DNA of 64,000 nucleotides from Podarcis filfolensis. Taxonomy: Eukaryota. Where the stretch lies: assembly GCA_964270895.1 (NCBI GenBank), contig OZ185440.1. The stretch is one strand, 5' to 3'. The notes under the pieces were generated by a model, which had not been told where the DNA came from, searched no databases, and was given only the letters and a program-made list of their open reading frames with translations. The stretch's first letter is position 1. The number at the start of each line of letters is the position of its first letter. The translations under genes and the position numbers were made by a program. Positions 1 through 64,000 of the stretch are shown here, in pieces.

Positions 1-42
1 CACTCTCAGCGCCTCTGAGAAGAGCGTGGCTCCTTAACTCCC

Positions 43-366
43 GGATGCGGGTAGTGCTGTGGGTTAAACCACAGAACCTAGGACTTGCCGATCAGAAGGT
101 CGGCAGTTCGAATCCCCCCCACAGGGTGAGCTCCCCTTGCTCGGTCCCTGGCTCCTGCCAACCTAGCAGTTCAAAAGAACGTCAAGGTGCAACTAGATAA
201 ATAGGTACCACTCTGGCAGGAAGGTAAACAGCATTTCCATGCGCTGCTCTGGTTTGCCAGAAGCGGCTTAGTCATGCTGGCTCCCTCAGCCAATAAAGCA
301 AGATGAGTGCTGCAACCCCAGAGTCGGCCACGACTGGACCTAATGGTCAGGGGTCCCTTTCCCTTA
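43..366 (+). mobile_element. Sauria SINE (tRNA-related head, BovB-related ACCTTT tail)
   Basis: Matches the Sauria SINE layout: GTGGGTTAAACCACAG...GGCAGTTCGAATCC...TAGATAAATAGGTACC...GGTCAGGGGTCCCTTT. Flanked by an 11-bp TSD, CCTTAACTCCC, at 32-42 and 367-377. Confidence 0.9.
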
Positions 367-479
367 CCTTAACTCCCATGCTATTTCCCCACAGTTCATG
401 GAACAGAAATGTCTATTACACACACCTTTTTCTCGGAGAACTTTCATCAGTCGGCCCAAGCCAAGGGCCCCAGAGGAGC

Positions 480-1250
480 TCCCTCTTCGGCGCCCTTGTC
501 CGCCCTTCGCCTCCTCCCCCTCCCCCCGCACCTCTCCGCCTGCGCTCACCTTGTGGTCCAGGACCCCGATGTAGCCTTCCAAGGGGCGGTCGGGGAGGCG
601 CCTCTGCCCGCTGCCGCCCAGTTGCTGAGGGCTCTCCGGCTTCTGGCTCGCCGTCACCGCCACCTGCTGCTGCTGCTGCTGCTGCGGTTGACTTTGCTCT
701 TTCGGGCTTCCGTCGCCGCTGCTGCCGCCTCCTCCGCCGCCGCCACTACCAGCGCCTCCGCCTCCGATGCTACCATACATGAGCAACAAGCTAGTGCACA
801 TGGTGGTGAGCGCTAAAGACACAGCCAGCCCATGGCGCTGAAAAGGGGGACAAGGAGACACGCTGAGAGAACCCGCCGTGCGCAGGGGAGAGCGCGCTCC
901 CTACCAGGCAGGCGGCGAGCCGAGCGCTGCGGAGCCCGAGGCCGGACGTGGTGGTGATGGCGGAGCGGGAAACGGCGGCGGCGGCGGCCAGGAGGCGTTG
1001 CACGCGGGCGGCTCAGGCGGCAGCACCGTCGCCGGGGTCCCTCGCGGCTCAGTCGCCGCCCCTCCAGGTCTCCCGCTTCCCCGCCGCTCTCCTTCCCACC
1101 TCACCAGCCCCCGCCCCGCGCGCGCCTCGCCGCTTCCCGCCTCGCCTTTGCAACCCGCCACTGTTGGAGGAGTTCTGATTGTTGTCAATAAAAGCTCGGC
1201 GTCTCTCTCTCTTTCTCTCCACACCCGCGCCAGCCTAACTCATGTGAGGC
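480..1250. promoter_or_regulatory. CpG island over ST6GALNAC5 exon 2 and intron 1
   Basis: Very GC- and CpG-rich stretch against AT-rich, CpG-poor flanks. Boundaries are approximate. Confidence 0.8.
550..837 (-). CDS. ST6GALNAC5: ST6 N-acetylgalactosaminide alpha-2,6-sialyltransferase 5, coding exon 2 (TM anchor and polyGly/polyGln stem)
   Basis: Encodes RHGLAVSLALTTMCTSLLLMYGSIG...QQQQQQQ...RPLEGYIGVLDHK, matching the vertebrate ST6GALNAC5 N-terminus. Acceptor is TCCCCCTTTTCAG (838-850, minus strand) and donor is AAG|GTGAGC at 550/549. 288 nt, phase 0/0. Downstream exons lie left of the window. Confidence 0.95.
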
Positions 1251-2093
1251 AGCCCCTTTTTTTGCAAGTTTCCCGTCCTTTTTTATGGCGGGGGTGCGGG
1301 TGGGTGTGAGGAGAATGCAGCTCCGCGTCTTGGTAGCCTTTGCAAGTTTTAACTTCTTCTGGAAGGGGTTGGGTCTCCTCTCCATGGAGAGATCCCTGCA
1401 GGTTGGTGCGGGCGGGCGGGTGCCACCCAGCGCTACCATTTTAATCTCTGGGGTGGCGGAAGAAGCCGGGGTGGGGAGGGGTGGAACCGTCTATTTCCTG
1501 CAAGTTCCAAAGCAGAGAAGCCTCTTGAAAAGTGCGGCTTCCTCCTGAATTTGACCCCCCCCCCCCCACACACTCTGCTTTCTGCCTTCCTAAGCCCCTC
1601 TCTCTTATCCTCCTCTCACTTTTCCGGCTTACCCTTTCGCTGCCATTCCCACTGCTCCCACGTTTTGCAGTTTTTTTGGGTGGGGGAGAGAGAAATGCCT
1701 GCCCGTGATTATTGCCCTAAGCGCTTGAGATCCCTCCTTGCAAGGCAAGTCGGTTCAGCTTGAACACCAACAGCCATCATCATGGCATGTGAACCTATTT
1801 GCTATTTAAAAAAAAGGGCAGGCGGGAAGTTCCTTTGCTTCTCTTCCTTGACAAGGTTTCAGCCCAAGACCCCCTTTGCAAAATTGCCCATGGAGCAAAA
1901 ATGCCCATAAATAAATAGGGCAAGCTGCACAGAGGCTGAAACCACCCGACCCAAAGGAAGCCTGGGGTCTTTCTTGTCTGTCTCTCCCGACAACTCCCAG
2001 CCAGGTCTGGTGGTTTCGCTTCACAGTTCCTAAGGACCGGAGGCGGGGGAGCGTAATCTGGGACCATTTTTAGTTCCTGCGAAACTGACTTAC

Positions 2094-2108
2094 CATCAGC
2101 GTCTTCAT
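2094..2108 (-). CDS. ST6GALNAC5: ST6GALNAC5 coding exon 1 (MKTLM)
   Basis: ATG AAG ACG CTG ATG followed by a canonical GTAAGT donor. It joins exon 2 in frame to give MKTLMRHGLAV, the known ST6GALNAC5 start. Intron 1 is 838-2093. Confidence 0.93.
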
Positions 2109-2140
2109 TTTCGTGCCCCTCTCCTTTAGATACCGCGATC

Positions 2141-2185
2141 TCAGGCTCGAGCGACTGAAGCCACTTTTTCCTCGAGGGTTTCCAT
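2141..2185 (-). promoter_or_regulatory. Upstream ORF (METLEEKVASVARA*) in the ST6GALNAC5 5' UTR
   Basis: ATG in strong context GCAATGG, 14 codons, with the TGA ending 32 nt before the main ATG. Assumes the TSS lies upstream of 2185. Confidence 0.6.
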
Positions 2186-2420
2186 TGCGAAGGAGCCAGT
2201 TAATGCGGTTTCCGCCGGGGATTGGGAGCGGGGATAAAAAATCCAAAGCCACAGTCGGGATCAGCCCAACCTTGAGCTGTTGTGGGAAGCGCGGCTGTTG
2301 CAGAGATTAGAGAGAGAATTAAAACTGGACCCTTTTAGAGTCTCCCAGTGATCTACACAACTGCCGCCTGGCGGGACCTTCTGGGTCCTAAGGCGCGCCG
2401 GCTCACAGCTCCTTCTCGGG
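2186..2420 (-). promoter_or_regulatory. ST6GALNAC5 5' UTR and proximal promoter, with a CTCF-like motif at 2361-2374
   Basis: CpG-rich segment directly upstream of exon 1. CCGCCAGGCGGCAG (minus strand) fits CCASYAGRKGGCRS at most positions. The TSS cannot be determined from sequence. Confidence 0.5.
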
Positions 2421-5030
2421 CTCAGCATAGGTAGAATTTTAACAGTTTACTTTTAGCTTTTATTAACCCTAGGTGAAAATCAGATGCCTACTTTCTTCGA
2501 TTTGTGGAGAGGGGAAAATATCGCTCCAGGAGACAGGAAAAGGAATCCTAAGTTTGCACTCACAAACTCTATAATGGCATATTCGATCAGTGAATGACCC
2601 TTTCCTGACCAACATAAATTATATACGTATTTAAAAAATACAAGGCGTACTTGCAGGCTGATAATACCAGCAATTATCTTCTTCAAAATTCCTGTTTTAA
2701 GCACTATTCTCTACCTAATCATTTCATTTTTAAAGACCTAAGTGCCTGTAGTTTTCTGGCCATTAATTCTATCTCTCTATCTCTCACTAGGCTTTTGTAT
2801 GTTTTCCAAGCAACTCTTTTGTGAATAGTTCCATTATCTTTTCATAGTGCTTGATTATTTAACTACAGTTTAAATGTTTTCTAGGTCTTATGTCTGTGAG
2901 CCACTTATGCATATCACATATCCTACCTTCCTTCCAGTCATTCATAAAGCATATTTGGTTGCTTTTCATATCACATAGCCTAGCATAATCTTTAAAATGT
3001 TTGCTTTGTACTAATTTTAGATTATAGCTTTCTCTATTAATAAAACGGTTTTGCTTATTTTATGTGTCCCATTTTCTTTCCCTGGGGCTTTTTCTTCTTC
3101 TTTATTAATGATTCAAATTTCATTGGTATAAAACTTTAGTAAAGTAAACTGAATTTCATACTTTCCTTGCTCACATTCCTTGCACCCTTCAAGTTGTTTT
3201 CTTAAGAAGTGATTAAAATGACACTATTATAATTTAGATAATATGCATGTCTTAATTATGTACACATTCTCTCCAAATTGCACATAACCATCACACTGTA
3301 ATATATATCTTCCCATCTAATCTATTTCTATTCAGTATTTAGGAGAAAACTATCAGCAAGCTAACCTATCCATAGTTGCAAATGGTATCTTTTCAAGGCT
3401 GAAATTGTCTCTGAAATCCATTTTTCATCTTTACTAATTCACTCATGGACTAGTGGTGGAACAAATACAATCACTAGTCTGTTGCAAAAGTAGCACTTAA
3501 GGATTTTTTTTTTAAAAGAAGAAAGTAAAACTGATTATCAGAAGTGTACAATACTAAAACGATCTGGTAGTAAACACGTTTTATCTTATTTCAAAGAAGA
3601 TTGTCGGCACTGGGTTGTTGTTTTTGCCATTTACTCAATTTGTGGTTTAGAACTGAACAGAACCAATAGAGAGGAGAAGCAATATGAAAAGAACCTCATC
3701 AGGTCTTGGTAATTCTTTGTCATGTGGTCTCACTTGAAACTCAGATTATCAGAACAAAGGACCATCTTGATGGATTATTTAAAGCAAAATTAATGGTGGT
3801 TTCCAAGTCTTCCTGTAACAGGCTACAAAAGACAGCTCATGCATTTTAAAAGTACTCCCCACCCCCCCCCCTGCTATGAGCAAGCAGGGTTACTGGCAAC
3901 TGAGAAACTTTTCCCATATCCCATGCCAAATGAAAGCATCATATTTATGATTAAGGCTCATGGATGTAGGTTGGACATCTGTTACACAGTATGTCTAACC
4001 AAGCCATCAAGCTTATGAGTTGGGGTGATAGCTAGAGCTAGTTGCTGAGTCTATTGATTAAGTGGCCCATCTAAATTTTGTAATTTAATGTTGAGCTTGC
4101 CTTGAATCATGTCCAGTTGTCTGATACGCATATATTTAATTAGATTGCCATGATAATCATAGACATAACCCTTGGCAGCCATGACAGGTACTGTTACAAA
4201 CAGATAGTGTAATGTAAATTCTACAGTGGTTTTTTTTATGTGTAGACATAGTGTATCAAGGGAAATTTTTAAAGTCAATTACAAAAGAGCCAAGTTAACC
4301 TAATTTCAATTTAAAGTCACCAAAATTAAGCTTTTTAGCTTTGTAGCTGTTTATTTTAGAGTATTGGTGTGCACATATATGTATTACATGGAAAATGAAC
4401 AGACACATTCCACAAAAATAATTAAATTTGCAGCAAGTACCAGAATAGACTGAGTTCATAAACACTTAATTGAGTTTGGAACAAGTCAATAAAGCATTTT
4501 TATAAGAGTTCAACTAACTTGCTAGATTCAGTGCAAAGTGATTCATAGCAGTTGTAATTTCTTGTTTTAAATGCAAGGGAGACATAAATAATTACTCCTT
4601 GCTTTATACCCATTACCCCTTATGCAAATAGTTTCTGAACGGTAATCTTCCTTGACATCCTAGGCCATTTTACCCATTACTGTATTAAGAACTCTATGTC
4701 ACAGATCCACATTGGCCACTTTCAGGTGACATGAAAAGCCAAGGTTCAGGGATGGGGAGCCTAAGGGCCTCAAGATGCTGCTAGATGCCGATTCCCATCA
4801 GCCCAGGCCATTACCTGTGTTGGCTTGCTAGAAGTGATAGATGTTGGGGTCCAACAACATACGGAGGACTACAGGTGCCATAGTCTATCATGTTGGTAAT
4901 GAGTCTAGTGTCTCCTGGGCCTTGCACTCGCTGGGTCTCCATCATCCAGGTGGTGGAGGAGGAGTTAATAAGCTTTTGCTTCTGTTTGAGATTATCTGAA
5001 GCTTGCTGTGTTGCCTGAACTCAGCAAAGG

Positions 5031-5128
5031 GTGGTTAATCTTAACTATGGTTTGTTGGAACAAACCAATTTCATACCATCATTTATGAATCTGACTTGCA
5101 TCAACAAATCATAGCTACGATTAACCAC
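5031..5128. repeat. Inverted repeat / palindromic mini-element (27-bp arms)
   Basis: GTGGTTAATCTTAACTATGGTTTGTTG (5031-5057) pairs with CAACAAATCATAGCTACGATTAACCAC (5102-5128) at 24/27 positions. Confidence 0.7.
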
Positions 5129-6191
5129 TGTTTAGGTTTTGGATGCAATGCTAAACTCTAATCAATCAACATCAAAAGCAAAAGCTTCTGCCGCCTTCTT
5201 GCAACTGTGCCAAGAAGGAGATAAAAGGTGGAGTGTGCAAGCCTGTGGAGGGACTGGGCTCGCTCCCAACACTAGTATCCATCCCATTCATGGAGTTCAG
5301 AGAAGTGCAATTGGGATTCCTGGCTGGTCTGTCATTTAGGCACTAGGTGGGTCCAGATCTTATCAGCTCCAGTAGTAACATTAAGGTGACAGTCATAGCG
5401 GGAGAAAGTCTCAATGCCCAGAACTGTCTGGATGACTTTTTGGCACTAACAGAAGGCACACTGGTGGTGATGGATGCAGTGACCGATTCTGAGACACTAA
5501 TCCATCACTCTTCAGAACTCCTGAATCTCAGGCCCAACTGGGTTTTTTAAACTGAGTAATGGCCTGATATCACAAGAAAAAACAGGCACTGTCCTCCCAA
5601 ACTTCAGAGCTGCTTTTGAAGTGAAGGTGATCTTGGGATCTTCCTGCCCCCCCCCCTTTTTAACTGTAGAACTGCTGCAAGTTCCACAGTCACTGCTCCA
5701 GCCTGCCTTTCTTCCTCAGTGCCTCCGAGAGGCAGTAGTGCAATGGCACACTTGATCAATCATGTCGTTTTCAAGAGAATCTTCAAATTTACCCCAGTTA
5801 CCAACTAATATATAGTGATCATTTTCAGACATGGATGCATGTGGTATTGCACACATGTCTGCATGCACAATTGGTTAAAATGATGCTTCTGTTTCAGCAT
5901 GGCACAGCAGACATAGCTAAAAATGATCACTACACGTATGTCCACAAATGGTGTAAATTTGGGACTGTTATATGAGTTCCTGTGTGATGCGTTTTATACT
6001 ATGCACATAGTATATATAGCTGTGCATGCACTAAATGCCACCATATCTGAAAATGATCACCATATATCAGCCCACATACCATGTATCAGTGGGGTTTTTA
6101 TTTTTGAAAAATTGCAGAATTGTTTTGTAAAATTCAACCACTCCATTGCAATATTTCCAGAGCAAAGCAGTTTCAGTGGTGCTATGTGTTA

Positions 6192-6730
6192 ATAGAATCA
6201 TTACAGAATTGTAGAGTTGGAAGGGACCCCAAGAGTCATGTAGTCCAACCCCTTGCACCTCAGGAATCACAGCTAAATCATCTCTGACAGATGGTTATCC
6301 AAATTCTGCTTAAAGACCTCCAATGAGGGAGAGTCCACCACTTTCTGAAGCAGTCCATTCCACTGTTGAACAGCTGTTACCATCACAAATTCCATCCTAA
6401 TGTGGGAATATTCTTTCTTGTAATTTAAGCACATTTGTTCGGGTCCTGCCCTCTGGAGCAGCAAAGAACAAGCTGACTCCATCTAACATGGGGCATGCCT
6501 TCAGGTATTTGAAAATGACTATATCACATCACCCCTTGGTCTTCTCTTCTCCAGGCTAAGCATAACCAACTCCCTCAACCATTCCTTACAAATCTTAGTT
6601 TCCAGAACCCTTGATAATCTTGGTCACCCTCCTCTGCACACATTCCAGCTTGCCAACAACCTTCTTAAACTGTGGTGCCCAGAACCCCCAGGTGGGATTC
6701 TGACCAAGGCAGAATAGAGTGCTACCTTTA
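6192..6730 (-). mobile_element. CR1 LINE, 3' fragment
   Basis: Minus-strand translation NGLLQKVVDSPSLEVFKQNLDNHLSEMI matches the CR1 ORF2 C-terminus. It is followed by the CR1 3' UTR (GGTTGGACTAC...CCCTTCCAACTC...GATTCTAT). Confidence 0.88.
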
Positions 6731-7669
6731 TCTGGACGCTATCAGCACAAGATATGAATTATATATTTAAAAAACTGTACTTGTTTGTGGTTGCTCAAAT
6801 GGACATATTTGTTTGCAGTACTCCTGTTGAGTAACCAGGGCTTCCACTTTTGAGCATGCAAATGCTCTCCCCATAATAATCCCAGAGTCAGCCTGTCAGC
6901 ATCTGTCCTCTGCGTTCAGAATGCCTTCAAGCTATTGCCATGCAGAGTCTACAGCTGTTCAACTTCATTCTCCTCCTTTCATGACATCTTTCTCTTAGAG
7001 GTTTAACTGTTTTGCATCTCTCTGTGAGGCACTTTTTAATTTTCAGGTTGTTGTTTTTTAAACGGTGCTAATACTCTGGGGCAACATATATTACTCTGGC
7101 TCACCTGTATTTATAATATAATTTCCTATGCTAGATGGGATCGCACCACGCCCCATCCCCTCTCTGTGTATGTACTTGAATGTACATTAAAACAGGGGAG
7201 ATCAGAGGATAAATGGATGTGGAATCACCAAGCTATAGATGATTTTGTTATGACATTAAAACCCCCCAACAAACTATGGAGGGAGGAAAATCCTTCACAG
7301 TTGCAGCATTTTGCATCGTTGTATTATTTTGTTCTCTTTTTCATTGTTTTTAGCGAGTGGGGGGATAAACTGGTATTTTGGGGAAGCAAAGCAGAAAGAC
7401 AAAGGGTGGGATCACATAGAACTGAGTTAAAACAAGCTATGACGTTATTGCTTACAAGGAATTTATCAGAACACAGACAGGAAACACTCTACTTTTGACA
7501 GTGGAGGAGCCCAGTCTGCCTATGAGAGATCAGGGAGAAAGAGTGTCTTAAAACAGCAAATGGAGGGAGCTGCTCATACTGGCCAATGCTATCAACCTGG
7601 GGGCGCAGTTGGCTATGGGATGCAATCTATGAATCCACATCCCAATAAGTCTCTTGGGCCTCTCACAAG

Positions 7670-7803
7670 TTTAGAAAGAGTTGGAAGGGATAACAAGTGT
7701 CACCTAGTCCAAACCCACTGCAAATGCAGGAATATTTTGCCTAATATGGGGCTCAAACCTACAACTCTGAGATTAACAGTCTCATGTTCTACCGACTGAG
7801 CTA
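7670..7803 (-). mobile_element. tRNA-Lys-derived SINE with CR1-type tail
   Basis: Minus strand TAGCTCAGTCGGTAGAACATGAGACTGTTAATCTCAGAGTTGTAGGTTTGAGCCCC is a decayed tRNA-Lys(CTT). It is followed directly by TGGACTAGGTGAC...CCCTTCCAACTC, the CR1 3' end. Confidence 0.8.
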
Positions 7804-10364
7804 TACATTGTATATTTTATTTATAGATTAACTTTTTTCCTTTTTGCAGAGATAAAAGGTTAGTGAAATCAGCTTTGCATTGCAAACGCAACCAGTGGAA
7901 AACATTCAGCAACTAGCATGGTAATGAGCTCATTCTATAGATTTTTTAAAAACTGCACACTGATTCATGAAATGCTTTTCAAAATTGGGAATGTGCATCA
8001 AGAACTGGTCAAAAGGGGGTGGTGGAAACAATATGCTGGATCAATCAATACTATCTCCCTTTTATGAAATTGGGCTGTCTTTGAACTTCTGACAGAAGCA
8101 AACAGCTAAAGAATGAAATATTGCCGAGAAGGAAGAAGTGCAAATGAAAATGCACGGGGGACAGCATGATAAGATCTGCTGACTTGGCCATTTTAGTGCA
8201 TTTTTTTCCTGGGGTTCTCCTTATTCTAGGCAGTATACATAAAGGTATTAGCTATATGAGAACAAATATTTTCAAGCAGTATAGAAGAAACCCACCAGCG
8301 AATAAACAATATGCATGTTGCTTGTCTCTTTCAAAAACATAGTCCTGGTTTAACAAAGTCGTATCTTCTGCATTTTAAACATCTGGGATAAGGGCATTCC
8401 TTTTTAAACATTTTGAATATAAATAAATAATGTCACTGAAGTGCAGAAGGCAAGCCTATTCTTTTCCTATTACTATTTCAAAGATACAGACATTTGCATT
8501 TGTGTATGTGTATGAGTTTAAGTAAATTTGCTGAAGACAAAGGAATAAATTCTCTACCTAGAAAATTAGCTAATTTAATGGAATGCTACAGAATTAATAA
8601 AAGCAAAGTGAAATGTTGCAATTTTTGCAAATTATTGGACAGCTGTTTCAGAAATATATGGGGATGTTCAAAGGAAGGGATTATAAACAGTGCTTTGTCT
8701 GTAGCAGATTGTGATTTGCGGCCTCCATTTGTCTTTGCCCCCCCCCCTATTTTGTCTAAGAAATATTCTAGAACAATGTTGCACTTGAAATAAAATTAGC
8801 ATTAAGAGGGTAGGCTCATCTAACTAATATGCATAGAAGAAGGCATTAATAAACCATGAGAAAGGACTAAAAGATAAAAATATATTATGGTGCAGTTTTC
8901 GGCGCCTTATGTATTAGTTGATAGCCCAGAGGGAGTTCTCCTGCTGTTACTTACACAAACACAAACATCACTTACGATGACAGGCTGAACCACAAGACTG
9001 ACAACAAGTGGATCTGTTTCTGTGAAATCCAAGCAGGGGCACGTCAGAGACCCATCAAATATCTTCGAAATCAGCCTAGCAATTGTTTTTGTTTTGTCAT
9101 TGAGTTTTGTGTGTGTTTGAGGCTTGGAGGGACTTGGTGTTATTCTATTGTCTTGACACATGCACGAGTACTTATTTTGTAAGCAAGAGGAATCTATGTG
9201 ACAGAAAGCAGTGCAACTCTTGGATAACTCTGCTCTTGAATTTTGGCCAAAAGTATATTGCTGCTCTTCTCACAAACAAGAGATTGTATGCATGAGGTAA
9301 AGGGGCAAAGGCAGCTAAGGAATCAATAGTTACTCTCCTTATACTGTAGGGTGGGTGTGATTTAGCTTTATGGGATAGAGCAGGCCTGAAGGTCTTCTAT
9401 GTACTGTAGCTGTCAGTGGTGGCCAGTAAGATGCTTCACTAAGCAAAACAGCCAGAAGTTTGCCTTCTAAGCATCAGGAAGCAGCTGTAGAAGGGGGACA
9501 GCCAGCCAGCACCGTGGAAACACACAGTTGCTGATTGGATAACATGGAGGTAAGCCACTGATGTCTGCAGTGTCCAGGGAGTAACCCCACACTTGTTCCT
9601 GTCTAATATGTATAGATAGGAACTCTCCTTCTCATTCAATCGCCACACTAGATACTGGGGTTTTTGACTAGCGGAGCAACCCAATGACAGCCACTGATGC
9701 CAGGAGCCTCCAGAGGAGCCCACACCCATAATCTGAAAGCAAAATTAACATACATTCCTCATACTAGAGATGCGAGGCATAGGATTAAGTAAAACAAATC
9801 CAGTTATTTTGTATCCCAGGCAAATAGCAGTGTGATACATAAAACACAGATAGTGAAAATGTGAAACTTGTAGATTTCCCAGGGTTGGCATAAATGTGGA
9901 CATAGCACAATGTACATCAGCCTTGCAGGACTGTTTGGAGCCATATCAGCACAGCCGAGGGGGACAGTGAGTCACTTTGGGATACAACTGTATCATATTG
10001 TATTGTTTCTATCAGTAACAATCAGGTACACCCTGGTTATGGTACATCAGTGGAGCCAGGCTTTATGCTTAATAACAAGACCTGGGGAATACTTGATAGA
10101 AATGAATCTTCATCTCACCTGCAACAGGTTCGCCAATCATTTAAATGTCTACATGTGCAAAGAAATGTGCATGTGCATTAGATCTCTCCAAGGTGTAAAA
10201 CACAATAACCAAGAGATCCATGGGTACATATCAGTTTGCATGGGAAGTCAAGGTGCAGGCAAATAGCGAACTAAAATCTCCTGCCGTGGCTTCAGATTCC
10301 TAATTTTTTGTTTCTTCACATACACATTCTCAAAACTGACCACAAGATGTCAAAGAGAAAAACA

Positions 10365-10545
10365 ACTACCAGACTTTTAGAAAACATCTGAAGGCTTTTA
10401 ATGTTTAATAGACTATTGCATTTTAATATTTTGTTGGAAGCCGCCCAGAGGGGCTGGGGAAACCCAGCCAGATGGGCGGGGTATAAATAAATTATTATTA
10501 TTATTATCATTATTATTATTATTATTATTATTATCATTATTATAC
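10365..10545 (+). mobile_element. LINE 3' end (L2-type stem-loop) with (TTA/TCA)n tail
   Basis: CCGCCCA...GCTGGG-GAAA-CCCAGC...TGGGCGG nested stem-loop, then TATAAATAAA and a microsatellite tail. The clade assignment is from recollection. Confidence 0.65.
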
Positions 10546-10634
10546 CAACAAGATCAACACCAATGCCTGTAGGTGTTGAATACTTATAGAGGGAAATCAG
10601 TGGGTCCCACCCACTTGTCAAAGTTGGTCCACAG

Positions 10635-10884
10635 CAGGGGCCAGCAACCTTTTTCAGCCATGGGCTGGTCCACCGTGTCTAAGACCATGTGGTGAGCTGG
10701 ACTATATTTTGAAAAGAAAAATGAATGAATTCCTATGCCCCACAAATAACCCAGAGATGCATTTTAAATAAAAGCACACATTCTACTCATGTAAAAACAC
10801 GCTGATTCCTGGACCATCCACGGGGCGGATTAAGAAGGTGATTGGGCCGCATCCGGCCCACGGGTCTTAGGTTGCCTACCCCTG
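10635..10884. mobile_element. Non-autonomous hAT (Charlie-type) DNA transposon
   Basis: TIRs CAGGGGCCAGCAACCT / AGGTTGCCTACCCCTG. Perfect 8-bp TSD GTCCACAG at 10627-10634 and 10885-10892. Confidence 0.92.
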
Positions 10885-13489
10885 GTCCACAGCATGGAGA
10901 GAGATAAAGACATGACCCCCAGGCCACAAAAGTTCCCCTTCCTAGGCATAGATAGTGACCGTGCCACAGGGAATCTGCCCAGCTTGTGTCTGAAAGCTTC
11001 CTGGTCTTTTCTGGCTTCATTGAAGAGTGCCTTGTGACAGATATTCCTCAGCATTATCCAAAGACGGCAATATTTCCTTGGCTACTTTGATAAAGGAGAT
11101 AATACTGTACTGGGCGAAAACAAAATAGCCAGACTCAAAGGAAAAATAAAGTGCCATCCAGCTGTGTTGGAGAGTGTCAGCACAAAGGAGCTAAACTAAA
11201 AGGTATGCGGAGGTAACATTTAATTAATTAATTATTGCAGGGCTTTCAAATGACAAAAACGGTGTGTGCTGTTCTTTTTTGGTGTTTGTAATATGCACTG
11301 TTACTGAACAAAGGCTATTTTTTAACACTAGAAAATAGGACACTAAAATAGGAAGAGAGAATGTGAATCACAAAGGGGACGTTGTATGTGATAGGAAGAG
11401 TTGTAGCGGTGTGTGATGGATAAAGAAGATCTTAGACATCATCACAGAAGGCCAGAAGGCCAAAAATACTATTTAAAACAGGATTAAGCATGAACGGTGC
11501 AATTTCTGTCACACACGGAAGGAAGAAGATCTCATGGTGGTGTCAGGTTCTGAAATCTGAAATCAGGTGGAAGGGATTTAGTGTTGTATAGGGTAGAAAT
11601 CAGAGAGGTGCTGGGATGAGGGAGACTGTGTTTCAAATAGGAATAGCTCAGCCTAGAGTCCTTTAAAAGAAAGATGGATTTAAACTATAAATCCTAACCC
11701 AATTCATCTGGGAACAAGCTCCATTGAATTCAATAGAACTTAATTCTAAGTAGACATGGTTCAGACTGCAATGTTGTGTGCTGTATTTGCAGCTTGGTTG
11801 TCAAAAGATGAAAAGGTGCCACATTGGAAAATGCCAGCAGATATTCTCTTCAAGGGCAGGGCTGTGTTCATGTAATCAGTTGCTATCATTCTGCTAAATG
11901 CTATGAAGAATTCTATCACCTGCTTCCCCAGATTTCCGATGATATGAATAACTGCAGTAATTGTTTTGTTTTTTGTTTGTCCCATTCCCTCAGCTGAATC
12001 ATTGTTTCGTTCACCATGCTTATTTTTATGTTGTTTTATTTTAAGGTGTTTTTATCTTTTCTGTGTGTCACCTTGAGAGATGGCATGGAAATATTTTTAG
12101 TACAGGTAGGACTCTGTGACAAAACATTGCAGCATGGAGTACTTCTGCTTGGAAAACATCCCTCTGTGTTTACCAGAGTCATATGACTTCTTGCAGTGGG
12201 AATATGGTAACTAAACATCACCCACACTTGCGAAACTATGCCCAAGAAGGTAGGTCAAGCATTTATATTCAAATCAAGCCCTAGAAATATACTTGCCTCA
12301 GATACTGGACAAAGTTCACTCAGAATATCTAGTGCTTATTCTGCCCATTTTAAACAGAAGATTCAGGTACTATGTCCTGTAATTGGGCTGTTTTTTGTAC
12401 ATTATAAGTAGCTAACAATCACAGTTTGTGTACTAAAAACTGAGTGCACTGTATACGTCACCTGAGCCAAATGCAAATAACCTGCAGCTTTTTCTGACCT
12501 TAAGAAATTCATATCTGAGTCTAAACTTAGCTTATTGAAGACTGCTCCTCATTTTAATCAAAATATACCAACAGATGAAAACAGAAGCAGAGCAAAAAAT
12601 CAAGGAGAAAATAACAGCTGCTGCCAAAAACGTAACAAAAAGCACAGTTAACATATTGTTCATATCAAAACGTCTGGTGGATGGGGATGCTTAAAACCCT
12701 GATGCATTTCATATCATAGGGCTTCTTGTACGTTTAGCTAGCCATCAATCCTCTTCATGAGTTGGAGGAACTGGAACATAGAGTGGTTGAATTACAGAGG
12801 AGGCAGATGGGACCCAGCCTTATCATTTGTGATGTCATCTATTGTGATTTCCTTCCTCGTGATGAGAAAGTAGGATATGATCAAAAAATTAAATATGAAA
12901 CTTTCAGTGGGGCGCAAAGGGCACAATTTGGCAAAAATGGTGGGAGTTGCGAGTTGTGGGGGAAATTCACTTCTAACATTTTCACGTCACTTTGTGATTT
13001 AATAAGCAAACAAAAAACACCCACATGAAAATTAATCAACATTTTACTGTGAAAGTGCACATTTTGAAGGATGGCTGTGACTTGTTCCAGAAAGTGAAAA
13101 TTAGGTAACTTTGCGAACTTAATCAAACCTCTTTCCCATTTCTACAGAGTTCAAAAATCTTTCACCTTTTGTTTCCACAAAGGATACTTCCCTTGGAAGT
13201 AAGTATTCACATTCATCATTGCTTTCGTAGCACTGGACTATGCAAATCGGGTACTGACCAACAGATGTTGCCCAAGCTGCATTGCTGTGCTGATGACAAC
13301 AATATTCAAAGCAGACCAAAGCATATAGGAATATGGGTCCTTCAGGCCCCCTTTTCCTTTGAAATGTAGGTTTTAATCAATTGGAAAAGTTATTGGCCAA
13401 TTGAGCCAAAGCATAAGTATTAAAATAATTCATCCTGAACAACATGGGGTTTTATTTTATGTTTAGTGCAGAAGGTTCGCCTGCACGAA

Positions 13490-13950
13490 TTTGCTACGCT
13501 TATTTAATGTCGTCTTTAAGATGAAAGATGATGCCAGCCCAGTGGTAATAGCATCTTTTGACGCTGAGAAAGCATTTCACAGAATTGAATGGCAGTTACT
13601 ATTTTACTATGATGGAATTTTTTTTTAAAAAATCCCATAAATGTATTGCACCAGTGACAGTTTTCTGAGCAAGGATGCATAATAATGACACAATATTGTT
13701 TCTGTTTTTATTTTCAGAGGGAGTCGGGCCAAGGATGCCCAGCCACAATGGTCTCTTTCCTATTGCAAATAAACCATTCCCAACAAGATAATTAAGTGGA
13801 GCTGCCACAGCAGCACAATGCACTAAAAGACAAAACCACTGATTTTCATAGTGCTCTTTCCCTGGGAGATGCAGCCGTTTATCCAGGAGATAATGGCACA
13901 TTTAAGGAAAACTTTCAAGACATAAAGTGCAGAGAGGTACCAAATCAAAG
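13490..13950 (+). mobile_element. Ancient L1-clade reverse transcriptase remnant
   Basis: Translates as RLFNVVFK...VIASFDAEKAFHRIEWQ (L1 DAEKAFD motif). A frameshifted RGSR/QGCP motif follows near 13720. Confidence 0.75.
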
Positions 13951-14379
13951 ATCTTAGAGATGAAGGAAAATAGCTGTGGGCTGGTTGTAAGTCTTTCTCT
14001 GTCTGCCACCCCATGTAGTACAGTTAATTATTCTTATCCACAATGCCCCAGACCTGGTCTTGTCAGGAGCAGCCAGATAAAACAGCAGGCATAGCTCCTA
14101 CCTTACAAGAAAGGAACGGTGACATTTTTTTCACATATTTATTGAGAGAATTTCTAGCCTGCTCTTCGTTAAAAATAATCCCGGAGCACAGCACAACACA
14201 CACAGAGACACACAAAATAAATCACATAAAATAAAACCATTATAAAAAAGCAAAAAAAAAATGTGTACTGTAATGTTAAAATGCATCATCACGTACTACA
14301 AACAAAAGGAGTGAGGTCAGGTGGAGAAAGGTCTGTTCTTTACTTTTCATCCTAGTGTTTTAGCCAAGGGAGAGCCCAA

Positions 14380-14515
14380 CAGTATTAGCCAGACTTGGCC
14401 CTCCAGATGTTTTGGGACTACAATTCCCATCATCCCTGGCCACTGGTCCTGTTAGCTAGGGGCGATGGGAGTTGTAGTCCCAAAACATCTGGAGGGCCAA
14501 GTTTGGCCATGCCTG
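14380..14515. mobile_element. Palindromic hAT-type MITE (~135 bp)
   Basis: TTGGCCCTCCAGATGTTTTGGGACTACAA...TTGTAGTCCCAAAACATCTGGAGGGCCAA near-perfect long inverted repeat. Related decayed copies at about 4747-4885, 23465-23593, 42157-42255, 45090-45155 and 56660-56755. Confidence 0.85.
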
Positions 14516-16118
14516 GGTTAGGCCTATCCCAGATTCTGCTGCTGCTAAGTGCAAATAAAACTAAGGTTAGTGAAGGTGAAGGATGAAGAGAAATCAGGTA
14601 TGATGTGGCTAATGCACCTGTAAAGCTAAACAACTAAACCAGCCTTCCCTAACTTTGTGCCCTTGGGAATACCTACTGGTTCCTTCAGACTCACCCCGAT
14701 AATGCATCAGCTAAGGGGCATGGCCAGCCCCAGCAGGGACCTCCTCCTGGCACCAACATTATCATTTGTTTGACACCAGGGTTAAGGGATTCCTCTAGTC
14801 TTAAGTATGTGATGGGACTGGATGGTTTTTAAATACTGGCATCATGCTAATCGATTATTCCTAGTGGTTTCTCATTAGTAATGGTGGGTTCTGATTTTTC
14901 GTGTATTATGGATGTTGCTGTTGTGTTCATTTTTTCCACTTTTAGATAACTGAATTGCTGTAAGAAGCTTGGAGTCCCCCCTTTTTTTTTTAAGATAAAG
15001 GTGTCTAATAAATTTAGTAAACCTAAACCAATGAGTTGGATCCAGACGTAGAACAGACCTAATAAATCAATGGGACTGCTCTAAGTTTGATTAACACTCA
15101 ATTCAACACAGTGTGTATATGATTTAACAAAAATAGCATTGTGAAATAGCATTGGAGACAAAACTACCAGCACTCCATAGTCCAAGGGCCAAGGGGATGA
15201 GAAACACTCAGTAAATACTATCTTCTGGAACACTCCCTGATGACAAGACTAGAAGCGCTGCAGAAAAGTCCCCCTGAGGCCCATCTCCTACAGACAGTCC
15301 AGAAGGGTACCATGGTTGCGATGGTATCAAAAGCTGAGAGTCCGAGGAGAAGGAGATTCACAACTTCTCTGTTCCTTCTGAGACGTCTACAAGTCACAAT
15401 GGCTTAAAGTAAACTCCAGGAGAAACTACACAGGCTTGGCTGTGCTTTTGCAAAAGGACAGAGTCACCTAATTAATAGTTATTGCATCAACTTCAGTCAG
15501 CAGTTGCAGTAACAACACTGATGATATTGATGGCATTGGAGAGCCAGGCTTAGCTCAGAATGAAAATGAGCAGAGCAGTCATCTATCAAATCCATATTGC
15601 TGTAGGCGGTGGGAGGCAGTGGAACCTTTTGTTTTTGTTGTTTTCTTGTTCAGCTAGTTTGTTTTAGTGGTTCAGCTCCAAGTGATTTAGATGTATAAAT
15701 AAATGAGTATATACAATGTCAAATGATATGTGCTTACTGGAGCCCTGTGGCTAACACCAGTTTTTCATGAAAGACCCAGGGTGGTGGTGGTTGTTTGTTG
15801 GTAACCCTCTTTCTTGGTTTACAGTGACAGCTACATGTAGGTGGGTGAGAAGGTAGGTAGTTGGGAGACTTCTCTTTAGGAAACATCTCTCTTTCCTTTT
15901 GCTCGATTCCGGACAGTGGTTGGCTGAAAAACATGCCATCTCTGGCATCTTGAGATAACCCTCCCAATTTATTGCTGCCATCTGCAGTAAGTCTTTGATC
16001 TAACCCATCCTGACAACTATCTCCTCTCTTTTATTTTAACAATCTATTTGACTTATGACAAGGATAAGCTATCATTTTGTTGCAAAATCTGGAACCTCTG
16101 CAGCCGATTTCTTCACCT

Positions 16119-16230
16119 GTATATATACATACAATATATATATATATATATATATATACACAATATACAATATATGTAATACAATATACAATATACAATA
16201 TATGTAATATATATATATATATACAATATA
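16119..16230. repeat. (TA)n / (ATATACA)n compound microsatellite
   Basis: Directly visible. Confidence 0.9.
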
Positions 16231-16905
16231 GTCCATTTCAAGGATCCCACCTTGCCTAGCTTGCGCTTTCTTAGCCACTGTGTGTTACTCCTACATCCAA
16301 TTACAAGAAAGAACGGAAAGAGCTGTGCTATGAAGTCTCAACCGATGTTGCATAAAGTCAGATCGCATTGCTTGCTCTACAGAGCAAAGCTGAATTATGT
16401 AGGTGATTTCAAAGTCATGAGTTATATTTGAGAATGAATATTATATACATGATATTTTGAATTTGTGTGTGTGCTTTCATAGTATTGAGAAATCTGATTG
16501 ACTGAAAGGGATCTTAAAGTGTTTCTATGTAGATTATAAAAAAACCAACAACTTGCTGGCTTTTTGAGAGAAGATAAATGTATAATTGTTTTTATTTGTT
16601 TTAAAATGTTCTGTCCCTTACCTTTGTATTGAATTTTGTGGCCTACAACCATAATAAATCACAATAAATTGCTTGAACTTGCTTAAGTGATGCTATAATC
16701 AACCATTTAGTTGACTAAGGCATCATATTGCCTTTTCACTGCAACGTTTAAATTGCAACACTACGAATCAAGCCAGTGAATTAACTCATATGTTAGCTCT
16801 GAAGAATCTACAGATTAATCAAAGATCATGAAATCACAACAACCCAAAACCTATTGTGAACAATCTATTCTCAAGTCAATACCAATGCCTTGGTAGGGTT
16901 TGAGG

Positions 16906-17029
16906 CAGGGATGGGGAACCTGTGGCCTCCAGATATGGTTGGACTACAACTCCCATCACCCTTGATTACGGGTCATGCTGCCTGGGCCTAATGGGAGCCT
17001 TTTAGAGGGCCAGTAGTTCCCCACCCTTG
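16906..17029. mobile_element. Palindromic hAT-type MITE
   Basis: CAGGGATGGGGAACCTGTGGCC...GGCCAGTAGTTCCCCACCCTTG termini, with the GGACTACAACTCCCATC core. Confidence 0.8.
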
Positions 17030-17088
17030 GGTTTAATTCCTCAAGCCCCACTGTTCCTGTTTTTGAATGTGCCGATATCAATACTTCA

Positions 17089-17400
17089 NNNNNNNNNNNN
17101 NNNNNNNNNNNNNNNNNNNNNNNNNNNNNNNNNNNNNNNNNNNNNNNNNNNNNNNNNNNNNNNNNNNNNNNNNNNNNNNNNNNNNNNNNNNNNNNNNNNN
17201 NNNNNNNNNNNNNNNNNNNNNNNNNNNNNNNNNNNNNNNNNNNNNNNNNNNNNNNNNNNNNNNNNNNNNNNNNNNNNNNNNNNNNNNNNNNNNNNNNNNN
17301 NNNNNNNNNNNNNNNNNNNNNNNNNNNNNNNNNNNNNNNNNNNNNNNNNNNNNNNNNNNNNNNNNNNNNNNNNNNNNNNNNNNNNNNNNNNNNNNNNNNN
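17089..17400. other. Assembly gap (312 N)
   Basis: Run of N, abutting a palindromic MITE on its right side. Confidence 1.
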
Positions 17401-17535
17401 AGGCATGACCAAACTTGGCCATCCAGATGTTTTGGGACTACAACTCCCATCACCCCTAACTAAAAGGACCAGTGGTCAAGGATAATGGGAACTGTAGTCC
17501 CAAAACATCTAGAGGGCCAAGTTTGGCCATGCCTG
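17401..17535. mobile_element. Palindromic hAT-type MITE
   Basis: AGGCATGACCAAACTTGGCC...GGCCAAGTTTGGCCATGCCTG. Same subfamily as 14380-14515. Confidence 0.87.
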
Positions 17536-20350
17536 TCCTATGCAAATCAATAGACGCCCTATTGATGGTGGTGTTCTGGATACCAACAACAACATCCTGT
17601 ATAGAAATGCTGAGTATCTATCAAAACTCTTAAAAACTTTCAACTCAACACAGGGGGACAAAGTAGAGCTGATTTAATGACACCCCAAAGCATGCAAACA
17701 TGGTTTGCTTGGCATGCTTCCAAAGCAAATCCAAAATCATGCTAATTAGATCACTGGGTAGAAAGTATATGTAGAAAGTAGCAACGCATTAAGGGTTGTT
17801 CCCTCACACTTTATATCAGGTTCCCCCAAGAAAAACAGTGTGGCTAGCCATTATTTATTTGCCATATAAATAATGTCCCATGAAACCAGAAGTAACTTTA
17901 CTCGAATATATGGCAGTTTCTGAGCTTGCATCTGGGGGAATCAAAATATAAAGGTGCCTCAGCAATGCTTACTTTCCCACTTGTGATTGACTGAAATGCA
18001 TCCTGCTATTGCCTCAAGGGAGGGTATATCTCTGCTTATCATCTTTTCTGTTTTCACTTTATGTTAATAAGAGCTTAGCATAATGGACCAATAATGAATG
18101 CTATTTAAATGCCCATATATTCCTGAACATCTGTTGATGCATATGCAGAATACAATTTGCACATATGAGTACATGCTGCCAGTTTGTGCACGTATTCCCT
18201 CTCCGTAGGACGTAGAAGTAGGTGTGACACATTTCTGAATCGAATAATAAAAATGTGTCAGCTAAGCTCGTGCTATTTATGTCTCTTGCTCGTAATGCCA
18301 TGTATCTGCCAACCTTTGCAACTGGCTCTTTCTAATAGTTCTCAATGAAATAGCCAAATCTTGAATTTGCAAGGCATGCAAATTCCTATAGATTTCTTCT
18401 AGTGTTTTGTTCTGCTTTATAGAAGTCTTTGCCTGCTTCTGTAGTTCCCAGTATAGTTATGCAGGCATGGTCACAACTACTGCTACTTCTAGGCAAAATG
18501 TTGGTTAACCTAACGCTTGTGACATTTAACAAACTCTTTTGTGTTCCAGTTACCTAAATATGGATGGGCTAAATCCTGTACTAGATTGAGTTTTCACACG
18601 TTGTGATTTTTAGGTGTACAATTAGGAGTTTAAGCACATAGCAGGGTGGGAAACCTGAGCCTCAAGGGACAAGTGTAGCTCCCTATTTGGGCCTTGGCAC
18701 TCTCCCATTGACCACCCTGCTTTTGTTTGGCTGAAATGTGTCCTTGAATTGTGTTAATGCCTCTTGTCTGTCTGATAAGAATATGGTGGTTGTAGGGAAA
18801 GCTATGTGTACACAGCAAACATGTGTAGAAACCTCCAGTTTTTGTGTAGCTAAAATGTAACATTGCTTCACCCACTCTTATCCCTTCCTATGTTATCCCC
18901 AAAAGAATTCCTATTTCCATTTTCATCAGAGAAATGTGGGAAGGTATGGAATAGGATGTCCCTATTTTCATCTGAGAAAGGTTGGAGTGTATGCTTTAAG
19001 GCCTAGCTCACTTGCAGTTTCACAGAGAGGAAGCGCATACAAGTCTCCAGTCTCTGGCATTATTTTGTTTTCTGACAATGTCCATATTTCCTTGCTAATC
19101 GTTTTAAAAATGCTTCTGTCTGTTTACTTTGTGTGTGGACAGCCACATCAATTTTATTTTTCGAGATCTTCTGGAAAACGCCCAAAGTTCCAGCTTGCAG
19201 TTTTGATCACGAGGCCATGTCATCAAAGCATTATGTGCAAGACTGAATAAGTGGTCATTCTTCAGAGCACCCTTCAGATACTGAAAGCCAGCAGCAGAGA
19301 ACAGCAGAAAACAAAGAGTATGCTGGAAGGAACAACTGAGTCACATGCTTGTTACAACCATATCAGCGTTAACAGGGAATGGCAGCTTCAATCCCCACCC
19401 ACACAGCCTTGCTCTACTGTCAAACACACAAGCACATAACGATTAGCAAGAGGGCAAAACTGATCTTTCAAGATATTTATGCACCCTGTCAAGGAAATGC
19501 CGGCTGGAACCACACTGACAATGACAACAGCTTTGCCAGTTCTGAACAACAGAAAATCCACTGTGGGATTTAAACAAAAGAAAGCCATATTTTGTCCTGA
19601 CAAGCAATGTGAAGTCATCTGTCATTTCCCGCACACACATTTTGGACTGGTGCTGGGAAGGTTCAAACTCTGGTGTACTCAATAAATTTTTTATTTTTGG
19701 CAGCATTTCTGTTTAATCTTTACAGAGATTTTACAAGAGGAGGTTGGAAAAAGTTGGCCTTGTAGAGATAAGTGCCTGTGACCTTAAACAATATCTTACA
19801 TTTCACTTCAAAAGCACATAGCTCTAAAACTGTCCTCTTATTTTAATGAAATTATTTCATGTTATCTGCTACTCACTAAATAACTGTGTCTCCATGCATA
19901 CTGGACCACATGACCTATCTTAATGAGCCTTGGCTGAACAACAAATTTATTTTTACCCAATTGGCCTGCTTTAATTAGATCAGGCCACCATGGTTTTAAG
20001 GGAATATCAGCAGTTCCACCAGGAACACCTTTATTTCTAAGAATTTATAGCTATGAAAGCAATGTGATGAAATCATCTTCAGCAATGGGTGCCCAGTGTC
20101 TATGTTGATGTTGTTTTGCAATCTGCTTGCCGAGATTATTTTGGAAACTTTTGAGTTTTCCTGCAACCTTTTTCTAAAGTGTCATGCTATTAGCATATGC
20201 TGTGAGTTAATTGCTTCTGGTGCTTCAAGGCAGATCAGCTTCGCAAAACAATTAAAAACTAATAAATGGAAACTGCTGACAATCTCAAACTATAAGATGA
20301 ACTGACTTACACACTCTGACTGTCCACTGCTCCTATAAGTTTGCCCAGAG

Positions 20351-20489
20351 CAGGTTTGGGGAACCTTTGGCTCCCCAGATGTTGCTGAACTCCAACTCCT
20401 CTCACCTTAGACCATTGGGTATGTTTGTTAGGGCTGATGGGAGCTGTAGTTCAGCAACACCTGAAGGGGCAAAGGTTCCCCTTGCCCCT
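20351..20489. mobile_element. Palindromic hAT-type MITE
   Basis: GGGGAACCTTTGG...AAAGGTTCCCC inverted termini and a TGTTGCTGAAC/GTTCAGCAACA inner palindrome. Confidence 0.8.
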
Positions 20490-20660
20490 AACCTGGAGCA
20501 TGGTGATGGATGGGGAGAGGAAGATGAGCAGAGGGCTTTTCTAGCTGTAAGTAGCAGGATATACCAGGAGTCTCAGTTGTGGAAGGGCCAGTGGCTACTT
20601 CTGATCTTTTAGTTTGCTCCATCATATACATGGCAACGATTTACAAATGGTATTTCAGAT

Positions 20661-20828
20661 CTGTTCTTAACCTGAAGCACCACTTTAGCTAATGGGGCCT
20701 CCTGCTGCCGCCGCACCGCCGGAGCATGATTTCTGTTCTTATCCTGAAGCAAAGTTCTTAACCTGATGCACTATTTCTGGGTTAGCAGAGTCTGTAACCT
20801 GAAGCATATTTAACCCGAGGTACCACTG
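20661..20828 (-). mobile_element. pogo/Tigger-like MITE, partial
   Basis: Ends in CGAGGTACCACTG+TA. The interior is the reverse complement of the 49417-49647 copy. Confidence 0.8.
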
Positions 20829-20945
20829 TAATCCATTCCAGACTTTTAAAAACAACCCCTAAAACAGCAATTTAATATGAAATTTACTGTCTAACGAGAC
20901 CATTGATCCATAAAATGAAAGGAATAAACAATGTACTGCAGTCAC

Positions 20946-20976
<31 letters not shown>

Positions 20977-23900
20977 CAAACTGATCTGGAGATGTTGAGA
21001 ACTGACCTTCAGACTGGAAAAATGAGAAACTGAAAGAAATGAAAATGGACAGATCTGAAATTCCAAACGTTCCTATCAAATGAACTATGAAACAACCAGT
21101 TCATAACATTTCAGTCACAAGGCTGCTAAGGAATATTTGACTCTACCATGACTGAATTTATAATAAATGAGAGGATTACTTTTATGAAAAATATGTATAT
21201 ATGTCCTTTTTATGGTGATGTGGCTGAGCAGGTAGATTATTTATACTCTGTGACATATACATGCTGAAAGCAGCCCTACATTAGTTTAATAAACCCATGC
21301 TGATCTGATAATAATGCAGCAAGCACACAAGGGTGGATAATTAGAGCAAACCTTGCATTTTAAGTCATTACTTGAACAACAGACTGATTGATTAGGATCC
21401 AATTCTGACTATGTCAATACTAGTTTAAAATATGGATGGCAGAATGAAAGAACAACAGAGTGGTCTATTTCCCAGCGTTATGAAATTATCTCCCAATGTG
21501 TAAATGGCCATGTAATAAAACTGCATTTGAATGAAAACTATCATAGGTTGGGTGGCAGAAAACTTACTGAAAACACTTTCACACACACATGCTGATGGTA
21601 GCGGTGCTGGTGGTAAGAGGGGGTATCTGTTGAAACAACCCACTGGGCCTCGTAAGTGCCAATCTCCAGGTTTCCCTCACCTTCCAAGAAGGACGTTAAA
21701 AGGATTCAGGCATTTGCCATCAAAAGAGGAACCTAAAAGCCCTCGTGTACATCCACAGGTGTTGATTTGATCTGGGCTAAATACTTCACCACTTTTCTAA
21801 TTCATCCTATTTTGAAAGCATTTATTGATCCCATTCTTTTTCTTTCCCCTCTCGCGAATGGGATGCGCAACTGAGGAAAGTTATGTATAGTATTTGGCTT
21901 TCCGTTTCATTAATTTGTATTTACAGGGTTTTTAAAATGTTCATTAACTTAAAATAATTTGTAGCTGTAAAAGTATACAACCCCTACTCTTTCCAGTAAT
22001 TACAATCGATCATAAACAATATCAGAGCATGGTTTAAGAAAGCTGTGGCCCTATTTTCTTTCACTCATTGGTGGAAAAGCCATGCTTGGGGATGTAGAGG
22101 CATTTTTTTATATATATAAAAAATGTCTTGATTGTATATTGTGATCATTATCGTTTTCCTAATGTGATTGGTAAAGCATCGATTTCAGGAATAGAAAACA
22201 GATGCCAGCAGAATTTTATTGCCATACAGATGGAAGCGACATAGTGACATCTCACATTCTAAACAGAGTCTACCAGCAATATCTATCCAGAACACTGTCC
22301 CACTCCACCTACTGATTAAGAAAGATACTGCACTGTAGGACTTATTAATGCTGCAATGGATGCTAGCTTGTTAATGGCCCAGGAGATTGCATGCAAATAG
22401 ACCAGAATGGCTGCTGGATATTTCCTCATTGGGAGCTAATTGTTAGCAGATATCCAGAGTCCTCTCAAGTGTAATTCATTAGTCTTTGGGAAGGTGCACC
22501 CCCATCCCTGCTTCCATTTAGGAAAGGGGCTAATTAATACTCCTCTCTCGGTTGTGGAGATCAACAGAAGCAGTTTCAAAATAGTAGGCATGCACAGAAT
22601 TAATTGAAGGCTGAAGCATCTTTAGGAGCTGGGTGCCTCTCTCTGGGAATCTCATGTCAGGTAACGGATCTTGTGAGTGCTGCTTTCCTCCACCTATGCT
22701 ACAGCCTACTCACCCTTTGGAAATCAATATTTCAGAAACACCATCAGCTTTGCAGTTGTTTATGTTCCTATTTAATGTGCTTAGTCCACATGACGTTACC
22801 CTCAAACAACACCAGTCTAAATGCTTTCCCCCTGTAAATTCCAGTTTACCTGGCACAGAGACAATCCAATATGTTGGGGGATTCTGGGCTCCAAATCACA
22901 TCACTTGGAAGTAATAGACAATTTGTTCTTGCTACTCCACTTTCCATGGCTCCCTACTGCCTCAATGGTTTAATTTCTTTTGAAGCCTTGTTTGTACCTA
23001 TTTCCACTGAACAAAGTGTGGCCTTAGACATATTATATTTTTTAACACCTCAGATTTCCACAAAACCAGAAAACTGCATAAATGACCCACATTTTTGTTT
23101 TGTTTTGTTTTACAACCAAACAGTGTAGAAAATAAATAAATCAAAAATTGTGGATTGTGAAATCTGCAATTGTCTGACTGTGCTTTCCCGCAATTCCTGG
23201 ATGGGGATCCCCCCCACCCCCAAATATGGTGTGCACTCAGCTATGTGCATGGCAGCACATGCCCTGTTGGTTCTTAGTCAATGCAACAGAACCAGCCAAC
23301 TAGAAGGCATGGGCAACCACTAAAGGGAATGCCTGCTGGAAAGATTAAAATTGTTCCTCAAATACATGTAGATGTGGACTACTCTGGTCTAATCCGAATT
23401 GGAGGGGGGAGTGAGTTAACAGCTAAATAATGTTGAAATCCCCAAGTCTCTTGTGCTCCAAAAGAGAGCCAAAGCTTGTGGCCTTCCAGATGTCGTTGAA
23501 CTACAATTTCCATCATCCCTGACCATAGATCATGCTACCTGGGGCCCAGTTGTGGTTGGAGTCCAATAACTTGTCATAGGTTCGCCAGTCCTGTCTTATA
23601 CAGAAGAAACAAAAACTAAGAGGACATGCTCTGGGATGCACAGAAGGCAGAAGTTGGGTCTGCCTTTCTGTTTTTGTAATCTCACCAACGGAAAGTCAAG
23701 CCACTAAAGAAGATGCCTGCTTCCATTTGCATAGCCCTGCCTATAATTTTTTTTTCTTGGCTATGCTAGTGTGTGGTGGAATTTTAGAAAGCAGCTTATC
23801 CAATTGACAAGTGCGGACTGGTGACAAAATGTTGCAGTCCCTACTGTTGCAGCCAGCCTGCAACAAGGAGCTCTATAGCACTGCTTGAGTTCAACATAGG

Positions 23901-24002
23901 AGGCTTGGTTTCTTACTTTCTGAAGTATGAGAAGAACCTGGTGAAGAGAAAAGGCAGCTGCAATAAAGATTCCACGTCCAATTTGGCTTCTTTGTAATCC
24001 GA

Positions 24003-24041
24003 AATTGGGATCAATAATTGGGATCAATAATTGGGATCAAT
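24003..24041. repeat. Three perfect tandem copies of AATTGGGATCAAT
   Basis: Directly visible, period 13. Confidence 0.95.
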
Positions 24042-24287
24042 AAATGAACTGTAAAGTACAGTAATGGGAACTCTGGATCACAGTTGAGGCCATCAACTTG
24101 CCTACAATGAAAATGAAGCCTACAGTACGTAGCATTTTTAGCCTACACATAAGAAATGTAACCTTTGCCTGTTAATGTGCTTTGTATTTTAACATGTGCA
24201 AGCTAAAGGCTCTAAATAAAGGTATTAGTATTGGCATTTGTTTAATAATTAATGGTGGTATAGAAAGTTAACTAGGGAATTTCAGGT

Positions 24288-24425
24288 CAGGGATGGGGAA
24301 TCACTGGCTCTCCAGATCTTGCTGGACTACAATTCCCATCACCTGTAACAACCGGTCACGTGGGCTGGGGATGATTGGCATTGGGAGTCCAACAGATTCT
24401 GGAGAACCAGAGATTCCGGGTCCTG
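24288..24425. mobile_element. Palindromic hAT-type MITE, decayed
   Basis: CAGGGATGGGGAATCACTGG start and GGACTACAATTCCCATC core. Confidence 0.7.
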
Positions 24426-24779
24426 CTTTTGGCTGAGCCTTTCATCCCACCTTGCTCATTAATTGTGAATATTCCAACATTGTCAACTCATGGCTGAACC
24501 TCCCTTTGAGTTACTGAGTAATATTAAGTTGCCTTACATTGACTCAGTTCCGTTTCTGAGCCTTGCCACCCAAGACTTTTTTGTATACAGCGGTAGTGCC
24601 ATCAGGGAAGGATTGGGTGGTAGAGATCCAGGGCTCCCCATAGAAAGAATGAGCAGGAACATCCCTAAATACAGCAGGACACTTTGAAGTAAATGCACAT
24701 TACCACATTAAGAGCAGGACCTCGTAAGATGGTCAAGTCTGGCTCCTAAAATTACTTAACTGCAACACTGATATTCAGA

Positions 24780-24831
24780 GAGGCCAGATATTGAACTTGG
24801 GACCTTCTACATGCAAAACATGTTCCCCACC
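24780..24831 (-). mobile_element. Old tRNA-derived SINE head interrupted by the provirus (continues at about 30643-30665)
   Basis: TTGAACTTGGGACCTTCTACATGCAAAACATG is the reverse complement of the B-box/anticodon region of the SINE family seen at 32914. Confidence 0.55.
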
Positions 24832-25489
24832 TGTAGAGATGTTCTCTTTATGTGCCAGTATAGTAAAACACTGGTTCTTTTCTGTGGCATTCTGGGAAAC
24901 TTTTCCTAGCTACTTCTGAACCTTAAAATCTTTCTCTGCTTCTCTCTCTCATACACACTGTGTAAAGATGTGCTAGGTACACACAAATTCCATTCTTTGC
25001 ATTCCACTCTTTTTTCACTCAGGTCACATTAAGTTTACAATGATCTGTTTTCCTTCAGTGTATAATTAATTAGTTGTTCTGTTTTCCTTCAGTGTATAAT
25101 TAATTATTTGTTTTTATATTCTTATCATAACATTAGTAATTGATTTAGACATAATATAACCAATCATAAATCTAGGTGGATTAAAAGCTTAGATACTTGT
25201 CTAAGGTCCATTAGCAAAAGACCCTTTGAAGAATTGGAGATTAATGGATTTTGGGTAACCCCTCCTTATACCTATGTTAACCAATAAGGAACTAGCCTCT
25301 TTGTTTGTATTTTAACCAATCAGCCACTAACATATGAGTGGCCATGCTTTTGTAAGATTCAATAAAAAGAGAGACACAGATGAGTTTCAGGCACGCACGC
25401 ACTCTCTCTCAAGAGGCAGCCTTGGAGCTCAGCTGGGGATCTCAAAAACACCATCCACTTGTTTGCCTTGATTCGAACGCAACTCAACA
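24832..25489 (+). repeat. 5' LTR (658 bp)
   Basis: TGTAGAGATG...AACTCAACA. CCAAT boxes near 25160, 25281 and 25316; AATAAAAA at 25361. Contains a 34-bp tandem duplication (25044-25111). Confidence 0.97.
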
Positions 25490-25491
25490 TC

Positions 25492-25509
25492 TGGTGACCC
25501 CGACGTGAT
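25492..25509 (+). promoter_or_regulatory. Primer-binding site, tRNA-Trp
   Basis: TGGTGACCCCGACGTGAT is the 18-nt complement of the vertebrate tRNA-Trp 3' end and the same PBS as avian sarcoma-leukosis viruses. It lies 2 nt after the LTR CA. Confidence 0.92.
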
Positions 25510-25603
25510 TTCGACGAAGTAAGGTACCAGGTCCCTTGCAGAGCTAGGAAAACCTCATACTTAATCCGACTGGAAAAAAGTCTCAGCGCGCTATTTCATA
25601 AGT

Positions 25604-27148
25604 ATGGGAGGGAATCTGACAAAAGGTCAAAAAGCTCACGCAAATGAATTATTTAAATTAGTCAAGCAAAAGGGGGATGGTGTTCAAATTTCCTTAAAAG
25701 AAATTGAACAAATGTTAATGGAAATAACGTTCCAATGTCCATTTTACGCAGACAAAGGGTCTCTGGACATAGAGACCTGGCAAAAAATTGGAAAAACGCT
25801 TTTTTCTGAGCCAAGGGCTCCGATCGATTGCTTGCTTACTTGGCAAAAATGTGCAAATGCTATTGGTAAATTAGGATTGTCGTCTTCCTTACTTTCTACA
25901 TCCCTTGCTTCCGCACCTGATCCTCCCCCGTACCCACAAATCTTGCCTCCTTTGACTTCACCCCCCTCCTTTCCCTCTCAGCTCGAAGCAGCTCCGTGTC
26001 AGATTAATACAATCCCCCTCTCTCCCCCTTCTCTGCCTGCCACTCCTCTGCCGGTGCCTGCGAGCTCTGCAGAAGCTGCATCTCAGCCTGCTGTTCTTTC
26101 CTCTCTCCCCCCTTTGCATTCTGTTGTTCCAAATGTTTCTGGGGTTGTCCGTGCAGGAATTTCTGAAGCCAGGCAGGAAGGTCTTTTATCTTTAGAAGAG
26201 CAGTCTGCATGGTCTGGGGAAATGCCGTCACTTTTCCCTTTCACTTATCAGCCTATCCCAGGGACAGCACAGCAACAGGTATTTCATGATAAGCTTCCAT
26301 ATTCCATAATGAAGGAATTCAGGAAGGCTATCTCTGACTCAGGTCTTAAATCTTCATATGTTAATGGAATGTTGGAATGTATTTCAACTTCTTATGTCAT
26401 GTGTCCTAATGATTGGAAAGATCTTATGCATATGATTTTATCCCCTGCACAATATGTGGTCTTTGAAAGTGAATTTAAACATAGTGCGATAGCTCTGGCT
26501 GATCCAATGCATACAGCAAGTCAAATTTTTGGATCTGCCCCATTCGATAGCTTGGCTGCACAAGCATTATTGTCAGCTTCGCATTTCAGCCGCACTGCGA
26601 CCTGTGTCCAGCGCGCCATTCGTAAAGTCCCTGTCTCAGGGCAGCCTCTGAACTCCTTTGTAAATGTTAAGCAGCAACACTCAGAGCCTTACCATCAATT
26701 TATTGATAGATTAAAAGAATCAATCTCTAGACAGATAGATAATGAAACAGCTCAGAATGAGTTGATGAAAAAATTAGCCTTTGAGAATGCTAATACTGAT
26801 TCTAAGAAGGTGTTACAATCTGTCATAAGTCGTTCAAAATATAGTCTTGCAGATATGATACAATCATGTACAGAAATAGGGAGTCAATCTCATGCTATGT
26901 CTTTACTTGCCACTGCAATCCAAACTAATAGCAGGCCAACAGGTAATTGTTTCAATTGCAAGCGCCCTGGGCATTTTGCTAAGCAGTGCAGGGCGCCTGG
27001 CGGAGGTGCGAATAAAAATACTACTGCAAATACTACTACCAGACCTTCAAAAAAATGTCCAAAGTGTGGAAAAGGGTATCATTGGGCAAATCAATGTAGG
27101 TCTCAGGGAAACTCCTTAGGGGCCCAACTCTCAGGCCCGGAAAATTAG
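25604..27148 (+). CDS. gag: Retroviral Gag polyprotein (514 aa, intact)
   Basis: Myristoylation signal MGGNLTK and betaretrovirus-type MA (FQCPFYADKGSLDIETWQKIGK). PPPY late domain, MHR (QHSEPYHQFIDRL), and two CCHC knuckles (CFNCKRPGHFAKQC, CPKCGKGYHWANQC). Confidence 0.97.
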   Translation: MGGNLTKGQKAHANELFKLVKQKGDGVQISLKEIEQMLMEITFQCPFYADKGSLDIETWQKIGKTLFSEPRAPIDCLLTWQKCANAIGKLGLSSSLLSTSLASAPDPPPYPQILPPLTSPPSFPSQLEAAPCQINTIPLSPPSLPATPLPVPASSAEAASQPAVLSSLPPLHSVVPNVSGVVRAGISEARQEGLLSLEEQSAWSGEMPSLFPFTYQPIPGTAQQQVFHDKLPYSIMKEFRKAISDSGLKSSYVNGMLECISTSYVMCPNDWKDLMHMILSPAQYVVFESEFKHSAIALADPMHTASQIFGSAPFDSLAAQALLSASHFSRTATCVQRAIRKVPVSGQPLNSFVNVKQQHSEPYHQFIDRLKESISRQIDNETAQNELMKKLAFENANTDSKKVLQSVISRSKYSLADMIQSCTEIGSQSHAMSLLATAIQTNSRPTGNCFNCKRPGHFAKQCRAPGGGANKNTTANTTTRPSKKCPKCGKGYHWANQCRSQGNSLGAQLSGPEN

Positions 27149-27154
27149 AGAGTT
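27106..27154 (+). promoter_or_regulatory. gag-pro -1 ribosomal frameshift signal (G GGA AAC plus H-type pseudoknot)
   Basis: Heptamer at 27106-27112 in the correct gag phase, then a 7-nt spacer. Stem 1 GGGCC/GGCCC (27120-24/27134-38), stem 2 AACTCTC/GAGAGTT (27126-32/27148-54). Confidence 0.9.
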
Positions 27155-27882
27155 CCCCACCCTTAGTTTCTGCTGTTGCAAAAGTTTCTAAAATTGTGCC
27201 TTTTGAATTTGCTATTGATTTGATCAATCAAGAGGCCAAAGACACTGCCTTACCTGGTGAAATTGTGATCATGCCTAGCCAAATGGCAGGTCCACTCCCT
27301 TCTACAGTCACAGGTTTAATTTTGCCTAAATTTTCTGCGGCAAAACAAGGAATCCAGGTTATTCCAGGTGTTTTACATCATGATTATGTGGGCACCATTA
27401 TGATACAATTTTGGAGCCATATGCCAATGCAGTTAACTAAGGGTGAGTCTTGGGCACAATTGGTAATGCTTCCTTCTCCACCTAATGTCGTATCAGCTAT
27501 TGATAATAATTTGTGCGAGCTCTCTTCTTCTATTTCCTCACAGCTTTTGGCTGTGACACAGAGAATTGGACGACAAAAACTTCTTCGTAAGTATAAAATC
27601 AATGGAAAAATTATAGAAGGTTTGATTGACACAGGTGCTGACGTTTCTGTCATTTCCAGTAATTGTTGGGACTCCACATGGCCCTTAGAATCTGCTCCTA
27701 CAGTGTGGGGTGTGGGTGGTAACCAGACTTCTTGTAAAAGCGCACAGTGGCTACCTGTCTCTCTGCCAGACAGCTCTGAAATTATTGCATATATTCAGCC
27801 CTGTGTGCTAAACATCCACCTCAATTTGTGGGGAAGAGATTTACTGCAACAATTAAATGCTACTATTCAATTAAATGAGTAA
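27106..27882 (+). CDS. pro: Pro ORF: degenerate dUTPase domain plus aspartic protease
   Basis: The -1 frame is open from the slip site to TAA at 27880-82. dUTPase-like segment GLILPKFS...GVLHHDYVG...GESWAQL. Protease motifs GLIDTGADVSVI, GVGG and NLWGRDLL. No G-patch. Confidence 0.93.
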   Translation, partial: GKLLRGPTLRPGKLESSPPLVSAVAKVSKIVPFEFAIDLINQEAKDTALPGEIVIMPSQMAGPLPSTVTGLILPKFSAAKQGIQVIPGVLHHDYVGTIMIQFWSHMPMQLTKGESWAQLVMLPSPPNVVSAIDNNLCELSSSISSQLLAVTQRIGRQKLLRKYKINGKIIEGLIDTGADVSVISSNCWDSTWPLESAPTVWGVGGNQTSCKSAQWLPVSLPDSSEIIAYIQPCVLNIHLNLWGRDLLQQLNATIQLNE

Positions 27883-29494
27883 GCATGCTCTTCCCCTCAG
27901 CTGGAAATCTACTAACCCTGTATGGATAGAGCAATGGCCTCTTACTGGGGAACGATTAATTGCCTTAAAACAATTGGTCAATCAGCAATTACTGGCTGAC
28001 CATATTGAACCTTCAGTTAGTCCTTATAATACTCCAGTTTTTGTTATTAAAAAGAAATCAGGAAAATGGAGATTATTGCATGATTTAAGGCACATAAATA
28101 AAATCCTTGAACCCATGGGGCCTTTGCAATGTGGTCTTCCCAATCCAAATGTGATTCCACATTCTTATCAATTGGCTATAATAGATTTGCAAGATTGTTT
28201 CTTCTCTATCCCCCTAGAGGAGAAAGATCGTAGATATTTTGCTTTTACTGTACCAGTAATTAATAATTGTCAACCAACTGAGAGATATCAGTGGAAAGTT
28301 CTCCCTCAAGGAATGTTAAACTCCCCTACCATGTGTCAATATTATGTTAATCAAGCCCTTAAGCCTTTCCGTCTTCAGTATCCACACCTGCTGATTTACC
28401 ATTACACGGATGACGTTCTGATTTGTGCTCCGTGCCTCCCCCCTCATTGGAAACAGGATTTAACAACCTGTTTGTCATTGTATGGTTTAAAAATTGCTCC
28501 AGAGAAAGTCCAGGAAACTTCTCCCTTTCAATATTTGGGACACAAAATGATGGCTAGCTACTCTATTCCTATAATCCCTGAACTACATGTTCCTAAAACA
28601 ATGAAATATGTTCAGTTGCAACAATTGCTGGGTAATATTAACTGGATAAGGCCTTATTTTAAAATCCCTCTTGAAGTTTTGCGACCGCTTTTTTCAGCCT
28701 TAAAAGGCCATCAATTTCCTGGTGAGCAAATCACCTTGACACCTGCTCAACAGAAAACAGTTGCCCATCTGAAGGAACTCATGAAAATTCACTGGGTTGA
28801 TCGAGCAATTCCTAATGTTTTGCCCGATGTAGTCATAATGACAGATGCTATCCAACCTTTTGCAGCCATTATCCAGATAGGACCATCTAAAGTTCACATA
28901 ATTGAATGGATGTATTTACATCATACACCAAGGAACACAGTAACTCCCTTGGTGGATCTCCTTGCTCAGCTTATCTGCAAAGGGCGCCGTCGTTGCAAAG
29001 CGCTTTTTGGCACTGATTGTAATCAAATTATTCTGCCTATGCCTTTAGAGCAATGGGAAACTGCTCTCTCCAACAGCATGGATTTGCAGTGTGCATTGGC
29101 TAACTTTGTAGGTCAAATAGATTACCATGTCCCTGCAGACACTCGCTTGCAGATGAGCAAACAATTTTCCCTGTCATTCTTTTCTATTCTGTCTCCTACC
29201 CCTTTGGATGCCCTGACTGTCTTCACTGACGGATCTCCCACTAGGGGAGTCGTTGCTTGGCAACAGAACAACGAATGGAAAAGTTTGTACACTTTGCCTC
29301 AAAAATCTGCTCAGCGTGCTGAGTTAGCAGCTGCTGTAAAAGCGCTGCATCATTTTTCTTCACAACCTATTAACTTAATAGTTGATAGTTTGTATGTATC
29401 AAATGTCATAACCCGCATACAGGGCAGTTATGTAAGTCCTTTATTGGATGACAACTTGTTGAGTCTTTTCCTGTCCTTGCAATTGCTTCTTTAA
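27875..29494 (+). CDS. pol: Pol, RT and most of RNase H (539 aa); integrase absent
   Basis: PVWIEQWPL, PYNTPVFVIKKKSGKWRLLHDLR, IDLQDCFFSIPL, LPQGMLNSP, YTDD, then RNase H motifs FTDGS / SAQRAEL / VDSLY. Terminates at the deletion junction. Confidence 0.95.
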   Translation: MSKHALPLSWKSTNPVWIEQWPLTGERLIALKQLVNQQLLADHIEPSVSPYNTPVFVIKKKSGKWRLLHDLRHINKILEPMGPLQCGLPNPNVIPHSYQLAIIDLQDCFFSIPLEEKDRRYFAFTVPVINNCQPTERYQWKVLPQGMLNSPTMCQYYVNQALKPFRLQYPHLLIYHYTDDVLICAPCLPPHWKQDLTTCLSLYGLKIAPEKVQETSPFQYLGHKMMASYSIPIIPELHVPKTMKYVQLQQLLGNINWIRPYFKIPLEVLRPLFSALKGHQFPGEQITLTPAQQKTVAHLKELMKIHWVDRAIPNVLPDVVIMTDAIQPFAAIIQIGPSKVHIIEWMYLHHTPRNTVTPLVDLLAQLICKGRRRCKALFGTDCNQIILPMPLEQWETALSNSMDLQCALANFVGQIDYHVPADTRLQMSKQFSLSFFSILSPTPLDALTVFTDGSPTRGVVAWQQNNEWKSLYTLPQKSAQRAELAAAVKALHHFSSQPINLIVDSLYVSNVITRIQGSYVSPLLDDNLLSLFLSLQLLL

Positions 29495-29810
29495 CATCAC
29501 TGACAATTCCAAAGCCGTTCAACGTCAAATTTCTCATTTGCAAAATCTTACCCATCATATTAAACAGGACATTGGGTTCTCTGGTTTCTGGGATTCTATT
29601 TTTCAGTGGTTCACTGGCTGGTTGCCTAATTTAACTTGGCTTCGTAGTCTTTTTTATTATGCCATAATAATTGTATGTATATTAATTTTGTTCTTTTGCT
29701 TCCTCCAATGCATTCCTAGCCTTACAAATCTTTTTTCTCGCCTTTTCTCTCCACCTCAGCCACCTAGTGCTCTCCTCGCTGACTATTATTCGAAATGGCA
29801 ACGCCAATAA
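29481..29810 (+). pseudogene. env: env remnant: C-terminal half of the TM subunit
   Basis: The frame reads NCFFNITDNSKAVQRQISHLQNLTHHIKQD...LFYYAIIIVCILILFFCFLQCIP...KWQRQ*. This covers the end of the Cys loop, HR2, the membrane anchor and a short tail. It resembles ASLV TM (CCFNLSDHS...LLVVCLPCLLQ). Confidence 0.85.
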
Positions 29811-29993
29811 TAAACAAAAAGGGGAAATGTGGGTAGAATTATTTTGGGATTTACTGGCAAACCAATAATCCTGAAAGTACTCATGCCCCATCCACCCTCG
29901 CAGTATTATTTTGGGATTCGATGGCAAACCACTGATCCCAAAGCACTGCTGCTTTATTTTGCTTCATTCAACAAGTTGCCTTATTTCGCAAAT

Positions 29994-30010
29994 AAGAAAA
30001 AAAAGGAGGA
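29994..30010 (+). promoter_or_regulatory. Polypurine tract
   Basis: AAGAAAAAAAAGGAGGA followed by GA|TGT. GATGT is the exact inverse of ACATC at the U5/PBS junction. Confidence 0.9.
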
Positions 30011-30012
30011 GA

Positions 30013-30636
30013 TGTAGAGATGTTCTCTTTATGTGCCAGTATAGTAAAACACTGGTTCTTTTCTGTGGCATTCTGGGAAACTTTTCCTAGCTACTTCTGA
30101 ACCTTAAAATCTTTCTCTGCTTCTCTCTCTCATACACACTGTGTAAAGATGTGCTAGGTACACACAAATTCCATTCTTTGCATTCCACTCTTTTTTCACT
30201 CAGGTCACATTAAGTTTACAATGATCTGTTTTCCTTCAGTGTATAATTAATTATTTGTTTTTATATTCTTATCATAACATTAGTAATTGATTTAGACATA
30301 ATATAACCAATCATAAATCTAGGTGGATTAAAAGCTTAGATACTTGTCTAAGGTCCATTAGCAAAAGACCCTTTGAAGAATTGGAGATTAATGGATTTTG
30401 GGTAACCCCTCCTTATACCTATGTTAACCAATAAGGAACTAGCCTCTTTGTTTGTATTTTAACCAATCAGCCACTAACATATGAGTGGCCATGCTTTTGT
30501 AAGATTCAATAAAAAGAGAGACACAGATGAGTTTCAGGCACGCACGCACTCTCTCTCAAGAGGCAGCCTTGGAGCTCAGCTGGGGATCTCAAAAACACCA
30601 TCCACTTGTTTGCCTTGATTCGAACGCAACTCAACA
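30013..30636 (+). repeat. 3' LTR (624 bp)
   Basis: By manual comparison, identical to the 5' LTR except for one missing 34-bp repeat unit. Confidence 0.97.
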
Positions 30637-32913
30637 CCCACCTCTGATCCCCAGACCTTCCCATGTGACCCCTATATGATCATATTTTTCATTCAAATTA
30701 TTAAACTTCTACATTAATGTTAACAACCAATGCACTAATCCAGTTAATGCTCCATTCCAATAGTCCACAATGGTGCTGGGATACATTTTCCAAAGGACAC
30801 CTTGATACTAGACATAAGAGTAGCTATGAAGAAACACAATGAAATTCCTGCCACAACAACAACAACATTGAACTGTCTGTTCTTCGTTTACACAGTGGCA
30901 AACAGCATATTACTTGTAAATGAAACATGAAGTAATAAAAGGAGTTAATACTCAACTAACTGAACAATCACCTACTAAGAGTAGAGTGTTGGTAGTAACC
31001 CGATTCATTGTTCGTAGGAAGACAAGATAACACTTATGGTTTTTCAGGGAACTAAGTAAATATGATTGTTTTAAGTGCTCTTATAGCGTTCCCAAAACCT
31101 AAAATGACCCAGCCTTGAAAAAGATGTTACAGCTCTTTCTTTTAAAATTTGTGATGACATTTTATTAGCTTGATTCAGGGGGTGGGGGTGGAGTAGAAGC
31201 TCACTGATGGCTTTACAATACAATAGCTAAACAAAATGGCTTTCAGCAAACCACTTGTTATAAGTGCCTTATTTAAAATGTTGTGTGCAAAAATTAATTA
31301 GTTACCTTACCATGGGGTTTCGAAATTGCTTGGTAGACCTTGAACAAAGATAACAAATAAATGGCAATCATATTGGGAGCATTGCTTGGATCTAGTTTTT
31401 GTTTAAAGGATTACCAATGTGAAAGCTGAACTAAATGCCACCTATATAGTTTGTCTCATTTGGTAGGTTTTTACTAACAATTCTGTAAGGTGGAAACATA
31501 GCAAATGTCTAAATAAGAGGCTGGCAGTGAAGACCCTCCTAGCCCCCATTAGGATAAAATCTGTTCTTAATAATGTTAAGCATGGATTTTTATGTCTAGG
31601 AAAAGGACAGAAAAACAAGCTAATAAGCTATTTTATACTCTTATGGGCTCAATTCCCCCTTCCATTAAAATCCTTGTAGGAATTGAAAATACAAAGACTT
31701 CCATATGCATAATTATGCTGTTAGCATATTAAGCATGATACTTATTAATGCAAGTGCTGTGATTGTTCTCTCCATCCTCTTTTCAATTTAACCTGAAACA
31801 AAAATGTTCTGGAGAATTCTGGTGTAAGATGTAGTCACACAGGATTCATGCTGGTATTTGTGCCTGCCAATTCCACCACCCCTGCTTTTTTGGGGTTGGA
31901 TTCAAAACAGAAAAGGGATACCCCTTGCAAGACTAGAATAGAATAGACTAGAATGGATAAAAGATCTTGCAGCCTCCTTGGTACATCTCCAAGGAGCATT
32001 GCTGCAAGTTCACAAGCGCCTAGCATGGCATTACTACCTGCACAGCAAAATCATGTGCTGTCTAGACTAACAGCAGCATACAGCACTGATTCTGAGATGG
32101 TGACAGACACACAACCCAAAGCAAATGGGAAGATACCCTTGAGGCCTCTTTTGGGATGCCCACTTCTTCCACGCCTTCCAGTTTCTTCAACTTCCAGATA
32201 CTGTATCCCACCCAGCTGAATTGATTTGGAGGAATCACTACAAGGAGATGTTTGGGCATTGGAGGTGCTTCTGACCCTTCTTGCCCAAAACATTTGCCAT
32301 TACTGGCATCACATTTTTTAAAAAAATATGGTGCACAAATGGGAGGTGGAATGGAGAGAGTCTTAAGGTTTACCTAAAACTGACATGCCCAGCGATCAAA
32401 TTCATGTGCAGGCAAAGAACGAGCACAGGATCTAAGCATGCAATAAGGCCAGACCAGGGAGCACATAACTACCAGCTCCTGAATGGATTTTCAGTGACCT
32501 AAGATAATTGTTGGGACATCCCCATCTTAAGCTTCCCCATGGCTACTAAAAATCCTGATGGAAATCAGAAGCCCAGGCCAGGGAACTAGTGCCATCAGCT
32601 CCTTGAATTGGCCTGATGATATTTGCAGCATTTGCTTACTCTAATACTTTAAAACTGTAAATCACCTTGGGTGCTGTGGCAGAAAGATAGTTGCATAGAA
32701 TGCAATAAGCAAAAAGCATAGTGACTGGATGTGGATTGTTTCAGCTATGTGGTGTAACCTAGGAGTCTAGAAAAAGGGAATATATTTGAAAGAATGCAAC
32801 AGTAATTTCTATCAATAATGTTTCATAGTTACAGTCTGCTACTATGTCTTTCTCCAACTGTTTGTAACCTTCTTCTACCACTCTCCTGGCCCATATGAGA
32901 GAGTTACCTTTGA

Positions 32914-33062
32914 GGAAGGGACGTGGCCCAGTGGTAGATCACATGCTTTAAATGCAAGGTTCCAGATGCAATCCCTAGCATCTCCAAGGATGGCTTCCAA
33001 GGATGAAATACCAGTGACATCACTCCTCCCCAAGCATTTCAGGTCAGCATAGTGAAGGTTTG
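32914..33062 (+). mobile_element. Old tRNA(Ala-like)-derived SINE, decayed
   Basis: GTGGCCCAGTGGTAGATCACATGC A-box and CCAGATGCAATCCCTAGCATCTCC B-box remnant. A related tail lies at about 33277-33345 and another head at about 47075-47150. Confidence 0.55.
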
Positions 33063-34012
33063 ACCTTTGTTTACTGGTCACGGTTAAGAAGAGACCTTAA
33101 CCATGGTCCATGGTTTGGACAACAAGCGAAGCAAAACTTTGGTTTAGCTGCCATCCTGTGCTGACCTAAAAAGCCCAGGGAGAAACAAAGTGAATGTGAA
33201 CTCTCCTTTAGGAGCCAGAACATTTGCATGGTCATGGTAAGTCATGGTCTGGCTTACGATAACATGAGAACCAGACCACTGTAGGCAATACTGAACCAGA
33301 TGAACCAATGGTCTGACTCACTATAAATCAACTTCCGATGTTTCATCAGAAAGTTAAAGAAGAGGGGAAAGTAATCAGCTATATCTAGTAAACCTTTCCA
33401 TATCACAAGTGAGGAAGCCTCTCAATGCCCCTTTCCTCAAGAAAGTGCACTAACGTGGGGGAGAACTATAGCAAAACTGTCTGATTACACTGTTCAACAT
33501 TAGTAGTCATACTAGGCCAAACACTTCTAATTTCCCGTAGTTATTTGCATGATCAGAAATTCTTTGCCCTGATTGGTACTGTACATTCCATATTGCTAAT
33601 TCAAAGCAACCAACAGGCCCATACATCACTCTAATAAATTCATATCTTCTGGAGCTGAAGGCCATTTCTGCAACAGTCAAGGAACTATTTTGACTTGGTC
33701 TACATCACTGACATTTGATGTGTAGTATAACAATAGAATAAAAATGAACTGTAGTAGTAAAAAATGATTGACATTCAATATGATGAGAGGGCAGGAAGAA
33801 ACGAAACTGTGAAAAGAAACGTCATGCTTTAAACGGCCTTTTGCAAGGCATTGATTGGCATGTGTGAAATACATTCTCATTAAGGATAAATTGTAGGTGT
33901 ACAGAAACTAGTAGCAATAATCACTATGTAGATACAAAGTGCTACCAGTGCATGACTGAGTGCTACCAGTGCATGACTTGGTCAACCAGTGAGGACCCCC
34001 CAAACTTACAGT

Positions 34013-34094
34013 GCAATCCTAACCATATCTACTCAGGATTAAATCCTCTTGAATCCAGTAGGGTTTGCTGTCAGGTAAGTGAGGATAGGATTGC
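34013..34094. repeat. Short palindromic interspersed element (~80 bp)
   Basis: GCAATCCT...AGGATTGC termini. Related copies at about 11692-11768, 15035-15105 and 35650-35760. Confidence 0.6.
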
Positions 34095-34228
34095 CACCTT
34101 ACTCTTTTTGCAAAGGAAACGAGCCATACATCACTTTCCATTTGACTAGCAACTGGATTGACAACTACAATTCACCTTACTGCATACAGTCGTCATGTTT
34201 ATATATATGCTGGTTTATATACAGAATA

Positions 34229-34282
34229 TACCCAGAGTGGCTAGGGCAACCCAGTCAGATGGGTGGGGTACAAATAATAAAT

Positions 34283-34317
<35 letters not shown>

Positions 34318-34330
34318 TTACTACTACTAT
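34229..34330 (+). mobile_element. LINE 3' end (same family as 10365) with (TAC)n tail
   Basis: CCCAGAGTGGCTAGGGCAACCCAGTCAGATGGGTGGGGTACAAATAATAAA followed by (TAC)n. Confidence 0.7.
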
Positions 34331-34912
34331 CTCTACAACTGCATGTTAGCCTCTAAATGTCAGAAGAATCTTTATTGTTGTGGATGCACCCAGGACACAC
34401 TATAGCAGCAAACCAGTTTTGTACCATACCATCTTGGCCACATGAAGCTTTCTAAATCATCAGTCTATATACCATACCAGCTGTTGTAAAAGTTGTCTGG
34501 ACAGTGTTCATATCGTTAGTTCCTGGGTTGAGGGGCAGTACTTGAAGAGGGAACTTCCTGTCGAGGGAAGTGGAAAGAGGAAGCCAGTGTGGCATGGAGG
34601 CTGAGGAATAAGCATGTCCCCCTGCCTACTGTACTTAAATAGAACTGTTCCTGTTTAAGTTTACCTGGAGTCTAAGAAAGGCAGCCTTGCTGGGCAACAA
34701 TGCAGGTGGGGTTGGGGAGTGGGGAGAAATTAACCAAAGCATTGTGTTTCATATCTTCATTGTTGACAAGTAATTGTGCTTCACTGCACGTTTGGATTCC
34801 CAGTTTAACGAGAAACGATGCCTGTGCTTATTAACATTGCTGAATGAAGGCCTCCCAGCTTAATCTTTAAGATTAGACTCCATATCCCAGCTCATGTTAT
34901 GTTGGGAGTGTG

Positions 34913-35892
34913 ACAGATAACATTATGAGATACACTTAATTTTAGTGAGCACAAAGGAGGAGAGATGCAGGGAAAGACATTGGTTCCCTCTTAGGTTACT
35001 AATATCTGTGCAGTTCCGTTGGGGTGCATAGCTGCAGAGAGGATCAAGATACATATAAGGATTACAATCTATTAGAGATCTGATATGTAAGAAATTGCAT
35101 TACAAATCCAGGAATATCGAAATCCACAAAACACCATGCATGTCTCATTTGTATGATACAATGATAACCAAAAGATAAGCAAGCAGTGTTGCTAGAATAT
35201 CAGTTTTGAATCCTCCATGTCTCCAAGTCTTAACATTGTTATGCTTTCTTGAGAACTCTCATATACTGTAGAAGAGACTTTAACTTTCACCTGCTCCCTG
35301 ATATTCTCTTACAGCAGGAGCCATGCCTGGGGAGCAGCATGATTTGCACATGCTTGTTAGGAAATTTCCCTTTTCACTGCAGGCACAGAAATGTGCTGTT
35401 GATGTTTCAGAACCTCAGTTTTTCTACTGCTGATGACAAGTAAACCCGTAGAATTTTTTCTTTTGTAAACACAGTCTAATTAAAGGAATCAGGTGTGGTG
35501 TCTGCACTGTGCTAATAGTGACTACAGTATCAAGGAGTCTGCAGTGTGGCAACATGAACACCAGTCCATGTTTCTTGTGACTACAGCACTGGGACATCTG
35601 CTGGCCTTGAATGTCCAGAAGTGAAGGGGAATTCCCCCCTCTGAATGAACCAATGGGTGGTTTTACTCAGCGCAGTCTATAGAGATCAATGGACCTAACT
35701 TATCTACATTCATTAATTTGCAAAGTGTCTACTCTGAGTAAAACTTAGTGGATGGCCACCCATAACCCTTCATTTCCCAGGTTTCATTTTTTTTTAAAGT
35801 AGGAGAACAGATAACATTATGAGATACACTTAATTTTAGTGAGCAGAGAGGAGGAGAGATGCAGGGAAAGGCATTGGCTCCCTCTTAGGTTA
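34913..35892 (+). repeat. Pair of 86-bp direct repeats (34913-34998 and 35807-35892)
   Basis: ACAGATAACATTATGAGATACAC...CCCTCTTAGGTTA, with 4 mismatches in 86 bp. Confidence 0.9.
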
Positions 35893-38800
35893 ATGGACCA
35901 AAACACTGGTCCAAGAAGTTGGAGGGGATTTGGATGGAGCAGAGTTATCCCTGGCTCTGCTAATATCCTGTGGGAAGTTGGTAAAGCAGCCCTGCCATGG
36001 AGGAGCACCCTAATGTAGCTGCCTAAACAATGGGTGGCTACTCGGGTGAAAATTCCAAAAAAGGGCTTTTCAGGGGTAGTGAAGGACTGGATTTTGAGTC
36101 AGCTGTGCTGCTGTCATGTACATGTGACAAGTGATACAGTAAAGAGGCATTTTCCTTGCTCTCTGCACCTTCCACCCTAGCTGGCAAGAGTGGAGGAGCT
36201 GTGGACGTGGCAGTGGCCCACAGCTGCCAATCAGAGGGTTGGGTTGCCAGGCTCATTTGTTTGGTTAGAAAGTAGCTATCTCTGCCTTTCATTGCTTTTA
36301 GCCAACAAATGAAATTGTAGCAATGATTGACATTTAGACAAGCCTACCTAAATGTTTAGGAAAAACTGTATGAGTTTTAAGTTTAAACTTTTTGTATGTT
36401 TTAAATTATGGTTGTAAAATTTTTAAAGTAATAATTTCATTGTTGTATCTTTTTTGTAAACTGCTTTGAGGTGTGTGTGTGTGTGTGTGTCCCCACAATC
36501 AAGCAAAATATAGATTTAATGAAATAAATACATTTAGGGGAGCAGTTCTAGACAATTTGAAGGCCAGAGTGAAACACCTGTTGTTTAGAATCTACAGAGG
36601 TAAAGTCTTCGTTTGTTTTAAAGCTTCTTTTGCTGGTTTCCCTTGGAGGAGAAGTGAATGCTTCCCCACCAAATAAGAGGAGTTCCACTAGAACTAAAAC
36701 TGATAAATATTTGGTGCATGTGTAAACCAATAAATTTCCTTTCCACCATTTCCCCTAAATTTGTATCAGTTTTTGCTGATAAATCTCTGTCTACTAAACA
36801 CATTATTTCAGTCCTTAGTAAGGCCAACAGAGCAAATGAATTCTGAAGAAATCTTTCATTGGCTGCTTGAAAAGAAGCCCCTAAAGAGTTCAAATGCACG
36901 TCAAATAAAACACACACACACATATATATGCGCTGCATATATACCTATGTATAAGTTCTGTGGAGCTCAGTGAACTTACTACTGAGTAGCTTCACTAGAC
37001 TGCAGTGTTTGGAATCCCCCCAAAAATCCTTGTTGTCTGCTGTAAGCACTTTAATAACAACCATTGGTGCCCACAAGTACTCAGCAGCATTGTTATCAAG
37101 GCATATTTCTACAGTAAAATTGAATCTTATTTGTAATTCATAAGTTAAAGTCAGTGCCGGTAAATATAAATGATAGATTTTTAAGTGGTTGAATATTTCA
37201 ACCACTCAGACATAAAACCTTCACAGCTTTTGCAAAGTGCCAGAAAACACAGACTGGAAGTGATGAGAAAACTTCTGTAATCTACTGTAAAAATGTTAAT
37301 ATTCAGCTTTAAACAGGGAAAGAAGGCAGAATAGCTAACAAAATAGACTCGGAAATATATACCATCACCAAAACACAAGAGAGCAAAAATTGAGGCAAAG
37401 CCTCCAAGTAGGTCTAAAACATGCAGGGAAGTTTAAGAAAAGGCACAAAGTGCCCAACAAACTTCAATTTCCATTTCAATTGTGCTTGCATTCAGGCACT
37501 TGCTATACTCCTGGAATAATTCATCAAAGTGAATGAATTTTAAACAAAACACAACTTTTTTTTTGTTTATTGTGTATCCCAACTGTCACTATTTTGCAGG
37601 AAGGATATACCACATGCTCATGCCACAGATTTTGATTTGTGCAATTAAAGTGGACCCCTAGTGCAACAAATCAACTCTTAAAATACATAAATAAAAGTAA
37701 TGGACTTTTTGTGGCTAGGGAAGTGACAGCGTGATGCACTGAAATGTGTGGGACAAAGAAATGGTCAGCAGTGATGGGGGGCTGGAGTCCTGCAACATTT
37801 CATGGGGTGCAACTTCCCCACCTCTGGGCTATATTGGATTTGGCAGACTCCCAGGCTGCACTGAAGGAAAACCTTTCTCATCTGTTGGAGCCTGGAGAAG
37901 CAAGCCAATGAAATTAAAAGAGGAAAAAAAGAGGCGCCTAGTAATTGAAATATTTGCTAAATAAGCACATCTTTAACCATTGGGGGTGGGGAGGGCATTT
38001 TAGTTTAGTTTCTTCTTCTTCTTTGGTCTTCACTGTATATCAGATGTGGTTAGGTAAATGTGAATGATTCTCAGTTGCTGCCTTTTGTTCTGTGTCCACC
38101 TTTTGTTACTCTTTCCCTTTACAGCCATAATACTCCTAGTTGTATAATATAATAGAATCAAAGACTCCCTGTATTGCCCTGTTGGTTCTTTAAACAGGCA
38201 GAGGCAATGATTACTGACCCGTGCAGATAACATCCCTAAAGCATTAGTGCAATGTCTCTTTTGCTTCATTTCCCCACTTTTTCAGTTTTGCGTCTGTTGC
38301 AGATGGTTATCAAAGAAAAGCTAGGGCAACAACACAATCCTAAGACTTGAGAAGAAACCTGCTTGCACAAGATATTATTTTATTGATACACAATGCAAAA
38401 GGAAAATAAGCCCATTCACCAAATAGTCAAGCGCTTTGGCCTCCCCGCCACCCTGCCACTGAGTTTTGTGGTAACAAATTGGCCTCGCCAGCTTTCATTT
38501 CTGAAAACATTTTTGCCTTAAGAAGATCATCTTAATTCCTGTTTTGAATGATTGCTTTTAGATGACACAGAGAAATAAATAGCAACCTATTGTCATTTAG
38601 TGAATGACATTTTTTTCCTGACAGACAAGGCCTAGCCAAAGAAATAGTAAAGTAAGGAATACATAAAATAGCTGCTTAATATGGTTGAGCCTGTGTTGTA
38701 AACCAGCTTAATACATGCTATTCTCTAAAGCCATAGTTGATATGTTGGTTCACTGTTGGGGGTGGGGGGAGATACAACAGCAGGAGTGAAAACACATTCA

Positions 38801-41800
38801 CAGCCAGGAATGTCACTGTAATGGTTTTGGAACAAGCAAGGGCAGACCCACTGTGGAGTTTCATATCCTCTCCAAATATGAAGTTGCTCTGCTTACAAGT
38901 CACAAGAAGAATTTGTCAAAAGTATGACTGCAAGCACAGACAATATTTTCTCTCTCTGTCTCCAATTGAAAAGCAATTTATAATGGGAAATGGGGAAAAA
39001 TTAAGATGCATTCTGAATCTTTCCCTTCTTGCTAACGAATGCAATTGACAATATGTTGATGATGATACATAGAAAAGAAGAGAATCTGATGATCTTCCTA
39101 ATTCGGTACTGTTTCTAAGCACACCTAGAATAAACCTGATGTAAAGGCAAAGTTCAATCATTTGCTTCAGCTACTACCAATGATTTCACACAAAATAATA
39201 TGTGCAATTAGCTGCCAGTTCTATAGGCTGTATCTACACTGTAGTAGTCACTGCGTGATGTGATAAAAATAGCCTGGCATTTGACATGACAACAACATGA
39301 AACCAATTCTTTTTACAAAAATTATCAAAATTATATATTTTATGTACACATATGTGCAGGCACCTTGCTGAGAGTTTCAACATTTGTACCTTTATATCTG
39401 CTAGCCATATTTTCAATTTCTACAGCATTGTAATTACTTTCCCAAATTCAAAGCTTTTAACCGTATTATGAAACCAATTTATCCTTAGATTAAAAGACAA
39501 CTCTTTTTTAGCACCCAACTGTTATCTGTGCCTGCTGTGAAACTGCAGAGAACTGACACTGTTTCACATATACAAACCAAAAGAAAGCACATTAAATTAG
39601 CTGTGCATAAGACTGGGACTGGTAAACAATCATGCACCTAAATAAGAAATCCACATAAAACTATAATTGCAGCATGAAACACTCACAGTAGTAAAGGTTC
39701 ATAAAACTGAGACAAGTTCTACCATCAATAACTCTAATAACACTGCATGCAGGTTCTGGAAATGTGTTGGGAGGTTGGTCACTTAAAACATGTCGCAAAC
39801 TTAATAATGAAATGTACAGTTGATGATTATGTTTATCACATCAGCCCAGTGTAAAAAGATATGACAAGCTCTTCATAATGATTCATTGGTAGACAGAAGC
39901 CTTATTTAGATACTTCATTAGTGTTTGAGGCGGGAACTATGTTACATATGACTGACTGCTTGTAGGCCAGTCAATGTTCTGCTATGGCAATGTCCGCCCT
40001 CCATGTCCTGCTTATTCCCACTTAGAACAGCTGCAGCTCTTATAATGGATGCTAGGTATCAGGTACATACAGTTCAGCTCCCCCACTCAATGTGATCACA
40101 TAATGTTGGAATCTGAGCCACACACACAAAGCCAACTGATTTTGCTATGAAAGCATAAAGATAGATATTTAAAGTGAATTGTTTCCATCGAAAACAAAGT
40201 CGGATCTTTGGTCATATCTTGCAGGGATCTATTTATGTTCCTATCTTCTTTTAACCGGGTAGCAGTTGTTGTAGGTATTAATATACTGCTCAGCATGAAG
40301 CAACTGGATGCATAAAAGCAGAGTCCTTTTAGAATAAAAGTTGTCCAGACCCATAAATGTTATTCAAAGCTTTACTTGCAGAACTTTCTTCAAAACAGAA
40401 CAAAAACAATAGTGATACGTCCAAAACAGTTGCAGGCAATATATTGTGCATGTCCAGCACAGGCCCAGCTTCTTACAAAATCCAAAATAATTATAACACA
40501 CCAAAAATCAGAGGCCCGTCTCTCCACACACAGACTCCATTAGCTTGCGTTCCAGCCTAAGGCTGATTATTCCAGGAGAGGCCTGTTATCACATCCTTCG
40601 CATTTGGTTGCTCATTCACACAAAATGGACACCCATAGATTAACATAGCCATAGAAGGTAATTCTCTCTCTTTCATGTGATTTAGTCAGGCACATGAAAG
40701 AGCAGAGGACATCTACAGTTAATCATCAACCTGTTAAACACTTAAGTGAGGTTTTCTTGATCTTCTTTAACTTCAATGGAATTTTCCATGTCAAACCCTC
40801 AGTAATATACATACAGACATTCTCAATTTCAGTGTGCAATCAAAACAATTATACTTAACATATAGTTACCATATTTTTTTCAATTGGCTTAAAAATCCCC
40901 CCCCCCAACCAATTACCTCCCTATTTTGCCCTCCTACTTCTTTCATCCCAGCAATCTGCAAGATACAAATGCTGGATGGGTAACTCATAGAAAACCCATT
41001 TAGCCTTTTGAATGTGTTAGTATGACAAGCCATGGAAAGATATGAATTTAACTAGAAATTATCTGGGCTGTTAACCATCAGCAATATTAATTCTTCAGAT
41101 TTCATCACTTTCTCTAGAGAGCCATGACAATTTTAGAAGCTGAAGGAGAACAAGACAAAAAAGGTGCTACAAAACTTGCAAATGAACCTCCAAAATTATT
41201 TGCGCATGGCAGCGTTGGTTGTGAATAGGACTGCTCACCTTATGATGCATTTAACTTTATTTGGAGATAAAGGGTTAGATGCAGACCTATGATCAGTGGA
41301 ATTCTGCTTGCACTGGGAAAAGGGTGGCATGGGGGTGATTCTCTAATTTTGCCTTTCCCTGTAGTCCCATTGCTCCTTAAAAAGCTGTTCCTGGTTGGGG
41401 AGGGGTAGAGGAGCCATACAACAGCATGTAAAATGGCACTGGCTGCATGGTGAGGGGGAATTGGTGAAAACTGCCTCCCCCACTTCCTTCAGTGGGAGCC
41501 TTCACTGGATATGGGTTCTTTTAGTGAAGTCAATGAGTCTTTCTGTTCCCAGAAGGGCAAGACTAGATTCAGCCCAAAACATTTTCAATGGAAGGTTTAG
41601 ACAACACACATTTGCTCTTGGTAGCAAAGCCTGGACACCATTTTCTTGAGCAAACTTTGCTTCAGTGTTCATGTTTTAATGCTGACCTAATCAGCACTAA
41701 AAAGGGCTTCTTCTTAAGAACCACTTTCATGAACCTGCAATCAAATGTTCTTGATAAATCTATCTGCTCCTATCGGCTGTGTGCTGAATCCTAAAAGACC

Positions 41801-42778
41801 AGAAAACGTGAGAAGAATAAGGAATCTATGTCTGGCTAAAGATAGGAAAGAAACGTAAATGGGCAGATTAAAGAAAACACAGAGATTCAATTAAATATTT
41901 CTGTAATAGGTGTGGACAGAGCTGAAAACCTTAACTCAATAAAAGTTTTCCACCCTCTTAATTTATTCTCATTCCCCTGCCCCCTTATATTATATTTTCC
42001 AGTATATGAAAGACTCAGAAGAAGGAAACTCTAGAAGACATTTTGACTGAAAAAAAATGTGGGCAGAAAATAAAGTATTTTTTTACACCTGTCACTATGA
42101 CCTAGTTGAGAAATATAGCAAATGCATGCTCCCTTAAGTTGGATTGGCAATGAGCAGGATGGGGAACCAGGCACCCTCCTGACCTTTGGCCATGCTGGCT
42201 AGGGATGATGCGAGTTTGAGTCAAATGACATCTACATGACAAAAGGATCGCCACCTCTGGCAGAGACAGATCACTCTTAAAAAGGGTATGTATCAGATTT
42301 CAAAATAATGTTGCTCACTAAAAGTCCTAATGTGAACAAAGTGTGTAGCTGGATTTTTAAAAAGGCATACAAAAAAATTTAAACAAAAGATTCCAGGGTC
42401 CAGTTATGTATCATCCATGTTAGAAATCTGGACTTTTGACTGATCTATGAAGTGACTGGGATGATCCAAAGAAAAACTACATTGCCTTCCATACAGCCTG
42501 CTAAAAATGCTTCTGCGTGATGCTTATATTCATTCATTCATTCATTCATTCATTCATTAAATTTATGCCCCATTTCCTCCCCTTGGGACTCAGGACAGTA
42601 TAAGTAGAGAGCAGAAGTGTTCTTGACACGTTCCTTATGGCCATGACCCAGGAGCTGGGACTATACACAAGTCTTGTTCCAGTAATGTAACCACATACAA
42701 GCAATGCATGGAGGAAAAAGCCAGAGCTGTACTTGCTGGCCCCACCCTCAGCCATCACGTCAGCTGCAGAATTCTGTA

Positions 42779-43019
42779 TAGTGGTACCTTGGTTTACAAA
42801 CTTAATCTGTTCCTGACGTCCATTCTTTAACCAAATCTATTCTTAAACAGAGGCCCGCTTTCCCTAATAAGGCCTCTCACCGCCAGTGCCCTTCCACCAC
42901 TTGGCTTCCGTTCGTACACCGAGATAGAGTTCGCAAACCAGGACACTACTTCTGGTTTTGCGGAGTTCGTAGACCAAATAGTTCGTAAACAGGACTGTTC
43001 GTAAACCGAGGTACCACTG
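42779..43019. mobile_element. pogo/Tigger-like MITE
   Basis: TIRs (T)AGTGGTACCTTGGTTTAC / GTAAACCGAGGTACCACTG, flanked by a TA TSD. Confidence 0.88.
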
Positions 43020-46000
43020 TATATAAGTTCTGTGCCTGGAATCTTGCCGTGTATAGAGCATATTGCGCATATGTCTGTAATGGGTGCATGCTCTGTGCTG
43101 ATGTCCTAATCGATATACAGATATCAGGGACATTGCCAGCAGATGCCATTCTACCGTCTCTCCCCTGTCCCTGCACACCACACAGTGTGATTGTATGTGG
43201 ACATGATAATCTGCAGGTTATGACCATCAAGGCCTCCTCTGATGAACTATCAAATGGGTCAATACAGGGGAAGGTGTTCCCTCAGGTAACCTGGACCCAA
43301 GGGCTTGACATGTTGTGGATTTGATGCGGCACAAGAACATATGCGGATAATTTTGGGCCTTGGAGACTCACATGTAATTGTGGGGGGGTTTTTTGGGGGG
43401 GAGGCCAGTGGCTTCTAAATGGTCTTAGTATGTTAACTGCCTTGCTAGATTAAGAATATTAATATCATGAACTCAGAGAGGGATGAAAAAGAAAGAAGGG
43501 AAATGGGATACTAAGCAGGGTTGTGTGTTTTTTAAGGATGCGGCAGATAAAAGAATGCAGGAAACCTAAGCAGAAAAAGAGTGAGGAAAGAATAAGTAAG
43601 ATGGAAATAGACATGAGACAACATAATGCAATGGGGCCAAAGAATGATAAAAATGAATGTGTAATAATAATAGCAAATTATATTTACAATAATAGATTCC
43701 TTTTGCCACAGTCATGTCTGCTTTTGTGGAAGAGACCATATCTCTGTGGCTGAGTGTTTAATGTGCTTTTTAATTCCTTCTGATGTTTGTAAGCTGTTTC
43801 CAGTCGTCTGACATTTTTTAAATGCAAAGGTTTTTCTTTACGTATAAATAGCACAAGGAAATGATGGAAGTTATCTAAATTACAACCACCCAAATGTGCG
43901 ATTCTATTACCTACCATGTCAACTCTTTCCCTTAGGTTGAGGAATAGTTTTGAAAATTGAATCTAACACTTGGCATTCTGATGAGAGACAGGAGCTGTTC
44001 ATTCGTCCTTGGGGTGGCTGCAGGTGTGTGTATGTGTGTTTGTGTGTGTGTGTGTGTATAAGTTTGGAGCAATTCTGCTGTATCTTATCTGCAGCTTTAG
44101 AAGTCAGCTGAGAAACACAGATGCTTATAAGTGGGTTAAAACCATCCTTCTTTTGTAACAATCTATTCAGAGTATCCAGAAATTATAGCCTACAGGGTCA
44201 AAGTAAATTCTTTCTATTAAGAAGAAAATGGCCTAACACGCTTTGTGAATGCAAATAGTTAGCAGACAGATGTAGCCCTCCTGGTGGCTCTTTTGTGTTA
44301 GCTTCCACCTGAAGCAGTTTCTTAACCTCTAGGTCTCCTACCCTATTAACCTGTTTTATGGAAGAAAGGGTGAGGGTTTTTCAGGCTCCCAAGTATTCCA
44401 AACTTCTAGGGACATGAGCAAGCATGATTATTGCATGGGTTTGCCAAACGGTACCTTGACATGAGAGGTGGATAATTTATACACCTCTGCCAATGAGGAC
44501 AGGTTGTATCCTCCAAATTTCCTCTAACAAGTATGTGACGATATTCACAGTCTATGCTTCCCAGAATAATTTCTGCTGAAGCCAAACCTCAGCAATTTGA
44601 CAAAGGCTGACTGCCTTTTCTTTCACGTAACAAATGCATTATAATGATGGATCTTGTACTCTCCATATTTTATGTGGGCATGCCCTCACTTTACTTACGA
44701 AGGGTCAGGATTCACTAGAAAATGAACCACAGATATATTATTTCTATTAACTCATTCACTGGCGGCGGGGGGGGGGGGGGGAAGCATAGGACTACTTCAG
44801 CCTAATCTTTATCAGATGGGAAGCGTTTTGCTGGAAAAGCAGTCTATATAACTTTTAAAGATGAAAACAGTGCAATTTGAGGGATAAAGTGTCAAAATGA
44901 TTTTGAGCGGGATTTATTCTGTGCCAGCCTGAGGTTTCCCACATGACAAAATACTTGTTTGATGTAACAGCATCAGTTGGAATGAGATTTCTCCTGCCTG
45001 TCTTTTTTTCTTGCTATCTATGATCAGCAAGCAATTTTGAGACAAGATGAGGACACACACAGAGAACACCAAAACATCTATCTCAACTCTTGTTTGCTGG
45101 GGCTGATGGGAGTTGTAGTTCAGCCACATCTGGAGGGCCCTAGGTTTCCCACACTTGCTGTAGGTTCTTCCAGACTACAGAAACTGAGTTCACTCTGTGG
45201 GCTTCCATGACACTCTTACTTGGGAATGGTTGCCTATGACAAATCAGGATTCTGAGGCAACAGGATCTGCTTCTCTTGTCTGTTTTGATTCCCTGAGCAC
45301 GCATGCTTTTATTTTTATACTTTGATAATAGTTGGGTCAGGTTTATTCATACTAGAACCTAAAATGTCATCACACTAATAAGCAGAATGTAGATATAACA
45401 TAGCACATCATATCAAACCCATTTAAAAGCTTACACAGAGGGTGTAGTCCATCAGATATAATAATACATGTAAATGATAACAGAATTTTTGACCAAAATA
45501 CTACTCAAATCCCAGTCACAGTAAACATGCTAGGCCAAGAAATGTGCCACAAAGCCACCAAGTGTACAGATAAGATACTGTGCCTTGCCCCCCAAAAGTG
45601 TAATGCTAATATATTATATACAGCTGAAGTTGCTAACAGAGAAACACTCTCTGTTACTCAAAACAAAGAAATGCTATGCTAATAGCTCTAAACAAAATGT
45701 TCATCTAAAGTGTCTTTATGCCTTCCTTAAAATATTTCTGTTACTGATATGCTCAAAAATCTACTACTCTAAAGCAACAAACATGCACCAATCCTGACAT
45801 AAGCGATTTGGCTTGTCTCAGAATTTTGAACAACATTGCAAGAGTCATAAAATGGATCATTTTGTTACCATGACTGTAGCTAATGCCAGTAGCTAGATCA
45901 CTCTTACTGTGCAGATGAAAGCCCAGCAAATTTAACATGGGAAAAGATAAATCAAAGCCCTCAAAAAGCCATTAAGCCATAAGTGTTAATTTCTTTGGTT

Positions 46001-47171
46001 AAATCTTTGCTCCATCACCTTGTTATGTATGAATCATTACCTAAAGGTAAGGAACTAGTGCTTGAGATATATGGGAATCACACCATTATATCTTCCTGAA
46101 TAGGTCAGCTTCCTTTGCTTTCAGAAAAACTGCCTAAATACAGTTGCTATCTTAGGAAAGGCTAAAAAAAGACAACTATACAGAGAAGGGGAGAGGGAAG
46201 AGTAGAGACGGATTACTTGGAAATCAGAAATCCTGACGTATTTCAAAAGGATCTCATTGACTTTTCAGAAACGCTTTGAACAATTGCTGTGGCCACTGGG
46301 GTACCGTAATGATATACCCTATTATAAAATGGAGTGCTAAGTAAATGTAGGAGTGGAAATTTAGCAATTGGTCGTTTAATGGCTGCAATTATGGCAAAAG
46401 AATAATGAACCTATTAGAGAAGAGAACTGGCAATTACTCTAAGGCTTATTGCAATACAGCTGTGGAAGAAAAGTAATACAGAAGCATGCTTAAAAATGGT
46501 TATTAAAGGGGAATAATGCATTCTGTTTACTCTGACAGAATGGATCTTTTCAGAAATAAAAGCGGGTCTTTTTGATGATCGGGCATCGAGGCTTAGATGT
46601 GATGAATCTTACTATTTAAAAGTAATATATTTTCAGATATTCTTTTTCAGGCTTAAATTATCCCTAGCCTGTAAAATGGAAAGATTTACAAGCAAATACA
46701 GACAACAAAGATGTAAAAGCAGTAGTAGAAGCCACCAAACAGTGCTCAGGGAAATTTTCAAATAGACCCACACAAATATAAAATGTCTCCAGTTTCTCAT
46801 TTCAAGCAAAGACAAATGAGAAGCCCCAAACCGTTATGAAGCCCACTGATGTTCTACATTAGTGAGCCAAGTATATTTTTATTTAGCCCATTAAATATCC
46901 GAATGACATGTGCTATTAGGACTTGCAATGACAGCAAATTGGAACTCAGAGGAAGGCAGGAGAATAGATGTTTCATTGGATCAAACCAAGGCCAACCAAA
47001 TTAGCATCCTGTTTCCAACAGTAAACTGCAAGATACCTTTGGAAACTCCAGGCAAGGCATAAAGGCAATATTGTAGCTCAAAGTCGAGCATCAGTTTTGC
47101 ATGCAAAAGATTCCAAGTTCAACTCCCAGCATCTCCAGAAGAGACCCTTGTCTCTGTTAAAGAAAATTCTG

Positions 47172-47673
47172 GGTTGAGAGACTACTCAACAGCACAGCTC
47201 GTCAGGGTACAAGTCCCCCATGGGTCCATGCAGTCAGTAAAAGAAGGAAATTCCAGCCAGGCAATTTGGAGCAAAACAGCAGTCAGTAGACTTAGATCTT
47301 TTATTGTTGTGCAGCAGGTTCCAACAGCAGTAAGAACCCAGAGCATGGGGCGACATTGACTTTTAAAACTTCCCACAATATCCCAGAATACAGTTCGTAC
47401 AGCATCATTGATACATCATCTTTACATCACTGACATGTCACCAAAGGGGAGGGGTAGACAGGGGTTACACTAGTTCAACCTTGGCAAACATGTCCAGTCA
47501 AATCCTTGGTACCAGATTAGCATAAGCAGACATGTCAGGGCAAGACCTAGGTATAAGATTAGCATAGGCAAACACCTCTGAAGTCCCACCACCCAAAGTA
47601 CAATAGAACTACCTTTGCATGTCTGGACCCCTAGGCAAGTCTGGTGGTGGGATTAGGCTTTCCTTGGCGAACA
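47172..47673 (-). mobile_element. Candidate solo LTR (~500 bp)
   Basis: Minus strand begins TGTTCGCC and ends CTCTCAACC(C), with AATAAA about 140 nt from that end. No clean TSD, so boundaries are uncertain. Confidence 0.4.
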
Positions 47674-48355
47674 ATCAGCTCAGCAATTGTCACCTCTGGG
47701 CACTTCCTGGAGTCCCTTTTTCAAGGGCGAAATAGTGTTGGAATGGAGGAAACTGGCAAAGGAGTTGATTTTATATGATTTTTAAAGCTATGTAACTTCC
47801 CTGAGCTGTCGAGTTGAAAGGATATGTTCAGGCATATGTTCCTATGTTCCTTGTTTGTCACCAGCTTCTTGAAAACAAAGGCCTACTACCTCTGATGGGG
47901 GGATCCTATTTCCCTGTCATGACCAATAGCTACTAATATTCTCCATGATGAGGCATATTGCTCTGTTGCAGCAGTGCAAACATTACAGTGCATGGCATGA
48001 GAGGAGGAATAGGAGTTGATATGTTGTCATTAATATTCCATAATTGTGGGTTAAGAGACACACAGAATAACGGAGGTATCTCGAAATCAATGGAGAACTG
48101 TGATCTTAAGGAAAATACTGCACTGTCGACTTTTTATGTTGTGATCTGAGCAAGAATGCGTGCTCTCCCAAACAGCATCCAAGGAAGGGAGAGAACACAG
48201 TTAACCTCATTATAACACATCTCATTGGACTTCCTGTGGGTCTATAGCAACCTGCAGCTCACACGGTGAGATCTGGCAATCAGTTAAAAGGTGGCATTTG
48301 CCACCATGGCAAATCTGCGTTTGCTGTGTTTGTTGCTGCATAATGTGTAACACAG

Positions 48356-48433
48356 ACAACAACAACAACAACTGTACAACTGTACACCGCCCATCTGACT
48401 GGGTTCCCCCCAGACACTCAGAGTGGCTTCCAG
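48356..48433 (-). mobile_element. LINE 3' end (same family as 10365) with (GTT)n tail
   Basis: Reverse complement reads GGAAGCCACTCTGAG...GAACCCAGTCAGATGGGCGGTGTAC followed by (GTT)n. Confidence 0.65.
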
Positions 48434-49416
48434 ACAATTGATCATTTTGCCTTTGGGTCAGTTTTTAAAAGCAGGGTAGGTTTGTGTTTGCTTTAAGCTG
48501 CCAATGTGACTCTTAACCACTTGGATTTTATAGCTGGGTGCATGCCCTTTTTACACATTCAGCACAGGCTCACTTGTTTGGAGACATAGCCCTGAGTATA
48601 CTTGAGAGGCATAACCTGTTTGATTAGTAATGATGTGTGCATTGGAAAACAGCAACAAACTGAACATCCAGGAGGGCGATTAATAAGGTAAAGTGAAAAG
48701 AAACTATGCCATGCAAATTTTCATTAAGGCAGGATGTTAGCCTCCATTGTCATCTGCTGGGAATAGATTTGTGCTCAAAGTAGTAAATAAACATAGCCTC
48801 GGGTTCTCTGCTTTGAAATGAGAACTGTCAAAAGGAGGGGGGAGAGGGAGAGGGAGCATTTCTGCTGTAATCAGGTTTTGGCTATCTACTCATTTATCGC
48901 TAATAAAGAGTATTAGTTAAACATCACTCGAAGGGAATGATTTATAGCATTCAAGGGAAAGGAAGTATTCCAACAGACCCCTCAGAAATGCTGGTTTCCT
49001 GCAGCTGAAGCATGTTAAGGGAGATTAGTGATAAATAAATGTTGCCTTTGAAGTAGTGTTTATACGCAGCCCCACTTGTGAAATGCTTTAAGAGTGAGGA
49101 TTCAGCCATGGAATGAAAACGAATTCTAGCAGTAGAAAAAATTACGAACATTCAGAACTTTACTCTGGAGTTTTAGGAGCATTCATCTCCATTTGAAACT
49201 CCTGGAACAGCTGACCATAGGGACAGATTTGGGGAAATCCAGGAGACACAAGGGATTTGTGCAGAAATGGCCCTGGCCACTGAACTGTAGAAAAACTAGC
49301 CAATCTTCCTCTAGTTTGATAAATTATAAAAAAGGTGGCAACTGCCATGGCTATACTCTGTGGAAGATACTTCTTTCATTGACCGATATCCATGATGGTC
49401 AAGAGCAGAAGCACTA

Positions 49417-49647
49417 CAGTGGCAACTCGGATTACATACGCTTCAGTTTACAGAGGCTTCAGGTTACAGACTCCGCTAACCCAGAAATAGTACCTTGAGT
49501 TAAGAACTTTGCTTCAGGATAAGAACAGAAATCACATGGCGGCAGCAGGAAGCCCCATTAGCTAAAGTGGTACCTCAGGTTAAGAACAGTTTTAGGTTAA
49601 GAACGGACCTCTGGAACGAATTAAGTTCTTAACCCAAGGTACCACTG
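49417..49647 (+). mobile_element. pogo/Tigger-like MITE
   Basis: TA|CAGTGGCAACTCGG ... CCAAGGTACCACTG|TA, 231 bp. Confidence 0.88.
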
Positions 49648-52107
49648 TATTTTCATAGACAATTATGCTTCTAATTACCAGGTTTGGCTTCAAGGGCCTT
49701 TCCTTGATTGTTATAGCAATACATTTCCAAAACGTTGCTGTTTACTTACAGGCTGTCTGGAAACCTGCACTTTGTACATTATTGCTCCAACAAATAAAAT
49801 GGCTCCCCAGATGTATTGAACTACAACTACCACCAGCCCCAGGTAGCATGTGCCAGCAAGAAAAATCATATGAATTAGTGTTATTCCCATACACTGAGCA
49901 GGTCTCCTATTGCCCCAAAGTGTATTTTTTTTAATGCCATAGTCTTTTCTAGTAGGTTACTTTTACCGTTACCAAATTTCATTAGAAGGACACAACCAAA
50001 ATTGCAGGAAAATATATGGTTTGCACTAGTCTTCACCAGCCTGGTATCCCTAGATATTTTGGATTACAGCTCCCAGCTAGCATGTGCTGGAATTACAAAC
50101 ACTCCCTGTGTTGGGACAATACAACTTCTCTGTATATGGGAATAGCACTAATTCATATGAACACTTGGTCAACAATTTCTCATGGTTGACTGCATGAGAT
50201 GTTTAGGAAGTTATTATGATATGGCAACAGGGAAGGTTTTAACTATAAAACAGGAGACTAATAAAACCAGGAGTCCTCCAGGACATTCTTAATCAACTTA
50301 TTAAGGCTGTCAATTAATTAGTCTTATAGCAATTTTTCTGAACAATGCTGGGATTGAAGCAGATTGTGTCTGTCAAATTCCCTATAGATGCCAGGCCAAA
50401 GGTCCACTCACAGAGCATCTGTGAATATGAATGACAACTGCTGTTTATATTGCCTTATTTCCAATGCTCATGCATACACACACACTTCAGAACAAGCCAT
50501 ACCGGCCTACACAATCAGGAGGAAATAAACATTCATATACAACAACAAAGTCTCCATCCATCAGCATTCATCTTGCCTGCTTTAGTTCTCTGTTTTTGAA
50601 TATTTCAGAATAATACTTTCCCTCTGCAGAAACAGAGATAAATGGAAGCTGTCACACCCACTTCTAGCGCAGTAGCAGAGCTGAGCTGAAACATTTATCG
50701 AGACAAGCTGGTTTCAAGGTTCAAGCTCAGGTCTCAGGTTGTCTGGTGTATCACGGATATGCTGTTCAAAGGAATAGTTTATGTTGCTCAAGGCACTTTC
50801 CCTAGACCACAGTTAGACAGATTAATTTTCATAACAAGCATCAGTTGTGACATTTATAGCTGGCTTGTAAGCATTTTAAGTCTTTCCTATTCTCTTGTTT
50901 CCAAGATGCAAACCTTCTTGACCTTGAATGTGTTACTCAAACCTGTTGCTGCATTAATGCAATCTGCTGATACCTGCATCCCCTGCTCGTTACTATTACC
51001 TTTCACAGTAATAACTGCAAAAGTCATGCTTCAGCTGCATGATCCAGCATAAATACCAGTGCTTTCTCCCTACCCAGCCACTGCTGCTACCACCACCACC
51101 ATTATCATTCTTTGGATTATTTGTCACTTTATACCCAAAGGTCTAAAGGTGGCTTGCATAATAAACAAGTTAGTACTGAAACTGAACACTAACAGTCATC
51201 TAAAAGTGACCACACATTAAAACTCCAAATAGCCAAACTGATCGCCATAAAACAGCAGACTGAATAAAAACCAGCCATCACAGGGGAGTGAAATCAAGAC
51301 TAACATACATGGGTGTAGAAAAAAGTCTCGGTCTGGTGACAAAAATATGTCAAAGGAATGCCTTTGCAAGGGGAGTATTTCAGAGGTGGGAGCCACTACA
51401 GGAAAGACCATTTCTTGTGTAGCCATCTTAACACCTCATTGGAGGTGGTACCTGCAGAATGATCTCCAGTGGTGACCATCAGACTTTCCCTGAAATTATT
51501 TCTGTGCAATTAATAATCACAAACACCTCTGCCGGGTTTGAAAATATTTAGATGAAAACACATATATAGCATGTGACTTCCATGACCATGTAGGTTGGAA
51601 GTACGGTTTAATGAATGTAGTGCCCGGCTTAGGCTGGGTTCAAATACCTGCTGAATAACAAAGCTCACTAAGCAACTTTGAGCCAGTCACTGTAACCAGA
51701 GGTGCCATCTTGTGCCTAAGATTGAGGGGGCCTGGCGTGAGGCATGCATGTGTGCAGTCATGTGCATGACGCGCAACACACACCAACATCACATCGTTGG
51801 GAGGAAGCTGAGCGTAGAGCCCAGCATGGCATGGTTTCCTCTCTTGTGCTCAGGAGGAGCCAGCCGCTGAACTGCACCATACTTGGTCCTACGCTCAGCC
51901 TCCTCTGCCCCCTCAACAGCTGATATTGAGGGGACAGCTGATATTGAGGGGAATGAAGACATCTCTGCCTCTAGGAGCTGGCGTGCCCAACTGTAGCACA
52001 TTCTAAGCTCACAGTTAACCTGTTGTGAATACTACCTGCAAGAAGTGTGGCATACAAATGCAATAATAGTGACGGGGTGGGGTGGGGTTTACTTGCAGAT
52101 AAGTGTA

Positions 52108-52351
52108 CAGTCATACCTTGGGATGAATGCGCTTCGAGTTAGGCAAATTCGAGTCGCGCTCCACGGCGACACAGAAGTAATGGAGCGCGTTACTTCTGGG
52201 TTTCGCTGTGCGCACATGTGCAGACCGTCAAAATGACATAACGCGCATGCGCAGAAGTGCTGAAACGTGACACGCGGACACGGGTTACATTCACTTCAGG
52301 ATGCGAACGGGACTCTGGAACGGATCCTGTTTGCATCCTGAGGTACCACTG
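52108..52351. mobile_element. pogo/Tigger-like MITE, CpG-rich subfamily
   Basis: TA|CAGTCATACCTTGGGATG ... CATCCTGAGGTACCACTG|TA, 244 bp. Confidence 0.85.
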
Positions 52352-55300
52352 TACATAGAATTATAGGGTTGAAAGCGGCTATAAACTCTCATTCCAGTCT
52401 TCACTCTGTTTATTATGAAGGGGGCTTCAAAAGGGAAAGGAGACACACTGAAGATTTCCTTCAATGGTAGATGGACTTTAAAAAGAGATGCAGAAAATAA
52501 TATATATCTCTATAAACACCAAGCAAAAATGTCCCTCTGGATAAGCTGCAGCTGGCATCTTTGTTGGTTTTTTTTAAACAAACTTGACTTTAAAGCCTAT
52601 TTGCAGACTGCATGCTGCAGAATAATGAAATTTGAATACAAAGGCTACAGAGTGTTTGCTCTTCAGCTTTCTACAAAACAACACATCTGTTTTTAAAATG
52701 ATAATCCATTCAAAGTACAAAGTTGATAGCAATAAAGTGAATGTGTGGGCACTGTAACTAATACCAGGAAGTAGAGTGGAACAATATGGCTTCCAGAAAA
52801 CTCAATGGGAAATCCTTGTTGCAATTCTGGATAGCCACCACGCTTCTCTTCTTATCTGCCTCTAAATAGACACACTTGCAAAATAACTATCATTCTGAAA
52901 TAAAGAATCAGGTGCTGTAGCAACAAAGTGACCTAAAATAGTATAAAATTCAGGTACACCCTATTCCTGTGATTGTAATCTGCTTTAGTTCTTAATCGTA
53001 ATTGCTGCTGGGACCTGCTGGTGAAGGGTGGGTAATAAAACATAATAACAACAATACTAATAAATACCCCATTTTTTATAGAGTACAAACAATGCATTCT
53101 TGCTTATGCACACTTGCAAATTGAATTTTCGGGGGACTTGCTTCCAAATATATACAGACCTAGATGCTCGGCTAAATCCGTGTTTCACTTCACTGGAACC
53201 TTGTACGTTTACATGAGCTGAGGAACTAGATTTCTATTTTTCAGAAGAACTGTTCCATGTGTAGAAAAAAAGGAGGAGGAGGTTTGTCTCCAGACTAATT
53301 TAAAAGCCTGTTATGGTTAGGCAACATTTTTCACTTTGAAAAATGGATGTGCTTAGGAGACATACAGCCCAACAAAATGAGCTTTCCATCATTCTCTAGG
53401 CTTAACAAATTTTGTCTCAGTCTCCGTGGACCAATGGAGTGTGCAAAGTACCCGTCGCTCTCAGTGTGTCTTCCTCATGCACAGCCTTCTTCTGGATTCT
53501 CTTGATAAACATCCTAAAATTTTAGAGTGCAAAGGGCCAATTTCCTATTTAATAACACAGAGTTTTCATTTCATAGCACAGCTCCTTCCCTTGAGATATA
53601 ACCGACACCCAAAATGTAATTTTCCAACTCCTTTCTTCAAGCATCAAGTATTTAACTGGCAGAATAAATGCTCTGTCAGCTGGATCTCTGAGTCGCACTG
53701 ATGATATTTAGCAGCTGATTGGAGTGGTCTTAACGCTACATCTCATTGGGATTTCCCTTGAGTGCATCTCAACCCAGCCCATGCCATGCAATAGGCAATA
53801 ACCCAAATGAAATCAAATTTTCATTCTGTGTCATGTTACAACGTCCACCTATTCCTCCTTATTGTTTTGATAGTTTAGTATACTTCAGGGAGTTTCAAAG
53901 TTGTTGGGTTTGTTTGCTTGTTTTGCTTGTCATGTTCCTTACTTTCAGAAACAGTACAAACTTCCCCGTGCAGGATGAATATATGCAATCTTTTATCTTC
54001 TTGACCCTACAGAATAATACTGTGCTATGTATCCTCCTTTTGAGAGTATATGTTCACTGTTATATGCCTTCTTTTAAATATTTATATTCTGCACCCTCCA
54101 AACTCTTATACTAGAATAATTTCTACCAGATATTAAGTGTCATTTTTGGAGGTCGGTATTAGAATGTAGGTAGTAGTTTTCCCTTATAAAAATCAATATG
54201 AACGGGCACCTAATCAAAACATATGCTTACATTTTAAAAACCCATAACGATGTATTTTGAAAGACAGGCCAGCATTTTGATCAAGCTACCCTTATTTACA
54301 TTTTGAAATCTATAAAAATGTATTTGGCAAGCTGGCCAGCATTTTGATCAAGTTACCCGATTTAAACAATCTAATACCCCCGTCTACTCATAATATCAGT
54401 TTAGAAAGCTCTGAGTATAGTCTCCTATTTTGCAATATATCTAGACCTATTGGGTTCAATAGGTGCATAGGACAACAATCCTAATCACCTTTGTCTTTTG
54501 TTAATGAAAATATTGGTAGTCATGCAATAACATGAGCTTGTTTGTACCATAAAATAAATGAAAGTATATGTATGATGTAATTGGCATATTTTCCTGAGAT
54601 GTATTTTCAGCAAGGTACATATTTACTTGTACACAAACCTGACAACTGTTAACATTTTCCATGACTAGGTGAATCATTTCCATATAATTAATCACTAAAA
54701 AATTATAACAAAAATTATTTGTTATGTACTTATAAAATGCCTGTTTGAATCTGCAACTGAGTCAATTCTACTGAGGTTGTCCTCAGCCTACAGAAGTAAA
54801 AAAAGTGTTTTCTGTATTTGGGCACAAATTTACCATAAAAGTAAGAAATAAAAATCAAGAATGCCTCAAGCCGAAGGCTCAAAACATTTCATGTGCTCCT
54901 CAAAGCAACAAATTATGCCAGTTCCTGCAATCAGTATAATAAATACCCAGAAGCATTTAATTTGTTTGAATGACAGAAATAATTTTGAACATAATTGGCT
55001 TGCACCACTTGGAAGCCTTCAAAGAAACAACTAATGCTGGTCACTGCAGTCACTATAATACCTGGAAACTGTCATGATTATTGCTTACAGAAATAATTTT
55101 GAATGTAATGATCCCATGTCACACATTCTTAGGGCACAGCCTGCAAACCCTGGATGAAGCCCAAAGTTAGTTTCCTTGAAAACATGTCATTCCCAAACAG
55201 CAGTTCAGAATTACCAAACAGAGGAAAACTAAAGTTAGGAATGAATTAATTCCCTAATATTCTCTAAATTACACTGGTTTTCCCAGATTAACCCCATATC

Positions 55301-58107
55301 TGGCTCCTAGCTTGAAGGCACCTGAGATACAGTATGTATCCATGATGTTGGGGGGTTTGTGTTTGGACCTAGAGGATTTGGAAAGCACTCACTCTTTCTA
55401 CATTGACTAGGTTTCCTGTGCCACCCCTGGGGTAAGGTTTCAGGGCCGTTCCCTGAATGAAGACATCTGAAAAGGAGTGGTATAGGGAGACCACATGCTT
55501 TTGCAAAAAGAACCTTTGAAATAAAATGACAGTTATCAAGTTTGTTATAGTTCTTCATTAGCATTTCCACTGACATGTCAATGGCACAGAATACAATCGG
55601 GATAATGTGCACAAGGAGGTCATATTTCATTACACATTTTCTGACGTGTTGTATTCTTTATTGACTTCCATACATTTGAGTAATTAGATTTCACTTTGTA
55701 AAATGGACGCTAACTAGGGTAGTCTTTTGTCTTGGCTTCAGTTCAATGACTAATTGTCGGATGCAGGGGCACAGATGTTAATTGAGTACTCAAAGTATGC
55801 TCCTGATGCTGTTCCCTCTATTTCTGTAGCCAGTTGAACAAGAGCTTCACCTTCCCACAGGGAAGTATAAAAGCAAGGAGAATTATTCCAGCTCTCACTT
55901 GGGGCCAAAGATTATTACATTCCAGATCTCCTTTTTGCTTGACTTTCCACGCCTCTGGGCAACCACATATGAAGCCAGGCATAGGGCATATACACATTAT
56001 TCTGGTTCCAGTGTGCCCCCATCACTGATTTTTTAATCAATGTACACATCAGTGATTATTTAGATCTATCCTGTAGTTTCCTATGAAACACTACCATTTG
56101 TTATACTTTCCTCCAAGCCAGCTTTAATCTGACCTGAATACTGTAGCATCCTATTTTTGCAGTAAATCCCAGCATGTGGTCCTATGTGTCTGACATCAAT
56201 AGGTGGGTGTATTGCAGAGGAGCATCCTAATTTGTCTTTCTGCCCTCCTTGCTTATGTCCATGTAAGATAAGGAGGAGGAGTCAATTGGTCTCCCCAATG
56301 GCCCCATTGATCCCCACTGGGAGCCAGTCTGGGCTCACCTGGTTGCATTTAGCATGGCACAGTTACACTTGATCTAAGCTCATTCAGATTTAAGTGGTGG
56401 CTCTTTTCTGCCACCAGAGTGTTGCAATTGCCACCACTGCCAGGTAAGCCTAAAGAAGCCCACACCAGAGAGTATTTTGCCTAAGGTCCCCTCATAATAA
56501 TAATTTTGCGCAAACATATGAGACAACAGCCTTCCTGAAGCTAAGCAGTTATGGCTGTTGCCAGTAATAGATAGGAGATGACCTGTGAATCCCATACATG
56601 CCATCATGTATGCATCAAAGAAAAGTAAGGATGCATATGTAATGAAAAAGCAGAAACAGGACGAACCTGTGGCCTTCCATATTTTGACTATTGGCCATGT
56701 TATGTATGCTTGGAGTTGGAGTCCAACAATATTGGAAATTCACAGGTCCCCTAGGCTATCACTAAGATTCAGATCTAAAAATACTTCTAATATGTAAAAT
56801 TGACCAATGTCAAAGTCCATTATTCTGAATAACTACTGGACTATCAATGGAGAATCTCCACCAGGGATCTCCTCCTGCTGCTCCCCTGATTTAGATATCT
56901 TCCTGAACATACACAAGAAAGATGTCTAGTCAGGCAGCTCTCTTGTTAACTGTTTATTCAGCTTTTCTGTCACACTATCCAACACCACTTACAATCAATG
57001 TATGAAACAATGTGAGGTATCTAGCTATTGTGTCTCCTCAGGGCAAGTATCTCCACTCCCACAAGAACACTTTCCTTGTGTTGACGGGACATGTTACAAA
57101 GCACTATTTTAGATACAACTCGCAGCCATGAAAACTGTCTGTGGAAGCAGAAAATAGCACAATCCAAATAGCAACAATAAAACAAAACAAACAAACAAAC
57201 AAACAAACAATAAACTGAGTGGTACAACCAGAATACAATTACCTCAACTGCTGCACCATATTGACCTGGTATCTGAATGCCAACAGCCAGGTTGACCTTG
57301 TTTAGGAATATATGACACAGGCTATTGCTGAGAAGGCCTCTACCCTTTTATTTTAATGTATTTGTTTATTTATATACTGCTTTTCCAGCAGACCTCATGA
57401 AGTGGCTTTCATAAGACTTTCACAGTCATAAGCACCATTTTTGTTTTAATTGCAATAACTGTTTGTTTAGAAGAAGGCAAAACTGCTTCTTCTTTGCTCC
57501 CCTTGGGACAATAAGGTCCTGCAGAAGCCTCTGTGGTAAGAGTTGGAGGAAAAAAGGACACCATTGGGAGTTGGGTGGTAATTGCTCACAGGGTCGTAGC
57601 TGCTGCTGCTGTTCATTTCCCTTAGGACTGGATGAATATTTTTTTTTGCCACCTACCTTACTTCAGATGCTAGGAGCAGCCAGAAGAGAGGTTCTGAGGT
57701 AGACAGGTTTCCTTGCCCCAAGCCATTTCAGGAATTTCTAGGTTTAAATCAGCACTTCAGTTTGCACCTGGAAACAAACTGGAAGCCTCTACAGAATGTT
57801 CAGCACAGGTGAAACACGTTCATTATAATAAGCCTGTTAACCATCTGGGTGCCTTTCTATGAACCAGTTTTGACTGGGCTTCAAAAGCACTGCCATGTGC
57901 AGCCCATTACAGTAATATAATCTAGAGTTGCTAATGTGGTGTACTGTTGCTTTAAAAGAAATGTAGGCAGTGCTTGCTAGCACAGGTAAAAGCATGTAAC
58001 TAGCCAAGCTGCTTATGCCTGGCAGTCCTCCTCTTGGGACCGTATGCTTAGTTCTCTTGTAGCAGGACTAATGCTTACAGCATATTTGAAGGTCTTTACC
58101 TAACCAC

Positions 58108-58480
58108 GGGACGTGGGTGGCGCTGTGGGTAAAACCTCAGTGCCTAGGACCTGCTGATCGTAAGGTCGGCGGTTCGAAACGGGGCTGATCGTAAGGTCGG
58201 CGAGGTGAGCTCCCGTCGTTCGGTCCCAGCTCCTGCCCACCTAGCAGTTCGAAAGCACCCCTAAGTGCAAGTAGATAAATAGGTACTGCTTTATAGCGGG
58301 AAGGTAAACGGCGTTTCCGTGTGCGGCACTGGTGCTGTTTCGCCAGTTGCAGCTTCGTCACGCTGGCCACGTGACCCAGAAGTGTCTTCGGACGGCGCCA
58401 GCTCCCGGCCTCTTGAGCGAGATGAGCGCACAACCCTAGAGTCGGTCACGACTGGCCCGTACGGGCAGGGGTACCTTTAC
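58108..58480 (+). mobile_element. Sauria SINE, different subfamily, with a 19-bp internal duplication
   Basis: GGGACGTGGGTGGCGCTGTGGG start and ACCTTT tail. 14-bp TSD CTTTACCTAACCAC at 58094-58107 and 58481-58494. Confidence 0.92.
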
Positions 58481-59329
58481 CTTTACCTAACCACATGCTG
58501 AAGCAGCAGACATTGTAGCTGGACCATGGATCTACTCCTGATGAAGTAACAGAACTGAGACACCAGATTATGGATCCACTGCTGATGGATCTCACTTATT
58601 TATGTAGTTCTCAAGCTGGGAGGTGTAAGGAGCTTGCCTGTGTGTTAATCATGGCGTTAAGACTCCTGTGGGGGAAAGATCCTATGTTTAATGCAGAAGG
58701 CATATCACACAGGCCATCTGGATCAACGCTAAGCTACATAAAATGTACTTGTAAACTTGCAGTTCCCTTGGCTGTGGCCCAATTAAAAGCTCTTTTAACA
58801 AAAGCCCATAGAAGCTACAAAATGCTCGGCCCCTATTAAACCTGCGACAAATCTAAATAATTTACAATTAGCTGCAACGTTACATGTTCTGCTGCTGCCC
58901 GCTTCACCTGAGAGCTGTGCAATAATATGCCGCCCAGAGAAACTTTGCACACCCACCCACCCACCCCGGAGTTACAAATCATCTATCAAAATCACTGGGA
59001 GAAGATTTTTAAGGATAACATTTTTTAAAAAAATCTGCCAATGCTTGGACAGTTATGTCCTTTATTAACTCAAACAATTTCTTATTAAGAGATTTTAGTA
59101 ACTTCATTAACACCTCTCGAGGGGAAGAAAAACCATCAATTAGGATGGAATTTAGTAGCTAAGGGAAGAACACCCTAGAGATGGAGATTTTCATGGCTAC
59201 AAATACATGAGCTTCCAAATCTTTATAAAGAAAACTACCCCCCCAAAAAAAGTACTCAGTGTCTCCAGTTCAATAAAGTAAGATCTTCAGCCAGACTCTG
59301 ATTGGCAAAGATGTGGAGTCGTAACTATT

Positions 59330-59405
59330 AGAATTATAGAAACATCAAATTGCAGAGTTGGAAGGGACCCTGAGGATCATCTAGTCCAGCCCCTGCAATG
59401 TAGGA
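59330..59405 (-). mobile_element. CR1 3' end (or CR1-tailed SINE) fragment
   Basis: GAGTTGGAAGGGACCCTGAGGATCATCTAGTCCAGCCCC. Confidence 0.7.
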
Positions 59406-59939
59406 AGGTTAGTGCCAAGGGCACTGAAAACTCTTGCCATATGCTGAGTGATACATACCATTTATTTTGTTGTGAACTGCCCTGAAATCTGCAGATGAAG
59501 GGTGGTATACAAATGAAAACAAGTTAATAATAAATTATACATTTATATTTAACACCACAGAGCAAAACACTATAAATAAAGCAACAGAGCTCAAGGGATA
59601 TTCTTTCACAGCACAGAGGTGGAGGAGGTCTCCTGCTTGGGGTAGTCTAATCCTGCTTGACCCTGGAAATTCAGACCTCCAATAGAAAGATGTCCAGCCC
59701 TTGCTTAAAGACCTCCCATAAGGTGAAAACTATAGTTATATTAATGAAGTCTAAAATTGCATTAGGGTTGAGTTTTTTGTTTTGTTTTGTTTTTTGCTGC
59801 TGCATCACACTGTTGGCTTATGTTCGTAACCAAATGCCATCTCAAGGTCACTTTCACTATTGCCAAGCCAGAGCCACTGATGCATATTCTTTGGGTGGGG
59901 TTTTATAACCAACTTTGAATCTGCTTGATTGTATTCTAG

Positions 59940-60455
59940 TCTAAGCCACATTCAAAGAGTTTGTTAACAAAAATATTACATGGAACTCTGTCAAATGCTT
60001 TGATGAAATCAAGATAAATTACACCCATAACATTCCTACAATCCACTAAGCTACTAGCTTAGTGGAAAAGAGAGATAAGGTTAGTCTGGCAGAATTTATT
60101 CTTGACAAATCCATTCTGGCTTCTGGAAGTCACTTTGTTGTTATCAAGTTGCTTACAAATTGCTTGCATTATAGCATCTTCCAGAGTTTTAGCATCTTTG
60201 TCAAAATAAATATTAATCCATGTAGAAAGCAGGAATGTACTACATACTGGAGAATCCTGTTCCATTTTGGCATGCTAGCCAGAAACTGTCAGATTGTCCA
60301 TCCTATGGTTACCTGAATCCTCCTTTTTGAAGACTGGGGCACTTGCCTGTTTCCTGCAGCATCTCTCCTGAGCTCCCAGCATTTCCCAAAAATTATAGAG
60401 GATGTGAGAATGAACCAGTGTGTTCCTCTAGGATGCAATTCAGCTGGCCCTCTTT
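59940..60455 (-). mobile_element. CR1 ORF2 reverse transcriptase fragment
   Basis: Minus-strand motifs SQNGFVKNKFCQTNLISLF and VIYLDFIKAFDRVP, plus the degenerate ELHPR...PVFKK...PGNH upstream block. Confidence 0.85.
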
Positions 60456-62000
60456 AAATGTTTTTTTAATTATTTCTTTGGAGACTACAGTGCTTTTTTG
60501 CTTTTATTATAAGCAAAAGATCAGTGGAGCTCCCTCCCTGTTTCGCTTTTTCAGAAAAGTATCTTTTATCATCTCTATTCTCTTTGCCGTAATATTTTTT
60601 TTAAAGAAGGGCATGCAGAAAAGATGCACAGGCAAACTTCAAACCATCAAAGTGATGGGGAGAAAAGACAAGTTTAATCTTTCTTTGATGTTTTCCTGCA
60701 AGCTTACAGAGAAGACATTTCCACCAAGTAGGACAGATGGGATGCTTTCCTCTAAGTATACCGTTGACTGTTCTCTGCATACATATGCAGGCAATTCTTT
60801 TATAAGATCCTTTTCTGGGCTCATACAGAGGTGTGGCACTGGGGAGATTAAGCTGTTTCTTTTATGTCTGTTCAGCAAATACCTTTTTATCTGGCAAGCT
60901 TCCAGGCTGATTGCAAGAAGGAAGTTTTAATACTTAGTGATGGTGGAACATCAGTGCTTTCAGCTGCTCAGAAGAAGAGTAGATTATGGACTTCCGGAGG
61001 CGGCGCGAAACTGTAATGGCGGTCCTCTTCTAGTCTGAAGAGGGGCTCCGCAGGAAAGGGTCGTTTCGCTGCGGCACAGCGACGACCCATCAAGAAAAAC
61101 CACGAGCAGAGTGAGCTCGTGGCCGTGGGACTCGGCGGGCACCTGGAGCGACCCCGAAATCGCGAAAGGAACCCCGTAAGGGGCTCCGGAGTGAAAGAGG
61201 GGTAGCGGTGCTGTGAGTTCATCGCTCTTTCTGCGGGAGTGAAGCCGCGCAGCTGTTGCAGATGAGCGCCGACCTTTCTTCCTTTAAAGATTCGACTGAA
61301 ACAACAAACCCGTGAGTAAGGACGTTAAATTCGGCAGTAAATTCTTGAAAAAAATTTTGGCTGTAACCGGGAGACGTTAAAAAGGAAGTCCGCCTCCCGG
61401 AGCTGCTTACAAGATCAAAGCAAGGGATCAGAGAAGCGAAAAGCGGCTGAAAAGGGATGTTTTAAAGAGGGACTTTCATGCACTTTCAGAAGTGACTGTT
61501 AACGAGAAAAGATAGACTTATTTGTGAGCAATTTTTTAAAAGGAAAATTGGAGCGATCCTCCCCAGTAAGATCATTCAAAGCTAAATTCCAAATCGTCGG
61601 GCTGCTGGAGGGGAAACTGTTTAACTGCGGAACTGTTACAAATTGTTACAAACTTTTACAGACGTATGGATACCCTTGAGCTTTTGAGCTTTAACAAGCT
61701 GGACTGGATACAAATTGTAGGCACCTTTTTGAAACTTTGTTAAAAGTTTAAAGTACTCTGCAGGACTTGTTTATTACCATTTGGGACTATTGCATTTCTG
61801 TTTTTTAACATACAGGGGACTTTAATGGCGGAAAAGTTGCCTTCTTCTTTTTGAAACTTTGGTGGTACTCCCCCTAGAGGATTTTGGGAATATAAGGCCT
61901 GGGAACAGCTTTTTATGTTTACTCTCTCTCACTGGATTGTTTTTAAATTGGATCTGTCTTTCCCATGGGACAATAACAATTTGACCTTGAACATTGACTG

Positions 62001-63071
62001 ATGAGTGGTACAGGAAAGACAAGAGCAGCCAAAGCCAAGGAAGCTAAGGAGAAGGAAAAGGAAAAAAAGCAGGCACAGCTTGTACAAACAACTTTGACTC
62101 AGGGACGCAGATCATCAGTTCCAGCTGTGCTGGGCGTACAAAAGGCAGAAGCCGAAAAGTCTAAAATTCCAGCAGAGGAAGATATGGCAGCAGGAGCATC
62201 TGAGGGAGTTCTGAAACAAATCTTGGAGCAGTTGGCAGCTTTAAATCAAAAGGTTGACAACCAATCATCAAAAATTGACCAAGCTACATCTTCGATCCAG
62301 AAATTGACAGATCAGGTTTCCCAGCATACACAAGCAATTGAAAAATTGCAAGGAGCTACACAAGAAAACCGTAATTTGGCTGGGGAAGCTGTTCAAATTG
62401 CAACGGCAGCTAGAAAAGAGGTCGAGGAAGTTAGAGGTGAAGTTAAACCTTTGCATAAACAAATTGGTGAACAACAAGCCTACCTCTCGATGGTGGAATT
62501 GAAAAATCGTGAGAATAACCTCAGATTAAGAGCAATCCCAGAAATTGAACAAGAAGATTTAATTGGATTTTTGACAACAGAATTTTCAAAATTCTGGGGC
62601 ATTAAGGAAGAAACTGACTTTAAAATAGTGTCAGCTTTTCGGCTGGGAAGATTGGTAAGGAAGGACAGACCCAGAGATTGTTTGATAATTTTGAGATCAA
62701 GGGAAGAGAGAGACAAAATATTAGGCCTACATTTCGCAAATACATTGGTGATACAAGATAAAAGGGTGGAAATTTACCGAGACATCCCAAAACAGTTATT
62801 GGACTTGAGAACCACTTATTCAGAACTGGCAAGACTGCTGAGAATCAACACAATTCGTTATAGGTGGGAGTTTCCACAAGGGTTATCATTTACTTACAAG
62901 CAGAAGAAGGTAAAGATAAAAACACCAGAGGATTTACAAAAGTTCCTGCACGATCACGGTGAAGATCTCCAAAAAGAAGCAGCAGCACTTTGTCCTCTAC
63001 CACAAGCTGGGATTCCGCCTGGAGGCGGAGCAGGCCCTACACCCTCGGGACCAGAAGATACACCACTCTAG
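62001..63071 (+). CDS. L1 ORF1p (coiled coil, RRM, CTD; 356 aa)
   Basis: Heptad-rich N-terminal half. L1 ORF1 motifs RENNLRLRAIPE, AFRLG, PRDCLI, IYRDIP and YRWEFP. Confidence 0.93.
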   Translation: MSGTGKTRAAKAKEAKEKEKEKKQAQLVQTTLTQGRRSSVPAVLGVQKAEAEKSKIPAEEDMAAGASEGVLKQILEQLAALNQKVDNQSSKIDQATSSIQKLTDQVSQHTQAIEKLQGATQENRNLAGEAVQIATAARKEVEEVRGEVKPLHKQIGEQQAYLSMVELKNRENNLRLRAIPEIEQEDLIGFLTTEFSKFWGIKEETDFKIVSAFRLGRLVRKDRPRDCLIILRSREERDKILGLHFANTLVIQDKRVEIYRDIPKQLLDLRTTYSELARLLRINTIRYRWEFPQGLSFTYKQKKVKIKTPEDLQKFLHDHGEDLQKEAAALCPLPQAGIPPGGGAGPTPSGPEDTPL

Positions 63072-63091
63072 GTGTAACAAAACAGTACAGG

Positions 63092-64000
63092 ATGTCTCTG
63101 CAGCTACTTAGTTGGAATATAAATGGCGGAAATTCTCCGGAAAAAAGAAGGAAAATATTTCACATATTGAAGAAAGAACAATTGGACATTATTTGTTTAC
63201 AAGAAACCCATGTGACCAGGCTTCACAGAAAAGTCTTAGTTAACAAAAGACTAGGCCAAGAATTTATTTCATCAGACAAGGTTAAGAAAAGAGGCGTGGT
63301 GATATATGCCAAGGAGAGCCTGGCACCAAAATTTGTATTTAAAGATGAGCAAGGAAGAATCTTGGCGATTGAAATCCAGACACAAGGAGAAAAAATTTTG
63401 ATATTAGGAATATATGCGCCAAATGACGGGAAATCAGAATTTTTTAAGAAGCTGCATGAGACCATGTTGGACTATATGGACTACAACAACATCATAATGA
63501 TGGGAGACATGAATGGAGTGGTATCTACACATATGGATAAGTCTCAAAATCAAAACTTAACATCAGATGGCAGACTGCCTAAAACTTTCTTTGAACTGAT
63601 TGACAATTTGGATCTGATTGATATATGGAGGACAAAAGACCCCCTAGGTAAAGAAGGAACTTTCTTCTCTGAGGCCCACCTGTCATGGACAAGGATCGAC
63701 CAAATCTGGACATCTAGAGGGCTGGCACCCAAGACTAGAAAGGTGGAAATCTGCCCAAAAACATGCTCCGACCACAATGCTTTGAAACTAGAACTTAGAC
63801 TTACCCAAACCGGTTCCTTCAGATGGAGAATGAATGACACCTTATTAAGAGATCAAGAGATTGTGAAAAAGGCCCAAAAAACGTTAAAGGACTATTTTGA
63901 AATCAACCTGAACACTACAGTTGAAAAAAGAATGATCTGGGACGCAAGTAAAGCCGTTATGAGAGGGTTTCTGATACAACAAAATACAATCAAGAAAAAG
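63092..64000 (+). CDS. L1 ORF2p, APE-type endonuclease domain (open to the window end)
   Basis: MSLQLLSWNINGG, ICLQETH, IYAPN, MGDMN, TRIDQIW, SDHNAL, WRMNDTLL. No stop in 303 codons. Confidence 0.95.
   Translation, partial: MSLQLLSWNINGGNSPEKRRKIFHILKKEQLDIICLQETHVTRLHRKVLVNKRLGQEFISSDKVKKRGVVIYAKESLAPKFVFKDEQGRILAIEIQTQGEKILILGIYAPNDGKSEFFKKLHETMLDYMDYNNIIMMGDMNGVVSTHMDKSQNQNLTSDGRLPKTFFELIDNLDLIDIWRTKDPLGKEGTFFSEAHLSWTRIDQIWTSRGLAPKTRKVEICPKTCSDHNALKLELRLTQTGSFRWRMNDTLLRDQEIVKKAQKTLKDYFEINLNTTVEKRMIWDASKAVMRGFLIQQNTIKKK

Follow-up and report, generated by a model that had tools for sequence, protein, structure and literature searches.

A provirus in a 64-kb stretch of lizard DNA (the window, which is the whole sequence analysed) is probably an internally deleted, non-autonomous copy that entered the germ line very recently. 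The lineage to which it probably belongs, in class II (clade Shui), is reptile-wide, related to the python ERV and here equipped with an alpha-type envelope. The element reads LTR-PBS-gag-pro-partial pol-TM tail-PPT-LTR and is enclosed by a 6-bp target-site duplication (TSD). Its features are listed below.

24826..24831, + strand: 5' TSD, CCCACC (sequence comparison of the flanks)
24832..25489, + strand: 5' LTR, 658 nt, TG...CA, with CCAAT boxes and AATAAA at 25361
25492..25509, + strand: PBS, 2 nt after the 5' LTR, 18/18 identical to the RSV leader PBS
25604..27148, + strand: gag, 514 aa, open, with an MGGNLT start, beta-type MA, PPPY, CA and two CCHC knuckles
27100..27882, + strand: pro ORF, 260 codons, open, -1 from gag, with a dUTPase domain followed by an RVP aspartic protease (DTGAD, GRD)
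27106..27112, + strand: slippery heptamer G GGA AAC, in the gag frame
27857..27882, + strand: pro/pol junction, pol +1 from pro, AUGAGUAA (frame analysis)
27875..29494, + strand: pol, 539 aa, open but truncated, with RT (YTDD), thumb, connection and partial RNase H
29484..29491, + strand: deletion junction joining RNase H to TM, with a few bases shared by the pol and env homologies
29484..29810, + strand: env remnant covering the C-terminal half of TM, with 70% identity to the alpha-type Env P0121
29816..29833, + strand: additional polypurine-tract/TG junction, not used, 185 nt upstream of the one in use
29994..30012, + strand: polypurine tract (PPT) adjoining the 3' LTR
30013..30636, + strand: 3' LTR, 624 nt, TG...CA, with AATAAA at 30508
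30637..30642, + strand: 3' TSD, CCCACC (sequence comparison of the flanks)

Structure, age and origin of the provirus

The sequence-only reading had described a very young insertion with a perfect 6-bp TSD and LTRs free of substitutions, and these observations were confirmed. The flanks match over exactly 6 nt, which is also the length of the ASLV target-site duplication, with no match at 3-5 or 7-9 nt. The two LTRs could be aligned without a single mismatch (624/624 aligned positions), yet the 5' LTR alone contains one extra copy of a 34-nt tandem unit (at about 25041-25108). Assuming 1-5e-9 substitutions per site and year, 0/624 substitutions correspond to a 95% upper limit for the age of 0.5-2.4 My. 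No further provirus copy or solo LTR was found within the window, which has one 312-nt gap outside the provirus (17089-17400). Rfam identified nothing in the provirus and one weak tRNA-like match at 7746-7803 of the window, and ARAGORN found no tRNA. The apparent youth might reflect an assembly artefact, i.e. collapsed LTRs, and the gap elsewhere in the window could be cited in favour of this. However, the 34-nt difference argues against simple collapse, a caveat raised in the sequence-only reading itself, and together with the perfect TSD and 1,300 codons free of stops it makes an artefact highly improbable.

The presence of LTRs, PBS, PPT and TSD conforms to the structure of class II ERVs (clade Shui). 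The PBS had been assigned to tRNA-Trp; it is of the RSV type, which is that of tRNA-Trp. Its 18 nt are the same as those following U5 in the RSV leader printed in PMC11769450. The unused polypurine-tract/TG junction is probably left over from a former 3' LTR start.

The pol gene ends inside RNase H and integrase (IN) is absent. Compared with Podarcis relatives, ∼2 kb is missing, a loss that takes in the RNase H end, integrase, SU and the N-terminal half of TM. Judging by its sequence, this copy is non-autonomous, and the proposed need for a helper is supported by the loss of IN, Env and part of RNase H, and with an RT catalytic motif that reads YTDD. In the mechanism that we propose, the LTR transcript would give rise to a myristoylated Gag, a -1 frameshift at G GGA AAC would produce Gag-Pro containing a probably inactive dUTPase, and tRNA-Trp would prime reverse transcription. 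Because of these same losses and the YTDD motif, we consider template switching by RT the most likely origin of the shortened genome, which a complete relative would then have copied and integrated in trans. The deletion could, instead, have occurred after insertion.

Gag, Pro and the envelope remnant

The gag, pro and RT frames, previously described as open, contain no stops in 514 aa, 260 codons and 539 aa, respectively. Pfam identified Gag_p10, Gag_p24 and two zinc knuckles in Gag, whose N-terminal MGGNLT fits the myristoylation consensus. As in betaretroviruses, pro occupies a frame of its own, -1 relative to gag; with the Gag_p10 MA and the two knuckles, this bears out the suggested betaretrovirus-type gag/pro layout. 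The RNA fold downstream of the gag/pro heptamer was not better than that of shuffled sequences (z -0.65). Pfam found no G-patch in pro, in agreement with the sequence-only reading.

The dUTPase domain reported in pro is indeed present, N-terminal to the protease (Pfam E 4.6e-10), but its motifs are degenerate: compared with turtle and bird rows, motifs I, II and III are altered and motif V is absent. Sequence comparison showed that a turtle relative keeps these motifs. The domain in the provirus is probably inactive. An Atlas search returned only dUTPase-protease clusters.

When compared alone with PDB, the TM remnant gave no real match (one chance match, E 2.6), and a search for longer homologs yielded 1 match among 94 candidates. 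The Env of the Podarcis relative P0121 has a Cys-bounded internal fusion loop, an ISD and CX6CC, without CXXC, and its best PDB match is the ASLV TM (E 2e-13). The fusion loop and SU region are deleted in the provirus, and the alpha-type Env traits are those seen in P0121, which is 70% identical over the remnant. Thus, the ASLV-like TM C-terminus claimed previously holds by way of P0121, and not for the remnant by itself. The P0121 relatives named among 25 Env matches come from turtles, lizards, a snake, an alligator and a caecilian, and no ALV Env is among these 25. In the Env tree (13 rows, 2/10 branches starred) the remnant is located beside Podarcis, turtle and Sceloporus rows, and its placement goes no further. 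Alpha-like envs have been described in reptiles, where the class is reported to be ubiquitous (PMC13568524).

Placement of Pol and comparison with known systems

The Pol search produced 317 matches at E<=1e-40, the best 120 of which were listed. Among the top 16 rows, every named protein belongs to a turtle or a squamate (48-56% identity), and a Podarcis match reaches 84% over the RT connection and RNase H. The best PDB match of the RT is 7sr6, from HERV-K (408 bits). The RT groups with those of alpha-, beta-, delta- and lentiviruses, as expected of class II (clade Shui).

Two Pol trees were built under LG+G4 only, with a root that rests on long branches. Named rows of ASLV, MMTV, HERV-K, the python ERV and ERV-AB are absent from both; P0264, a protein whose IN is RSV-like (460 bits to RSV IN vs 166 for the next integrase group), served as the alpha anchor and is without the first 100 RT residues. 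A turtle and squamate Pol clade was recovered both in the first tree (100/99 support, 14/38 rows) and in the second, in which the alpha branch was broken up (100/98 support, 9/26 rows). In the 26-row tree, this reptile clade is sister to the alpha anchor plus the avian and mammalian beta rows (95/99), and monophyly of the Pol with mammalian beta rows (SRV/IAP/HML-like) was rejected (AU p=0.00075). A QCGxPNPN-type motif occurs in 13/18 reptile-clade rows vs 0/32 named bird and mammal rows. The supplement of PMC1224870 shows a python ERV Pol with the same motif, although this comparison was made by eye, and python-like beta ERVs have been reported in other squamates and turtles (PMC6001957). The Pol is placed with squamate and turtle ERVs, with the python Pol judged by eye only.

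The closest known systems are the python molurus/curtus ERV and the squamate/turtle clade Shui ERVs (PMC6001957, PMC1224870), which share Pol signatures (by eye), a separate pro, two zinc knuckles and reptile hosts with the lizard provirus; the python ERV differs in that secondary sources report it without dUTPase and with -1/-1 frames. The caecilian ERV-AB-Mun (PMC12690878) likewise combines a class II pol, separate gag, pro, pol and env, and an alpha-type env in a non-avian host, and its LTRs are 100% identical, just as the LTRs of the lizard provirus show no substitutions. Unlike the latter, it has an amphibian host, a 325-bp LTR, a full-length genome with YMDD, 202 copies and a reported position near alpharetroviruses. 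Avian alphabeta/avibeta ERVs (PMC3482500, PMC1224870) also mix alpha and beta markers, lack the G-patch, have kept or lost dUTPase and in some cases use a non-Lys PBS, but they belong to another Pol clade, have bird hosts and show -1/-1 frames.

With alpharetroviruses (ASLV/RSV) the provirus shares the PBS (18/18) and, through its relative P0121, the TM class with an internal fusion loop and no CXXC. It is unlike them in its protease outside gag, dUTPase domain, Gly2 MA and Pol identity of 33% to the alpha anchor; the alpharetroviral layout, with protease in frame with gag (0/-1) and no dUTPase (PMC3482500), was not found here. Betaretroviruses (MPMV, MMTV, HERV-K) resemble the provirus in the Gag_p10 MA, two knuckles, a dUTPase domain (degenerate in the provirus) ahead of the protease and the G GGA AAC gag/pro shift (the same as in MPMV), and differ from it in the Trp PBS, missing G-patch, alpha-type env and +1 pro/pol junction of the provirus; it has neither the G-patch nor the tRNA-Lys PBS of mammalian betaretroviruses. 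A mosaic of alpha and beta markers is already known in kind, from ERV-AB, avian alphabeta ERVs, avian ERVs with dUTPase and no G-patch, and reptile alpha-like envs. The combination of a beta-like Pol, an alpha env and identical LTRs has been described in the caecilian ERV-AB (PMC12690878), and the avian alphabeta and dUTPase-without-G-patch ERVs in PMC3482500 and PMC1224870.

The sequence-only reading had proposed a squamate lineage bridging the two genera. A lineage standing between alpha- and betaretroviruses in phylogeny, near the ASLV ancestor, would agree with the PBS identical to that of RSV, the alpha-type env, the missing G-patch and a dUTPase that is decaying here whereas a turtle relative keeps its motifs. 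A reptile clade joined to the alpha anchor was not rejected in the 38-row tree (p=0.132), and the ERV-AB pol was placed close to alpharetroviruses (PMC12690878), which differs from the placement obtained here, if the two are kin. However, the same grouping was rejected in the 26-row tree (p=0.026), as was the query with the alpha anchor alone (p about 1e-89), and the Pol is nearer to most bird and mammal beta rows (38-43% identity) than to the alpha anchor (33%). Moreover, the Pol clade takes in turtles, PBS type is of little use for telling families apart (PMC8922424), and alpha-like envs pair with gamma and epsilon Pols too. An intermediate position is thus improbable, and the bridging claim was not supported. 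We infer that the alpha-like traits of the provirus, namely its PBS, env class and lack of a G-patch, are common to non-mammalian class II viruses or have been reshuffled among them, and are no evidence for descent linking ASLV to MMTV-like viruses.

The pro/pol junction

The betaretrovirus-type second -1 frameshift, from pro into pol, was not found at the junction, where pol is +1 relative to pro. The pol ATG is located at 27875 and overlaps the pro stop at 27880-82 (AUGAGUAA). A stop in the pol frame lies directly before this ATG, the -1 frame is closed, and a five-codon mini-ORF starting at 27857 abuts the ATG. The RNA fold downstream of the junction was no better than that of shuffled sequences (z -0.68). 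The +1 frame, which the sequence-only reading did not mention, may be an inherited defect, or Pol may be made by a non-canonical route.

If the junction is functional, this lacertid lineage would make Pol without a second -1 frameshift, by termination-reinitiation at the AUG overlapping the pro stop, by a +1 shift at the stop, or from a spliced pol mRNA. The closed -1 frame and the stop before the ATG agree with this, as does the AUGnn-stop arrangement, which has the geometry known from caliciviruses (PMC3542737). The Podarcis gene model P0145 has the same +1 frame (7/12 upstream residues match, vs 1 and 0 in the other frames), but it is the one informative relative, a spliced gene model of apparently another deleted copy, compared as protein. 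Although the lineages are ∼16% apart in Pol, no pol stops were observed vs ∼2.9 expected under drift (P=0.056), and in comparison with Podarcis relatives RT keeps 84-88% identity, more than CA (75%) or the TM tail (70%). A Met 12-22 residues upstream of the PVW motif is present in 11/13 reptile-clade rows showing the RT N-terminus. As proof of an own start codon this Met was downgraded after controls: a Met at the RT start also occurs in 4/12 informative named bird and mammal rows and in MMTV, and in six of the reptile rows, which are gene calls, the initial M may stand for a different start codon. No TURBS motif (exact UGGGA) was found upstream of the pro stop, and UGUGGGGA, located 53 nt before it, is protease coding sequence. 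Furthermore, the python ERV uses -1/-1 frames according to PMC3482500, RetroTector scored +1 at 27/99 beta ERV pro/pol junctions, where the authors of that count point out that post-insertion indels blur frame calls, and a functional junction would have to account for the packaging of an unfused Pol. We regard a functional junction as a tentative and rather unlikely reading. Alternatively, the junction is a defect inherited within a non-autonomous subfamily and spread by a helper with a canonical junction, a view to which we give about an even chance. This copy is defective in other ways too, and the Podarcis models P0144 and P0145 also jump from mid-RT to env, suggesting many deleted copies; the open pol frame and the better conservation of RT than of CA and TM across 16% divergence are modest evidence against it.

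To our knowledge, Pol made by own-AUG reinitiation or a +1 shift is known in no orthoretrovirus, and a literature search by title retrieved none. The broader proposal, of a recently active reptile orthoretrovirus lineage that is losing its dUTPase and would express Pol without the canonical -1 frameshift, through its own AUG overlapping the pro stop (termination-reinitiation) or a +1 shift, is unlikely; in the trees this lineage is sister to alpha plus beta, and the ancestral state could then be Trp priming together with an alpha-type env.

Class II ERVs are numerous in reptiles, with 12,120 RT loci in 92 genomes (PMC11089739), but descriptions of whole proviruses are scarce; only three examples from ectotherms are counted in a 2025 paper. 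For one lineage, the provirus brings together a Trp PBS, a dUTPase in decay, an env of the alpha type and activity in the very recent past, a combination that helps to order the gain and loss of the markers separating alpha- from betaretroviruses. With a non-functional +1 junction, it would be a young, defective provirus of the usual sort, from a lineage that has been little described. A functional one would be an exception to the rule that orthoretroviruses produce Pol fused to Gag, through a -1 shift or readthrough.

Structure and age of the provirus

Five features of the window are listed here.

24832-30636: provirus, flanked by CCCACC on both sides
367-900 (-): GC-rich ORF like a coding exon, without a Pfam match
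7746-7803 (-): weak tRNA-like Rfam match (30.5 bits), with no ARAGORN call
14379-24383: short repeat in six or more copies, some inverted
61998-64000 (+): start of an apparently intact LINE, in which an endonuclease ORF comes after an ORF1-like frame of 357 codons

The LINE endonuclease ORF (Pfam E 9e-17) continues beyond the window end. The minus-strand ORF resembles an ST6GALNAC5 coding exon; its gene would extend past the left window end, and it lies about 24 kb from the provirus. The tRNA-like match is probably a SINE head. The short repeats, some of them inverted, are typical of squamate MITE/SINE-like elements, and one copy adjoins a 312-nt N gap (17089-17400).

The sequence-only reading had claimed a very young insertion with a perfect 6-bp target site duplication and LTRs without substitutions. 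The CCCACC copies at both ends and the identity of all aligned LTR bases (624/624) bear this out; zero substitutions give an upper age (95%) of 0.5-2.4 My if 5e-9 to 1e-9 substitutions per site and year are assumed. The LTRs measure 658 (5') and 624 nt (3'), the former carrying one extra 34-nt tandem unit. Because the two tandem copies already differ (94% alike), it would be simpler to suppose that the 3' LTR has lost a unit. An unused polypurine tract/TG junction lies at 29816-29833, 185 nt ahead of the junction in use, with two imperfect 37-nt repeats between them. The C-terminal residues of a turtle Env (P0123), KNKKGEM, resemble NKQKGEM, encoded by the unused tract in another frame, which suggests LTR replacement.

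The gag, pro and pol frames are free of stops, as had been read for gag, pro and RT. Pfam domains comprised Gag_p10, Gag_p24, two knuckles, dUTPase, RVP, RVT_1, thumb and partial RNase H; the scan of the provirus detected neither integrase nor G-patch, so that the two knuckles and the missing G-patch of the earlier reading were both recovered. The separate -1 frame of pro was likewise confirmed, with an MPMV-type heptamer at the gag/pro junction (PMC12789967). The dUTPase retains the signature of its fold, but its motifs are degenerate: beside the rows of Caretta and stork, motif I has changed, motifs II and III read PKFS and GVLHHDY, and there is no Gly-rich motif V. Since PKFS recurs in two Podarcis models, the dUTPase decay is, on sequence comparison, lineage-wide; a turtle relative has intact motifs. 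The active site is built from all five motifs (PMC8961515).

Mapping of Podarcis lilfordi proteins delimited an internal deletion. P0016 (RT connection to IN) maps only as far as RNase H and P0121 (Env) only from residue 383 onward; the copy lacks some 340 residues of Pol and 380 of Env, or roughly 2 kb. The Pol and Env homologies overlap by a few bases (29484-91), as template switching would leave. The RT motif is YTDD; among 50 named or reptile-clade rows, YMDD occurs in 45 and YTDD in one (four not scored), and all 15 reptile rows spanning the motif have YMDD. Two Podarcis models, P0144 and P0145, both pass from mid-RT into late SU at an identical place, which points either to a deletion class that they share and that differs from the one here, or to splicing in that genome.

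Relationships of Pol, Env and the primer-binding site

The Pol search gave 317 matches; among the best 120, the named rows in the top 16 were all turtles or squamates. Identity of the provirus to Podarcis models was 70-88%, which makes a lacertid host probable, although such viruses also move between hosts. Removal of 15 partial or redundant rows from 53 left 38 for the first tree; the second (26 rows) included neighbours added to break long branches. Both trees excluded unnamed matches that might be human, and outgroup labels were in part assigned by eye. The query fell within a turtle and squamate clade in both (100/99 and 100/98, respectively), nearest to a tortoise row and one unnamed row. 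In the 26-row tree, this clade was sister to a 95/99 group of the alpha anchor (P0264, an unnamed protein recognised by its integrase and missing the RT N-terminus) with avian and mammalian beta rows. For the reptile group, defined only after the first tree was seen, AU tests gave p=0.132 (38 rows) and p=0.026 (26 rows) with alpha, and p=0.00075 (26 rows) with mammalian beta; query with alpha gave p about 1e-89 (26 rows).

The RT phylogeny proposed earlier was run on Pol and placed the query, in trees without any named ASLV, MMTV, HERV-K, python or caecilian Pol, among turtles and squamates. A squamate lineage bridging the alpha- and betaretroviruses is not upheld: the query belongs to neither Alpharetrovirus nor mammalian Betaretrovirus and, by Pol, falls in the python ERV-related reptile clade. 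The motif QCGxPNPN occurs in 13/18 reptile rows and 0/32 named others; python ERV Pol (PMC1224870 supplement 6), compared by eye, shares it and RNase H features with the clade. Python-like ERVs extend to other squamates and turtles (PMC6001957), and PMC3482500 and PMC1224870 describe alphabeta intermediates, avian dUTPase without G-patch and a python ERV without dUTPase.

The Env remnant by itself yielded nothing diagnostic in Pfam or PDB. P0121, 70% identical to it, contains a furin site, an internal fusion loop bounded by Cys residues, an ISD and CX6CC, and its top PDB match is ASLV TM; the ASLV-like TM therefore stands for this relative but not for the remnant alone. P0121 and its reptile relatives have a long leader carrying PVTWGxxKxL, a motif resembling betaretroviral Rec/Rem-type signal peptides. 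CXXC was looked for in P0121 and is absent, and a furin site, Cys-bounded fusion loop, ISD and CX6CC without CXXC form the alpha Env pattern (PMC9967133). Its 25 matches include turtles, four lizard genera, rattlesnake, alligator and caecilian. The PBS would pair with tRNA-Trp, as in the earlier reading. It is identical (18/18) to the sequence after U5 in an RSV leader (PMC11769450 appendix). Alpha-type envelopes are described as ubiquitous in reptiles and occur also on gamma Pols (PMC13568524). A literature search covering few subscription papers turned up no description of this lacertid family and no class II ERV of reptiles that has this PBS.

The pro/pol junction and overall reading

The offset from pro to pol is +1, and the -1 frame stops at once. 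In the pol frame a stop immediately precedes ATG 27875, with the pro stop five bases later. CAATTAAATG occurs twice in 27850-27877, 18 nt apart, which produces a five-codon mini-ORF ending directly at the pol ATG.

A functional non-canonical route to Pol at this junction is conceivable but rather improbable. P0145 likewise reaches this Met in the +1 frame (7/12 identical, versus 1 and 0 in the other frames), yet it is the one informative relative and itself probably defective, and a Met is also present in 4/12 controls and in MMTV. Pol looks to have been under selection since the query and Podarcis lineages split (chance of no stop under drift, P about 0.06), and hence the offset may be natural; however, decayed ERVs often have +1 junctions (PMC1224870), and python ERV is reported as -1/-1. 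The AUGnn-stop geometry is that of calicivirus termination-reinitiation (PMC3542737), but a search for an exact TURBS near the junction found none.

Most likely, the provirus is a helper-dependent, deleted copy, very recently inserted, of a reptile class II lineage in which a gag/pro of beta type and an env of alpha type would go together with Trp priming and a vestigial dUTPase. It works like the caecilian ERV-AB-Mun, for which beta layout, alpha env, identical LTRs and 202 copies are described (PMC12690878). What stands out most is the pro/pol junction, along with the recent activity.

Follow-up and report, generated by a model that had tools for sequence, protein, structure and literature searches.

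Published accounts of orthoretroviruses describe Pol as made only in fusion with Gag, and the fusion as the means by which the enzymes are packaged and dosed (PMC3196705, PMC5009743, PMC12789967). The frame arrangements are described as differing: the python ERV is -1,-1, and ASLV is 0,-1, its gag and pro sharing a frame and its pol being reached by a -1 shift (PMC3482500). Foamy virus Pol, which is reported to include the protease (PMC12789967), is translated from a spliced mRNA (PMC3196705). Free Pol has so far been reported as functional only in engineered HIV-1 and MLV (PMC7019881, PMC3196705). Beyond the retroviruses, ORF2 of the SART1 non-LTR retrotransposon and the Pol of victoriviruses are described as low-level products of ribosomes that reinitiate once a structural ORF has been translated (PMC10275272, PMC3542737). 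TURBS-type reinitiation, for its part, is said to use a stop and an AUG that lie within ~20 nt of each other and out of frame, as AUGnnUGA, UAAUG or AUGA (PMC10275272, PMC3542737); AUGnnUGA is the common calicivirus overlap, and the RHDV site is AUGucUGA (PMC3542737). Pro/pol boundaries scored as '+1' are on record in 27% of beta-like ERVs, where they are treated as imprecision arising from post-integration indels (PMC1224870).

The element considered here is a young class II provirus at 24832-30636 on the plus strand (the strand of all its features given below), and it carries the pro/pol junction under study. It lies in the window, by which is meant the whole stretch of Podarcis filfolensis DNA that was analysed (64,000 nucleotides; GCA_964270895.1 OZ185440.1). 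The provirus is flanked by a 6-bp target-site duplication, CCCACC (24826-24831, repeated at 30637-30642). LTR comparison places the 5' LTR at 24832-25489 and the 3' LTR at 30013-30636; the two differ by 2 mismatches over 662 aligned nt and by a 34-nt tandem duplication. The primer-binding site (PBS; 25492-25509) is complementary to the 3' end of the host tRNA-Trp(CCA), and no tRNA was present in the eight PBS-pattern loci checked. The gag gene (25604-27148) specifies a p10-like MA, CA and, in NC, two zinc knuckles (a domain search of Gag returns zf-CCHC at 447-462 and zf-CCHC_5 at 480-512). A canonical -1 gag/pro slippery site, G GGA AAC, is found at 27106-27112 in the gag frame, and the same letters recur in a second family of the same genome. 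The pro frame (27100-27882), with a dUTPase-like domain and an aspartyl protease, ends in IQLNE and a stop; within 27106-27879 the dUTPase match (PF00692, E 4.5e-10) is N-terminal to the protease match (PF00077), and no G-patch match was found in pro by the domain search. The protease is in this separate frame, and Pol comprises RT, RNase H and IN only. In the window copy pol (27875-29494; RT and part of RNase H) is shortened by an internal deletion with its breakpoint at 29484-29492: ~2 kb is missing, from the last part of RNase H through integrase and into env, of which little more than a 3' remnant (the TM end) is left, at 29463-29810. Among named sequences the element is closest to gene models of Podarcis lilfordi (84-86% identity).

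The gag / dUTPase-pro / pol / env order is that of the betaretroviruses and beta-like class II ERVs (MMTV, MPMV/SRV and JSRV types; the python ERV), and so are the two zinc knuckles, the -1 gag/pro site and an RT that is most like class II. In contrast, where those viruses make a second -1 shift into pol, pol is here +1 and has its own ATG, which gives an overall gag/pro/pol frame pattern of -1,+1. Mammalian betaretroviruses differ further in having a tRNA-Lys PBS and a G-patch, in place of the tRNA-Trp PBS and the lack of a G-patch match noted above. Thus the element, though class II and beta-like, is not filed as a betaretrovirus, because its pro/pol junction departs from the -1/-1 pattern. 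The ASLV PBS is complementary to tRNA-Trp. The element shares this PBS and a similar RT N-terminus with the alpharetroviruses (ASLV/RSV), but not their frame pattern. With the foamy viruses (spumaretroviruses) it has in common a Pol that would begin at its own AUG, in a separate frame and unfused to Gag, and also a donor/acceptor pair, which is a candidate read from the sequence here and is known from spliced mRNA in foamy viruses. It differs from them in that the protease stays on Gag-Pro, so that Pol is RT-IN only, and in being a class II element.

At the junction itself the start of pol and the stop of pro overlap in 8 nt of the form ATG-nn-stop (ATG-AG-TAA, 27875-27882), and this is the conserved feature. 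Pro occupies frame 0 and pol frame 1; pol is therefore +1 to pro, and its frame is that of gag. (The preliminary description had placed pol at +1 without a slippery heptamer, with a TAA at 27872-27874, the pol ATG at 27875-27877 and the pro stop TAA at 27880-27882. The frames and the letters are as claimed, and a scan of 27000-27950 finds no X XXY YYZ heptamer after 27328.) The pol Met had also been assigned to the start of mature RT, and alignment agrees, query residue 17 falling opposite residue 20 of HIV-1 RT. Two further features that had been pointed out are present in the window but are not general. The only two occurrences of CAATTAAATG in the window are at 27850 and 27868; the duplication creates a 5-codon mini-ORF (27857-27874) that ends at the pol ATG, and it is specific to family 1. 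Likewise, a stop directly before the ATG, which is this TAA in family 1 only, closes the pol frame in families 1 and 4, whereas families 2 and 3 have no such stop and their pol frame extends open beyond the ATG on its upstream side. The description proved correct wherever it could be checked.

The non-canonical junction is common to the family and to distant lineages. A DNA search of the host's own genome scored 40 of 66 candidates, and 30 of the 40 matches were fetched; in all 30 loci pol is +1, the ATG stands five bases before the pro stop, and there is no heptamer. Pooling the junction contexts of all own-genome loci yields 62 distinct contexts. The overlap is kept at the normal end of pro in 43, spread over four lineages (14 in family 1, 25 in family 2, 3 in family 3 and 1 in family 4). 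A further 12, from sister families in the same genome, have the canonical -1 heptamer A AAT TTA. The remaining 7 were dropped (L068, with a deletion that mimics the overlap; one context that has no stop; one with a false anchor; three in which a deletion joins pro to env; one with a premature pro stop). The junction reads ATGAGTAA in families 1 and 2, whose DNA is ~80% alike, and ATGTCTGA in families 3 and 4; family 3 is ~59% alike in RT. What is invariant across the lineages is the ATG and the 8-nt spacing; what varies is the base before the ATG (A/G), the middle bases (AG, TG, TC) and the stop (TAA, TGA).

The 20 long stretches that were fetched include full-length copies of families 1 and 2 in which gag, pro, pol and env are open, the junction is the same and the LTRs are 99.7-100% alike. 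Full-length relatives with an ordinary -1 site had been named as the observation that would reduce the junction to a lesion of one copy. The full-length copies of families 1 and 2 carry the overlap instead, and it is not a copy-specific lesion. Pol is open over 880 codons in both families and is under purifying selection (dN 0.081, dS 0.964, dN/dS 0.084 between one copy of each); many copies of both have no pol. Outside this genome, 8 of the 9 viral records examined are -1 at pro/pol. Of the 65 metagenome loci, 50, belonging to 12 junction types, read as -1, one reads as +1, one is spurious, and 13 had no anchor. The two +1 controls (L081, viral, and L183, metagenome) are read as single-record lesions, because close relatives of both are -1.

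An ATG that overlaps the stop in this manner forces the protease to end in N, D, H or Y followed by V, A, D, E or G. The evidence from other species consists of such protein ends, not of DNA. In public protein sets, nine more protease lineages have N, D or H followed by E or D as their last residues, which fits the overlap: with the window protein as sole query, the seven next-closest proteases all (7/7) have an overlap-type ending, and two more were added later. Among 204 anchored proteases, overlap-type endings occur in 13 of the 47 that have a 17-18-residue tail and in 2 of the 157 with other tails (4 of the 13 are of family-2 type and the rows are related, so that these counts are no test of independent events). 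On the Pol side, four of the twelve closest N-termini match the overlap (P0001 MTR, P0002 MSD, P0003 MSK, P0007 MSD) and the other eight do not fit its 8-nt form. One Pro/Pol pair (both on contigs of 6408; the pairing is circumstantial) reads LDE-stop and MSK, as in the window. The proteins of turtle, tortoise and snake-side relatives have a Met at the start of RT, yet have other protease endings.

RT trees place the elements in one reptile-side clade (support 100/100), within which family 3 joins the -1 families and a turtle element, and not families 1 and 2; family 4 is too short and was left out. AU tests reject a single clade of overlap-type elements (p=0.005) and also a single clade of -1 elements (p=0.001), with the limits that the groups were named after the tree had been seen, that three rows were under half filled and that the model was LG+G4. 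In a protease tree of 100 columns the -1 families fall inside the overlap-type endings, at support values no better than 80-90. Together, the RT tree, the AU tests and the protease tree indicate that the junction state switched at least twice, whether from -1 to overlap or the reverse.

Conservation of the overlap in intact copies and four lineages, invariance of the ATG and purifying selection on pol make it quite likely that Pol starts at its own AUG as a free RT-IN protein. The best single call for the route is termination-reinitiation, with the ATG-nn-stop taking the place of the pro/pol -1 site; its probability is put at roughly 0.42. According to this proposal a minority of the ribosomes on unspliced RNA would shift -1 into pro at the site observed at 27106, and the shifted ribosomes would terminate at 27880-27882. 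A fraction of these would back up five bases and restart at the AUG at 27875. Two low-yield steps in series would limit Pol to no more than a few percent of the amount of Gag, a dosing that might be likened to that of the betaretrovirus double frameshift. The free Pol would then need a way into the particle that does not depend on fusion to Gag.

Termination-reinitiation was one of three routes offered in the preliminary description. It stands as the best reading in that its geometry fits; specific evidence for a TURBS was not found. Like calicivirus VP2 and influenza B BM2, pol follows a long ORF with an AUGnn-stop overlap, and this stop/AUG geometry, with its 8-nt overlap in the 43 contexts from the four lineages, is of the TURBS type. 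Families 3 and 4 read AUGUCUGA and thereby match the RHDV site letter for letter. The context of the pol ATG is weak in all four lineages (a pyrimidine at -3, no G at +4). TURBS reinitiation is described as not requiring a Kozak context (PMC10275272), and the weak context is thus compatible with reinitiation. Also as in TURBS systems, the window has a stretch, TGTGGGGA at 27827-27834, that could base-pair with helix 26 of the host's 18S rRNA (the helix 26 sequence was taken from the host's own 18S gene); it lies 46-48 nt before the ATG, a distance within the 40-90 nt of the TURBS zone. This pairing does not discriminate, because the W-G codons of the protease force it and -1 controls do equally well or better: it is worth -9.8 kcal/mol in the window and -9.7, -9.3 and -10.7 in three -1 controls, and only -5.4 to -6.8 kcal/mol in families 3 and 4. 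Unlike TURBS systems, the junction has no exact UGGGA core (motif 1) in any lineage, only UGGGGA, UGGGGC, UGGGGU or UGGGCU. Nor does the upstream stretch bear a sign of selection: with differences at 9 of its 27 codons, where the background is 0.415 (P=0.26; one low-power pairwise comparison), no excess of synonymous conservation is seen, and no shared upstream RNA fold is evident. A further difference is that the upstream ORF would here itself be reached by way of a frameshift. Thus, although calicivirus-like above all in its proposed working, the junction is not filed as a TURBS element, because the exact UGGGA core is missing. SART1 and the victoriviruses offer the likeness of a polymerase ORF that follows a structural ORF, with reinitiation (proposed here); they differ in not being retroviruses, and SART1 in needing downstream RNA structure.

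On balance, though with a good deal of reserve, the findings favor a wider reading: that a reptile lineage of class II orthoretroviruses, represented by young full-length elements in lizards and by related ones in turtles and snakes, makes free RT-IN from its own AUG beside the protease stop, that this state has changed more than once, and that Pol is packaged without fusion to Gag. Such packaging would be feasible by analogy with engineered HIV-1 and MLV. If the reading is right, expression of Pol separately from Gag is not confined to foamy viruses, as the rule has it, and the lineage is an exception found in nature. A natural and recently active family with a conserved own-AUG pol would demonstrate that an orthoretrovirus can do without the fusion; how RT-IN enters the particle without Gag would become a testable question, for which -1 and AUG-overlap junctions are to be had as natural pairs side by side in one genome. 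It would also follow that the '+1' pro/pol boundaries of ERV surveys are not always lesions. A full-text literature search, judged by titles and the beginnings of abstracts (with Repbase, Dfam, most subscription journals, Huder 2002 on the python ERV and Henzy 2014 on TgERV-F outside its scope), found no earlier description of the junction; an earlier mention is possible.

Other readings of the same overlap have to be weighed against termination-reinitiation. A programmed +1 (or -2) frameshift at the overlap would keep the Gag-Pro-Pol fusion, and it is mainly on this account that it is given some weight: orthoretroviral Pol is described only as a fusion (PMC3196705), no new packaging route would be required, and in families 2 and 3 the open pol frame leaves room for a shift upstream of the ATG. 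It is nonetheless unlikely. In families 1 and 4 the shift would be confined to the last two pro codons, because of the stop that closes the pol frame directly before the ATG; these codons vary by lineage (AAT/GAT, then GAG/GTC/GTG) and, by inspection under tRNA pairing rules, offer no cognate re-pairing. Shifted ribosomes would not read the AUG, and a frameshift therefore leaves its invariance unexplained. Internal initiation on unspliced RNA (IRES-like entry or shunting at the AUG at 27875), independent of pro termination and of splicing, would explain both the conserved ATG and the scarcity of upstream AUGs, but it gives no reason for the fixed position of the stop, and neither conserved structure nor synonymous constraint is seen upstream; it is rated as improbable. 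Most improbable of all is that Pol is not expressed, the junction being an inherited lesion in copies that owe their spread to a helper whose own -1 site is normal. Canonical -1 families do reside in the same genome (the 12 A AAT TTA contexts), and pol has been lost from many copies of families 1 and 2. Against this stand the 880 open codons of pol in these families, the dN/dS of 0.084 at a dS of 0.96, and the occurrence of the same overlap in lineages that are ~59% alike in RT.

The close rival to termination-reinitiation is a foamy-like spliced pol mRNA, considered possible with perhaps one chance in three, which would join a leader donor to an acceptor at 27543 and yield free RT-IN from the same AUG; foamy virus Pol is the precedent (PMC3196705). 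One to three short upstream ORFs would lie in the way of the ribosomes, which would have to pass them by scanning or resume initiation behind them, so that reinitiation is not thereby excluded. Leader donors are present in families 1-3: in family 1 only, GAA/GTAAGG at 25516-25524 (intron start 25519), and in family 2, TTC/GTGAGT directly before the gag ATG. The candidate acceptor, a polypyrimidine tract and CAG at the start of the protease domain (27520-27543), has 19 pyrimidines in 20 in all 16 family-1 contexts, and in a full-length copy it shares first place among the 192 YAG sites. Its family-2 counterpart (18/20) is the best of 188 sites in a full-length copy, and in family 3 a site 4-8 nt off is the sole one of 103 to reach 16/20 (one copy ranked). 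Some copies have a CTAAT branch point at this acceptor. Most -1 controls have only 6-14 pyrimidines in 20 at the equivalent position, but a 16/20 site is found nearby in one reptile -1 family, and one of three family-3 copies has no site; counting pyrimidines is a crude score, and the site came to light post hoc. The acceptor is used in public Podarcis gene models of unstated basis. The 330 nt before pol hold 1-4 ATGs in 6 overlap-type elements, 4-5 in 3 reptile -1 elements and 4-10 in 11 other -1 controls, and only 6.7% of windows of the family-1 element and 2.4% of those of the family-2 element are equally ATG-poor. Even so, three AUGs separate the acceptor from the pol AUG in the window, where the context of the latter is weak. 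They belong to the 4-codon ORF MEKL (27602-27616, kept in families 1 and 2), a 14-codon ORF (27678-27722, family 1 only) and the mini-ORF that ends directly at the pol AUG. Moreover, a donor-like AGG/GTGAGT at 27440-27448, 101 nt before the acceptor and kept in families 1 and 2, is an alternative partner for it, and Ser/Pro-rich linkers occur in some -1-type proteases too. No spliced copies were found; all 16 family-1 leader matches run unspliced into gag, and the deletions in nine copies are not on GT..AG ends and mostly have short repeats at their ends. The splicing route as originally proposed keeps its leader donor and remains viable through 27543; its acceptor, a CAG at 27769, is not conserved, being present in 13/13 family-1 and 0/26 family-2 contexts.

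The third of the routes offered, removal of a 22-nt intron (27879-27900), is rejected. GT..AG ends are present and the length is right to fuse the frames, but the AG end is again found in 13/13 family-1 and 0/26 family-2 contexts, and families 3 and 4 have no GTAAG donor. A comparison of the linkers of overlap-type and slippery-end proteases (P=0.003) is given no weight, because it is confounded by kinship and by loss of a purine-rich GFGS motif. Two contig runs compared with 25495-29480 list joints at 26826>26935 and 27094>28028, but have none at 25518>27770 or 27878>27901 and none that ends at 27544; contigs cannot show splicing, and these runs count neither for nor against it. In three further family-2 copies pro is joined to env.

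Among the sister ERV families of this genome with a canonical pro/pol -1 slippery site, one (loci L066 and L067) has an in-frame ATG two bases past the pro stop (TAG TG ATG), a junction that is possibly an intermediate between the -1 type and the ATG-nn-stop overlap type. In turtle, tortoise and snake-side relatives, the protease ends in INI, HIP or NIP directly before its stop, and the Pol models open with Met at the RT start. (These proteins come from public protein sets and were grouped as P0152-P0157 with P0008/P0010, P0171 with P0005, P0245 with P0006, and P0409.) Read at the protein level, this arrangement suggests a second stop/start geometry.

Within pro of the window provirus, a possible 101-nt intron at 27443-27543 is bounded by a near-consensus donor (AGG/GTGAGT) and a strong acceptor, with a dUTPase-like domain on one side and the protease domain on the other. 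The donor is present in 35 of 37 contexts from families 1 and 2 (own-genome lineages with the overlap junction, the window provirus belonging to family 1), and the donor-acceptor span is 88-101 nt. Excision of this candidate intron would lead out of the pro frame.

The RT motif (window 28401-28415) is YTDD in all five family-1 loci read and YMDD in all three family-2 loci read. In full-length copies of both families the env frame starts inside integrase, with a TWGQIKSL leader that we take to resemble Rec/Rem-type signal peptides. Env pairs this leader, beta-like in kind, with a CX6CC TM of the alpha/gamma type.

A family-2 derivative without pol (L111-L114) is spreading. A 37-nt RT fragment sits between its pro end and env leader, and its LTRs are 98-100% alike.

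Most older copies of families 2, 3 and 4 and of the -1 families lie on a single contig (C19) of the same genome, a pile-up that would fit an ERV-rich sex chromosome. A short repeat that occurs in six dispersed copies at window 14396-24383, 67-72% alike to the reference copy, is probably a squamate SINE.
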